Assembly (NCBI GenBank): GCA_043228905.1
Contig: JBHGNT010000007.1
Span: forward strand, 1,798,001-1,862,000
Reading direction: 5' to 3'
Origin: Azolla caroliniana
Lineage: Eukaryota; Plantae; Polypodiophyta
Length of the DNA: 64,000 nucleotides
The notes under the pieces were generated by a model that saw nothing but the letters and a program-made list of their open reading frames with translations, ran no database searches and was not told the DNA's origin. A program made the position numbers and the translations under genes. Numbering within the stretch: position 1 is the stretch's first letter; the number at the start of each line of letters is the position of its first letter. This document shows, piece after piece, positions 1 through 64,000 of the stretch.

Positions 1-550
1 CAAATTTGAATGGTTTTTAAGTCTAGAGTTTTGATAACCCACGAAGAACTTGAGGTTAATTTCCCCTTATGTGCTTTATAAGTAGTAAATATCCAATTGA
101 CCAAGTGTATCCTATAATATCTAAGTAGTAAGTGATTTAGATGACCAAGTATCATCTAAATCACGAAACAATAATCTCTACCATTGAGCACTTTATTGGT
201 ATTATATGACATGAAACCATCATGCTATAGTTTTGTCATTATGTTTGATTCAATGGACACTAAAATAGTCCAAGACATTTACACGTCATAGAATGCCTAA
301 AGATTTTACTTGATGGTTTTCATGTGTTTAATATTCCGTTATTCCGTTATTTTGTCCTCCTAGGACTTGTATTTGACATATTATTTATGACATTTGACAT
401 TTTATTGGACTTCAATTTTAAGATAATGAGTTATGGTGTCGTGATTTGGGAACCTCACATGAGGAAATGTATTAGATGTAAGTTATATGAAAGGTTCAAG
501 GGTAGAAGAATTATGATGAGGACTTTCGTTGCCAAGGTAGTGAAAGGACA

Positions 551-603
551 TAGCTCGATTGGTAAGAGCTTACCTTTAAAACAATAAGGTCAAGGGTTTA
601 AAA
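551..603 (+). other. tRNA-derived fragment (Pol III A box with intact D-arm, degenerate B box)
   Basis: TAGCTCGATTGGTAAGAGC has a paired GCTC/GAGC D-stem. It is followed at tRNA spacing by ATAAGGTCAAGGGTTTAAAAC. The 3' part lies in a 22-bp tandem duplication (575-618). No acceptor or anticodon stem. Confidence 0.55.
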
Positions 604-2599
604 CAATAAGGTCGAGGGAGAAAAGAGCTCAATTTCAAGGGGTGGAAATTTGTACATGGTGAAAGCACTGTCGAATTTTTACGGGAGCTTAAGAGAGCAA
701 TCAAAACCACCGATGACAAAAGGCAATGAAGCCATCTCTCACATGTCTCTTCAGGATCTCCTCAAAATTGTGCCTATTCGTATAATGTTTGTACATTGCT
801 TTCTTATCTATGCGTCGTCAAGCTACTCCACGTAACAAAGCTTAGTCTTAACTTGTATATGAATCAATTTCTTGAGCCTTCGATGTAATTTTTTACTTTT
901 TGATATTTATATAGAATTAATTCTAGTAAATCTACTCAAGGTATTGCTTCTTAGTATAGACACAGAACATGACGAGTGCATTCGATGCTGCAACAACACA
1001 CAAAAGGGACTCCAGTGCACCGCCCTTTGCTTCCTCTCTAGTCGCAGATCTCACGGTGAACTTCTATCTCTCTACTGTTGCAGAACTTCTACTTAACAAA
1101 GTTTCCCATAATATATATTTCTTACGAAAGAACAAACCGACTCTCTCTTCATTACACTTATTCAACCTCGGTTGCAAGGTGAGTTAGCACAAATAATCGC
1201 CATCAAATTTCTCGGTAAGGGTTGCTATCACATTGAATTTAATAGTGGTAATATGGTGGATAAATTGCTTCTATTGGGTAGTGTTAAGATCAAAGGAATA
1301 TGGATGCAATTTTTAAAATGGTATGTGGGATTCAATTTAGATGACTTAAGAGACACAATTTCTAGGCGATTTGTTTCTCTGTAATGTTCCCGGCCTTACC
1401 CAAAGAGTGGCGACCGGTAATAAATGATATTGCGGCCACAATTGGGCATTTGATAGATGACGATGTAGAAATTGATAGGTTTAATTCAAAAAACCATAAT
1501 ACACCAATAGTGTGATTGTTAGGTCCTAGTAATATGGTTCTTCCCGCATCGATTCGATTGCCGCCATTGAGTGGTGGCAAAGCGCGATTACAAAAGATTA
1601 TATATGTTGGATTGCCGAATCAATGCTTCAAATGTTGGCAAATTGGGCATATGCCAGAATGCACCTCATGTGAATAGCATGGAAAAATATAAAGAAAAGG
1701 GGGCTACAGATGTGGTGGACGAGTGGACTACAGTGAGAAAAGGAAAAGGTCTTCTTGCAAAGAATGTGAACCTTTCTAACAAATGGGTTCCAAAAAGGAA
1801 TAGATTTGGACCCATTGGTAATCTCACACAAACCTTGCCACTGGATGATGTTTTGGTTGAGGAGGTAGATGAATCTTCCATTACAAAACATAAAATTGAT
1901 ATGGATCGAATTATAGATCGTGACCTTTCTAATTCTTCAATGAATATAGGTGTTAATGATTTACTAGACTCCTTGGTAGGTGAGGCACATACCAAGGATA
2001 ATCATAACTTGGTCCACAATTATAATGAGTATTTAGGGATGAAGGGAGATGAAAACTTGCCATTAGTTGTATATGCAGAAAACGAAGATTACACGGCGTC
2101 AAGAAGACTCTAATGTGGAAAAAAGTGGGGAAGAGGTTAACTTGTTGCAAATTATGACTACTGAAATTTGTCACTCATCAAGGGAGGATCCCCATAATTA
2201 CAATGGCCATATAACTAGATCAAGGGAAAAGGAGTTAGAGAGTGGGTTTAATTCTAATCACCACCTTAATTGGGAAACCAACGTTGCAGTTGTGCATAGT
2301 ATTCTTAATAAGGTCATGGATAGAAATAGTATGATTAATCGATTTATGCAGCATGCAAAGAATCATGGTATTATTTCTTATTCAAATAAGATGTCCTTTA
2401 AGGGATTGAAAATTAGCAATAAAGCTTATAAGTTTAAAAAGTCTACATTTGATGGGAGAACTAAGGTTAATAAGCGATTGTTGTTGAGTTTTTTATCTTG
2501 GAACGTTCAAGGGTTTGGAGGGGCTCTTAGTAAGAAGTTTAAAGGTAGATTCCGTCAAGAGTTACATAAGTTTAATGTGGGTGTCTGTGATATGATATA

Positions 2600-3037
2600 T
2601 GTCATGAGATGACAAGACTCGAACCCATGACCTTATGGTATATGGGTCGAGCTCTTAACCATCTCACCATCTATTGTAATTCATAGAATATTATTTTCAT
2701 TTATGTTTTATTATAAGAAAGTAATGTATATTCCAGATTTCTCTGGAACATTCTAGAAGCTTCAGGATTATTCCTGAGAACACTATAAAAGAAGGCACTA
2801 AGCATTATGTTGAACCAAATTGGTTCAACACCAGTCTTAAGCCTCTTAGTCGATTTGTACTTATCTTTCATATAATATAAGAGCTGTTGTCATCATCCTA
2901 TTTCTCTCTCTCTCTCCTCTTCTCACTTCCTCTCTCTCGGGAATCTTACGCAGTCCCGTCCTCTTAGTACTAATAGTACTAATAGTACTACTCTTCTTAG
3001 TACTAATTCCATCTCTGTTTTAGTACTATTCCCGACA
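2600..3037 (+). repeat. 5' LTR of chromovirus
   Basis: TGTCATGAG...CCCGACA; TATAAAA at 2784; direct repeat of 7845-8282. Confidence 0.97.
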
Positions 3038-3039
3038 GT

Positions 3040-3052
3040 TTGAACCAATTTG
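3040..3052 (+). promoter_or_regulatory. Non-tRNA primer-binding site (putative self-priming)
   Basis: TTGAACCAATTTG is the exact reverse complement of LTR 2816-2828 and lacks the TGG of a tRNA PBS. Confidence 0.75.
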
Positions 3053-3106
3053 TTCCTCTAGCCTACTTGTCACTCTCCCTCATCTTCCTACCCTTTCCCC
3101 TATACT

Positions 3107-4264
3107 ATGGCTACTGTTAGCGCCCAAGAATACCAATCCGTTTTCTCCGAGCTACAGTGCCTAAAAGAAAAGTTTGTTGCCTTGGAACAAGAAAACCAAC
3201 GGCTGATAGGGGATCTGCAACAAATCGCTCTAGAAAAACAACAAACGCAACAACAACATGGGGAGTTAGCGTTACGGGTACAACAACTCGAAGCAGCGTT
3301 GCAACAACAAGGATCCAGTCCCCAAGGATTTCATAAAGAGCCCAAGATTGGACTTCCTGTGAAATTTGATGGAACGCGTTCGCAATTTCGGGGATTCCTT
3401 AATCAGGTACGCTTAGTCATCCAGATGCATCCTTTCCGATATCCCACTGATGCATCTCGAGTCGGCCTAATAGGCACGCTACTTAGCGGCTCAGCCTTGG
3501 CATGGTTCGCTCCGCTTCTAGAAAAACAATCGCCCTTGCTTAATAACTTTGAAGATTTTATTGGTGAGTTTAAAGCCTGCTTTGGAGACACCGACAGCAT
3601 CAGGACGGCGATCAACAAGATCCGGCGATTGCGTCAAGGCGATCGTCCAGCCTCTGCCTACGCGGCGGATTTCCGCCTACTTGCTTCAGATATACCCTGG
3701 GATGATCAAGCACTAATGGAGCAGTTTCGCTATGGCTTGCGAAACGATGTCAAAGATCTACTTCTAACTTTCCCCGAAGAACCAAAGTCTCTTACGGAGG
3801 CAATCAGTCGAGCAGTTCGATGTGACAACCGCCTTTTTGAACGGCGTTCAGAACGTCAATTACAGATACCACGCTCTAGGCCAGAGCCCACTTACGCCGC
3901 AGTCGCGGCTAAACCGTTTGCACGAGACATACCTCAAGCAAATACTTCGACACCGATGGAGATCGATACCATGCGTCGACGCGGCCCGTTATCGGAAGAA
4001 GAAAAGCAACGACGACGTGCCAATCGATTATGCCTTTATTGCGGTGGACCAGGACATATCGCCATCAATTGTCCCCATAGGCCAAGAAGACAGGTAAATC
4101 AAATTGTCGCCTGTACTAAACCTGAGTCAATTCTTCCCTTCGGAGTGTCTGATAGTAGTAATAGTACTAATAGAGTGTCAGATAGTATTCATAGTACTAA
4201 TAGCCCAAGTATCTCAAATAAATTTGAAATCCTTAGTCAATTAGATGAAGAGTTAAACGATTGA
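3107..4264 (+). CDS. gag: Gag (coiled coil, PEG10/sushi-like capsid, CCHC zinc knuckle)
   Basis: 385 aa; EPKIGLPVKFDG, LRQG...AYAADFR, PMEID, CLYCGGPGHIAINC. Confidence 0.95.
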   Translation: MATVSAQEYQSVFSELQCLKEKFVALEQENQRLIGDLQQIALEKQQTQQQHGELALRVQQLEAALQQQGSSPQGFHKEPKIGLPVKFDGTRSQFRGFLNQVRLVIQMHPFRYPTDASRVGLIGTLLSGSALAWFAPLLEKQSPLLNNFEDFIGEFKACFGDTDSIRTAINKIRRLRQGDRPASAYAADFRLLASDIPWDDQALMEQFRYGLRNDVKDLLLTFPEEPKSLTEAISRAVRCDNRLFERRSERQLQIPRSRPEPTYAAVAAKPFARDIPQANTSTPMEIDTMRRRGPLSEEEKQRRRANRLCLYCGGPGHIAINCPHRPRRQVNQIVACTKPESILPFGVSDSSNSTNRVSDSIHSTNSPSISNKFEILSQLDEELND

Positions 4265-4306
4265 GTCCAGCCAAAATAGGAGCCATTTGGTTGGACAGCA
4301 GCCCTA
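4252..4306 (+). promoter_or_regulatory. -1 programmed ribosomal frameshift signal
   Basis: G_TTA_AAC heptamer at 4252-4258 in the gag/pol overlap, a 6-nt spacer, then an 11-bp stem 4265-4275/4286-4296. Confidence 0.75.
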
Positions 4307-7300
4307 GATCTGTACAGCCCATTAGTGGTTCCATTCCTTCCAAGCAAGTTAGCAATGTGTTCCTAGCCCAAGTCATTGTTAGTACTAAAAGTACTCCCCC
4401 AGTACCCGTCCTAGCACTTTTAGATTCCGGAGCTAATTCCTGTTTCATGGATCGAAATTTTGCCCAAGCTTCTCAGATATCCTTAAGAAAACTTCCTTGT
4501 CCCGCATCTGTAGTGGTCATTGATGGTCGTCCCATTGCTTCCGGGAATATTGTAGAAGAATCAGAACCCATTCAAGTTGTCCTAGGTAGTTTTGTGTGTA
4601 TAATATCATTTAATATAATTAGTAGTCCAGAGCATCCCATTGTCCTAGGATTACCTTGGCTTGAGTTACATAATCCAGCCATAGATTGGAGAACAAGAGA
4701 AGTCCGATATCGACCACCCCAAGAATCAACTCGCCGAGTTTCGACCATTTCACTCCATCAACTACGCGAAGAAGGACCCAAGGAGGCAATGTTCCTATTT
4801 TCCATATCAGTACATCCTTCCAACACTATTAAGAAGGACTCCTCAGTACAACTTCCGGCAAAATATCATCCTTATGCCGATGTATTTGACAAGGTAAAAG
4901 CCGGTACCCTTCCTCATCACCGTCCCTATGACTGTCCCATCGATTTACAACCAGGAACCGAGCCACCATGGGGACCAATTTACAACCTGTCACCCACCGA
5001 GTTAGAAGTCCTTCGAGCCTACATAGAGGAGAACTTGGCAAGCGGGTTCATCCGTCATTCGAAATCTCCGGCCGGTGCACCCATCTTCTTTGTCAAGAAG
5101 AAAGATGGCTCACTTCGTCTTGTCGTTGATTACCGCGGATTAAATAAAGTCACCATCCGGAATAGGTATGCACTTCCTCTTATATCAAGTCTTTTAGAGC
5201 GAGTTAATGGTGCCAAGTTTTTTACTAAAATCGACCTACGCGGAGCGTATAATCTCGTGCGGATCCGACCGGGAGATGAGTGGAAGACCGCTTTTCGCAC
5301 GCGGTATGGGCATTTTGAGTATACTGTTATGCCGTTTGGCCTAACCAATGCACCCGCAGTCTTCCAACACATGGCAAATGATATATTCAGAGACCTCTTG
5401 GATATCTGTTTGATCATTTATCTGGATGATCTGTTGATTTATTCGAAGACCCAGGAAGAGCACGACTCTCATGTACTATTAGTACTAAAGCGACTCCGCG
5501 AGAATGGTCTTTATGCCAAGCTAGAAAAATGTAGCTTTGACTGCAAGCAAGTGGAATTTCTAGGCTACGTCATCTCCTCAAAGGGCATCGCCATGGATCC
5601 AGCTAAGATCCAAACTGTACTAGAGTGGCAAATTCCACGGTCGGTACGAGATGTACAATGTTTTCTAGGTTTTGCTAACTTCTACCGTAAGTTTATACAG
5701 GATTACTCGAAGATTATTTTACCTCTCACACAACTTACGAAGAAGGGCCAAGCATTTCTTTGGTCCATTGAAGCAGATATGGCTTTTCGGCATCTTAAGA
5801 AAGCCTTTACATCAGCACCGATTCTAGCTCATGTGGATACAAGCAAACCATTCATCATGGAGGCCGACGCATCAGATTTCGCCCTCGGTAGCATCCTTTC
5901 TCAACAAGGTGATAAAGAAGAGTTGCATCCGGTGGCTTTTCATTCGCGCAAATTCGATGTCGCAGAAATCAACTACGAAATACATGACAAGGAGTTATTA
6001 GCCATCGTGGATTCATTTGTACAATGGCGGCATTTCTTAGAGGGCTCTCCACATCAGGTCATTGTCTTCAGCGATCATAAAAATCTTGCTTATTTTCAGA
6101 ACGCTCGCGTACTAAATCGACGGCAAGCTCGGTGGGCGCAATTCCTCACGCGTTTCGACTTCAAAATCACATATCGACCGGGGAAGCAGCAAGGAAAAGC
6201 AGATGCACTATCACGACGTTCATATCTTGCACCTCGTCCTGGTGAAGCAACATTTGATAATCAAAAGCAAGTAATCTTGGGACCAACACGATTGCACACG
6301 ACGCGGATTTTTCACACCCCGATGGATTCACGGATTACCGATGACATACGTGCAACCTTGAAGACAGATAGTTTTGCTCAAGACATCCTGGCGCACATTG
6401 ATACTTCTCGGGCATCCTGTTCTCAGTCTCAACAACCAGGTATTGACTACCGACAATTCGAATATCATGATGGTTTGTTATTCTTTAAAAAGCGCGTATA
6501 TGTCCCCGATTGCTCCTGTCGCCTTCAAATTGTCCAACATTGTCACGACACCCATACGGCGGGACATTTCGGTAGTACTAAGACGTTGGAGCTAGTGCAG
6601 CGATCTTTTTGGTGGCCCCACATGCGCCGTTTTGTCGACGACTACGTTCGGACCTGTGATGCTTGCTGCCGAGCAAAGATGCCACGACACCATCCATATG
6701 GCTTGTTGGAACCTTTACCAATTCCAAGTAAGCCATGGCAGTCTATTTGTCTTGATTTTATCACAGATCTGCCGGTCTCGAAAGGGTTCGATGCTATCCT
6801 AACCGTCGTCGATCGATATACGAAGATGGCACATTTTGTGCCATGTACTAAAGCCATCACTAGCGAGGAAACCGCCGCTCTTGTTATGCGTGAGGTTTTT
6901 CGGCATCATGGCCTCCCAGACAGTATTATCAGTGACCGAGGCCCGCAATTTGTCTCCAAATTTTGGCAGCATCTCTTCAAGATGCTCAAGGTCTCCTGCA
7001 ACCTCTCCTCCGGCTACCATCCTCAAACCGACGGACAGGCGGAACGAACAAACCAAACGCTGGAGCAATATCTCCGGTGTTTCCTGAGTTATCAACAGGA
7101 CGATTGGGTCGAGATTCTCCACTTTGCGGAGTTTGCGTATAATAATGCTATTCACTCCTCGACTCGGGTCTCCCCATTTTTCGCTTATACCGGTTTCCAT
7201 CCTCGCTGGTCGGTGATCGACACTCCGGAGCTACCTACCAACCCTCGTGCCGAGGATCATTTGGAGAGGCTACGCAAGATCCAGATGGATCTCTCTACTC

Positions 7301-7833
7301 ACCTTCGTCATGCTCAACACACACAGAAGACTTATGCGGATCGTCATCGGATTCCCTCCTCTTTTGCCATCGGAGATCGAGTATGGCTCTTACGTCGTCA
7401 CATCAAGACTACTCGACCGTGCGACAAGTTGGATTATCGACGACTCGGTCCTTTCCGTATTACGGGGAAGATTAATGATGTCACCTTCCGCCTTGATCTC
7501 CCTCCGCAGCTTCAGATACATCCGGTTTTCCATTGTTCTCTTCTTGAACCTTATAAAGCAAACACCATTCCCGATCGTGTGACACCACCGCCGCCCCCAC
7601 TGGAGTTGGACGCCGGCCCGGAGTATGAAGTTGCTGCCATCCTCGATTCCAAACTTGTTCGCAACAAACTCTATTACTTGGTCGATTGGCTCGGTTATAG
7701 TCCGAGTGAACGTACTTGGGAACCCGTCGAGAATGTTGCCAATGCACAAGATCTTCTTGCTGATTTCCACCGAAAGTATCCGGACAAACCCGGTCCGCAA
7801 GTAGCGCTGACTCGTTCCACTCGTCGTCTTTAA
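4261..7833 (+). CDS. pol: Pol: protease-RT-RNase H-integrase-chromodomain (reached by -1 frameshift)
   Basis: LLDSGA, YLDD, EADASD, HHCC zinc finger, DDE core, GPF motif, chromodomain EYEV...YLVDWLGY...TWEP. The frame has no ATG at its start. Confidence 0.95.
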   Translation: MSPAKIGAIWLDSSPRSVQPISGSIPSKQVSNVFLAQVIVSTKSTPPVPVLALLDSGANSCFMDRNFAQASQISLRKLPCPASVVVIDGRPIASGNIVEESEPIQVVLGSFVCIISFNIISSPEHPIVLGLPWLELHNPAIDWRTREVRYRPPQESTRRVSTISLHQLREEGPKEAMFLFSISVHPSNTIKKDSSVQLPAKYHPYADVFDKVKAGTLPHHRPYDCPIDLQPGTEPPWGPIYNLSPTELEVLRAYIEENLASGFIRHSKSPAGAPIFFVKKKDGSLRLVVDYRGLNKVTIRNRYALPLISSLLERVNGAKFFTKIDLRGAYNLVRIRPGDEWKTAFRTRYGHFEYTVMPFGLTNAPAVFQHMANDIFRDLLDICLIIYLDDLLIYSKTQEEHDSHVLLVLKRLRENGLYAKLEKCSFDCKQVEFLGYVISSKGIAMDPAKIQTVLEWQIPRSVRDVQCFLGFANFYRKFIQDYSKIILPLTQLTKKGQAFLWSIEADMAFRHLKKAFTSAPILAHVDTSKPFIMEADASDFALGSILSQQGDKEELHPVAFHSRKFDVAEINYEIHDKELLAIVDSFVQWRHFLEGSPHQVIVFSDHKNLAYFQNARVLNRRQARWAQFLTRFDFKITYRPGKQQGKADALSRRSYLAPRPGEATFDNQKQVILGPTRLHTTRIFHTPMDSRITDDIRATLKTDSFAQDILAHIDTSRASCSQSQQPGIDYRQFEYHDGLLFFKKRVYVPDCSCRLQIVQHCHDTHTAGHFGSTKTLELVQRSFWWPHMRRFVDDYVRTCDACCRAKMPRHHPYGLLEPLPIPSKPWQSICLDFITDLPVSKGFDAILTVVDRYTKMAHFVPCTKAITSEETAALVMREVFRHHGLPDSIISDRGPQFVSKFWQHLFKMLKVSCNLSSGYHPQTDGQAERTNQTLEQYLRCFLSYQQDDWVEILHFAEFAYNNAIHSSTRVSPFFAYTGFHPRWSVIDTPELPTNPRAEDHLERLRKIQMDLSTHLRHAQHTQKTYADRHRIPSSFAIGDRVWLLRRHIKTTRPCDKLDYRRLGPFRITGKINDVTFRLDLPPQLQIHPVFHCSLLEPYKANTIPDRVTPPPPPLELDAGPEYEVAAILDSKLVRNKLYYLVDWLGYSPSERTWEPVENVANAQDLLADFHRKYPDKPGPQVALTRSTRRL

Positions 7834-7844
7834 GGGGGAGATAG
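7832..7844 (+). promoter_or_regulatory. Polypurine tract
   Basis: AAGGGGGAGATAG immediately before the 3' LTR. Confidence 0.9.
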
Positions 7845-8282
7845 TGTCATGAGATGACAAGACTCGAACCCATGACCTTATGGTATATGGGTCGAGCTCT
7901 TAACCATCTCACCATCTATTGTAATTCATAGAATATTATTTTCATTTATGTTTTATTATAAGAAAGTAATGTATATTCCAGATTTCTCTGGAACATTCTA
8001 GAAGCTTCAGGATTATTCCTGAGAACACTATAAAAGAAGGCACTAAGCATTATGTTGAACCAAATTGGTTCAACACCAGTCTTAAGCCTCTTAGTCGATT
8101 TGTACTTATCTTTCATATAATATAAGAGCTGTTGTCATCATCCTATTTCTCTCTCTCTCTCCTCTTCTCACTTCCTCTCTCTCGGGAATCTTACGCAGTC
8201 CCGTCCTCTTAGTACTAATAGTACTAATAGTACTACTCTTCTTAGTACTAATTCCATCTCTGTTTTAGTACTATTCCCGACA
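7845..8282 (+). repeat. 3' LTR of chromovirus
   Basis: Identical by eye to 2600-3037. Confidence 0.97.
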
Positions 8283-11200
8283 ATATGTTTACAAGAAACT
8301 CATCTATCGGATAAGCGAATAGCTACATATGGGAACATATTGAAAGGAAATTGGAAATACTATTGGAATCCTGCGATTGGCAATCAAAACAAGCATGGCG
8401 GTTTATGTATAGCCTTAGCAGAGAAATGGAGTCAGCAAGTGCTAGATTGTCATGTATTGGTCGATGGAAGAGCTCAATACATCATCCTATTGATCTCAGA
8501 CCTAAAGTTGGGCTTTCTTAATATTTATGCTCCGAATTCGAGAGGGCTAGAAAGGAATTTTGGTTTAAGATAGGAACTGATTTACTGTCAGTGGATCATT
8601 GGTGTATGGTGGGTGATTTTAATATGATTGAGGACTTTGGTGATACGATTGGAGGATCTCATGTTTTGATAAGTGCATCTGAGTTGATAACTTGGGAAAG
8701 ATTATGTCTATCATTCAGATTGCAATATGCATGGCATGTTACATCTTTTGCTCGATTAAAAGATTCATTAAGTTTCTCTCAATCAAATAGAAGAGAACAA
8801 GGGGGTAAATCTATCACGTTTGGATAGAATATACATTGATGATTTTTTTGTTGGGAAGGGTGGGGAGATTGGTATTGTATCAGGCTCTTTATTCTCAGAT
8901 CATGCACATGTGATTATGGTTGTTGGAAAACAACCATATCATAACAATAGTTGTGGTCGTATTCCAAAATGTATTTATTTGGATACATCTCTTAGACATG
9001 ATCTTTTACAGATGTGGAAAGTGCAAAATATATCTTCTGAAAATGTCTTGCAAATGGTTAACTCTGCTATTCAGAGTACATCGAAATTTCTTAGATTGCA
9101 AGTATTGAAGACTATGGAGAAATATAAGTTACAAATGGCTGCTAATAGAAGGGCTTTGAAGTCTCTTCAACATTTTCAGGAAAAATGTCCACATGCATCT
9201 TGGGTTGAAATGGAGTTGGGTCACTTAAGAAATGAACTAGCAAATTTAGAAGATAAGATATCTCAAACAAAGTTTCATGCTGCTGCTACAAAATGGGCTA
9301 GATTAGGTGATAATGTGAATTCCGAATTTTTCGCATATTATAAAGGTGGTCATTCAAGTAGTTATATGAGGCAACTTCAAAGGGAAGATGGGTCTATTAC
9401 AAAAGATATTAATGAAATGAGAGACATTGCTACGTCTTTTTATAAAAATTTACTGAATACCCAACAATTTTCAGTTCAACAACTCCAAAAAAGGAAAATA
9501 GTTTTGGATTGTCTAGAACATAAGGTCTCAAGTGAGATGGCCGAATCATTGGTAAAGGCAATCTCTTCTGTAGAGGTAAGAACTGCATTGGTGGTTGTTG
9601 GGAAGAATGTATGCCCAGGAAATGATGGATTGTCACCAGAATTCTTTTTAGAATATTGGGAGGATATAGCCGATGTTTTCACATCCTCTTTACAAGAAGT
9701 TTTTAAATTGGGAAGGATGCCTATTGAATGGAATGAAGGAATGGTTTATTTGATTCCAAAGTTAGAAGGTGTGGTGGATGATATTAAGAAATGGAGGCCT
9801 ATAACTCTTTTAAATATTGTATATAAAGTTTATGCTAAATTATTAGCAACATGTTTGCAACCTTTTCTTCCACATATTGTGCATAAAACTCAAACAGGCT
9901 TTATACAAGAAAGGAGTATATTTGATAATATTTTCATGTTTTGGGACGTGATAGCAATAGCTCAAGAAACAAAACAAGAATTGATAATATTGCTTTTGAA
10001 TTTTGAGAAAGCATATGACATAGTCGATTGGAATTTCTTATATGAAGTTATGGGTCGTCTAGGTCTTCCAAGTGACTATGTTAAAGCTATTTTTGCATTA
10101 TATAATTCAGCATCTAGTCGAGTTCTTGTTGGAGGAGCACTAGGTAATATTTTTCCGATTACTAGATCGGTGAGACAAGGATGTCCTTTGGCTCCATATT
10201 TATTTCTATTAGTGGGAGAAACCTTTAGTGCGTTCTTGCATAAAAATAGGTTATCTATTAAAGGAATACAGTGGCCAGGTGTGGAGGAGGTTGTGTTAGA
10301 TTGTGAATTTGCAGATGACACAACACTATACATTGTAGGAGATGACAGAAATATCTGTAATGTGCAAAATGTGATCCATGATTTTTGTGATGCTTCAGGT
10401 GCAATTATCAATTGGCATAAATCAGTGGGATTTTGGGTTGGGGAAGGTCGTACTCCTACTTGGTGTCCAAACAGTGGATTCTGTTGGATACGAAAGGGCT
10501 CTCCTGTGAGATATTTAGGGTGCCAAGTGGGAATTAATCTTCCTCCAGAAGCTCATACACAACCATTACTACTTTCTTTGAGGAAGAAATTGATCTTTTG
10601 GAAATCTACGAATTTGTCACTTGCGGGGAGGCTAGTTATTTCTATTCGAGTATTACTCTCCTCAATGTGGTATATTCTATCCTCTTTGTTATTCTCCAGA
10701 TCTTTGTTGTTAAAGTTACAGAGATTGAATAGAAATTTTTTGGGGATCTACCGATTTGAAGAATGTTAGACCAAAGGTAGCTTGGAAAACTATGATAACA
10801 CCGACTTCTCAAGGGGGTTATGGTTTGGTAGATCCCCTGATGCAATGTAAGGCATTATTGGCAAAATTTATAGTACGAGGATTACTGCCATGAAATGAGC
10901 TGTGGAAGATGCTTCTTCAGTTGAGAATGAAAGAGGTCTTCCCGAAAACTAGAGGTGAATGGACAAGGTCTCTCTGATGTTGGTTTATTCCTAACTTTCA
11001 TTCACATAAGATAGTGTTTCAAAATGATATTCTTTGCTACGATAAAGCGAGCTTGGTGGTCCATAAAGGATAATTTGCAACAAGTTCGACCCACTTCGAT
11101 GGATGAATGGTTACATCAGTCATTGGTTTGGAATCCTTTATTTCTAGATGTTGAGGGTCTATGTTGGGGAGGAGAGTCAGATTAAATTGGGTTCAAGTGG

Positions 11201-11323
11201 ATTCATCTTTTGCCTCATAATTTAGTAATTGGCAACAATTTTTTCACAACCCTACTCATATTATTCAACAAGAATATAAAGGAATAAGAGGAGGAAAGGT
11301 GATAGGTAATGAGTTAAGGAAGT
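8283..11323 (+). pseudogene. LINE ORF2 (endonuclease C-terminal part plus reverse transcriptase), frameshifted
   Basis: ORF pieces 8340-8573, 8591-8827 and 8820-10769 carry the APE and RT motifs in different frames. Confidence 0.9.
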
Positions 11324-11416
11324 TGTAAAAAGTAGTGTGCGGAAGGAAGTATGAAGGCCGAACAGGAGGAAGAAAATTCAGGTTCAATGGAGAGCTTGAG
11401 CTTACGCAGTATACTC

Positions 11417-11475
<59 letters not shown>

Positions 11476-11805
11476 CACACGAACTATATTCAACGACCCA
11501 ATCTCTATTCACCACACTCTATACATATGTGTGTTCAATGAACACTTTTATACAAGTCCTAGAAGGATTGACCGAAGTACTGACAGTACTTCAATACTCA
11601 TTAAGAGCTCCTATACTAACTCCCAAATATATTCCTCACGGAATATCTTTCCTAATGGCCTCCCGGTTTACGCACTCAGCCTAACCGATCGGTCCCAACC
11701 GATCCGGTCCTCAGCTTCTTCAGCCGATCCGGCCGATGTTGAGCTTGTCTCTCAACACTCCCCCTGAAGCTCAACTTGAGGCTCTTCGGGATCTTCGGGC
11801 TCACA
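11324..11805 (-). repeat. 3' LTR of copia 1 (contains a (GA)n microsatellite)
   Basis: TGTAAAA...CTCACA on +; direct repeat of 16652-17116. Confidence 0.92.
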
Positions 11806-12024
11806 GCTCCGGTTTCTCCTGGCTTCACGCCTCGCTCGCGCTCCACGGCCTGTTTGACTCCACGCGCTTCGACCCTTCCAGTTGGCTTGTCTGCTCATGT
11901 GGCCCTTATCAGCTCTTCTGTTGTTGCGGTGTTGACGTTTCTCCTGCTGCCTTTTCTTCCGCTTGGGCCTCGGTTGATTCAGCGTATCTGAATCAAACAT
12001 CCGAACTGACTCGACTACCTCCGA

Positions 12025-15000
12025 TCAGTTTTCGCTCTCGTCCAAGTTGGTTGTCTCCAACTCGTCTTCGGTCTTCTTGCCCTCGGTGGCGTCATCTTCC
12101 CCATGCGTGGTTAGCTTCGGCTCTCTCCTTCGGTTGCTCCCCTTCTGTCCGCTTCCGGACTTTTCCGCGGGTCCGCCCTCGACTTCTTCAGCCGATCCGA
12201 AGTCCAACTTGACAACCGAGTCAACCGACTCGGTGTCGCGGTCTCTGCTCCTTTCCTGCTGCCTTGCTTGGTCGTTCGGGACTATTCTCCCCCTCAAGTT
12301 TGGCACGTCGAGGTGATGCAATCCGAGCGCACCTGAGAATTGCCGCAACTTGTCCAGACCAAGAGGCTTGGTGAAGATGTCGGCAGTCTGCCGATCCGTC
12401 GGAACGTACTGAAGTTCGACTTCACCGGAAAGGACATGCTCACGGAAGAAATGGTAGTGCACCTCAATGTGCTTGGTCCGTGCGTGGAAAACGGGGTTTT
12501 TCGCAAGCTGGATGTTGTTGAGGTTGTCGCAGTCGATCGTCGTTGGATCTGACACCTCCTCTTGCAGGTCCCTAAGCAGCCGCTTCAACCATATGGCTTC
12601 GCATGTCGCGACAACCGCTCCTCGGTACTCAGATTCGGTGCTCGACAATGCAACTGTCGGCTACTTCTTACTGCTCCACGTGATCACGACACTCCCGAGG
12701 GAGAACGCGTATCCGGACGTGGATCGGCGATCGGCGGTGTTGCCAGCCCAATCAGCATCGGTGTAGCCGACTAATTGCGCGGTTGCACCGGTTCGATATA
12801 GCAGTCCCCGGTCCTTAGTGTCGTTGACATACCGAAGTATGCGTTGCACACACTGGAGGTGCTCCTCGGTAGGTCACGCTATGAACTGATTGATCACTCC
12901 GACCGGATAACTGAGGTCGGGTCGGGTGATGGTCAAGTATATGAGGGTTCCAACAATTTGTCGGAACCTCGTCAGGTCGCATACCTTTCCCGTATCGGGA
13001 CGAAGCTTGACGGTTCTGTCCAGAGGAGTCGAAACGGACTTACAGTTGGCCATCCCAAATTTGAAGAGCATACTCAGCACGTAATGACGTTGGCTGATCA
13101 ATATGCCTTCGGGGGTACGGATCACTTCGATCCCGAGGAAGTAATGAAGGTCCCCCAGATCCTTCATGTCGAACGATGCCACAAGCTGGAGCTTCACGCG
13201 GTCGATTTCACCTAGGTCGGCGCCGGTGATGACCAAGTCATCAACATATAGTAAAATACTAACCAGTCCGAGTCGACCTTTCCGGATGAACAGGGAAGAG
13301 TCTGATTTTGACGTGACGACGCCCATCCGACGTAGTTGTTGCGTGATCTTCGCGTTCCAGGCACGCGGAGCTTGCTTCAGTCCGTAAAGGGACTTCTTCA
13401 GTCTGCATATTGCCAAGGAGTTCGTTCCAGAGTGAAATCCGGGGGGTTGTACCATGTACACCTGTTCCTCAAGGTCACCTTGCAGGAACGCATTCTTTAC
13501 ATCCATCTGATGTAAGTGCCACCCCTTCACTGCAGCTACTGCGAGCAAAACACGGACGGTCGTCATTTTCGCGACCGGCGCAAACGTCTCATTGTAGTCG
13601 ATGCCGTGTTTCTGCGCGTAGCCCTTTGCCACTAGCCGAGCCTTGTACCGGTTGACCGAGCCATCGGTGTTGTACTTGACCTTGTACACCCACCTACACC
13701 CGATCGGTTTTACCCCTGTTGGTGCATCAACCAGGTCCCAGGTCTCGTTCTCCGCCAATGCGTGCATCTCTTCCTCCATCGCGGCACGCCAATTCGCGTC
13801 TTTAGCCGCTTCTTCGTAGCTCTCCGGCTCACGCACTTCTGCTACACGGGTCATGTACGCATAATGATGCGCCATGTACTCGTTGTATCCGAACCGCAAA
13901 ACAGGATTCTTCTGGCGGGTAGATCGGCGTAGTCTCACATTAGCCGATGTCGAGGCCTTCTCGGTCGACGCGGTCTTCATCTTTAAAGACCCGTCACCGG
14001 TTCCCTTGGAGTCGAACTCGCGTCGGTCTGACTTGTTCTTATCCGTGCCGGAATCCGACACCTTCTTCTTCCCTTTCTCTTTGCGCGTAAGCCATCTCCT
14101 CGGCTTCCTGCGCGGGGAATGCACGGCCGAGTCTCCACTACTCGCCGGCTCTTCATTGGACTGGTCGTATCGACTCAGTCGTCCAATCGGTCTACTTAAG
14201 CGGAGTGAAATCAGACTCTCTTCGCGGGTCTCGATTTCGGGCTCATCCGGAGGCATCTCGGCTTCGCTGACCTCATCGTCAGAACACGGATTGGAATCGG
14301 GGTTCGGAGTCGGGGGCTGGTACCAGGACACGGACTCGTCAACCACAACGTCGCGGCTAACACGCGCTTGTTTGGTGCGAGGGTTATAGCACTTATAACC
14401 CTTCTGCTCGTTCGAGTAACCGACCAAGATGCATTTCTCGGCCTTTGCGTCCAGCTTCCTCCTTTTCTCCTTCGGTACATGCACATACGCAATGCTACCG
14501 AACACCCTCAAGTGTCGCAAGTTCGGCTTCGTTCCGAAATATAGCTCGTGCGCCGACACTTTGTCTCCGATCTGGTTCTGGATGTATACCGCAGTCCTTA
14601 CCGCCTCGGCCCAGTAGAACTTGGGCAAGCTCTTCTCCTCCAGCATTGTCCATGCCACTTTCACAACTGATCGATTCTTCCTCTCGGCCACGCCGTTATG
14701 CTCCGGCGTGTATCTACAACTGAATTCGCGACGAATTCCCATTTGTTGTAGGTAACCATTGAATTGACCGGAAAAGTACTCTTTCCCGCCATCCGACCGC
14801 AAGCACTTGATCTTTCATCCCGTTTCCGTTTCCACGAACCCTTTGAGGTCCCGGAAACAGTCGAAGACTTCGCTCTTCCTCTCAATGAGGTAGATCCACG
14901 TGTGCCGCGTGTGGTCGTCAATGAAGGAGACGAAATATCGGCTCCCTCCAAGACTAACGTTTTGTGTCGGCCCCCATACATCGGAGTGTATAAGGTCGAG

Positions 15001-16582
15001 CTTGTTCCGGCTCTGGTTTCGCTCGTTGGGGAAGGGAAGTCGGTGTTGCTTCCCAAGCTGGCAGGCTTCACAAATTTGTGCCTTTCGGCCACTAAATTTG
15101 GGCAATCCGAACACTACATGTTTCGTTTGCAGATCTTGAAGCCGCTAGTAGTTGACGTGGCCTATCCGCTTGTGCCACAAGTCGATGTCCGACTCGGATT
15201 TTTTATCCCTTCGCGAACATTGCGGTGCCGCCGTCAGTGGAGGAACATCCTCCCGTCTCTACGCCCTTGCGCAATCACACGGCCTTCTTCCTCAATGAAG
15301 CACCGGAGGTGTGTAAACCGAACCTCCATCCCTTGGTCGACGATCTGTCCGACCGAGACCAAGTTCTTCGTGATTGTCGGAACGTGCAGCACGTTCATGA
15401 GTTTCCCTTTCTGCCCGACATGGCTAAGGGGAAATCTCCGACATTCGTGATCAGATGCGGAGTGTCGTCTCCTGTTGCGACTACTCCAGGTTGTATCGGT
15501 TTTTCAAGGTACGAGAACCACTCCTTATGGCTCGTCATGTGGTTTGACGCGTCGGAGTCTACATACCACACCTCGTCTGATCTCGGGGTGGTCTGTTTCA
15601 TTGAGTTTGCTTCGTGTCTCGTCACGAAGGCAGACCCTTCTCCGGCTCTCCCGGAGTCTTCGGCGTAGTGCGATCGCTGCCGATTTCCCTTTTCGGTATG
15701 TCCGGAGTCGTTTCCGGAACTGGTTCTCTCCGAATCGGTGCGCTTCTTCTAGCACTCACTTTCCCTGTGGCCTTTCTTGCCACAGTACCAGCACTCCGCA
15801 ATGGCCTTCCCTTGCCGGTTCTCATCGCTTCGACTCCCCCTGTTTCCGGAGGGTCCGGAGTTGCTGTCGGCATCACTTCGGTGCCTTCTTCCTTGATCTC
15901 GTCGGTCGCCTCCATTGCGCGCCGACTTGCCTCGTCCTCCATGTCCACGGGGCCTAACTCCCTCCGTGTACAGCATTCTGTTGTTGGTATGCGTGCTTGT
16001 AGACGCACCCGCGTGGTTCTCCTCTACCAGGAGCATTGATTGTAAGTCGAAAAAGGACGGTGTATTCTCCCGGGTACACACAGCCGTTCGGAACGCTCCG
16101 AACTTCGACGCCAAACCTCCGAGACAGATCTAGACCATCTCGCTCTCCTCGATGTTCACCTCTATGGAGGCGAGGGAGTCACAGATATCCTTGATCTTCG
16201 AGGTATAGTCCGCCACTGACAAGTCGCGTTGTCGTAGGTTGCTCAACTCCTGTTGGAGCCGAAGCTTCCTGGCTTTGGTGCTCGCGGCGAAAATCTTCTT
16301 CAGATTTTCCCACGCACCCTTCGGCGTCTTTGCATCCCGAACATAGCTCAATAGTTGTTCGCCCACACACGACGCGAAGCAGTATAATACCCTGCTCGCC
16401 GATTGCTCCCACGACGGGAAGCCTCTGTGTGTCGATTCGGGTGCCGCGTCATTAGCTCCTTCGACATAACTCCAGTGGCCGTGCCCGAGCAGGTACTGGT
16501 GCATCTTGTAGGACCAAGACGCGTAGTTGGTTCTGTCGAGCTTCTCTGTTGGAAGCGAGCTCGCCATGCCTCTATCCATCAT
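12025..16582 (-). pseudogene. Copia gag-pol polyprotein broken by stops and frameshifts
   Basis: Gag (NYASWSYKM; CWYCGKKGHRESEC), protease (WYVDSDAS), integrase (HSDVWGP, RSDGGKEY), RT (QMDVKNAFL, LLYVDD) and RNase H (YTDADWAG, TKHIEV) are spread over at least seven ORF fragments. Confidence 0.93.
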
Positions 16583-16651
16583 TCTTCTTGTTCTTCTTCG
16601 TCAAGCTATGTCGGCTGCAGAGAGGTTCTCAACCCTCGCGCTTTGATACCA

Positions 16652-17116
16652 TGTAAAAGGTAGCGTGCGGAAGGAAGTATGAAGGCCGATTAGGAGGAAG
16701 AAAACTCAGGTTCAATGGAGAGCTTGAGCTTACGCAGTATACTCGGGAGAGACAGAGAGAGTGAGAGAGAGAGAGAGAGAAAACACACGAACTATATTCA
16801 ACAACGACCCAATCTCTATTCACCACACTCTATACATATGTGTGTTCAATGAACACTTTTATACAAGTCCTAGAAGGACTGACCGAAGTACTGACACTAC
16901 TTCAATACTCATTAAGAGCTCCTACACTAACTCCCAAATATATTCCTCACGGAATATCTTTCCTAATGGCCTCCCGGTTTATGCACTCGGCCTAACCGAT
17001 CGGTCCCAACCGATCCGGTCCTCAGCTTCTTCAGCCGATCCGGCCGATGTTGAGCTTGTCTCTCAACACTCCCCCTCAAGCTCAACTTGAGGCTCTTCGA
17101 GATCTTCGGGCTCATA
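16652..17116 (-). repeat. 5' LTR of copia 1
   Basis: Adjacent to the PBS; the terminal CA reads TA on +; followed by TSD GAAGT. Confidence 0.92.
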
Positions 17117-18256
17117 GAAGTTGTAGTTACCCTTGCAGGATAATATACTTTCTAATTGTCATAAGTGGATGGGATTATTTTCAAATTTTCAGGTTTTACT
17201 TGGAGTTCGTGGCCTTAGAGATGATGGTACTTAAGGTCACAAATCAAAGCATAGGTCTAGATTGTGTGATATTCCTTAAGGTTGTAGCGGATATGCCTTT
17301 TTTTTAAACTAATGGAAGGAAATGTTTTCAAAAATAATAATAATCTAGTCAATCTATTATCTAATATTATTCGTAACGGAACGAGGATTTTTGGCTCAAA
17401 ATTCTAAGTATGGTGTGTGCAGTTCCACGGATTTGGGGCCAAATTGATAGAAAATGAATCTTTGGGTTAACGCACCAAAAGATTCATTACACCACCACAA
17501 ATTCGCCTCGGGGGCAAAAGTGGAATTTTCAGATCATGATTTTGTTCATTGAGCAGAAAGTTACAAACACACAAGAAATCTTCGGACAATGGGAGTCAAA
17601 ATTGCTATGTCGATTGAAGCCTTTGTCCCTCCATTGGATTGACATCCAACAACAAGGGGACAAATTCATAATTTTGACAAATAATTTCCTCTCAGTTTGA
17701 GGAAAAGTTCCTCAACTACCAAGTCAACCCTCAAGGTTCCAGGAAATTTTCCTTGAACCAAGTTTCCTTGTTTCAAGGAAATGTTCCTTTAATTGAGCCT
17801 TCGATCGAAGGCAACCTCAAGTCTAGCCATTGTTGTTGTTGTTGTCGCCACCTTTGTCATTTTCGTCCATTGTTGCTTGTTATCAGTGCCTCCGTTTGTC
17901 GTTGTCTTTAGTTGCCATATTGTTGTTACTAGCTCTGCTATTGTTGATACATCCTTACTTGCAGTCGTTGCTGCCTACTACATGTCCACTCCATCTACAT
18001 ACATACAAAAATAAACATAAATAAACTCACATCAAACATAATCAAACATCTTAGAACACATACAGATACACATAAACTCACATTTATCTTGTTAGTTGTA
18101 TTCGCATACATACAAGTATATCTATTTACACACATTGAATTAGACTTATATATATACATACACACACACACACACACATTATCAAACATCAAACAAATAC
18201 AAAAAAAATACATACATACTTTCTCACGTACACATACCAAAGTTTGTGCTCATATG

Positions 18257-18712
18257 TAACAATCGGCAACAGTTCGGTTTAGTTTGAGTGTCCAAACCGA
18301 ACCGTTTAAAAATTTTGAAACTTCAACCAAACCAAACCACGAATCTGTTTAAACAGAACCATTAGTTTAAAATCCAAACCGTTAAACCATTAAACTGCTA
18401 AAACTGCAATTTTGTGGTTCCGTTTTGGTTTTCAATTTAGTTCAAAATTCAAATTTTAATTTTAAAAATTTTCATTATTTCAATTTTAAATTTTTCAAAA
18501 TTTTAAAGAGTTTTCCTAAAATGTGAGAATTAAGCTTTAAAATGAAAGGTTTTTTAGAAAAAAAGTTTTACAATTTTTTTCAAAAAAATTTAAAATTAAA
18601 AAAACCATCAAACCGTTTAACTGTGGTTTCAAACTGTTAAAACTCAACCGAACCATTTAAACCATTAAGCTACAATTCGGTTCAGTTCAAACCGAACCAT
18701 TGCCGATTGTTA
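18257..18712. mobile_element. Non-autonomous hAT-type element (MITE)
   Basis: TIRs TAACAATCGGCAA; 8-bp TSD CTCATATG/CTCATATT; many subterminal AAACCG/CGGTTT motifs; AT-rich core. Confidence 0.85.
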
Positions 18713-19193
18713 CTCATATTATGCACTTCAACATTTGTTATCCATTTCAAACTTACACAAGAAATCTCACAAAGAATTACACAAATGCACACACTTACAC
18801 TAAAAACATCTCCGATTTTTAAGATCCCTCAAAATTATTGAAACCGACGTTAATTACCAACAATCTGGCAAACCTAACAAGGTCCTAAAGTCGTTGACTT
18901 GAGACATCCCATCTTCCCTAGTTCAACCCTAGTGGTCCTCTTCACGTTTCACACACACGTTATTTTTGTGACAACGGTTCATAGGTTTTGTGTCCGATCA
19001 TATGACGACCCATTCCAATCAATAATAGTTGTAAGTAAATTTCTTATCATTAGCATATGTGAACAATGGCCTTGCAACTTCCTTGAAACCATAAGTAAAT
19101 TTCTTATTACCAACATAACATTTTCATAGAGCGTCTTGGACTCAAACTCGTCACCACATAAAACTTAGTTTACATATAGAGTATGATTACATA

Positions 19194-19773
19194 TAGGGAT
19201 CGGCAACGGCTCGGCTCAAGCCTAAACCGTTTGTCTTAGTTGCCTTGAAAATGGCTTAGCGGCTTAGCGGCTCGGCTTGTTTTAGGCTTGAACTTTCCTT
19301 AACGGTTGGAGCTCGGCTCAAGCCGGCTAAACCGTTTAAGCCGTTTATAAACTTTAGAGAGAGGAGGAGAGAGACAACAGACAAGGGGAAAGAGAGAGAG
19401 CGCGAGAGTGACGGAGACTAAACAGACCATGGGAGAGAGAGAGAGAGAGTGAGGGAGGGAGAACTACACAGAGGGGAGAGAGAGGGAGAGGGAGAGAGTC
19501 GAGACCACAGACGTGAGAGGGAGTGGGAGGGAGAGCTTGTACAATGTATACTATATAGTATATAGTATATAGTGGATCATATAAGAGAGAGAGAGGGAGG
19601 TAGGGAGAGAGAGAGGGAGGTTTCTAAACCGGTTTACAAGTCGTTTACCAAACCGGTTTAGGCTAAACCGGCTCGGCTCAGGTTTGAGATCTCGTAAACG
19701 GTTTAGGCTTAGCCGGTTTGGCTTGGATCAGGCCAAACCGGCTAAGCCTAAACCGAACCATTGTCGATCCCTA
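19194..19773. mobile_element. Non-autonomous hAT-type element (MITE)
   Basis: TIRs TAGGGATCG(G/A)CAA(C/T)GG; perfect 8-bp TSD ATTACATA; subterminal AAACCG/CGGCT repeats; GA-rich core. Confidence 0.9.
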
Positions 19774-19922
19774 ATTACATATTGGTTAGTGATAGGAATG
19801 TTTTTGGTGATATTCATCAAGTGTGTTTTCTTGTGTTTGTTTATTTTAGTGAACCTTTTTTTTAACGACAAAAAGATGAGTTTAAAACAAGGAATAGATT
19901 CTTTCAAGGATAATAAAAGAAA

Positions 19923-20781
19923 TGTTAGGGATTGACGCTTTCAAAAACCTTCACCTCTCGGCCACAACCGAGGAAACACGAATCAATGCAGCAGAAAATC
20001 AAAAACACAGAGAGAGACTCGAATGCACAGGGTTTAGCGTGGAAAACCCTAGACGGGAAAAACCACGGGAGTGCAAGACTCCAACTATCACTATACGCAG
20101 GGAATGTACAATGGCGAGCTGCAAGGCGACGACCTTGAGCTCGCTGTCCTCGCCACAGGCGGCGGTATTACACAGAGGCGTCGACCTCTTCCTTTCTCTC
20201 TCTCTCACTCTCTCTCTCGGCTGCTCTCACTTCACTCCCTCTAAGTGGAAAACAGAAAAATGAGCAACAACTACAAAATTGTTTGCCCTAAGTCATATTT
20301 ATACACAAATGACTTTCGGGCTATTTACAAATATAGCCTCGAGGGCCCTTGGCAAACATATTCACAAATATGTCCCCGCAACAACTACAAAACTGTTTGC
20401 CCTAAGTCATATTTATACACAAATGACTTTCGGTCTATTTACAAATATAGCCTCGAGGGCCCTTGGCAAACATATTCACAAATATGTCCCCGCATCCGGA
20501 TCTCTCTCCGGGTACATTCGTCATCCGGCTCCGTAGCCGGGGTCTTCATCATCCGGATCCGAAACCGGGTCTTCATCATCCGGTTCCGATACCGGGTACT
20601 TCATCATCCGGATCCGAAACCGGGTCTTCATCATCCGGCTCCGTAGCCGGGGTCTTCATCATCCGGATCCGAAACCGGGTCTTCATCATCCGGTTCCGAT
20701 ACCGGGTACTCCTCATTCGGGTCTTCATTCCCGATTCCCGGACATCTGACCATCCCATCCGGAGGGACCGTAATCCCAACA
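19923..20781 (-). repeat. 3' LTR of copia 2 (859 bp)
   Basis: Contains a 114-bp tandem duplication (20264-20491) and seven 27/28-bp CCGG-rich units from 20521. Confidence 0.95.
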
Positions 20782-20791
20782 AACTCCCCCT

Positions 20792-23700
20792 TCACTTCGG
20801 CATGGGATGTCTTTCCAGTCCGACCCTCTTCCGGCACGCTTCCAGCTTGTCGGGTGTGAGCACTTTGGTCAGCATATCTGACCCGTTCTCGTCCGTGTGG
20901 ATCTTCGTCAGCACGAACTCCTGGTCTTCTATCCTTTCCCGGATCCAGTGATATCTTCGCTGGATGTGCTTCGTCCGGGAGTGATAGGCCGCGTTCTTCG
21001 CAAGGTGGATGGCACTCTGACTGTCGCAGTAGAGTCGGTACTCCTCCTGCCGGATACCGAGCTCTCTAATGAAGTCCTTCATCCATATTATTTCCTTGCC
21101 GGCTTCAACAGCCGCCATGTACTCCGCCTCCGTGGTTGACAACGCAACCGTCTTCTGCAGCCTCGACTGCCACGAAACAACTCCCCCTGCATACGTCATC
21201 ACATACCCTGATGTGGACCGGCTGGTATCTGCATCAGCCGACATATCCGAATCGGTAAAGCCGTCGAGTTCGGGCTTACCGGAGCCGAATCGGAGGCACA
21301 CGTTTGCCGTGCCCTTCAGGTATCGGAGTATCCACTTGGCCGCGTTCCAGTGCTCTTTGCCGGGATTGCTCATGTACCGGCTCACCACTCCGACTGCATA
21401 TCCTATGTCCGGTCTTGTACACACCATTGCGTACATCAAGCTTCCGACGGCAGAGGCATATGGTACTTTCATCATGTCCTCCTTCTCAGCCTTTGTCTTG
21501 GGGCTTTGCTTGCTGGACAACTTGCAGTTTGTCGGGAGGGTTGACCCGACCGGTCTTGCTTCCGACATGTTGAACCGGTGAAGCACCTTTGTCACGTACT
21601 TCTCCTGTGACAGCCACAACTGCTTCTTCTTCCGGTCCCGGATGATGTGCATCCCTAGTATTTGCCTCGCCGGACCCAGGTCCTTCATTGAGAAGGTTCG
21701 GTGAAGCGCTTTCTTCAGCATCCGTATCTTGACCTGGTCCCGTCCGACGATCAACATGTCGTCCACGTACAGGAGGAGTATTAGAAAGTCTCCTCCTTCG
21801 AACTTCTTCACAAACACGCAGTGATCGGACTGCGTTTTGTGGTACCCTTCGTCGGTCATGAAAGAGTCGAACTTCCGGTACCATTGCCGGGGAGCCTGCT
21901 TCAGTCCGTAAAGGCTCTTCTTCAACCGGCATACCAGGTGCTCCTTCCCTTTCTTCTCGAATCCTTCCGGTTGCTGCATGTAGATCTCTTCTTCGAGGTC
22001 ACTGTGAAGGAATGCCGTCTTCACGTCCATCTGTTCTACCTCGAGGTCCATGCTTGCCGCTATGCTCAGCACCGTCCGGATGGAGGTCATCTTCACTACC
22101 GGGGCAAATATCTCGTCGAAGTTGACGCCCTTCTTCTGCTGGAACCCCTTCACCACGATCCTGGCTTTGTATCTCGGGGGTTTTCCGGCATCTCCCGGTT
22201 TCAGCTTGAACACCCACTTGTTTCGAAGTGCCCGCTTTCCTTTCGGCAACTCCACAAGTTCATATGTGTGGTTCTCATGCAGGGAATCCATCTCCTCCTG
22301 CATGGCACTTAACCACCTGCGGCTATGGGTGTCAAGCTTTGCTTCTTCAAAACTCTCCGGCTCCCCCTCGTCGGTTAGCAACACGTGCTCTGGTTCCGGA
22401 AATCTCCGGGGGGCCCTTCTCTCTCTTAGAGGATATCTCCGTTCCGGAGCTTCGGTAACCGGCTCCTCCGTTTCCTCTTCATCCGAATCCATTTCGGGAT
22501 CGGGGCCGGTTCCGGTATCAGTTTCATCTTCCTCAGCCGGTTCTGTTTCTTCACCGTCTTCGGCCGGATCCTCGAGTGCTAACCGGTCCCTTGCCGGTCG
22601 GGACTGCTCCTCGTAGAGTTGATCCTCACCGGTCGACTTGGAGCTCTTCATCTTCTTCTCCGACTCCCAGTCGGCGAGTGTCTTGTCCTCCATGAAGATG
22701 ATATCACGACTCCGGAATATCTTTTTGTCGACCGGGTCCCATACTCGGTAGCCGAACTCGTCATCGCCGTAACCGAGGAATATGCATGGCCGGGTCTTTG
22801 GATCTAGCTTTCCTCTCCGGTCCTTTGCCACATGCACATATGCGAGACACCCGAACACCTTCAGATGCCGGTAGGATACTTCCCTACCGGTCCACACTCT
22901 CTGCGGCGTGTCTCCGTCCAAAGGTACTGAGGGTGATTTGTTTATCACGTATGTCGCCGTCGACATTGCCTCAGCCCAAAACCCCTTGGGTAATTTCGCA
23001 TGCGCCAGCATACTCCGGACCCTCTCCATTATGGTCCGGTTCATCCTCTCGGCCAGCCCGTTCAGTTCCGACGTCTTCGGCACAGTAAACTCGAGCCGGA
23101 TTCCCTTCGAGCGACAGTACTCCTCGAACTGCCCCCGGTATTCCCCTCCGTTATCCGCTCGTATCGCTTTCAGCTTCTTGCCGGATTCCCTTTCCACTCT
23201 CGCGTGGAGTTCTTTGAAGACGCACAACACTTGGTCCTTTGTCTTCAACGGTGCCGTCCACAGCTTCCGGCTGTGGTCATCAATGAATGTCACGAAGTAC
23301 TGGGCTCCGCCATGTGACTTCGTTTCTACTTGACACACGTCAGTGTGCACCAACTCCAATGGTGCGCTACGTCTCGTCGGTGGCCTTGAGTGGAAGGAGG
23401 TTCGGTTCTGCTTACCGGCCAGGCAATCGGTGCACTTCTCCAGGTGCACATGCTTCACTGGAATAAGGTTGTCTTCTGCAAGCCTCTTCATCCCCTTCTC
23501 ACTCATGTGGCACAGTCTCTTGTGCCACAGCTCACCGGCAGTGTCGGCTGCCACGTTCAACTCCTCCGGACACAACCAGGCATTCATAAGGTACAGTGTG
23601 TTGACTTTCCGGGCCCGAGCCACTATCAGGCTCCCCTTGCTGAACTTCATTACGCAGTTCCGGATGCTACCTGTGTAGCCTTCATCGTCTAGCCTCCCGG

Positions 23701-24865
23701 CCGAAATCAGGTTCAATCGAACCTCCGGAACGTGTCGGACATCCTTCAGCAACATTTTGCATCCGGTCGAGGTTGTCAACCACACGTCTCCTATGCCGGC
23801 AATCCGGCACGTACCTTCATTTCCCATCCGAACACAGCCATGCTCACCGGCTGCGTAGGATGAGAAGTATCTTCTTTCCGGGGTCAGGTGGAACGACGCT
23901 CCGGAATCGACCACCCAGGTAGTCTCATCGCCGGCAATGTTTAGTTCACCTTCTTCGGTGATGAGCATGATCTCCTCTTCACTTGCCGCGAGTGCCGTCG
24001 TTCCTTTCCGGTCCTGCCTTCTCCGATCCGAACCGTTCCGGTCCGTGGCTCCCCGGTAAGCACCGTTCCGTTCCGAAGACTTCTTCGAATCGGTGTCGTC
24101 GGCTCCGTTGTCTTTTCGGTAATGCCGACAATTCTTTCGGATGTGCCCCGGCTTCCCACAGTGGAAGCATGTGGGCCTTCCTCTTGACTGCGACCGGGTC
24201 CCCGACTTCGCCCGTCTTTGCGGACTCCAGTTCCGTTGTCTTCCCCGATCCGATTCGGTAAGCAGCATCTTCGGATCGGAGGCCGGTTCTTTATCTCTCC
24301 GACGCGCTTCTTCGTTCAAAATGCTTGTCTTTACCGTTTGTAGGGACAAGTTATCTTCGGTGCAGGAGGTGCTGAGAGTCACCACCAAGTTCTCCCAGCT
24401 TTCCGGCAATGTACACATCAGCATGATGGCTTGCATTGCATCCTCCAACGGGAACTTGATCGCAGCAAGCTGGTTCACGAATCCCATGAACGTGCTTACG
24501 TGTTCCACCATACTCTCGCCGTCCTGGTACTTGAGGTTCACTATCTTCCTCATCAGGGAGGTCCGGTTCAACGCATTCTTCCTCTCGTAGAGGCCCGACA
24601 GCTTCTGCCACATCTCATATGCGTTGGTGTCGTTCGCCACATGTTGTAGAACGCTCACGTCGACGTATTGCCGAATGGTTGCAACGGCTTTCCGGTTCAG
24701 AAGCCTCCATTCCGTCTCAAGTACCCCCTTGGGTATTTCCGACCTGTCGATCGGTTCATACAGGTCCCGAACAATGAGCAGATCCTCCATCTTTATCTTC
24801 CAGTCGGCGTAGTTCTGCGCATTCAGCACCATCATCCCCGGCTGCCCGCTGCTGCCGCCTTCCAT
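20792..24865 (-). CDS. Copia Gag-Pol polyprotein, intact
   Basis: First ATG at 24865; CFHCGKPGHIRKNC, WVVDSGAS, HTDVC/RADNGGEY, QMDVKTAFL, LLYVDD, FTDSD, TKHI. Confidence 0.95.
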   Translation of the reverse strand: MEGGSSGQPGMMVLNAQNYADWKIKMEDLLIVRDLYEPIDRSEIPKGVLETEWRLLNRKAVATIRQYVDVSVLQHVANDTNAYEMWQKLSGLYERKNALNRTSLMRKIVNLKYQDGESMVEHVSTFMGFVNQLAAIKFPLEDAMQAIMLMCTLPESWENLVVTLSTSCTEDNLSLQTVKTSILNEEARRRDKEPASDPKMLLTESDRGRQRNWSPQRRAKSGTRSQSRGRPTCFHCGKPGHIRKNCRHYRKDNGADDTDSKKSSERNGAYRGATDRNGSDRRRQDRKGTTALAASEEEIMLITEEGELNIAGDETTWVVDSGASFHLTPERRYFSSYAAGEHGCVRMGNEGTCRIAGIGDVWLTTSTGCKMLLKDVRHVPEVRLNLISAGRLDDEGYTGSIRNCVMKFSKGSLIVARARKVNTLYLMNAWLCPEELNVAADTAGELWHKRLCHMSEKGMKRLAEDNLIPVKHVHLEKCTDCLAGKQNRTSFHSRPPTRRSAPLELVHTDVCQVETKSHGGAQYFVTFIDDHSRKLWTAPLKTKDQVLCVFKELHARVERESGKKLKAIRADNGGEYRGQFEEYCRSKGIRLEFTVPKTSELNGLAERMNRTIMERVRSMLAHAKLPKGFWAEAMSTATYVINKSPSVPLDGDTPQRVWTGREVSYRHLKVFGCLAYVHVAKDRRGKLDPKTRPCIFLGYGDDEFGYRVWDPVDKKIFRSRDIIFMEDKTLADWESEKKMKSSKSTGEDQLYEEQSRPARDRLALEDPAEDGEETEPAEEDETDTGTGPDPEMDSDEEETEEPVTEAPERRYPLRERRAPRRFPEPEHVLLTDEGEPESFEEAKLDTHSRRWLSAMQEEMDSLHENHTYELVELPKGKRALRNKWVFKLKPGDAGKPPRYKARIVVKGFQQKKGVNFDEIFAPVVKMTSIRTVLSIAASMDLEVEQMDVKTAFLHSDLEEEIYMQQPEGFEKKGKEHLVCRLKKSLYGLKQAPRQWYRKFDSFMTDEGYHKTQSDHCVFVKKFEGGDFLILLLYVDDMLIVGRDQVKIRMLKKALHRTFSMKDLGPARQILGMHIIRDRKKKQLWLSQEKYVTKVLHRFNMSEARPVGSTLPTNCKLSSKQSPKTKAEKEDMMKVPYASAVGSLMYAMVCTRPDIGYAVGVVSRYMSNPGKEHWNAAKWILRYLKGTANVCLRFGSGKPELDGFTDSDMSADADTSRSTSGYVMTYAGGVVSWQSRLQKTVALSTTEAEYMAAVEAGKEIIWMKDFIRELGIRQEEYRLYCDSQSAIHLAKNAAYHSRTKHIQRRYHWIRERIEDQEFVLTKIHTDENGSDMLTKVLTPDKLEACRKRVGLERHPMPK

Positions 24866-24896
24866 TTTTTGCACTGCAGTCGCTCTGATACCAGAT

Positions 24897-25696
24897 TGTT
24901 AGGGATTGACGCTTTCAAAAACCTTCACCTCTCGGCCACAACCGAGGAAACACGAATCAATGCAGCAGAAAATCGAAAACACAGAGAGAGACTCGAATGC
25001 ACAGGGTTTAGCGTGGAAAACCCTAGACGGGAAAAACCACGGGAGTGCAAGACTCCAACTATCACTATACGCAGGGAATGTACAATGGCGAGCTGCAAGG
25101 CGACGACCTTGAGCTCGCTGTCCTCGCCACAGGCGGCGGTATTACACAGAGGCGTCGACCTCTTCCTTTCTCTCTCTCTCACTCTCTCTCTCGGCTGCTC
25201 TCACTTCGCTCCCTCTAAGTGGAAAACAGAAAAATGAGCAACAACTACAAAACTGTTTGCCCTAAGTCATATTTATACACAAATGACTTTCGGGCTATTT
25301 ACAAATATAGCCTCGAGGGCCCTTGGCAAACATATTCACAAATATGTCCCCGCATCCGGATCTCTCTCCGGGTAAATTCGTCATCCGGCTCCGTAGCCGG
25401 GGTCTTCATCATCCGGATCCGAAACCGGGTCTTCATCATCCGGTTCCGATACCGGGTACTTCATCATCCGGATCCGAAACCGGGTCTTCATCATCCGGCT
25501 CCGTAGCCGGGGTCTTCATCATCCGGATCCGAAACCGGGTCTTCATCATCCGGTTCCGATACCGGGTACTTCATCATCCGGATCCGAAACCGGGTCTTCA
25601 TCATCCGGTTCCGATACCGGGTACTCCTCATTCGGGTCTTCATTCCCGATTCCCGGACATCTGACCATCCCATCCGGAGGGACCGTAATCCCAACA
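24897..25696 (-). repeat. 5' LTR of copia 2 (800 bp)
   Basis: One 114-bp unit and nine 27/28-bp units from 25381. Confidence 0.95.
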
Positions 25697-25967
25697 AGAA
25701 ACACCTTAAGAAGCTTTCCAAACAAAACTATATTGTTTGTGATGATCACTGACATGGTCAAGGGCAATAGCACACCCCCTCGTCCCCCCCCCCCCTCCCC
25801 CCCCCCAACGCTTGTTTATAAATTATAATCTCGTTTGTATGCATAATATTGGCTTATTTATAAGCAAACTAAAATACTAATGTAGAAAACATATTTTATC
25901 TTACAAGTTAATTTCTTGTGGATTGCAACAAAATAAGTGCTACACCAATAATAAAAACGCAAAGAAT

Positions 25968-26400
25968 TGCCATATGTCAAGATTCGAACTCTTGACATAA
26001 CCATGTTATAATTGAGTGTTATGTGTTAACCACACATCTACCATATAATCATGTATATACTTCCTCATTGTAGGTTTTAGCTAGCATCATGTGCATAATT
26101 TCTCCCTTGTATTATTAACACTTGGCACATGCATGCGTACCTACTGCCTACATGCTCTATTGTATCACATGCGTGCAACAGGTATGCATGCCACTTAGTA
26201 TAAATAGTTGAGTTCACCTTGAAGGAATTCAAGGTGAACAACGCCAATCATGGACATATCAATCTAGTATTCTCATTTCGCCCATCTTCTCTCCTTAATC
26301 TTCATCTCTATCTTTATGCTCTTGTGTCATTCCGTCATCACTCCGTCGTAGCCTCATCATCCGTGCTCTGTCTTAGTCCACACTTGGTGTGTCCGTGACA
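25968..26400 (+). mobile_element. Probable solo LTR of a related gypsy family
   Basis: TGCCAT...GTGACA ends, ~433 bp. The start resembles the chromovirus LTR (CAAGATTCGAAC versus CAAGACTCGAAC). TATAAATA at 26199 is followed by a 12-bp hairpin. No TSD found. Confidence 0.6.
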
Positions 26401-28032
26401 CCATACATTCTATAATCAACTCCAACTCGGAGCAACACCGCAAATTTCCACAATGAACTCTACGTCAGGGCATTGTCTTAAATTTTTGTAAAAAACCCAA
26501 CATATCTTCCATTTCTATCGTATCATTTTCTCTTTGTTTTTCTAATTATTCATACCTCTCCCTTGCAATGTTCAAACAAACCAATTTATCCATTAGAGTT
26601 ATTGAGCTTAAGGTGAAATGTAATATACCTACCTTTTATCATGCATGGCTATATCCAATAAGTAGATTAGAGAGAAAATGTTGGTGACTCATTTAATTTA
26701 AGGAAAATGCATTGAGAAATAAGAATGTGACTCTTGGACATATAGGTAAAAATCATTATAAGAAAGGAAGGATTTCATTGGTTGTGAGGTTCATCAATGA
26801 TGTTGATTTCTGGATTTAGATCAAAGTTGGGATAAATTTGTTATAGATTCTACGAGAACAAAATAGTCAGTTCATCATTTGCTTGTTCTCGCATGTCCTC
26901 ATCATAGAATTGATATTTTAATATGGCAAACAATCAATGTGTCGACCTTTATTAAGCATAGGCATATTAAACATGTGATGATCTATTTATTTTGACTTTT
27001 GTTGATCCCACATATTGTCCCTCCTTTACACCGAAGAACTCATGGCAATCTTCGACACCGAGGTTTCAAGTGAGATTCACTAGACATCGGATGCTCATAG
27101 GAAAAGACAAGGACCCGAGGAAATCGTACATTTATATATTTGCTCACTTTTGATTTAGTTAATAATCAAGCTAAGGAAATGATTGTCACGGTCTTCAATG
27201 CATGTTACATATTAGCATATGGCCTCTTAATGTGCCCATGATGACGCTACCTTTTTTATATCAGAACATGTTGAGTGAGTTTTTTAGTGATTATCTAGCC
27301 CTAGAGGTCCATCTGGTTTCACAAATCAGCTATGTTCATCATGAAGCTTCATTCTTTTGGGGGGCATTGGCATTAACTAATAATATTGAGTGGCAACTCT
27401 TATGCTCAATAATAAAATGTTATCTGTTTTTCTTTATCTTGATTTCATCATTTACTACACCAATTTTAAAATATCAAATAATTGAAACCCCTTTCAATAA
27501 ATATGATATGCCAACATTTGTGGGACATACTTACAACCCGTGCACTCTTCGTGCTATGTTAACATTTTTAGGATTTTCTTTGGTTTTAATGTGTGCATGT
27601 GCGTTGTTAAAGTAAAGCTTGGTTTAGAGATTTCTCATTTTAGTGCTTTGCGTGGTTCAAAGTGTGTTGAAACTCATAGTACAATTGTAATGCCAACATG
27701 TTTGGAGTTTTGCAATGTTCGGTAACATGTTTTCAATGCTTACGTGATTCAAAGTGTGTTGCAACTATTGAAGTACAATTCTAATGTTCGAAGGCATTGT
27801 AATTCAAAATAAAGTCACAAAATGCACAAAAAACCAAGGTGATTAAAGTTCTTTCAATCAAGAGCTTTGAAGACAAGTTCTAAGCATATTCATTATACTT
27901 TTGGGACCTTGAAAACTGGAGCGGAAAACCACATGTTTCGATTGATTTACATTGAATATATTGCGTACACCATAACTACCGAAAGGAATTTGTATACACG
28001 CATTGTCGAGGTAGTTGTGGCTTGTGCGGCGA

Positions 28033-28766
28033 GGTCACAGGGACCACGGTTAAGGGGAGTTTGAGCAAAGGCTCATGTGGTGATATCACAAAGATTAAGG
28101 ATAGGAGGAATCACAATTCAGCATAATGTCTTATTGTTCGTGCATGATGTGTCGAACCGTTGGACAAGCGAGAGAAAGGAACGCGAACAAGAGACGGAGA
28201 CAATGTATGATTTAAGAAGCAAGAGTATATGAAAAGAACATGCTTTATATTGAGAATTCAAGATTTTACCAAAGTTACAATGCTTGATCACAAAGATGAA
28301 ACTTGTCTCTGCCAAACTCCAGCTTTGAACCCGGACTTCAATTTTGAAAGACAAGACACTTTGTAGATGAACTAACTTGTTTGATTCATTAATTATTTGA
28401 TTCTCTCCCTCCTTGATGGTTGCTTTCCCCCTCTTTATAAAGGTGTTCACATGCATACGATGTATGTCACATTGCATGAGATGCATGTGATGTGTGGTTG
28501 CCATTTGGCACGCATGCACTATATGGGATGCATGATAGCCATACTGGTCATCATGTGTGGGAGATATATAGGAGATAAGTTAAACAATACCTTACCTTGA
28601 TGGCTTATACGCATGCAATATATGGGATGCATGATAGCCATATTGGTCATCATGTATGGGAGATATATGGGAGATAAGTAAAACAATACCTTACCATGAT
28701 GGCTTATACCTTGTACATCAAGTACAAGGTTGTAGGTTCAAAGTTCACAAATGTTACTTGATGATA
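28033..28766 (-). mobile_element. Possible degenerate solo LTR containing a 99-bp tandem duplication
   Basis: The ends resemble mutated TGTCAC/ATGACA. Repeat copies at 28512-28610 and 28611-28709. tRNA-like A/B module at 28692-28743. No TSD. Confidence 0.45.
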
Positions 28767-31341
28767 TTAGCGCATGTTTTTACATAGTGAAGCAATTTGC
28801 TTCACAACAACGCAATGTGCGCCAGTGTGTTACTTTGTAATGGTTGCCTTTACTTCAAAGCATCTTTCTCAAAGGGCAAGTAATTTCCTTTGTGATTTTA
28901 TTGTCATGGGTGGGTTTATTTATCTTAAACTTTTCTTCTTGAAATTTCAAAGTACATTGCATGACAGAAGCCAACAATCACGAATAGGATGGTGACATGA
29001 ACAAGTGCAAAATTCAAAGTCCACTTGATCCATGCATGTGTAAAAAGGCGAGTGTTGGCTCTAAATGTGAAACCTTTTTGTTTTCTGAGATTGTATTGAT
29101 GAGAGTTAATTTTCTCTTGTCGACTATATAGGTTTTGAGGGGAAATCTTATTAATTGAAACAAACATATAAGCAACCAACAATGAGTGTATCTTTCTAAG
29201 CATCTAACTTAACATTGAGAACTAGAAAACTTCTAAAAGCCTATGCCTATGCGATCACGAAACACTTATTAAGTGTGAACTCCAATTATGGTAGAGAACA
29301 TTTGCAGAATGTACGTCAACTTATTCAAGGAGGTGAAGATGAAAATGTCAACCATCCCCACAAGCAATTGGTGGGCTTTCCAACTCCATTTGCCTTTTCT
29401 TGTTGAGCAAATTGATCTTCATGATTCACATATTCCTAAGATGCCTCATTCATCTCATCACTCTCCTCTTTCTTTGGTTATGAGTTGAATTTGGCACAAG
29501 TCCCATTATGATTCCCTTGAGAAAATGTGGTTATGAAGTAAACAAATAAAAAAATATGCAATGTAATGTATTTGTAGGACAATCCAGTTCATCTCTTGTA
29601 GAAGAATTCCCTTACGTTTTGGAGCCATGTAATGTGATCAATAAGCTACAAGACTCCAAGTGCATAGAGATCATACAATTATGTCTTTTAAAATGTACAT
29701 CCCAATATATGAAGAAAGGTCAAAGCTGCACAAAACTTAACCAATAAATTCAATAAAGGTCACTTGTTGAATGCTTTGAAATAATGCACATTTAAATGTT
29801 TGACATAGTAATTGGACAAGAAGGGTGTGGCCTATTTTGATTATATCAATGATGAATCATAATTGAAAACATGGTTCACTTAGCACTACTCTCTTTCACG
29901 TATAAAAATGATTACTATCCGTATACCATCTCGTTATTCGATGGAATAGAAGCCTCATCAATATTATCAAGTATTCATGTTTTAATAAAAACATAACTTG
30001 TAGATAATCCAACAAGGCAACTCATGTCCTAGAAGTATGGCTTCAAAGTGTTTGTGAAAGATTTCTCTACATGCTTGCATAAATTTTGTGCTTCAAAAGT
30101 TCATCTAAAAGCTTACATGTAATGTTTAAGTAAAACCCAATGTTAAATTGGGATTTGAAAGACAATAGGTGAAATTTTATGGCAATATGTTTGGTTCACA
30201 TGTGTAGCAATGTAAGCATACACATTGTTCCTTTCTGATATTGTTTGATGCGTGACATGTAAAATTTAGCATCATCTAGACTTTCATGTGCCATAAATCC
30301 CCTGTTCACATGGATGATATACGAGCATAAAAATAAGTTAAGAGATCAGCAACTCAATTTCCTAATATATAGGGTCCTAAAAACTATAAATCTTTATTGT
30401 CCTATGCATCAACATAACTTTATGTTGAATAATAGCAATTTGCGAACCTTTTCCATCCCCAAACCCCACATTTTCTCATTGTTTGATAGTTGTCAACATC
30501 CAAATTTCTAGCATAACCATGACCAAATTCAACGCAATTTGGCGTATAGAGCCTCCTAATATGAATCAATGTCATTTGGATGGCATTGCTACTTTTGACC
30601 TCCATTGAATGTATATACGATCGTGTATTGTTTACTTGTCCAAAACATGTTTCTTTTTATCATGCACATCACTCTAGCTCGTACATGTGATGCTCTCACT
30701 AACAAGGGGGACATTATGTTCATGTGAAGCTACTTATATTAAACCCAAGTACATGCAAATGGAAACATGATATATTTTCAAATCCCAATCATTCAATCTA
30801 TGGATTAACCATATGCATGTAGGAACACATGGATGGGGATGTCCTAGTCACATGTAGGGAACGATGCAACATACGTTGACTCTTGTATTCTACATGTGTG
30901 TGCTTGAATGTTGTCCTAGACCCACTCAATGTACATGATTTCCTCATACCTTACACTATGACTATTTTTTTTTTCCAAAAAAAAACACTACTTCCCATTA
31001 GTTAGCAAAAGAATTACATCGAAGAACAGCCATAATCAAAACAGCATAATCCTCACCTAACTATTTACAACAAGAGTAACCCACTGCCTCTTTTTACATA
31101 GTGACCACCATGGTGACCAAATATTCACAACAAAGCCAGTGGCGGAAACAGCCATCTTGGTGCTTGGTAATTCCATTTAGGACCAGACGCTGAATTAACC
31201 ATCATAGGAGAGCGACCCCATTTCAGCAAAAACTTTGAGCGAGCCCTGTCTGCTGCATCCGAGTTCCCTTCAATTGAGTTGTACTGTCCGCGCAGCCAAG
31301 ATACCAGCTATTATGACTATTATGTTATCATACTATGCTCA

Positions 31342-31345
<4 letters not shown>

Positions 31346-31433
<88 letters not shown>
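31346..31433. repeat. Compound (CT)n(AT)n microsatellite
   Basis: Seen directly in the sequence. Confidence 0.95.
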
Positions 31434-31436
<3 letters not shown>

Positions 31437-32608
31437 TCATATTTCTTCCATATTCAATTTGGATCACTTCATTACACATGTGGCATATACTTCGTGGATG
31501 CCTTCCAACAATTCTATACAAATGGGTGTATTCTTCATTGCAATATGCCAACACGGATATGTGATTAATATTCATAAACATTTTCAAATTTATTTTGTTT
31601 TACAATATTGACAAATTTAGAGAACATATTTTGTGCACCGTCATGAATGGGACACCTATATTATGATATGTTGTGCTTCTTTATAAGATTTAATGAAGTT
31701 TGGTATTTAAAATTACAGCCAAGGTAACAACTCAAAAGTAGAAAAAGCCTTTGATTATCATGTGATGAGAATTAAATAAATCACAAACATTGACAACAAT
31801 CAATGAGTTAACGTGTTATTAGATAATGACCTAATGTCACATTATTTAGTTATCTTTACACTTGGAAAGGTGTTGCATCCCACATGATACAATGGACTAT
31901 ACATTAGACAAGTAAACTTGACAGCCTTAATGTATGCTAGCTAAGATGTTTTACGTACAAGTCAAACTACCATGAATTATAATAATAGCAATATAATAGT
32001 TAAGTGATCAATCATTTTCACTCATTTTCTTGTTGATATTTCCCTCCTCCTTTTTCTTTCTTAGCTTTGCCACGAGCAAGAGCTATAGCTTAGAAATCTA
32101 TGATATTATATGTGCTATTAAACAAAACGGCGTGTTTTGTAAAACTTCGTGTATAATATTTGGAAGTGTCCATGTATCCTTCAAATCACTTTAGACATAA
32201 TATAAACAATTCAAAACCAAGTTAATTGGAAACCCCATTTTATTTGTTGACACATCCTTGCAAAACATGTATCAACACTAATCTTCACCACAATTTTATA
32301 CTAGTACTTCTAAATCTTCATGACTAATCTACATCAAGTATTTCTTAATGGGAGGCATCAATGTACACGATAAAGGGAACCAACGAAACGGGACACTTCT
32401 AAATGGATCAATGACACAACACATTCCTCATGTGATGGGGAAATCTCATTTTTGTAGGATTTACAAACTTTGCCACAACAATGAGTCCCTTTTTTTAACA
32501 TTGATGATTCATACATGCTTTGACATAACTTCACGCGCATCGAGACCAAAACACCTAACAAATCGTAAGTTGGTGCGTATTGCTTGCAATCCATCATCCC
32601 AGTTCGAC

Positions 32609-32646
<38 letters not shown>

Positions 32647-35294
32647 GAACAATTCATTAATGGCAAACTTACCTATGATGCGACATACCTCCTCAAAAGA
32701 AGATAAAGGTTGGTTTAAGCTTCTAAATATCTACAATTAAAATCTATAAATTGATCTTTTATTTGAAAAGGTGTGAAAGATATTACCTTTTATATATGGG
32801 AGGGGTTAAGACAAAGGACAAAACTGACTTTTACGATGCAACAACATATAAATATGAGCAAATCCTCGCGTGATTGAAACTTTAGCTCCAAAAAAGTAAG
32901 AGTGAAGGTGGCATTTGCTTAGAGAGGAATAACTAATAGAGGAATATACTCTTTTCATGAGGTTTGTATTTTTCTAAAGAAGAATGAATGGGCCATGATA
33001 ACAATAGTTGGACAATACAAACACATCTTTCAACTTCCACTCGATGTTCTGTTTCTTATTAGTGTTGTTCATGAAAGTAAACAATACCTCTTTAAACCAT
33101 CTATAAATTCAAGTACGTGGATGGGATGAACAACTAGATATATTGGGACTAATATAAGAAACATGGCTTCACTTCAAAATGGCATAAACAAACAACAATA
33201 GGATTATTTATGTCATTGTTTGATGTGGGGAGAACAAGCTTCTTCACATGAAGCCATTCAAGAAAATGAGACAAATGTTGTTAACTTCAACAAGACACAT
33301 GTTTCGTAGATTGCAAATATGTAATGACCTCTAATATGTCTTAGGACGCCTTAGAAATATTTTACACATTGTATAGAAATGTCATATTCCATTATGATTT
33401 CCTCTAATATTATAGAAACTAAGAAAAAGACAACATCTTGAAATTATTCAAGTTCATATTAACCTTATTTGTTCGTTGTAAAATCTAGTGCAACATGACT
33501 TGATGGGACGACTTCATATGACGGTGTCAATGTGTGAGTGTTTGAAAGGACCTATCAGGTCATACTTTTAATAATATGGTCTCTAGATCTTTTCTTATGT
33601 AAAGTAAAAAGCAAGAGATACTCACATGGGGCCCTTTGCTATTTCAGGCATTAGTATAATACAATGAAAGCAATTCTATGTCTAGGAGACCTTGCACTTA
33701 AAGAGGGGGATTGTCCTAAACTCTTAAATGCTCTTGTAATCTTCATACTTTCAATTAAGGTGTAATGGCTTACTATAACTAATTGATCACGACATCAACC
33801 GATCAATAAAAGAACTCTAGAAAGGATTTGTGGTTAACCTTTCAGTCATTCTAACAATATTAAGAATACAACAATACATTATGATAAACTTGACAAATCA
33901 CAAAGTGTGGTGATGAATTTTGGCAAATCGTTTAATCAATCATGTGATGAGGGGCAATTGAGATATGACACGAATCCAACAAAAAGATAGATATAAACAT
34001 TGAGACAATGAACGAACGATTGTGAACGAGTAAAGGTTCCCTAGCTCATGCAAACATTGACCACATTTTTGGACTTGCCAATCCATAAAATAGCCTTAAG
34101 GAAATCCCTACAACATCGTGATATTTCCTCTTAGTTTTCTACTCTTTTATGCATGAATAGGGAAGCCGAGCAAGCAAACGGATCTTTGAACAACAACATC
34201 GACTGGTGATCGCCATAAGAAGGGCATAAAAATAAAAATTTACTGAAAGGTAATGATAAGTCTTTCACGTAGCTATGTTGAAATGCTTTTTTTTCACATA
34301 ACTTCCAAGTGTTCCACAGGTTTACCTAGGGGAAAAAAGAAGAAACCATTGGAGAAGGTAGGCTTTAGAAGAACCATGACTACCAGCCAACCCCTTCATG
34401 TAATGGGGAATGTAAACTGGGATTTCTCGGATAATGCCTAGGTAGGACCCTGGGATTTTGGGAAATAGAAGAGGGAATGAATTGTTCCATCATTTTCCGG
34501 CCGGACAATTTGGCCGGGAAATGGTGACAACAAAAGAGTGGGAACATGGGGAGCCCAAAAAACCACTCTTTGTTACCACTCAAAGAGACCTAGGTATAAC
34601 ATACATACATACATATTGATATATATATATATATGCATAAATAAATAAATATATTATAATTTATATATACATATATGTATATGTAAACAAATAAAATAAA
34701 TAAATAAAAATCGCATAAATAAATTTCATAAATAAATATGTAAATATAGTAGGCACATAAAAAGGAAATAAATAAATAAATAAATTTAAATACATAAACA
34801 AATTTAATAAAAAACTAAATAAATAAATAGATAAATAAGTAAAAATAAAATAGAAATAGAAATAATATATATATATATATATATATAAATGAAGGTGCAG
34901 AGAGCCATTTCCTTTGTTTCTTTCTTTGTTCGACTCCCCCTTCCCTTTCTCTTCTTCGTTTTGGGCCCTTGTCTGATTTTCCATGCCTCCTCTGTTCTCT
35001 TCTTTTAAACCCTAATTTGGGTCCATTTAAAAAAAAATAAAAAAAATCATCCGTCATTGCTTAAATCTTTTTCTTTTCTTTCAATCCGTCGCAACTGTTA
35101 TTACAGTTTGAAGGAGGAGGCGGAGGATAATGCGAAGAAGGGACCGCGCTCTGTTCTGATTAGTTATTTGCTTCACTTGATTCACAACTCATTTTAATAC
35201 AGGTAAAAAAAGAAGAAGTTCCCATTGCAACTGTTATACTTATATCATGCTTCCAAGCTTGATGAAATAGTGGAAAGCTCAGACCCACACTGTG

Positions 35295-36514
35295 ATGAAA
35301 ATGGAGAAACCTAACAATTGGGATATGCTAGAGCTCGGAAACCCTATTTGTGATCAACACGTTGTAAGCTCTAAAACTCATGAATTTACCATGGGTCTCG
35401 GAAACCCTAAAAGTGATGAATTTATGGTGGGTCTTGGAAAGCCTAATTTGGATGAATATCATCTTGCTGGTGAGAAAAGTAAAGGAAAGAATGCCAAACA
35501 ACTCACATGGCTAATACTTCTTAAAGCTCATCGAGTAGCTACTTTGTTAGCTTGGATGTTTCAAGGATTATGTAGCTTAATATCTACTATCAAGAAACGC
35601 CTTATATTCAAACAAGGTATTGAAGAAAGACCTCAGAAAGGAAAGCTTTTGAATATGATAAAAGGTCTCTTAGCCTTTGCTATTGCAATGCTTGGATTTG
35701 AACTCATTGCCTACATGAAAGGATGGCATTATTTCACATCATCCACTCATTTACTACACATTCCGGGGTCGGACGATGTGATTGGGCTTCTTCAATCGAT
35801 TTATTTGGGGTGGATTTACATACGAGAAATGTACATCGCTCCACCATTGCAATCATTGGCCAACATTTGCATTGTTTTGTTCCTGATCCAATCATTGGAT
35901 CGAGTCACACAATGCCTCGGATGTGTGTGGATTAAGTTTAAGAATATAAAGCCAATTGCAAAGGTTCAATCTTTGGACATTGAAGATGCAGAGCACCCTG
36001 ATGCCGGGTACCCGATGGTTTTGATTCAGATACCCATGTGCAATGAGAAAGAGGTATTTATATTATGGTTATTAATTTTCACTCTAAGGACTTTTAGATC
36101 TATCCCGTTATTTAATTTTAAATGGTCTTACTTTGGTTATGATGCTCTATATGGAAGTATCTGTATATAGCACCTTGGTTCCCTCGATGTAAGAAATATC
36201 TCGTGTTGTGGATTCAACACAATTAGGGACTCTCTCTTTCTATCTGCATTTGGGCTGTACCCGAGTGGTTTAAGAGAATTTTTGACTGACCCATGCACGT
36301 AAGTTCAAATCTCATTCAATGCAAACTTAACTAGATATCACTGCAGAATGTAGGGGTTAAACTCATGAACTTATGGTCTTTGCCAGACATCATTACCAAC
36401 TGATCTTCAACCATGTGGGCTCTATCCCTCTTTCTTCATTTATCAATGCTGAGCACACTACATGAAAATGTCTGACTTTGACCCCATAGGTCATATTTGT
36501 ATAGTCCGATAATA

Positions 36515-36569
<55 letters not shown>

Positions 36570-39500
36570 ATGTTTCTTCAACATATCATACATGTAGCCT
36601 GGTCTTTAAACGTTTCTAGTCTTCAGAGAGGTACCCTGACATGCAGATAATTTCATATATTAAATTATTGTGGGATTTCGGCCAAGTTATTGGATCCAGC
36701 TATCTTCCCTCTTAAAAAAGGACTTTTGGTTCTTTATTAGTTTTTCTTTATGTAGAAAGAATGAAGGATATGTTAATGTCTCGTAAGAATCTAAAATGAC
36801 CAATGAAACTGAACAAGCGATTACATCTGAAAATGTTGTCTCATCTTGTAGGTAGGCATAGAGATTAGATTCTTTCTCTCACAAGGAGGCCCGTTTTGAC
36901 TTATGGGACCAAATAAACACATCATCTTGTATGTGACTCCTTCTAAGAAAGGGGGTTACTACTCTTAGTAAAAATTCTCTATGTGAAAATAATGCATGCG
37001 CATATGTGCTCAACTGTCTTGGTGGAGATTTGAACATGACACTTAAATTATCATGACCATCTAACAAGTCATCACTATATGCTGAGCATGTGAGAATAAA
37101 TGATTCATTCTCCACTAGTTTTGCATTTCACATCTTCATATTTCAGTGATTATGCCATGATGCTTCCTCAACACCTAACTTGTGTGAGCAAGCTCGAAGA
37201 AGTGTAAGGGATCTTCAAAAGCCAATGCTCATTGTGGTTGTAAGATGCAGTTGGCATTCATATCTTGTGTAGGTAGGTGCCAACATTGAGGTTAACGTTT
37301 GCAATGTAATATTCCAATTGACAGTTTAGCACCTTGTCATGTTATCCTTAGTGCGTCTTGTAATCTATCCTTGATGATCACATTCTTCATAGCATCACCT
37401 GAGAGCTCTAATAGGTCTTCTATTACCCGATCTTTAAACCATATTAGAGTGTCAAGAACCTAATGCAATGAAAGGATTCTGTTTTTTGTATGTTGCATCC
37501 TATGTTTAGTATGTCTTGGCAATCTGTGATCAGGCATATTATTGGCCTTTGCTATATAATTTTATGCTCTTTGCATGGCTAGCACAGAAGACCAGCACAA
37601 CCCATTGAACCACACAATGTCATCTAGTAAACTATACGAGAGTAAACCAAATCTTGACCTACGAAACTCAAAAGACAATACAATTAGAGCGATTTCCCCC
37701 CATAAAGAAATGGGGATTTGAGTTTTTGTTCGATTGTCTTTCTATGTGGAAACCATTTCATACATTCAACCTCTAAATTCTGAACATTTTTTGTGAAGTT
37801 AATATAAATGCCCTGTTTTCTTAATCATAAAAAGGTCCTACCTTATGATGGTTACATATGTGTAGGTTTATCAGCAATCAATTGGCGCTGTTGTCCAACT
37901 AGATTGGCCAAGAGATAAAATGCTTGTGCAAATATTGGATGATTCGGATGACAAGGAGACGCAGATGCTTATTAGAGAGGAGGTACAAAAATGGCAGGCA
38001 AAGGGCATTAAGATTATATATAGACACCGTTTGCTTCGGACGGGTTACAAAGCAGGAAACCTAAAATCAGCTATGAGTTGTGACTATGTCAAAGACTATG
38101 AATTTGTCACTATCTTTGATGCGGATTTCCAACCTCAGTCAGATTTCCTTAAGAAGACCATCATACATTTTAAGGTACTACTCTTTTGTGAAGTTGTTTT
38201 TTGCCTCTTAATTATAATCACTGGTGATATATCTTAACAATAGTAATAAAATTCTGTTGCTTATCTTGTCAATGCTAACTTTTTAAATGTAAACCAATCA
38301 AGGTTTTAAACACCATTTATGTAAAAACTTTATACCTGTGCAAATATTTGTAAAATAGGGTGTATTCCAATGATATCTCGTAAATGTTTGTAGGACAATG
38401 AAGATCTAGCTTTGGTCCAAGCTCGGTGGACATTTGTGAATAAGGATGAAAATCTTCTTACAAGGCTACAAGACATCAACTTATCCTATCATTTTGAAGT
38501 TGAGCAGCAGGTGAATGGAGTCTTCCTCAACTTCTTTGGCTTTAATGGTACAGCGGGTGTTTGGAGGATAAAGGCGCTTGAGGAAAGTGGAGGGTGGTTA
38601 GAGCGCACAACCGTTGAGGATATGGACATTGCTGTTCGGGCACACTTACATGGATGGAAATTTATCTTTCTTAATGATGTGAAGGTATTCTTTGCATATG
38701 TGATTTTATGGGAACATGCTTTGTTGAATCGACTTGTCAATGTATTTTTTGTATATAAAATGTCATTTGAATTTGTGTTTGTTTCCAATATGAAGTCTCT
38801 TATGAATTCTATCTATTACTTTGCAAGTGGGTAATTTCGTGGTTTGTTTCCTGAGAAATATCCTTTTACTGCAGTGTAATTGTGAGGTGCCAGAGAGCTA
38901 TGAGGCATTCAGAAAGCAGCAACATCGATGGCATTCTGGTCCGATGCAGCTATTTAGGCTGTGTTTTATGGACATTATAACCGCAAAGGTAATATCTTAT
39001 TCCTCATTTTCTGTGTAAAGAGATGCTGTTGCCTTTAGGTTATGATTCTCTTGGCCTTATATATCAGGCCCCTTTCCTTACAGCCATTGGTCAGGAGCTC
39101 AAGTCCCGCACCAATCAAACTTTAGTTGACATAGTTGCTAACCTTAGGGCTGTAGAAAACGAATTTGTTGTAAAAACCACTCTTTAGGAGAAAAGCACAT
39201 GATCTCAAATAATTTTTTATTTATTTTTATAACATGATGCGATATCATACCTACTGTTTGAGAATTCAGCCCAACAACCATAAGGTTTTGAGCATTAGTA
39301 TTACCACTATACCATCATGTTTATCTATACAATTTCTTAGATTAATTGGTGGGGTTATCTGTAACCATCTTTTATGATCATGTAAGGGGCAATGAAGTCT
39401 CTTATATGATGTATAAAGGACAATGAAATCTCTTGTATGATGTTCAAAGGGAACTAAAGTCTCGTATATGATATATAAAGGGCAATGCATAAACATTGTA

Positions 39501-40196
39501 CTTTTGCACTTATGTCTTCTTAACATTTAGATGTCCATTTGTGTGCAGATCTCGATTTGGAAGAAGTCAAACTTGATCTTTCTTTTTTTCCTTCTACGCA
39601 AGCTTATCCTTCCATTCTACTCTTTCACACTCTTCTGCATTATTCTCCCCTTAACAATGTTTGTCCCAGAAGCTCATCTTCCTGCATGGGTAATATGCTA
39701 TGTTCCGGCTGCCATGTCTTTGATGAACATTGCTCCCGCTCCAAAGTCATTTCCCTTCATTGTGCCATACCTTCTATTTGAAAACACAATGTCAGTCACA
39801 AAGTTTCATGCCATGATATCTGGACTCTTTCAGCTTGGAAGTGCATATGAATGGGTGGTAACAAAGAAAGTTGGCCGAGCTTCTGAAACCGATTTAGTTG
39901 CTCTTGTTGAAAAAGAAGAGAAATCTGAGCACAACAAACTTTCTCGTGGATTGTCCGAGTCTGGACTCAACACCTTGTCCAAAGCCAAAGATGACAACGA
40001 GGAAATGGCGCTAAAACCTCGGAGAAAGAGAGTAAACCAAGTGTATAAAAAAGAGCTCGCATTGGCTTTCCTTCTCTTGGTCGCCGCGCTAAGAAGCTTG
40101 CTCTCTGTCCAAGGTGTACATTTCTACTTTTTGCTTTTCCAAGGGGTTTCGTTCCTCTTAGTTGGCCTTGATTTGATTGGTGAGCAAGTGAGTTGA
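35295..40196 (+). CDS. CSLC: Cellulose synthase-like C (xyloglucan glucan synthase, GT2), 5 exons, ~706 aa
   Basis: Exons 35295-36053, 37866-38174, 38394-38684, 38875-38988 and 39549-40196, all GT-AG and phase 0. Motifs [41 protein letters not shown] and C-terminal [11 protein letters not shown] possible ancestral ATG at 35247 is blocked by an in-frame TAG. Confidence 0.95.
36245..36323 (+). other. Degenerate tRNA/SINE-head-like sequence in CSLC intron 1
   Basis: A-box-like TACCCGAGTGGTTTAAG and B-box-like GTAAGTTCAAATC, bracketed by complementary TGCATT/AATGCA. Confidence 0.45.
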
Positions 40197-43100
40197 TTTT
40201 GTTTTCTCATAAAAATGTACACAGTAGTTTTCAAAATACATTCTGGCAGCCTTCCATTAGTGGAATCAAATTGCTTTGGGCTGATAAAATCCATATATTA
40301 GTCTACAATAACCAAATTGGGCCCTCAGTGACAAGCTTCATTATGTATACTTCACATGGCTGAGATATTATTCATTATTTTTCAAACTTTATGACATAAC
40401 TTCAATGGATGAGGAAGGACAAACAAACTGTGTTTCTTCTTTTCTTCCGTGCGACTTTATTTCCTTATATTCATTCTCCCCTCTTGGCTAGTGTCATATT
40501 GACTCTTGCGGCAATTGTATTATGGGCATTACATTTATTGCAAAAGAAAATCTCTTTTGGTCCAATTGGGCCACTCCTGATATGTGAAGACCTTTTTCTA
40601 ATGAAGGCTGCTACTCTGCTTTCCCAATATATGTGCATTCTTTTGGAAGCTCATTCAAAGAGCAAGGATGGAAGAAAAATATGTGCTTAGGCTTTGCTGT
40701 TTGTGTTTCTAATATTAATATATGTTCAGGAAGCAGATCCCGATTCTCTAGTCTGTAGTGAAAATAAATATTTACCAATTGAAGGATAATTTCACCAATT
40801 ATGGCTTTGTTTCCCAATTGAAGAAATATTTACCAATTGGAGTTTATTTTCACCAAATATTTACCCTAGTCTGGCATTTTGATTATATGATTTATTGTAG
40901 TTGATTTACGTATAATATTATTTGTAGCTTCATTGCAATCTTCCCCATCTTTCTTAAAATATTTATGCTGTTTGGAATGTACTTGTGTATATCTTTCTCT
41001 CTCCTCTCTTCTTTTGTATACACATAACACACACATTTCTTATTTAATTCCATTGTATGGATAGATTTCATCTTCCAAAGAACTATCTAATCTAGTTCTT
41101 CACAACTAACACTTATTCCTACATGTCACAGTTCATTATGGGTTTGTCCCAAGTTTTAAAATAACCAGTTTCCCACATCCTAGTTGTATACCTTTAGAAT
41201 TGGCTCCTAAGGTTATGACCACAACAACTATAGTAACAATTGAATTTAGTATGAAAGGACGCATTGAAGCTTTTGGAAAATTGCAAAGAGATTAAACCTT
41301 ACATTTATAACACTCACCTCATTTCGTCATTTGTTTGGGCAAATTCTAGTATAACAAGTTTCCAACATCCTACCATGAAGTTATTAAAATTTACCTTTAG
41401 AATTGGCTCCTACGATAATGCCCATAACAACTATGATAGAAAGTCAACTTAATTTGTGAGGAACTACGATGGAAAATTGTTGAGAGATGAAGGCACAACC
41501 TCATTGTGTCACTTGTTTGGCCAATTGTTAGAGAGAGAGAGAGAAAATAATGATGTATGGAGTAATAGAGAGGTGAGAAAGTTGGTCTCAAACCCAAGAC
41601 CTAGGATAAAAAAAACCTACCAAAAAATATATTAATCAAGATGTGGATGATTATAATGAAGCTAAAATAGACATTAAAGTAAATCAATTATAATCAAGAT
41701 TTTATACAAAAGAGGAGGCTTGGCTTAAATGGAACTTTAATGGAAGTCCATATAGAAATTTGGAATAATGATTGAATGGGAGAGAGTGGGATATCAAAGG
41801 TATTTGTTCATTCAATGCACAGGAATTTAAAACATACAAGGGGTGTGGAACTTGGGTAAGCTTGTTATCTCAATAGTAATGACACCATTAGATACAACAT
41901 TATAACCATAATCAGACAATACGTCATAAAACCACCAATCATTTTACCCCAAAAATAACAAGAGGCAACCCATCTCATCATCGACGATCGTTTCAATATG
42001 ATATGTTACAAAAGGTCCTGATTTTATCGATTGTTCCAAAACATTCGGCCGTTCACTTTGCAACACCCTAAAAGTTTGCATGACCATGCATCCATAAGGT
42101 CCAAGAATAATTATGAACCACAGTTTAAGTTGGTTTTGTACCAATAGAGGCATACAAAAGATTGTTATGAACGATCTAAAAGTGTACCTAATTTTGCCTT
42201 CTACAATCTTTTGTATCCATTTTCTCGAGTATTGTTATGGCACCATTAACTTAGCCAATGTCAGAACCCATTGTTGTGTTAGAAACTTTATCCCCAATTT
42301 TGGTTAATTTCTAAAGGTGTAACATAAAGATCAATAGAAGGTTTGAAATGAAAGCCCAAATAAACCGATGTGAAATTTGAACCATTAAGCACACAAGACC
42401 AATTATTCTCTCAGTATACTCTCCTGATTACAATTTCAAATTCGAAATCTTGAAAGATGCTCATTGAACTACTACATTGTTTCAGCAGATTCAAGAATAC
42501 TGATTACATTCAGGACATCTAGATTCAAAAGGACAAACTCTCCAAGAACCATACATCTTATAGATGTTATGGAGTTACAATAATTATCTATATTATGCGT
42601 ATTATCAAAAGAGAGTTTCACAAGCATCTAAATCATCTAGCTCTTTACTTTTAACAGATTTAGTGTTGCAAATAAAGATAACAGTTAATTGCATTTTGTA
42701 TTAGGAAAACGTTTTACTTCTGCTATATGAACTGTGAGAAGTTCTACTATTATTTCTTTGTTTCCTACGTGCATTTATCAACTGTGAGAAGTCCCGACAG
42801 TCTACTTGCTAGAGTACAGTCTCTTGTAACCTGGACTCTCCTTGTTCAATCGGTTGTTTTGATTGCTTAAGACTGTCTTGTGGGGTGGGTTGAACATGGA
42901 GCCAACCAATCTATGCTTTCATAAAATCTAAAAACAAAAGAATATCTCGTCGACCACATTAAACAAACGGTCTCAGTACAACACAATCTGATTAGGAAAT
43001 CTCACAAATATACATATAAAAACCATCATTTAGGGTTCAAGAGACTTTGTATGTTGGTATATCTCAATACCATATCTTAGGAGCTTCAGCATCTTGAACT

Positions 43101-43319
43101 ACAAAATGATGGGATGTTCACATGTTAATATACATGTAGACCATTCTCATAAAATGCTTATTGAAGGATGCCACCACTACATCCAGAGACATTAGCTGAT
43201 AAATTTGATAGCCAGATGTTTGCCAATAAACTTAGAAAGAATATACTGAATACAGAGTAAAAAGTACTGCTACCACAACTCCTGATCATCCAAATATCGG
43301 AGATCTGACATGAGCATTT

Positions 43320-46300
43320 TTATTTAACTTTCTGGAAGACACCCGAAAAAGTAGGTATCTTATTGAGTAGTTTCAATGCCTCTTCAGCTTTCTTCCGTGT
43401 GTTAGGGTTACCATATTTGAAGGCTTCTACCAATGCTGTATGCATATTGGCATCATTCGAGATGGTACGTGCCATGTCATCATTTTGCAAAATACGCTCC
43501 ACTACAGTAACCGCATGCTGCCGGAGTAGCTCCGTTTTGTGCTCTCTCATGATAGTCAGGATGGGTTTGATAGCATCTGAACTACTCAAAATTCCAATGC
43601 CCCCTTCAAGGTCGTTTGCATCCACTACTAAAGTTGAAAGAGCTTTTAGAGATGCTTCAACTACCCCCACATTTGGATGATCAAGGCACGATACAAGCGG
43701 GCGCACAGCCTGAGCATCAACAAGGCAGAATGTTTCCTTTGCAGAGCATAACCCTGAATGAACACTACATAATCCTGGTGGTTTTTCTGGTTTACTTTGG
43801 AACCATGAACAACACCCCTGTTTTATTTTTATTTCAGGAACCACAGATAGCCTCTTTGAATAAACTGATAGATTTCCTAATGCTATGGCGCTGAATTGTT
43901 GAACCTCATCTAAACCACCTGTTTTCAGAAGGTTTGTGAAAACATATGTGAGGTTGTAATCTTGGGCGAGTTGTACCAGATCTGTTTTACCATCAGATAT
44001 ATAAGTAAACCTTAACAGAACTCCCACCAAGCCTACCTTATAGTCACTTATGAATCGCCCTGCACCTATTCGGACAACTCCTTGGCGCAAATCATCAAGT
44101 TTTTTTATAATAATCGGCAATGCTCCTTGATCCAATAAAGCACGAGTTAAATGCACATCTTCGATCGGAAGCTTTGCCATTAGCCTTGATGCAGTTGCTT
44201 GCTCTTCACTGACACCATCCATTTCAAGCAGCTTTACCATAGTGTTTAACTGACCCATGGCAGAACGAAGGCCATCAGAAATCTCTTGTCTCATACGATC
44301 ACAAAGATGATACAACAACTTAATTGAGTTTGCTCGCAACTCTTTCTGTGGCACATCTAGAAACTGTATCAGGCTCAACATAGCACCTGAACTTTTTATC
44401 GCCACCACTACTCTATCAGCAGCTAAAGAAGAAGACGCAAGAGCCACTAGGACTTGAAGAAGCTTCGCCTCAATGGTAGGGCCAGTATTGCAAACCAAAT
44501 GTAGTAGATTATGCAAGATAGGTTCTGAAATAAGAGTATTGCCATCGCCATCTACCTTAACATCTTCCAAGTCCACACCTGAGCTTACTACATTAGCAAG
44601 GATTGTGGCTGAAACTTCTTTAAGTTTCATAGGTAGCTGATTCACGCCCACTACAAATAGATCCTTTACTAATGGACCAAGAACACCTGCTTTAGCCAAA
44701 ACTTGCCCATTGCTCTCAAGCTCCGAAAGTTGTCTTAGGCACTTCAATGCAGCCTCTCTACTTGCCATATAACCACCCTCAAGCATTCCTACTAATGCTT
44801 TTCCTCCCACTTCTGCGGCGTTAGCTTTTCCTTCCTTACTCAGCACTAAATCACAAAGCAAGGTGGCCATCTCCAGGCGAGTTTCTTCACCACCTATTTG
44901 TATAAAAAAGGTAACTTTTAGACCTTTGTATTCTATATAGTTCTTCCTCATTTAGTGAATACAGTGAAGTGAAATCTCAATTTTTGGAAGCATATTTAGA
45001 ATCTGATACTTTGGAATGACCATTATTTTGGTTATTCTCAAGTCACGAAAATAGAAATGAGCAAAGACAATTGTTATTCCAACGTCTAACAAATACTAGA
45101 TCCTAACATCTTAGTAACCAAGGAGGAATACAGGAATGTTCATTACCAATGTTGGCTCTTTCTTTTTCTGTTGACTAATGCTTCTGTGACATTTTTAATG
45201 ACAATATCTGAGAGAGTGTTTCAGATAAGTATTTGTATTGGCACAAAGGACAGACGGTTTTTCAGTGATTTTCTGGAAGAATAAAGGTATGAATGCAAAC
45301 ATACATATTGTGAGCAGAACAAAAGAAGAAAGAGAAAGCTTGTAATAGAGACGGGAATACAGAAAGTTGGCTCTCTACAGTGAATGAGATGATTTAGACT
45401 AATAATTACAGAAGGCTATACAGGTCTTCTACTTATATCAATAACAACCAGAAATCAAAACTATATGAACTTGTCTGTAGTTCATCCATCCATATAACTT
45501 AAGTCACTTCATAAAATCTATTAACCGCCAACTTCATCGCATGTCTTCCGCCTAGATAGTTGGATTGGGACAGTGTATTCACAAGTGATTGTTTACAAGA
45601 CAACAACCCCTCAAGCAATTATGGCCCAAACCAAATTTCCACCACAACCTTGATACCAGAGACTTTGTGAAAAGGATATACAAACAGTGCTCCATCATAG
45701 TGGTCCGTAATTTCTACATGTTTTCATGTTGAGATGGTAGATCAGATTCCTTGTGATGTACCTCTACTGACATATCCACTTTTATAAGTTCCTGCTTCAT
45801 TGGAACTTCTAGTTCCTGTAGAATTCTCTGAACTAGTACTGCTTCAGATTTCAAGAAACAATGAACCAAGATCCAAATAACAAACAAGATATAGGCATTC
45901 CAAAACAATAAGATGAGATGTCCACAGAGCGAAGGTGCAGATTTCATGCAAGATGATTCAAATTTCAATATTATGATTCTTGAAAAGGGAAGGGGAAAAC
46001 AGATGCAAGCCTAAAACTATCACTCGGCAAACACATGCAATATTTTCTTTTCAATGGACCAGTTCAGTAAAAAGATCATGGGTTCATTCTCAAAAAAGAG
46101 AACCAACAAACCAAGTTTTAATCAAAAGCCAAAATTTCACAGAGAATTGCTACTCACCAAAATTTAATGAACAACGTATGCCATGTATTAGTTAGATATT
46201 ACAGCGTTTAATGTCGCATACATTAGCACTTCCCTAAAGCTTATGAGAGCATTCATGGACAGATCGACTCATGTTATACCTCTCCCACATATGTACTATT

Positions 46301-48329
46301 TGTTACATTGCATCGCCTTTCTAGAACTATCATCCCTATATCATTGTCCTTTTAGTACAGCTTAATTACATTCAGCATAATTTTGTTTTATTTTACCAGA
46401 CATTTTATAAGATTCACATGAATGTAACTTTTGGACTCACAAATACTTTGGCCATTGAAGCCATTAATTTAATATTTCATTTCTCTGTTAAGTCTCCGCT
46501 AATATAATATATTCATTCTTTTTAGTGTCTGTTACATCTATTGAACTCATAAAATAAACCAACATCCTAACAAGAGTTTGGGCTCCAATAGAAATAATGC
46601 AAATTAATTCTCAATGCATACCTTCCACTAAGCGTTTTAGGAGTGGTTGCAGACGTCCATTCACAGCCATTTCTCGGACATTTACATCATAACTTTCCAA
46701 ATTTTGAAGAGTTTTTTCCGCTTTCTCGATCGTAATAACATTATTAGTATCACTACTAGCAACGCCAACGAGAACCAATATCGCACCACTTTCAGAACCA
46801 ATCCTCTCACATAGGGGCTGGAATTTAGAAAGTTCATAGAGTAAAGATGCAGCTTCCTCCTGCTCTTTTGGGATATCTCGAGATAAACATTTAATACAGT
46901 TGCGAATCACATCCATCTCTCCGATAGCTTCCTAAAAATTACACCAAGTTAAGATGTTCTCTCTTTTAATAGTTGTCCTCTATACAACATATCACACGAT
47001 CCGAATGCATATTAGATGGAGATAGTATCTGATTACATGACTATCATCATATTGTGTCGCCTTGTATCAATAATGGAAATGCTAAGGCCTTACAATTACC
47101 TTGTTGTCATCATCATCTTCAGCAAGAGCCCGCAATGTTGCAAGAGCAGAGCAACGCACTTGTTCTCCATGTTTCAAACACCCAGCAATTACAGGAAGCA
47201 ATCCACTATTCCTGACATTATGTTTACTCAGCCGATTTTTGTGGATAACTAACTGTATATCCTTCAAACCATGCAAAACATCCTGTTGAGAGCTCTTAGA
47301 CATCAACAAGTACCCTGCATTGTCAATCCTTGCAGCCTCATTCCTCATCCTCCATTCTTCAATCGTTTGTCGGAGAGCAATACTCGGTTTTAAAATAACT
47401 GTTTCTATTTTCTTTCCTGAGGTAGGGCATACAAGGGGTCTTCCATTGTCTTTGCACTCATTAAACCATTTCTCAATAGCACTCCGTTCATATGTATAGC
47501 CCGTCTCTAATGTGACAGGGTCACGCATAACAGTCTTTGTTAAAGGACACACAAAAGACTCATATAGTGGCTCAACCCTCTTTTGCTCCCGAAGATGATG
47601 GCTACTATTGTCAATAGAACTTGACAAAGTAGAAGTAGTTTGGGACCAATTCTCCACTAAGTTTCCAAGGAGATCCATCATTTGTAGATCATGAGCTTCA
47701 GTTGTTCCTCGGAGATCATTCTTCAAGATCTCTACTTGGAGCTTCAAAGCATTAGGATTATGCGGTGCATCTTTGATCCCAACAGACTTTGCAATATCAA
47801 GAAGAAGATCTTTTTGCATGTCTAGGTCATTTTGTAGGATGACACTATTCTCTCTCAAGATCTGATGGATGCGATCATCTGATTCTTTCACCTCGAAATG
47901 CACCTTTTGCATATCTCTTGAGAGAGAATCTATAACTGCCTTTGTGTCCTCATCGCCTTGAACCGAAGATTGTGGAATAAGACTCAAGCTTCGGCCAAGG
48001 TTATGAACCACCTTTTCAAGCTGTTTCATTAGAGATTTCAAATGAGTAACTAAATAAATCTTGCTTTTGGTATGGCATACGTTAATTATACTATCAGCCG
48101 AATCAACCTCTCGAAGCAAAGCTTCGAGAATTTCTCGGGTCATAGGAGAAGTATCGCGACCTCCTTGAAGTTCGAAGCAAATGGGCACCATTCTTTCTAA
48201 ATAACAAGATAATTGGAGAAAGATTTCTTGCTCGATTGATGCATTTCGTGCTGTGTTTGCAACCTCCGAGACTCTGTTTAGCAGATTCTGTGAGAGTTGA
48301 ACAACAGCTGGAAGCTCCAAACTATGCAT
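43320..48329 (-). CDS. U-box/ARM-repeat E3 ubiquitin ligase, PUB42/43/44 (SAUL1) type, with N-terminal extension; 3 exons, ~1037 aa
   Basis: Exons 48329-47100, 46931-46622 and 44893-43320 (GT-AG, phases 0 and 1 consistent). U-box FVCPLTKTVMRDPVTLETGYTYER...CPTSG, ARM repeats, and the CSVHSGLCS...FCL motif typical of the group. Confidence 0.92.
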
Positions 48330-49059
48330 TTGGATAGATGTGTTTTTCTCTCACTGTTACTAGTGGAAAGGAGACCTTGAAATTTTGCGATCTGCCTCTT
48401 TTGATTCTCTCTCTCTCTCTATCTATCTACCGGTATCCTTGCTCATAAACCCTATTTGAGATCTCTCTTTCTTTAATCTATCCTTTACCTCTCTCCTCTC
48501 TCTTTTTCTTCCCCCCTTCTCCCTTTCTCTCTGTAGTTACTCACCTAAAATGGAGAAATTTCAATCCCACCCCTTTTAGAACAGCGCCTAAAATCCTAAT
48601 CATTCTGCTTGACCAAGAGGAACAACGGAGAAAAAGAGCAAGGTTCTTGCCAAGAACCTTGAATTTGAAGGCTCAGCAGGGGATTTGCAGAACAATGAGA
48701 CCCATATCGGTGCTCTTCATATGATTATGATGACTGCTATTACACTTTGACAAGGATCCATGCCAGCGCAACAGAAAGAAAAAGATGAATGACATTAGGA
48801 GAAGACGCCTAAAATGAGGGAGAAGGAATCGAACCTGTGAGGATGGATTCATTCATTCATCAATCCATCTATTGTTCATGAGTTGAATAGCCAAAGAATG
48901 ATAGACAAACAGAGAGACAGAGAGAAACAGAGTATTGATTTCCTGGCAAATCTCTTTCTTCTTATAATTTATTGAGGGTTGGGAGAATTGTCAAAATCAC
49001 GAGCCTTTTGGTCCTACCATAGGATTGGTTCCCTGGGACTTGTCCTTGACTTTTGTCCG

Positions 49060-49450
49060 TGTCCGTGTCCATGTCCGTAACTCATCCAGACCAATCCATG
49101 CGCCCGCCGCCCATCACACCGTCCATCGCTCTCCACTCTGTTCATATATGGCTCGCGTTTCCTCTCTGTTCTTCTGTCCTATGATTAGTTCCCCTATAGA
49201 CCCATAAGACTCGTCTGCTGCCAAAGTAGTCCATGTGCCCATCACACACTGCCCATCTCTCTCCACTTGGATTCACATATGCCTCTCGTTTCCTCTCTAT
49301 TATTCAGTCCTATGACTGGTGTTTTCCCAAACACCCATGAGACTTGTCCACGTCCACGTCCAAACAATTCCATGCACCCTTCACACCGTCCATTGTTCTC
49401 CACTCGGATTCACATATGGCTCTTGTTTCCTCTCCACCATTTGGTCCATT
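49060..49450. repeat. Three diverged ~135-bp tandem repeats upstream of the PUB gene
   Basis: CCATG...CACAC...TCTCCACT...TTCA(T/C)ATATG...GTTTCCTCTC recurs at ~49096, 49231 and 49369. Confidence 0.75.
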
Positions 49451-49459
49451 TCCCTACTT

Positions 49460-49490
<31 letters not shown>

Positions 49491-52188
49491 TCTACAGACC
49501 GATGACCGCAAATTCCTCTCGATGTGGATAAGCCCGCAATCTGGCCACGTGTGTGTGCCACACTCTTGTAGGCACACAACTCATGTTTGACTTCACGCAA
49601 TGCCCATGCTGCCATGTTCATCCTTGTGTGCTTCACAACTAGGGTCATCCCTTTCCCCATTATGCCCTTGACTTCTCCCTCTCCTTTGCAATCATGAGTT
49701 TTATGTTGCTTTTGTTTCAATATTCGTAGTAAAATATGAGAGTTTTCGCTTAGCTCGTAGCATCTTGTGTCATAAGCCAAACAAAAGTTGGTGACCATGG
49801 ATAAAATATGTCTCTCAATTGACCTTCATTCACACCCATATGTTATATTGGTCTATAATTCTCCAATATGTATTCCGTGCAATTCTACTTAAAAGGAACC
49901 ATTGACTAATTCATCTTTGAAACTTGAGTGCCTAGAACAGTCATTGTCCTTTCTATTGTACCCCTCTTTCTAAGGATGATTGTGAAATCTAGTGTCGTTT
50001 TTCATCACATTGAAATGCAAAACATAAAGATGGTCGTCATAAAAATATAAAGAGTGCTCACCAAATTATTGCATTGGTGTAGAGGGCATCTTTCTAAATC
50101 GTGCTTGAGCTTATAATTTCATCTTCTCATTCGTCCACCTCATCTTTTCATAGGTAAGCTATGGAGGCACACAACATAGCTACCAAAATTGACCTTTATC
50201 AAACAATTAGAGGGATTTGTCGACGTGCATTGAGTAAAAGAGATACAAACAAAACTTGACCAAGAAAATTTGAGTCTTTGAATATGGTGCTCCAAATAAA
50301 ACTAAAATTTCTGGTAGTGGTGGTATAAAATTGGTTATATCATGAAAGATCATTAATTGAGAGAGATCATTAACTACAAAGCACATAAGGCTGCAAAGTA
50401 AATATATGATATGCGCATACCTTAGAAATTTGTACTCACAAAAGGGGGGCCACTAGAATACGAAAGGATCTCATAGCACATAGAGTGAAGATAAAAAATC
50501 AAGATGGAGGGACACTTTGGTGACACAACACCCGCTTTTCTACCATGTTGACATTAACAATACGTCATAACCAACAATAAGTTTCTAGTATTATAAGGCA
50601 AAAAGTAATAGAAATAAAAACTAAGATTTCATTAATTAGACTCGAGAGAGAAAAAGAGAAAGGTATATATGCATCGTGTGAATATAGCTCACACTCTTAA
50701 GTTCAGGAATTTCTTTCGACAACCAAGTGGTAGGTGACATTCTTGATGCAAATGACAAGCTTTTTGCAAGTGAGCTTTTGACCAAGATTCACGAGGTTTG
50801 GAATAATTGTTTTTCCTCTCAATGACCTAAGCATGCCCCATCTATGATTATGTATGACCTTCCATGATCCGTCTATGGAACATCCAAACACACAAATTAC
50901 ATTTACATGACTAGGTATCCTTACATTCAATCATTATATTGTTGCAAATTGAATCACATGCTATTTTCATGCGAGATCCTTACATGAATGTTCTCCCATT
51001 AGAGTCCATGGAACCTAGTGTTAGCATAAACTCATCATTGTCAATATCATTCGCAAAAACCAAGATAACTTTATCATTAACATGGATTGAACCATTAACA
51101 AAAACCATCATTCGCAAAAACCTTAACCATTAACATTATCTTTATCATTAAAAATACCATTAACATAAACCATCATTATAATACCACTAACATAAAACCA
51201 TAATAATAAACATAAAGCTCTTGATGTAACTTGTGCATTTGGTTCGAGGACCCTTCGCATCAAGATGGATTAAGCCAACATGGATGATTTATCATTCACA
51301 ATCATGTGCTCATCTTTTGGATTGCTCATTATGAGAACAATGAACAACAATGTAGCTCTAAGAGAGAGAGAGAGAGAGAGAGATTATATTATTGTCTTCG
51401 GAGGTCAAACATGATCTATATGAGACCAAAAATATTACATTTCACATGATACATGTGAAAGTGAGTAGCGACTCTCGATGTTCAAGAACTTTACCAATGA
51501 ATGTTGCAATCGAGAGTGCACATTGTGGTTGTGAGAGAAATTTGTGCAAGGATTGGGCTTTGTCAGAGAGAGAGAGAGAGACCCAATGAACAATGTGGAT
51601 CTAGAACAATTGATAAATAAAGAGGATCCACTTTGAAAGTACCCTTGTTTTTATCAATGTTCCATATCATTCCACAATAGGCTAAGCATCCCTTATGACT
51701 CACAAAACCCAACCTTGACATTGGTTTATCCAAGATGAAACTCACCATAAACAAAAATATTAAGGTTCATTCTTTCGAAATCTAGAGATATAATATTTTC
51801 ATTGGTTAATGACGAGGTACTTCTCATCTTCTTAGTGTCCAACCCTACTCGTGAGACTATGAAGTTTGAATATAACAAAGTTCTTTTTGGGATGTGCAAA
51901 AAGTTATCATAGAAATTTTGCAATATAAAAAATGGGTGTTTTTATGTTATTCAAGGGATTGAATTATATATTAGCACGACACGAGGTCAACTTTAATTGC
52001 AACATGACATGTATCATCTCTACTCTCCTAAATAGTTTGTACCCAGCCATTCTAACATTCAATATACTACCATTGTTAAGTTGTAGGTCATATTTATTCC
52101 TTTTTAGGATCAATATGTTATGTGCCATTACACTTTGTGCATCATTAGTACATAATGTCCAACAATGAGATAATTAGGAGGCAAATCA

Positions 52189-52623
52189 CTAGGAGTCTTC
52201 AAGATGGGAAAGGATGGTAGAAGCCTTTTGGTGGAGGATGGAGGCACCAACAAGCTTTTCTTGGAGGTCGGCATGAAGACGTTTGAGGCTATCAGAGTAT
52301 TTCTTGTCAATATCTCCGATCGTGTCCCGGATGAGACGCAATGCACGTGTTGCGCGCTCCTGAGATGCACGCTCTTTATCTCGAGCCTCATGTAAAGCGG
52401 TAGTGAGCGTAGAAATGTGGTGTTCTAACGACACTACTTGTTCTAGCTTATTTTGGTCAGTTGAATTAGGACTTACTCGCTCCAACTCTTGGAGTTCGGC
52501 CTTTAGTGTTGCCTCGGCTTTTGCGCATTGCTCTCGTAGATCCTCTACCTCCTCTTGGGCCTTCCCTAACGATTCCGTAAGAATCCTCCCCAAAGCCCTT
52601 CGCAATCGTTCCATCCTCTCCAT
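52189..52623 (-). CDS. Unrecognised single-exon coiled-coil protein, copy 1 (144 aa)
   Basis: ATG-to-stop ORF, heptad-like and E/K/R/L-rich. It is clearly paralogous to 55608-55988. TATAAAA lies ~55 nt upstream. Confidence 0.7.
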   Translation of the reverse strand: MERMERLRRALGRILTESLGKAQEEVEDLREQCAKAEATLKAELQELERVSPNSTDQNKLEQVVSLEHHISTLTTALHEARDKERASQERATRALRLIRDTIGDIDKKYSDSLKRLHADLQEKLVGASILHQKASTILSHLEDS

Positions 52624-53191
52624 TCACCTTTCTCTTGTCTCTCTATAATTAACCACCTCTTCTCCTCCGTTGCTTCTTTTATACCTCTTTTTTAGCCTAT
52701 GGCCTAATGTGAACCTATTCCCTTCTCTTTGAAGTTTGTAGACATTGTAATCAAACTTTAAGGTTATCCTTATTACCTTGTCCTCCTCCTAAAGTTATCC
52801 TTTTAAAACTTCATGACTTCATATCAATTTGAAGTTATATCCTTAGCTTTATACTACCTCTTGTTGTATAGATGCTTGCCTTAATTGATCAAAAGCCTAT
52901 GTTATTTCGCAGAATCTGGAGTTCAAGGCAAAGAGGGAATTGCTAATTCTTGTATAACAAAACATTCCAAGATTGCACAACAAGAACGTTGGGTCAGATT
53001 GTGGAAAAATCCTACAAGATTTCATTGCGATGTAAATCTGGATTCCGATGGCCGAAGCTCACTCAAATCAAGATGTCGGTGCTCGATAACATGTTGTGAT
53101 TCCAAGAATGCCTTAGACCATCATACATCTCTTTCAGCCCTTCCAAATCCCCATTTAGGGTTTCCATCATCAAAATGATGGTGGTACAATA

Positions 53192-53223
<32 letters not shown>

Positions 53224-53469
53224 CATGAGCTATCAACAAGATGATTGAGTTCAAATCTTACCACTTTCCAGACACCTTGACTGGCACCACTATGTTCTTT
53301 GCGAATTTCAGATCCCATTCATGATTTAGTGTGGATATCCCAATGGGATAGGTAAAGCCTTTATGCAAAAGAATGGGCATGGCCACTTTGATAGTTAGTA
53401 TTGCTAAGCTTATCTATGGCCAAGAATGACACACATACCTCGCTAACCTTCACTGAACCACCTTCCCGG

Positions 53470-53915
53470 GATATCAAGGTCTAGCTAGTACCTAGCAAGA
53501 TGACAAAGTGTTCTTGCATCATATTTGACTATAGGCAATTGGGTCATTTTCACATTGTGGATCAAATTAATGGGGTTGCCCTCCAACTTGACTTCCCCAT
53601 GCACTTTCGGATCTATGATGTATTCCACACAATGTTTGAGGTGCCTTACATAGAGTCTACTAGTTCTATTTCCCAACTAGAGGGGCCTCCCTTGCTAGAA
53701 CTTGAGAATGACAAGTTCAAGGTAGAATAATTCCAAGATTTGAAGAGGTTAAGATGTCAAACGACAATATCTAGTCTTGTGGAAGGGATATTGATTGTCT
53801 AAACCGACTTGGGAACTAACCAAACATCTAAATTGTGCAAATTAGGATGTGATACGAGAGTTTTACCTCAATACAAACCATTGCTTCTACAAGTCGCCAC
53901 TAAAGGATGAGATGA
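53470..53915 (+). mobile_element. Degenerate chromovirus 3' end (integrase GPF region, chromodomain, PPT)
   Basis: FDYRQLGHFHIVDQINGVALQLDFP...VFH...PPLLELE aligns by eye to LDYRRLGPFRITGKINDVTFRLDLP...VFH...PPLELD of the intact pol. A purine tract at 53902-53915 is followed by TGTT. Confidence 0.75.
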
Positions 53916-54090
53916 TGTTATGGTCATCAAGGCATTGGTGGATTAAACGTTTGTGTGAGTGTGTAGCTTGAGGTCATATTGTGTTGTAAAATTTATTGAG
54001 AGGTTTGATCCACTCGTGCTTATTTTCATTCACTCCTCACCATTCTCGCCCAATTAGATAATCCTAAACCTCATTCCAATATGCGCACCA

Positions 54091-54092
<2 letters not shown>

Positions 54093-54158
<66 letters not shown>
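54093..54158. repeat. (GA)n microsatellite
   Basis: Seen directly in the sequence. Confidence 0.95.
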
Positions 54159-54159
<1 letters not shown>

Positions 54160-55607
54160 AACTAGCCCACCATGAAGGAACTAAGCCCAGGAACGTTGTG
54201 CTCCTAGTAAAACTATGCTTCCTAGTGGTGAGGCTTCTATCATGTGCGATCTATAACTAGAAATCACGTACGATTGCAACATCAAATTTAAGATATGATT
54301 GTCTAGTTTTTAAGGCGCCAAGAGGGTGAAATTATGTTGTGTAACATAGCTCACAATCTAATAAGATGGAGAATTGGTTTTGATGAGACAAGTGGTATGT
54401 CAAGCATCTTGATTCAAGAGGTGAGCTTTTAAGATTTTGCTTTCTTCTCTCAATGTCTCATGCATGCTCTAGTGTCCATGAGTATGCACAATGGTTCATC
54501 CATGGCCCATTTTTTACATGAGCATGACATCCAGAAATTATAATCACGACCGTCTATACCTTGACCATTATAATTGTGATTTCACTTAATCATTCAATTA
54601 ACGTTAGGTATCCTTTACATGATGCATTCTCATTGGAGTTCACATAGCAATATCTTTAACATAAATTCATCATTGCAATATCTTTAACAAAACCATCAAC
54701 ATTGTTATAGCATTCGAGATATGTATTGTACAACTAGGAATGTCGTGTGCTTCCACATGATGTGATTCAATGCCGTGAAATTGTTTCAAGAATTGGTTTT
54801 AAAGTTTTACAAAAGACATTGATCATGTAATTTGTTGTACATGCCATTTAGAAGAGAGTGTTGGCATGGAATTAGCTTTACTACCAATTTTAATACGTTA
54901 CATGAGCTTATTAAATATTAGTGGAGCTTATATGGATGAAAATGTTTGGTTAGAATATCCCAATTGAAGTTTCATGAAGCACGAATTTTTTTTGCATTAA
55001 CACCAATTTTTCTAGTTGGTCTCAAAAAGGAACAAAGTGAATCGAGGAAGTTTATTTCTAGATTTCTAAATTGAATAGCGAAAAATAATTATTTTTTAAA
55101 ACAACTCAAAGAAGAGATCATTCAATTGTGCCCTTCTTTCAAGACCCAACAAACCAAAATTTATTTACAAGCAAGGTTGGATCATCAACAATGAAACTCA
55201 ACATAACTAGAAATTTATGCGCACCCTTTGTAAGTTTAGACATATCATGTTTGCAATTATTGACAAACAAATATAATGAAACTTAAGATAAATAGATATT
55301 ATATAATGAAACTCAAGATAAGTAGATATCCATCCTTCATAAATCTAGACACATCATATTTTAATCTTGTTAGATGCCATTTGCAATCATTAGGTAGATT
55401 TCACAAATAATGGAGCCAACCCAAAGATGAGCAAAGTCATCATAGAAATCTTACGCTTTCGTGTTCAATATGTATATTGCCCTTTTTAATTAGTAGGTCA
55501 TACTTATTCATTTTAGACAACAGTTATATCCATGTGTGGAAATACACTTTGTTGGTGCGTCATTAGTACATAATGTCCACAATGACATCATTGTAAGACA
55601 TAATTCA

Positions 55608-55988
55608 CTAGGTGTGTCCAAGATGGTCAAGAATGGTAGAAGCCTCTTGGTGGAGGAGGGAGGCACCAACTACCTTTTCGTGGAAGTTTGCATGAAGCCG
55701 CTCAAGGCTCTCCTTACTTTTCTTTTTTATATCTTGGAGTGTGTCTCGAACGAGACCCAAAATTTGTTTTCCATGCTCTTGTGCAACACGGTCCCCCTCT
55801 TGGGCCTCTTGTAACGCAATAGTGAGCATAGATACGTGGTCTTTCAAGGACTCTTGGTTTAGCCTTATCACTTTGATCTCTTCGGCCTTCGCCTTAGCTT
55901 CTGCGCATCGCGTACGTAGATCCTCCGCCTCTTGTTGCACCTTCTGCAACCTCTTCCTCATGGTCTCAATTCCTTCCATTCTCTCCAT
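55608..55988 (-). CDS. Unrecognised single-exon coiled-coil protein, copy 2 (126 aa)
   Basis: Starts MERME like copy 1 and shares EDLR..CA.A.A and SL.RLHA...EK.VGAS.LHQ.ASTIL.HL. Confidence 0.7.
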   Translation of the reverse strand: MERMEGIETMRKRLQKVQQEAEDLRTRCAEAKAKAEEIKVIRLNQESLKDHVSMLTIALQEAQEGDRVAQEHGKQILGLVRDTLQDIKKKSKESLERLHANFHEKVVGASLLHQEASTILDHLGHT

Positions 55989-58200
55989 TCCTTATCCAAA
56001 TCAATCTGTCCTTGCCCCTCTCCCTTCTCTTATTCCTTTTTAACTATCTTTAGACTAAGAGGTGTAACATAAAGTTATCCTTCTCTTTGAAGTTTGATGA
56101 CCTTATCTATTTTTAAGTTATCCTTGGCTTGATAATAACTTTGTCTATGTATATGCTTTTCTTGTTCACCATTGGATAAGAGCCTACGTTATTTCATTTT
56201 GACAATCAGAACGTAGAGTTGAAGCAAAGGCAGAGAGCTAAATCTCATATAACTGAGATTTTAAGATTCCACATAGAGGATCATGAAATTCTGAGAGAAT
56301 CCTCTGAGATCCCATACCAAGATTTCAGACTGATGTAATTCTGAGATTTCAATGATGACCAGAGCTCATTCAAATTCAGATTCTCGTTATTGCCAGCACA
56401 CACATTGCTATCCCTTGAATCACTAATCCAGATTCCAAGAATGTTCTTGCATGGCTAAAGTTCCGTATGTATGGGATTTCCATGATTCTGATGCTATTTA
56501 TAGTATAGCATCTGAGGTGCAATTTCATACATTATAAATCTGCACAATATTTCATTGCAGACATTGAATTGCCATAAATATTTAGACTTCCATTTAAATT
56601 TTCAAACACTGTTTTCTAACTCTTAAATACATACACACATCCAAAAGTTAATGCAGAAAAATACTCTTTATGTAAACCAAAATAATTCTATGAAGTGAAA
56701 TCTACATATTATATGGTAGAGACGGCAAAGTGAACTAAGCAAAATCCTTATACACAATGCTTGGAACGTTGAAATTCTACTAATATAAGGTAGAACTAGG
56801 ACAAAAAGCAAAAGGATACGGACAAACCTAACAGCTAAAACTGTTTTTAATGCATTGAATAAAAATGGCCCCACGTAAACCACAAGGCGATACATACGCT
56901 TCCAATAAGTTTGTATGGTCAACATTCCTTTGGCCTTGGATGAGTTGAAATCTTTTTATTTAATTGTCATCATCCTTCTAGCAATTGGACCAGCCCTTTT
57001 CTGATTAAATCCCTGCAAACTGTTTTTTCCTGCCAAGAGAGCATTGATTACTGATTTAACATGATCGTACCCACAACGCTCTGTCCAACTAGCTTCAACA
57101 AAACCAAATTGTTGTTTCCTGATCTCTCTTGGCTGAAGGGCAGCTGCAGCAGCATTACCTCACTGGCTATGATGACATCCAATTCACCTGTTATATAATC
57201 TGTCTTTCTTTCTCTCTCTCCCTCTCTCTCTCCCTCCCTCTCTTTTGGTGAAAAACAATTATATTAATAAATGTGTGAAAAACACTACAATGGGTGTCAC
57301 AATGGAATATGGTCACCCACTAACTACATAGGTAGTGGAACATGTTGAATTGCCAATAGGCAAGACAAACACTCCACTGAGGAAAGAGCTTTAATTTGCT
57401 CCAATAAAGAAAATTGCCACTTTAGTCTCTCTCTCTTTTTGTAAATGTATACCTGTTATTAAAACAAGATCATAATACAACCCCTGCTATCTCCACTACT
57501 TCATTAGTAGCCATATGGCAAGGAAAAGCCTCTCAAGTGTTGTAATACTAGATGAAATAACTCTACCTCTCTCTCTCTCTCATATAGATATAGAGAAGAT
57601 ATACTCTTATTTATTTATTCCAAGTGTTGTTTAGACTGCAGTTGAAGAGAGGATCAATCAAGTGTTAAGACAGCCTATAATATGTTAGAAATACCCAGCA
57701 CAACCCACATTAAAGCGGAGCTTGACGAAGAGCATGCTGTCTAGTGCACAAGGTTAAAATCTTCAACACTCAAAGAGTAAAGGATGAGTGTTGAAGCCAG
57801 TGCTCTGATGTGTCATGTTGGTGCAGGGAAGACTACCATGTATATTCATCTAGATATGCACATGTTATAAGGTGTACTTTGGGTACTTCATGGAGTTTCA
57901 AACACAGAACCTCCTGATATCAAGCGCAATCAGTTGGTCACTTGGCCACTCACTCTTTATGTCTAATATACCCAAATTATAAATAGATCAATTACTTTTA
58001 AGGAAAAAAGAGCCAAAACACCCATGGCAAGGTCTTTTGAAATCAATGGGCATTATATTGTTAGGGCCGATAGTAATTTGATTAGAAGCACTAACCTATA
58101 GCGGAGCTTTCATTCTCCATTTTCATACAGAAGCAGACGCAAGCCATACATGAAGGGAATATTGAAATGGTATGTAATATAAATTTTATAAAATTAACAG

Positions 58201-58540
58201 AGAATGAAAACAAAGTAATAGAGAAATCTTCAACAAGAAAGCAAGATGTGGAGTATTCCAAGGTCATGTGCTGCCATCTTGTAAAAATAAAATAAAATAT
58301 CGGGAAACTTCTCCCACATCACAACAAAAACACACTACAGCTGAAGCTACAATCACATATTGCCTGTTTATCCTACAACACTGACACAAGAATGAAAACA
58401 CAGTAATAAAGGTATCTTCAACAAGAAAGCATGACGTAGAGTATTCCTAGGTCATATGCTGTCAACTTAAAAAAATAAAACAAAATTTAGAAAAACTTCT
58501 CCAACATCACAACAAAAATACTACAGCTGAAGCCACAATA
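58201..58540. repeat. Diverged direct repeat, period ~188 bp
   Basis: AGAATGAAAACA...TCTTCAACAAGAAAGCA...ACTACAGCTGAAGC at 58201 and 58389. Confidence 0.85.
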
Positions 58541-59356
58541 CCAAGATCACATCACATGTAGCAAAGGCCCTGTTTAATAGAGAACATAAATGTGGCATCG
58601 CCTTTGAGGCAGAAATATGAATGCTTGATACTCTCTGAAGCACTATTTTCAAGGAATGGAAATCTATAATAGGCCACAACATTCTGAAGAAATATGAATG
58701 TTTGGTACTCAATGCTCATTCCAAAGCATTATTTTCACCACATGGAAATCTATACTCGATAAGCTTTTAGAACTACCTGCAAACTACTTAAATGGCCTCT
58801 TCTATTTTGCCAAAATTACAGATTTTAGAATAGTATTTACCTTCAGCTTCTCTGTTGGCGCTGGTGCACGATTTGAAACAGGAAGACTGAGTAGAAGGAT
58901 GTTCATTCATAGATCAAATAAGCGGATTATAGGAGATAAGAACATTGATCATTACCAGCTGGCACCATTAGCAGTATGATTTCATCATGATAATCCAGTT
59001 CCCTGTAAAGCTCAAACATCCAGTGCAAAATAGTCATCAAGATTTGGAATACCACAAAACATTTACCCAAATGTTTTCTTCTGATCCAGGTTAGTTGAAC
59101 ATACCCTGCTTTCTCTATAAAGCATCAAGGGATGCTAAAAGACAGCTTTAAACCATTAGCATCCTATTGCTGAGGAACATCAGTGCCTTAAGACCGTCTA
59201 TATTGGAATTTGGAATTGATCCTTTAACTAATCCATGAACAAGCCTAAACAAATCAATATTAGCAATCTTTTCTACCCGATAAATAGGTTGATGATAACT
59301 GTGCACCACAAAAGGGAAGAAGAATTTTTACCAGCATCAGAGAAGAATTCCATTAT

Positions 59357-62300
59357 TTAAGAACCGCTTAAGAAATATACAACCATGCTCCCTGCAAAAG
59401 TATCATTCTCATGGACTGTTAACAATGAGTGATCAGCAATTACTTAGAAAATGAAAAACCATCAACTCGTACCTTCTGTCTGTACAAGGACTGCATTCAC
59501 AGAAAGAGCAGAAAGCGAACATATTCGATCAGCTGTAAACACTGTTTGAATCACTGATGCAGAAACAAATTGGAACTCAGAAAAACTAACATGCATGAGC
59601 ATATCACAAAGTCCTGCAGCAGTTCAACTCTACAGAGGCATAGTCTTTACAACAATAAGTACATGGATATAGGTTCACGAAAAATATGATTCAGGCTCAC
59701 CTAATAATTCAATACAGCATATATTATATATTATATACTATGAGTTTAAAAACATCAAGAGTAAATTATATCAGTTAATTGATGTTTTAAATTGTCAAAA
59801 TAGATATAGGATGAAAAGAGCAGAAAGTAGTAACAGGAAAAACATGGTTTTCCATGTATATGAATAGGAGGCTAGAACTTCTCAGGATAATGATAGTGAT
59901 AAAAATATAACTAAGGAAATGATAACACATATCATCATGATGATCATTACTTATGTAGTTTTCAAATGTAATTGAACCAGTTATGAGGATTCAATGAGGC
60001 TGTGGCATTGATCACGATAATCATTAATTCCTCTGGATTTCATATAGAACCGGTTCAATGCATCACAGTTCAGCATTCAATATCTTTTTTCATTTACAAA
60101 TGTAAGGATGCACCAGTAAAGGCCTGAGCTAGAAGATGTATGACTCCATAAGAACAAATAGTGCAAAAAGGCCAAAGCTGGAAGCAAGCGCACGTCTAGG
60201 ATGTCTTTAAAACTCATACAAATGTCTTCATCCAAGCAATTTTCTCCCAGCATTTTTTAGGTTGAGATATCTTCAAGCACTCATGACCATTTTTCTTTAA
60301 TAGTATTGGATAAGATAAAAAGTCAAACATCAAAGGAACAGCATCAGTTGCACAATCACACCGGGAGATGGATATGTCAAGCATGCTGTAATATACTATA
60401 TTGTAAGCAAAACCTCAAACCATACCCACCTACCACATACTCTTATTCCTTGCCAAACTCTCCCTAACCCACTATTGTGTAAATTTTATCTTATTTTAAT
60501 CTTCCCTTAATCTTTTCTTTAAATCATGTGCAGATACTCATTTATTTAGATACCCTTAATCTTCCCTTGATCCTTACTTTTAAGTCATGTGCAGATACTA
60601 CTGTCCTTTGCTTAGAAAATCATAACATTTCCAGATATTTCCAATATTATCAATTTGTAAAAATCAAATAACCTGTTGGATTGCTTCTTAGCTGTAGAAG
60701 ATTATCTTCTGACACTCCTTTAGATGTTTCTCGTGTTGGTAACAGTATAACATATATGGTGTGACTTCCATCTGAAACCCAAAGTGCTCTTGATGCTGTA
60801 GTCCAGATTCATCCATTTTGGTCAGGAATCAGATAAAAGTATAGAATAACAATACTATATTGCTACATTCATGAAATAGTTACAGAATGTCATGATAGAT
60901 CTAAAATAACTCTAGTCTAAAGTGCATAACCTGTTAATGAAACAAGGTAGCTATTGCTACAATCCTGAAAGGCACCATCATTAATGGGTGGAAAAGTGGA
61001 AAAACAATCCTTTAATAATACCTTGATGAAACCAGACACTTATGCATATCCAGAACGAAACTAATATCATTCCTTAAAAGGATAGGTGCAAAAATGACTT
61101 AGAAGGCATTTATTTCCGATATTAAAAAACTGTTTCACATATACCCACCCCAAAGAAATAAAATTGAGGAAAAAAACAAGTGAGAGACTTTAAATAACGT
61201 CTTAATGTATTAATTTCATTTCTTTCTTACAAAAACCTATTCAAAAAATACTTCACAGTTAAATACCAAATTTGACGAAAAAACTAACTATGTTTCTTAG
61301 TTGGCAATTCCCTATAGTAAAATGTGTGGATAGCATCTTAATCTACAAACAGAATTCCTTCTTTACAACATACACATTAGGCATAGAACAAGCCTACAGG
61401 TCAAGATCATACCAGGCGTGAGAGAATTCTCAGCAGTTGATACTACAGACGTAGCAGCTACCATCTTTATTTTCATAACACATGGCAGGGGTTGCATAAA
61501 GGCATTTAGTGGAGCTGGAGGAATTTGTTGTTGGAGCATCATTCTCTCACCACCATGATGGGAGTATTGCAAAACCAGTATATGCAACTTCCCTTGGGAA
61601 TCCAATATCAAATATTCTTTCCCTGAAAGACTACATATACTGACCACTTGTTCTGACATTTTCATCGGAATGATTTGGTTGTGGAAAGGAACAAAAAGTC
61701 CTTCCTGTACTCCCTTCGTAAATTCATCTTTCTGAAAGGTACAAGCTGTTTCCACATTAGAGAATATAGAGGAAGTTGAGCTATGGCAAGAAGAAGACTG
61801 AGCAACAGCTCTGTGAGTAGTGCAGCAGAAAACTGGAGCCGATGATGATGCATTCGAAGAAGAAGAAAATACTGAAGATTGTGAAGTTCTTGGCTGGCTA
61901 TTTGGTTCCTCCTGATCAAATTCACCTTGTTCACCCCCTATAAACAGATTACCAAGACAAGTCACAAAACTTTGACCGTAAGGAATATGTATAGATCAAA
62001 ATTCACTGAATCATTTACCTTTTTGGCGATAACTTAACTTACTAGATGCATCTGCAAGCACGACCCCATTCTGTCCTGTTTGAATAGCTTCTAAATTTAG
62101 ATTAGCATTAACTGGTACTGAACCGTTTTCATTGCAATTGCATCTTTGACCTTTTATCTTCCTTTCAGTACAGTTTGATTTATCAGGAAAAGATGTAATT
62201 GTCTTCAAGTTTAAAACCATGAACCCATTCTCGAGCACATCCACATCATGCAACCCATTCTTAGGTTTAATCAAGGACAATTCTTGTCTTTTTAAAGTTT

Positions 62301-64000
62301 TCTGGAAACCGATATCTTCCACTATAGTAGAATCACACTCAAGAAACTCACTCGATACTTCAAACTTCTTATTTCCAAACTCAGGGATCTCTAAGATTTT
62401 ACTTCCTTCATTATGTGCTGTTTCAAATTTATTATAATGTTCCTTATTTTGCCCATTGACACACACTTTTGAAGTCTTCTTCTTCTTCGATGTTATGTGT
62501 CCTTTGATCAAAGGCCTGAGAGGCCAAACTCTCACTCCCCCAAGTTGTCCAACAAGCAAATATTGCAAAGATACGTGTAGGTCATAGATAGGGCCATTGC
62601 AGTCCACTATTGCACACTTAACAAGATGCAAACACTGGTTCTCTTGTTTTCCATTCATTGTCTCTTGTTTAGTTCTATGAAGATTCTTCACAGAATTTGC
62701 AGCTGAAAAATACCCTGTTTTAGCATTCCCAATGTTGTCTTCATCGTGATCTAGATGCTTTCGCCCATATTCGGCTGTAAGATTGACCAATTTCCCATTG
62801 CTACCATGGTCCTGACCTTGAGCTAGAAGATTCTCAGAAACTTCTGCAACAAGATCCCCATGCTTGGCATTCCTATAATGGTTTTGACCTTGACTGCACG
62901 CATCATTCCCACCAAAGTCATGATCTTGATCTCCAAATTGCACATTCTGACCAAGGTCATGATTATGACCTCCAGACTTGGCTCTCTGTTCAAGATCAAT
63001 ATCTTGAGCAACAGATTTGGAATTTCTACTGAGATCGTGTTCCCGACCACCACCAAGTTTCGCCGAAAGGATCCAAACTCTGGCAAGGGTGGGAGAGTAT
63101 AAAACCATCACATTGACTGAGGCTGAAATACCTATAAAGCTTCCATGTGGTATATCAAGGAAACGAGCCACTGAAAAGAAATTAGATTTTGAACAAGAAT
63201 TTCCTCCTTTACGATCTTCTTCTAATGAAACTGAAGTCTGTATAAATTGAAACTCGCTGCATTTCCATCCCACCACATCTGTTCCTGATCCACCTTTTGC
63301 CGGCTTTGCAACAAGAAACACTAGTTCATCAGTGTCTAAACCCGTGTTTCTTCCATTGCTCATGGATCCACATCCATCCATGGAATCACAGTGCTTCTTC
63401 TTCTTCTCCTCGTCAAATGGCTTTCTTTCATGAAAAAACTTATTATTCTGCTCAAAGAGCTTTGTATGTTCCTCAAAAGGATTTCTTCTTTCTTCCCAAA
63501 CCTTCTTCTTCTCATCAAAGGGCTTTCTTTCCTCACAGAGCTTCTTCTTCTCCTCTTCCAAATGCCTTCTTTGCTCAGAGGGCTTCTTCTCCTCTTCAAA
63601 TTTCCTTATTTTTGAATCATTTAACAATTTCCTTTCCTCATAAACCTTCTTCTCTTCCTCAAAATTCCTCGTTTTCACAGCATTTGGGACATTTCTAGAC
63701 TCAGATCTGGCGGATGATTTTCCCGAGGAAGAAGACGAAGATATGGTGTTGCTCTTAGAATTATTTCGCTCTCGGAGGTGAAGAAAGCAGAAATCAGAGC
63801 AAAGAGGAGGGATGATGAAAGGAGAAGGAGAAAGAGAAGACTTACCAGAGACAGGGGAAGAGAAGAGAAGACATGAAGAATCAGCCAAAAGGAAGGCAAA
63901 ACTCTGAGATGGAACATCAAGAAGAACCTTGACCACTTGAGAAGAAGAGGAGGAGGAGGAGGAGGAGGAGGAGAGAGGAACCTCTCCTATGCTTAGATTT
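59357..64000 (-). CDS. Conserved uncharacterised land-plant protein (probable beta-propeller-like core with low-complexity inserts); 5' end outside the window
   Basis: Exons >64000-62019, 61937-61413, 60795-60673, 59553-59473 and 59391-59357 (GT-AG, all phase 1, in frame to TAA). The frame is open to the window edge. From memory, blocks such as ASVNVMVLYS, LVKCAIVDC, GGVRVWPLRPLIKG, LILDSQGKLHIL and LWVSDG resemble an unnamed plant family. Confidence 0.8.

What the first reader, a model, noticed from the sequence alone, without database searches (positions are those of the whole stretch)
2784..3052. tRNA-independent self-priming, with a PBS mimic forming a hairpin at the U3/R border
Seen: there is no TGG PBS. 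3040-3052 is perfectly complementary (13 nt) to 2816-2828, which starts 32 nt after the TATA box, where the mRNA 5' end is expected. The same primer segment is the 3' arm of the palindrome GTTGAACCAA-A-TTGGTTCAAC (2809-2829). Established: S. pombe Tf1 and the Tf1/sushi group self-prime with the first ~11 nt of the mRNA. Inference: the full hairpin exists only in the 3' LTR part of the RNA, where it could mask the second primer copy or aid strand transfer.
Basis: partly seen in the sequence, partly recalled or inferred. Interest (0 to 1): 0.7.

Follow-up and report, generated by a model that had tools for sequence, protein, structure and literature searches.

The report
Self-priming retrotransposon with primer-guard hairpin
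This young plant jumping gene likely starts copying itself from the first 12 bases of its own RNA, a trick already predicted for its group, and a small hairpin beside that primer likely guards against mis-priming, because related families that lack the hairpin left several times more scrambled copies in the genome.

Summary
Observation confirmed. The element is an intact Ty3/gypsy chromovirus with identical 438-bp LTRs and no tRNA primer site. Self-priming is already predicted in print for 83% of moss Tcn1 elements, and this scan reached that verdict before in other genomes.

New evidence: primer and PBS co-vary across six LTR families at TATA+32/33. The conserved duplex is 11-12 nt, so the start is likely 2817, not 2816. 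The genome holds about 150 integrated mis-primed copies in which U3+primer joins inverted U5. Most fetched ones have a 5-bp target duplication, and the inverted piece often stops at the first base after the primer, the predicted cleavage site.

The U3 arm is kept in four RT lineages and absent in two. Mis-primed copies make up about 1% of LTRs in armed families A, B and F, against 5.6% and 8.5% in unarmed ones. Armed family E (3 of 64) does not clearly fit, and lineage effects are not excluded. A guard role, likely acting on plus-strand DNA, is about even odds. No RNA data placed the start site.

The parts
2600..3037 (+). 5' LTR (TG...CA, 438 bp), identical to the 3' LTR
   Evidence: flanks ATATA / ATATG, a 5-bp target duplication with one mismatch
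2616..2668 (-). tRNA-like stretch (A-box-like and T-arm/B-box-like) at the U3 5' end; side observation
   Evidence: best alignment to 97 host tRNA sequences beats 100 of 100 shuffles
2784..2791 (+). TATA box TATAAAAG
   Evidence: primer starts 32-33 nt downstream in six families
2808..2816 (+). U3 arm (PBS mimic), 5' side of the hairpin
   Evidence: a TGAACC or GAACC arm in families A, B, E, F
2817..2828 (+). predicted self-primer AAATTGGTTCAA, first 12 nt of the RNA; cleavage predicted between 2828 and 2829
2808..2830 (+). U3/R hairpin, 10-bp stem with 3-nt loop
3038..3039 (+). GT spacer between the LTR end and the PBS
3040..3051 (+). primer-binding site TTGAACCAATTT; base 3052 and the next few vary among copies
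3107..4264 (+). gag (Retrotrans_gag, Ty3_capsid, CCHC knuckle)
4249..7833 (+). pol frame overlapping gag: protease, RT, RNase H, integrase, SH3, chromodomain
7832..7844 (+). polypurine tract AAGGGGGAGATAG
7845..8282 (+). 3' LTR; second hairpin copy at 8053-8075 and second primer copy at 8062-8073

Best explanation
This is an intact Tcn1-type chromovirus that likely primes reverse transcription with the first 12 bases of its own RNA, and whose U3 arm likely folds over the second, U3-attached copy of that primer so that it mis-pairs with the PBS less often. Steps: (1) transcription likely starts at about 2817 (inferred); (2) bases 1-12 pair with the PBS (complementarity and covariation shown); (3) RNase H would cut after base 12, as in Tf1 after base 11 (inferred from the end points of mis-primed copies and by analogy); (4) the PBS is likely re-copied from the RNA primer each cycle, which leaves a variable 3' edge (variability shown, cause inferred); (5) plus-strand DNA then carries both a PBS and a primer copy, and their mis-pairing gives the integrated U3-primer-inverted-U5 copies (copies shown, route inferred); (6) the arm would sequester that primer copy wherever U3 is attached, that is in plus-strand DNA and 3' LTR RNA, but not at the RNA 5' end (folding predicted, function inferred from a correlation). 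I put self-priming at about 0.93 and the guard role at about 0.5.
For: Covariation: primer/PBS pairs AAATTGG/CCAATTT, AAATCGG/CCGATTT, ATTCGG/CCGAAT, ATTCCGG/CCGGAAT and ATTCTGG/CCAGAAT. PBS base 13 leans to the complement of the LTR -1 base: G:A 10:4 in family A against 1:5 in C1, p=0.05. A generic pattern finds 156 junction copies (control 8) against 5,765 normal LTRs. 11 of 16 fetched junction elements have a perfect 5-bp target duplication. L096 is a whole folded-back LTR with two U3 ends and duplication GTAGA. The inverted piece ends within 4 nt of the first base after the primer in 14 of 62 mapped copies, duplicates included. The reciprocal junction was found in 0 of 7 candidates. Junction share of LTRs: A 21 of 2,060; B 13 of 1,470; F 1 of 131; window's young subfamily 2 of 168; unarmed C1 20 of 360; unarmed D 44 of 516. 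In folded plus strong-stop DNA the primer pairs with the arm at 0.90-0.998 in six armed examples and with the PBS at 0.98 in C1. The arm is kept in RT lineages 76-90% identical whose neighbouring spacers are unrelated.
Against: Only about five independent lineages are compared (A/B, E and F against C and D), so the small p-values are pseudo-replicated. Family E has the strongest arm (-15 kcal/mol) yet 3 of 64 junctions (4.7%, interval 1-13%). Weak-armed C2 has 1 of 46. A and B have the same rate despite different stem strength (p=0.73). Normalised per U5 end, the A to C1 gap shrinks to about threefold (16 of 557 against 9 of 99). In unarmed D the fold model pairs the primer locally (0.80), not with the PBS. 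Three distant self-primers in metagenome loci have no arm. The stem shows no compensatory change, and my patterns fixed its GGTTCAA side. The start site and the cleavage were not measured.
Confidence: 0.5

Rival explanations
1. Self-priming is right, but the arm has no guard role. It is a promoter or initiator by-product, or a palindrome made and perfected by template switching, and families differ in mis-priming for other reasons such as RT, RNase H, U5 structure or age.
For: The last two arm bases fit a pyrimidine initiator in all families (consensus recalled). Families C and D thrive without the arm. E is not low and A equals B. Few independent contrasts exist.
Against: The arm persists in four RT lineages with unrelated adjacent spacers. 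The youngest armed subfamily is still low, 2 of 168 (p=0.019 against C1; 0.065 if a looser match is added). F is low on a separate branch.
Confidence: 0.33
2. The hairpin works mainly in RNA at the 3' LTR, either stopping the second primer copy from competing for the PBS or shaping first strand transfer or 3' end formation.
For: It is predicted to fold in RNA at -11.8 kcal/mol, close to the primer:PBS duplex at -12.7. It would exist only where U3 is transcribed.
Against: Junction copies mostly begin exactly at LTR base 1 with no upstream polypurine tract (18 of 21 in family A), which fits PPT-primed plus-strand DNA better than a 3' LTR RNA primer. The two roles are not exclusive.
Confidence: 0.12
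3. A host tRNA fragment ending in the T arm primes the element, and the LTR match is secondary.
For: The invariant core GTTTGAACC is complementary to 9 nt of the T arm of host tRNA-Asn and a tRNA-Met.
Against: The self match is longer (12-13 nt), its outer bases co-vary with the LTR in each family, and inverted pieces stop at the base after the LTR primer. Only 97 tRNA sequences of 17 types were tested.
Confidence: 0.04

Closest known systems
Plant Tcn1-clade chromoviruses (REXdb; Neumann et al. 2019, PMC6317226; passages and one supplement row read)
   Same: Chromodomain-bearing Ty3/gypsy, overlapping gag and pol, 5-bp target duplication, size 5,683 bp within the listed 5,466-9,444 range, no tRNA PBS, self-primer predicted (83% of 1,500 elements).
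   Different: That paper predicts self-priming from complementarity alone. The passages I read mention no U3 arm, start site, cleavage site or mis-primed copies.
Tf1/Tf2 of Schizosaccharomyces pombe and the Tf1/sushi group (review passages PMC7175516, PMC10085805, PMC4600332)
   Same: The RNA 5' end pairs with the PBS and is predicted to be cut off as the primer. Tf1 cDNA keeps a single-stranded PBS copy and non-templated bases (PMC11042837 passages), which fits the variable PBS edge here.
   Different: 12 nt here (11 in family D) against 11 in Tf1. The three-duplex 'pretzel' is not clearly seen. No U3 anti-primer hairpin appears in the passages read; the original Levin papers were not held.
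Integrase-independent Tf1 insertion through the PBS tail (Li et al. 2022, PMC11042837; passages)
   Same: A single-stranded PBS copy on cDNA anneals to complementary sequence and makes rearranged elements.
   Different: There the tail pairs with chromosomal PBS sites and gives tandem direct copies. Here it pairs with the LTR primer copy, gives an inversion, and most products carry a 5-bp target duplication.

Membership tests
Ty3/gypsy chromovirus | Domain order protease-RT-RNase H-integrase with a C-terminal chromodomain | tested here: met
   best solved relative is Ty3 Gag-Pol, E 6e-146
Tcn1 clade | RT/RH/INT phylogeny groups with reference Tcn1 elements | not testable with these tools
   No REXdb reference sequences on hand. 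Named homologs include a basidiomycete fungus and Closterium, a weak hint only.
Tcn1 clade | Overlapping gag and pol, 5-bp target duplication, size 5.5-9.4 kb | tested here: met
   against the supplement row; this copy's duplication has one mismatch
Tcn1 clade | Chromodomain with aromatic cage | tested here: inconclusive
   Y, W and Y are present at the recalled positions in the translation; not aligned to a reference
Tcn1 clade | Host is a moss or club-moss | not tested
   Plant host inferred from U-box/ARM genes and copia elements in the window; moss is inferred from the element type only
Tf1-type self-priming | No PBS complementary to a tRNA 3' end | tested here: met
   No TGG; best host tRNA match is 9 nt, internal, among 97 sequences of 17 types
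Tf1-type self-priming | PBS complementary to the RNA 5' end | tested here: inconclusive
   Complementarity and covariation at TATA+32/33 are met; the start site itself is unmeasured
Tf1-type self-priming | RNase H cut at the primer 3' end | tested here: inconclusive
   Indirect: inverted pieces end within 4 nt of the next base in 14 of 62 mapped copies
Tf1-type self-priming | Three-duplex 'pretzel' leader structure | tested here: inconclusive
   The central duplex forms in 5 of 5 family folds; flanking duplexes are not consistent

The most novel reading that the evidence does not exclude
Self-primed LTR retrotransposons have a built-in hazard: every plus-strand LTR carries both a PBS and its complement. 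Several plant lineages keep an anti-primer hairpin in U3 that cuts this mis-priming several-fold, and the genome's integrated mis-primed copies are a countable fossil read-out of primer length, cleavage site and error rate for each family.
Probability: 0.45. Interest if true: 0.62.

Novelty: new variant of a known kind. Interest (0 to 1): 0.46.

Why it matters
Self-priming has been shown by experiment in yeast Tf1 and only predicted for plant Tcn1 elements. Here the genome itself records the predicted primer end and a per-family error rate. If the arm is a guard, it is a cis-acting fidelity device I did not find in print, and it explains how tRNA-free priming avoids its own second primer copy. 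The same count can be run on any assembled genome with self-primed elements.

Tried and rejected
RNA evidence: no RNA holder listed with raw reads; the contigs laid cannot show a start site. One contig in run X5 has the same U3-primer/inverted-U5 joint; it is a single contig of depth 3.5 and I do not count it as support. Simple genomic inversion between primer and PBS was rejected for A/B: 0 of 7 candidates were the reciprocal junction; this pattern was not run for C, D, E or F. Assembly artefact was rejected for most junction copies: jump points differ and 11 of 16 have target duplications. A dose response within A/B was not seen. C2 was uninformative (1 of 46). Rfam and ARAGORN found nothing relevant. 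The metagenome scan gave 79 loci, few with usable LTRs; three distant self-primers had no arm and one E-type locus (L287) had it. One search was mis-spaced and is not used. Literature searches for a U3 hairpin or fold-back products in self-primed elements returned no listing that describes one; Levin 1996 and Lin and Levin 1998 were not held, and Butler 2001 and Goodwin and Poulter 2001 were not read. Additional file 1 of Neumann 2019 (per-element table) did not appear among the supplement hits and could list these primers.

Full report
THE ELEMENT. The finding lies in the 5' end of an intact Ty3/gypsy element at 2600-8282. Its LTRs (2600-3037, 7845-8282) are identical over 438 bp, with a polypurine tract before the 3' LTR. 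Gag and an overlapping pol frame carry protease, RT, RNase H, integrase and a chromodomain. It is inserted in the endonuclease region of a LINE. The host is a plant, likely a moss (inferred). Two copia elements in the same window have ordinary TGGTATCA primer sites, an internal contrast.

THE OBSERVATION. 3040-3052 is the exact reverse complement of 2816-2828, the TATA box starts at 2784, and no TGG follows the LTR. A 13-nt match occurred in 0 of 20,000 shuffles and a 10-bp stem in 7 of 2,000. The palindrome spans 2808-2830 and folds as a 10-bp stem with a 3-nt loop.

SELF-PRIMING: COVARIATION. Related LTR families in the same genome keep the layout while the sequence changes on both sides: AAATTGG/CCAATTT (A, C), AAATCGG/CCGATTT (B), ATTCGG/CCGAAT (D), ATTCCGG/CCGGAAT (E), ATTCTGG/CCAGAAT (F). 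A few single copies mismatch. The primer begins 32-33 nt after the TATA box in each. The conserved duplex is 12 nt (11 in D), so the likely start is 2817. The best match to a host tRNA is 9 nt in the T arm, among 97 sequences of 17 types.

SELF-PRIMING: THE PBS EDGE. The bases just after the PBS vary among near-identical copies. At base 13, hand counts gave T 69, G 10, C 9, A 4, other 8 in the first 100 of 541 family A rows, and T 65, G 1, C 9, A 5, other 10 in 90 of 99 family C1 rows after dropping 9 junction copies. The base before the start is C in A and T in C1, so G and A are the respective templated extensions; G:A 10:4 against 1:5 gives p=0.05. This is modest support that the PBS is re-copied from the RNA 5' end. 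Tf1 cDNA keeps such a copy and gains non-templated bases (PMC11042837, passages).

MIS-PRIMED COPIES. A generic pattern found 156 places where U3 and the primer run straight into inverted U5 (control 8), against 5,765 normal LTRs. Of 84 junction loci examined, most have distinct flanks and jump points; five small same-flank groups were found. Of 16 fetched at full length, 11 have a perfect 5-bp target duplication, 2 have one mismatch and 3 were unresolved, so they are likely integrase products. L096 is a whole LTR plus PBS folded onto a second U3, with duplication GTAGA. The inverted piece could be mapped in 62 of 84 loci. It ends within 4 nt of the first base after the primer in 14, within 25 nt in 20, and runs past the primer in 5; duplicates are included. 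That end point is where minus strong-stop DNA would stop after the primer is cut off. The reciprocal junction was found in 0 of 7 candidates in the A/B lineage, against a plain inversion. An earlier scan note (e1-9507202) describes one such fold-back copy in another genome; I read it after finding these.

THE HAIRPIN: DISTRIBUTION. An arm of TGAACC, or the bulged form in B, precedes the primer in A/B, E and two F lineages and in metagenome locus L287. It is reduced to a weak 4-5 bp stem in C and absent in D. The RT tree leaves these lineages as a polytomy at 76-90% identity (17 rows), so retention and repeated gain cannot be told apart. The spacers between TATA and arm are unrelated among A/B, E and F. 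Predicted RNA energies: A -12.4, B -6.1 to -10.8, E -15.1, F about -7, C about -3, D -1.4 kcal/mol.

THE HAIRPIN: TEST OF MASKING. Whole-genome exact counts of junction copies among all LTRs: A 21 of 2,060 (1.0%), B 13 of 1,470 (0.9%), F 1 of 131 (0.8%), E 3 of 64 (4.7%, hand count from 97 rows), C1 20 of 360 (5.6%), C2 1 of 46 (2.2%), D 44 of 516 (8.5%). E and F include a looser match; strict counts are 2 and 0. Two of the 20 C1 hits are doubtful. The window's own young subfamily has 2 of 168, so youth alone does not raise the rate (p=0.019 against C1). In folded plus strong-stop DNA the primer pairs with the arm in all six armed examples and with the PBS in C1; in D it pairs locally. Against the guard: E is not low, C2 is not high, A equals B, the A to C1 gap is about threefold per U5 end, and about five lineages are all that is independent.

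MECHANISM. Transcription likely starts at 2817; bases 1-12 pair with the PBS and would be cut off by RNase H, as shown for Tf1 at 11 bases (PMC7175516, passage). Plus-strand DNA then holds a PBS copy at its 3' end and a primer copy beside U3. Their pairing gives a double-stranded U3 end that integrase can use, hence the junction copies. The arm would occupy the primer copy wherever U3 is attached and leave the true primer free. Junction copies start at LTR base 1 without a polypurine tract in 18 of 21 family A cases, which favours DNA over 3' LTR RNA as the mis-pairing strand.

COMPARISON AND VERDICT. Self-priming is predicted for 83% of 1,500 Tcn1 elements (PMC6317226, passages and a supplement row); an earlier study found no evidence of it in the Selaginella element SM-Tcn1 (PMC2864245, passage). 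Tcn1 membership fits on anatomy but was not tested by phylogeny. My searches listed no paper describing a U3 anti-primer hairpin or such counts; key older papers were not available. The priming mode is a known kind. The hairpin and the fossil read-out make it a new variant, with the guard role at about even odds.

Noticed in passing
window 2616-2668, minus strand (and 7861-7913): The U3 5' end reads as a degenerate tRNA (A-box-like TGGTTA and T-arm/B-box-like GGTTCGA). It beats 100 of 100 shuffles in families A, C1, D and E but not in B or F1. It may be an antisense Pol III promoter or TFIIIC site. One literature search listed no obvious description; those papers were not read.
   Followed up: partly
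window 2822-2833: The primer end plus the next bases, GGTTCAACRCC, fits the tRNA T-arm/B-box consensus (recalled), and CRCCA is kept in all families although it does not pair with the PBS. It may mark the cleavage site or hint at a tRNA origin of the self-primer.
   Followed up: partly
window about 2490-2599 and 8283-10769: The element sits inside the endonuclease region of a LINE; the frame resumes after the 3' LTR with ICLQETH and an RT follows.
   Followed up: partly
window 11324-17117 and 19923-25354, minus strand: Two copia elements with ordinary TGGTATCA primer sites; the second has one long open frame and further duplicated LTR-like blocks at 20378-20782 and 25238-25697.
   Followed up: no
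L096 (G000:C4, near 19610140): A self-contained folded-back LTR with two U3 ends and a perfect 5-bp target duplication.
   Followed up: yes
G000:C1:24088108-24088812: Five family F promoter/primer units in tandem at a 164-bp period.
   Followed up: no
L035, L036, L038, L065: Another gypsy family whose LTR also has GGTTCAA or GAGTTCAA after a TATA box; L065 has an ordinary TGGTATCA primer site.
   Followed up: no
window 43320-48350, minus strand: Host U-box/ARM-repeat gene.
   Followed up: no

Follow-up and report, generated by a model that had tools for sequence, protein, structure and literature searches.

A solo LTR in Azolla caroliniana from a probable Tcn1-like chromovirus derivative, with signs of self-priming and an outward-facing A/B-box module

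The window, by which we mean the whole 64-kb stretch of Azolla caroliniana DNA analysed here, contains a host gene with U-box and ARM-repeat exons (the plant U-box ligase type), a young chromodomain gypsy element sitting in a LINE, two Copia elements with near-identical LTRs, one of them with a 1368-aa frame, and a 426-bp solo LTR (Table 1). ARAGORN finds no tRNA genes in the 64 kb, and a loose-pattern scan finds no tRNA-like A/B module in the LTRs of either Copia element. As an insertion the solo LTR is ordinary, and it exemplifies only weakly the A/B module that is the main subject of this report. The first-pass annotation had placed its boxes, TATA box and 12-bp hairpin where we find them. 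The segment that it delimited as an LTR at 25968–26400 is indeed one, as its TG...CA ends, target site duplication (TSD) and paired copies attest, but the LTR begins at 25975, and other genome copies have the identical start.

Table 1. Features of the solo LTR, of the 2600 element used for comparison, and of their surroundings (window positions).
Feature	Position	Strand	Remark
Left TSD, CCATA	25970–25974	+	same 5-mer at 26401–26405
426-bp solo LTR (TGTCA...TGACA), putative non-autonomous Tcn1-like chromovirus derivative	25975–26400	+	genome copies
8-bp terminal stem, B box in loop	25975–25997		23/23 identical in autonomous partner
B box of antisense tRNA-like module, GTTCGAATC	25981–25989	-	exact in 40/51 copies
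Degenerate A box with D-loop-like TGGTTAA	26026–26040	-	15-mer; A box proper, TAGATGTGTGG, at 26030–26040
TATA box TATAAATA of putative Pol II promoter	26199–26206	+	32–33 nt before primer in the five families measured
Hairpin arm 1, U3 copy of PBS sequence	26212–26223	+	co-varies with primer in unrelated sequence types
Hairpin arm 2, overlapping predicted start site	26228–26239	+	
Predicted transcript nt 1–11, putative self-primer AAGGTGAACAA	26231–26241	+	complement of PBS of full-length copies
16-bp R-U5 stem, 5' strand, beside primer/PBS duplex	26247–26262	+	fold
16-bp R-U5 stem, 3' strand, at U5 end	26384–26399	+	
Right TSD, CCATA	26401–26405	+	matches left TSD
2600 element, autonomous chromodomain gypsy (comparison)	2600–8282	+	own module, primer and PBS
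2600 element, antisense B box	2616–2624	-	
2600 element, antisense A box	2659–2669	-	
2600 element, primer	2817–2828		
2600 element, PBS	3040–3051		
Copia element	11324–17101	-	
Copia element	19923–25642	-	
Host gene, U-box and ARM-repeat exons	43320–48350		

The best 40 of 1925 candidate genome matches to the LTR were scored and are 96–100% identical over its full length, and a 23-nt pattern of the LTR start has 586 matches genome-wide against 0 in the control. We collected 51 distinct copies with both flanks, and by these flanks they fall into 5' LTRs (19), 3' LTRs with a polypurine tract upstream, and solos. Fourteen paired full-length copies have LTR identities of 96.2–98.6%, with a perfect TSD in six. 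Uninterrupted full-length copies measure 1355–3564 bp, the one of 7137 bp containing a nested element; the interior inspected in one copy holds about 27 tandem copies of a 46-nt unit, and the non-autonomous copies end in a decayed chromodomain fragment, their 3' remnant being 81% identical to the autonomous partner described next.

That partner came to light through a metagenome locus (L147) in which the U3, the hairpin and the primer-binding site (PBS) of the solo family stand upstream of gag. With the L147 protein as query, at least 109 copies were scored in this genome, and all ten that were fetched are elements of about 5.3 kb with 353-bp LTRs, perfect 5-bp TSDs and the PBS of the solo family. 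The partner LTR is 82% identical to the solo LTR over LTR nt 1–280, and its pol is 53% identical to that of the 2600 element, aligned over residues 3–1192; the 2600 element itself has the order protease, RT, RNase H, integrase, Chromo, that is, gypsy order with a C-terminal chromodomain. The segment at 25975–26400 is therefore the solo LTR of a non-autonomous retrotransposon with an autonomous partner in the same genome. Given these full-length copies and a partner that shares U3, hairpin and PBS, the family is probably a derivative of a Tcn1-like chromovirus, “Tcn1-like” being used because our tree had no named Tcn1 references. A search of viral contigs found no relative.

Some copies of the family depart from the regular pattern. 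In four of the 14 paired copies (L017, L024, L029, L117) and in the solo L118 the TSD agrees in its first three bases only, and the last bases of the upstream flank are AA, the dinucleotide that separates polypurine tract and LTR; it looks as if an unprocessed cDNA end was retained in gap repair. L019 and L013/L116 are rearranged copies with inversion junctions, and in L019 the junction lies at the homology between PBS and hairpin, which suggests template switching there. A chromovirus-like LTR with another primer (L105, G000 C20 near 6474653) has an R region like that of the solo family, so that a U3/U5 chimera may underlie the 426-bp LTR; a matching alternative PBS start is present in L114.

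The first-pass annotation had predicted that full-length members carry a PBS matching the hairpin arm, and had proposed a genome search with a reading of the bases past the 5' LTRs as the check. The prediction was borne out: 16 of the 19 5' LTR copies and all ten partner copies are directly followed by GT-TTGTTCACCTT, complementary to the 11 nt that begin 32 nt past the TATA box. Among the 19, the PBS reads GTTTGTTCACCTTCC in 16, differs from it by one substitution in two and is another sequence in one; a TGG-type tRNA PBS follows none of them (0/19). What the PBS complements is the LTR itself, just past the promoter, rather than the 3' end of a tRNA, and an 11-nt PBS complement arose in 0 of 2000 dinucleotide shuffles of the LTR. 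Five distinct primer/PBS pairs are found among relatives, each complementary over 11–13 nt and with the PBS 2 nt past the LTR end, and the TATA-to-primer distance of the families measured (Table 1) is kept in L144 as well. Since primer and PBS co-vary over five sequence types, Tf1-type self-priming of reverse transcription is very likely.

It is highly probable, in our view, that Pol II initiates at 26231, a start placed by its distance from the TATA box, and that transcript nt 1–11 would anneal to the PBS adjoining the R-U5 stem and then be cut off as primer. When the RNA of the solo family is folded from the predicted +1, the primer/PBS duplex forms together with the 16-bp R-U5 stem (z=-5.3, 0/200 shuffles), a feature absent from the first-pass annotation that keeps 15–16 pairs in 48 of 50 scorable copies; the 2600 element folded from +1 likewise gives a primer/PBS duplex (z=-5.5). 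This is how Tf1 works, its first 11 bases annealing to the PBS before being cleaved off (PMC7175516, in the text accessible), and the accessible part of PMC6317226 already predicts self-priming for most Tcn1 elements, while that of a study of Selaginella SM-Tcn1 reports that no evidence of self-priming was found (PMC2864245). The earlier Tcn1 prediction was based on complementarity within single elements; five co-varying primer/PBS types, a start-site hairpin and a non-autonomous passenger now make it much firmer.

The start-site hairpin is the less certain part of this arrangement. A hairpin of at least 12 bp arose in 1 of 2000 shuffles of the LTR; start-site hairpins exceed the shuffled control (5%) in 9 of 14 families, with none in the C20 family and a mere 4-bp stem in the L111 family, and the upstream arm changes along with the primer across unrelated sequence types. 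We lean slightly towards a role confined to the RNA's 3' LTR, the one place in which the hairpin would form: there the U3 arm would fold over the second primer copy, mask it and keep it off the PBS. An alternative is that the hairpin reflects neutral perfection of a palindrome through template switching.

The antisense A/B module lies at the other end of U3. With the LTR start at 25975, the first base of the B box is LTR nt 7 (at first reported as 13 nt in), 6 nt from the U3 end, with the boxes pointing out of the element. The perfect 9-bp stem described around it has 8 bp inside the LTR, its outer A belonging to the TSD; covariation of this terminal stem across families is weak (663/20000), and an origin of the stem from a 7-nt inverted duplication is not established, since in the sister L146 these letters recur with the usual spacing. 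An antisense B box anywhere in the LTR was found in 9 of 2000 dinucleotide shuffles. The boxes prove less canonical than the first description had it: the B box is without the flanking G and C found in most tRNAs, and the combined A/B score is 20.4 in the solo family and 13.3 in the partner, whereas 49 tRNA genes of this genome score at least 27.0, with a median of 36.7, and the solo family has an A-to-B spacing of 42 where most other families have 34–36. ARAGORN and Rfam find no tRNA or other RNA family in the solo LTR or the 2600 LTR, with no tRNA match at E up to 10.

Stronger examples are abundant elsewhere. When the 2600 RT, whose segment is 100% identical in more than 100 genome copies, served as protein query against the genome, all the matches listed were of its own family (150/150 at 99–100%), so four regions of 200 kb were sampled instead; they were picked near known element copies and are probably repeat-rich. 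Over 864 kb, a loose A..B pattern has 52 matches against 0–4 in ten shuffles and 2 in reversed order. On inspection, 30 lie in chromoviral LTRs, nine in one LTR family that we call Phygy-like, seven in other LTR-like repeats, and six are chance-like; most module matches within the sampled regions sit in gypsy LTRs. A tight pattern, which misses the solo family, has 9,511 matches genome-wide against 53 in the control. With A/B profiles built from this genome's tRNA genes (best attainable p=0.01), an antisense module in U3 scores at that floor in 6 of the 7 chromovirus families that came from protein search only, and the solo family and its partner reach it too. The module is present in one of two non-chromoviral LTRs found by structure, an unbiased set, and in none of ten Copia LTRs. 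Most other non-chromoviral carriers were found through the motif itself and show presence, not frequency; several have a 4-bp NCGN TSD and a TGG-type PBS, with the box 111–691 nt into U3. These two traits are shared with the Phygy clade as the accessible text of PMC6317226 presents it, our label resting on the TSD motif and not on a reference tree; the solo LTR belongs elsewhere. Going by that text, Tcn1-like and Phygy-like elements in one genome would suggest a moss-like host.

Beyond this genome, 30 LTR starts were scored out of 79 metagenome loci, once near duplicates and loci whose LTR start could not be read had been set aside. Nine are positive, three weak and 18 negative, the last including all 13 at 39–44% protein identity; the source genomes may be closely related to this one. 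In a tree of 44 rows the closer group contains all the positives, as two clades, and three changes are needed. The module is decayed in L144 and L148 and negative in the sister pair L149/L159 and in L150, L152 and L153.

The first-pass annotation had proposed a lineage-wide system of box and hairpin, the box at the U3 end, conserved without sequence similarity. That the antisense box recurs without LTR-wide similarity holds good, as does the claim that the solo LTR fails to align with the 2600 LTR (best blastn E=0.27). The notion of a single system does not: the C20 family has the box without the hairpin, the L111 family has the box with its 4-bp stem, L144 keeps hairpin and self-primer and has lost the A box, L149/L159 bear on the same point, and the tRNA-primed Phygy-like LTRs also carry the module. 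The antisense A/B box is a module separate from the hairpin and self-primer. Nor is the position at the U3 end a shared architecture, being peculiar to the solo family (nt 7, against nt 12–64 in other chromovirus families); in the LTR of L117 the B box is at +140. What is uniform is orientation, since all LTR families in which the U3 module was located have it antisense, although with few independent captures this uniformity is not a statistical result.

The pattern of conservation points to the boxes themselves. Over 15 families mean identity is 0.75 in the variable loop and T arm, 0.34 in the anticodon arm and 0.32 downstream, and the A-to-B spacing is mostly 34–36, as in tRNA, though chromoviruses differ in how far the module lies from the LTR end (7 to 64 nt). 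Stem covariation over the 15 families was nil, and a folded tRNA mimic was rejected, T-stem pairing (841/2000) and anticodon-stem pairing (1626/2000) being at the shuffled level. Boxes conserved without the cloverleaf fit a TFIIIC site, or an internal promoter acting at the DNA level, rather than a folded tRNA. Binding of TFIIIC to the A/B boxes is accordingly our prediction, and a fairly probable one. TFIIIC would sit on the outer flank of the Pol II promoter; with the boxes antisense, TFIIIB would lie towards the promoter and any Pol III run-off would leave the element; the bound module would hold U3 open and form a barrier to spreading heterochromatin. That it keeps U3 open in this way we put forward tentatively, at somewhat less than an even chance, and a chromatin barrier for the LTR promoter is our best guess at what the module may do.

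Several facts count against this reading: the module is weak in the solo family, several relatives are without it, and TFIIIC does not obviously require the GGTC of the variable loop, which is also conserved. Some of these would be expected if the module were a tolerated relic, SINE or tRNA heads having been captured into U3 by template switching, with the antisense orientation alone harmless; its seeming conservation would then reflect recent capture and pairing with the LTR end. Exchange with a free repeat is in fact visible: one near relative of the partner, alike in hairpin and identical in primer, carries another module, which agrees at 62/72 nt with one head of a free SINE-like repeat, and the variable-loop part, GGTC included, complements the LTR end in chromoviruses (79/105 pairs). 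Yet boxes at 0.75 identity against 0.34 for the spacer are seen in one 13-member clade whose LTRs have otherwise diverged, and spacing is held over the whole range of LTR-end distances. Solo family and partner agree at 23/23 positions in LTR end and B box and 13/15 in the A box, against 127/158 in the remaining U3, and Phygy-like LTRs retain the module without LTR-end pairing. On balance we think a relic unlikely. The SINE-like repeat (L287–L294, G000 C1; also inside a C9-family LTR) is abundant, about 245 bp long, with two convergent tRNA-like heads, and lies in CT/GA microsatellites.

The fixed orientation is a further difficulty for a barrier. In the accessible text of PMC2040200, yeast tDNA barriers are orientation independent; they work either way round, so a barrier alone does not explain the orientation here. 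An action through RNA would explain it, outward Pol III transcription feeding self-limitation by small RNAs: 3' LTRs would yield antisense RNA covering the polypurine tract and the integrase end, and 5' and solo LTRs read-out into the flanks. The retention of both boxes at tRNA spacing agrees with this, as does a T4 run 92–93 nt beyond the B box in the 3' LTRs of the solo family and its partner. No Pol III terminator is conserved, however, the first T4 run lying at 1, 1, 23, 63, 92, 93 and 1369 nt in seven cases, and the benefit to the element is unclear; we regard this course as unlikely, though with a real chance of being right.

The module might also work within the genomic RNA, where a U3 complementary to the D and T loops of all tRNAs could anneal a packaged tRNA near the polypurine tract and so aid strand transfer or dimerisation. 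The tRNA-like motif in HIV-1 U3 and the bipartite PBS of Ty3 offer parallels. Orientation, tRNA spacing and variable-loop conservation would all be covered, and the Phygy-like carriers do have a tRNA-type PBS; but the chromoviral carriers self-prime and so have no attached primer tRNA to bridge the ends, the conserved positions are the universal promoter boxes and not isotype-specific sequence, and the best host tRNA matches are partial and differ by family. We consider this quite improbable.

We favour TFIIIC binding with a role as barrier or in opening the promoter over antisense Pol III RNA, a tolerated relic or tRNA annealing. Taken whole, the reading of the locus as a likely self-priming solo LTR with a separate, likely captured, backward A/B module serving as a TFIIIC barrier seems to us evenly poised between right and wrong. 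The broader proposal, that two gypsy lineages repeatedly captured tRNA or SINE heads, always outward, as portable TFIIIC barriers against silencing, is more doubtful.

Comparison with known systems, drawn from the accessible portions of the sources, places the two halves of the LTR differently. With the Tf1/Sushi group and the plant Tcn1 clade the family shares the 11-nt complementarity between predicted transcript 5' end and PBS (PMC6317226, PMC7175516, PMC4600332), the chromodomain integrase (in the partner and the 2600 element), the 5-bp TSD and the lack of a tRNA PBS. Unlike the elements in those descriptions, it has a U3 copy of the PBS as a hairpin over the start site and a tRNA-like U3 module, and, differing from the Tcn1 clade, a non-autonomous derivative sharing the primer/PBS pair with its partner. 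With Helenus/TRIMp3, Cassandra and Ajax (Kojima 2024, PMC10886601) it has in common the non-autonomous state and tRNA-derived A/B boxes in the LTR; in Helenus, too, boxes are conserved without a working tRNA and a SINE-capture origin has been proposed (PMC10886601). Helenus elements, however, are 311–1263 bp long and tRNA-primed, and their Pol III promoter is the one proposed to drive transcription (PMC10886601), whereas the solo family exceeds that size in its uninterrupted copies (1355–3564 bp), has a PBS complementary to its own LTR, and has antisense boxes pointing outward that coexist with a TATA promoter and occur in autonomous elements too. The same paper, in its accessible text, expects no long LTR sharing with autonomous partners, against the 82% over LTR nt 1–280 seen here; it mentions that “not a few” Repbase LTRs show tRNA similarity, TRIMs alone being analysed (PMC10886601).

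Precedents for barriers built on A/B boxes come from yeasts (PMC4502379, PMC2040200), and together with B2 SINE boundaries (PMC8136502) these resemble the present case in having A/B boxes at a promoter edge in repeat-rich chromatin; the yeast tDNA barriers act independently of orientation, and the barrier role here is a prediction. For plants, no such barrier has been described, according to the accessible text of PMC13578239. Our literature search, with most subscription papers and Repbase entries outside its scope, found no report of the antisense module for autonomous gypsy LTRs, nor of a start-site hairpin. The module matters more than the self-priming. Should TFIIIC bind the roughly 9,500 tight matches, retrotransposons would provide it with many more sites than the tRNA genes, and the question of plant tDNA-type barriers would become testable; if the broader proposal is true, thousands of Pol III-type sites would lie dispersed over the genome, and these would be the first tDNA-type barriers in plants.

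Two further arrangements of A/B modules were noted among the repeats. A 706-bp LTR (L102:7859–8564) and L306, both non-chromoviral, have two modules each, antisense before and sense after the TATA box, and both modules point away from the promoter. An A-rich repeat family (L297–L299) has tandem tRNA-like A/B modules about 160 nt apart.
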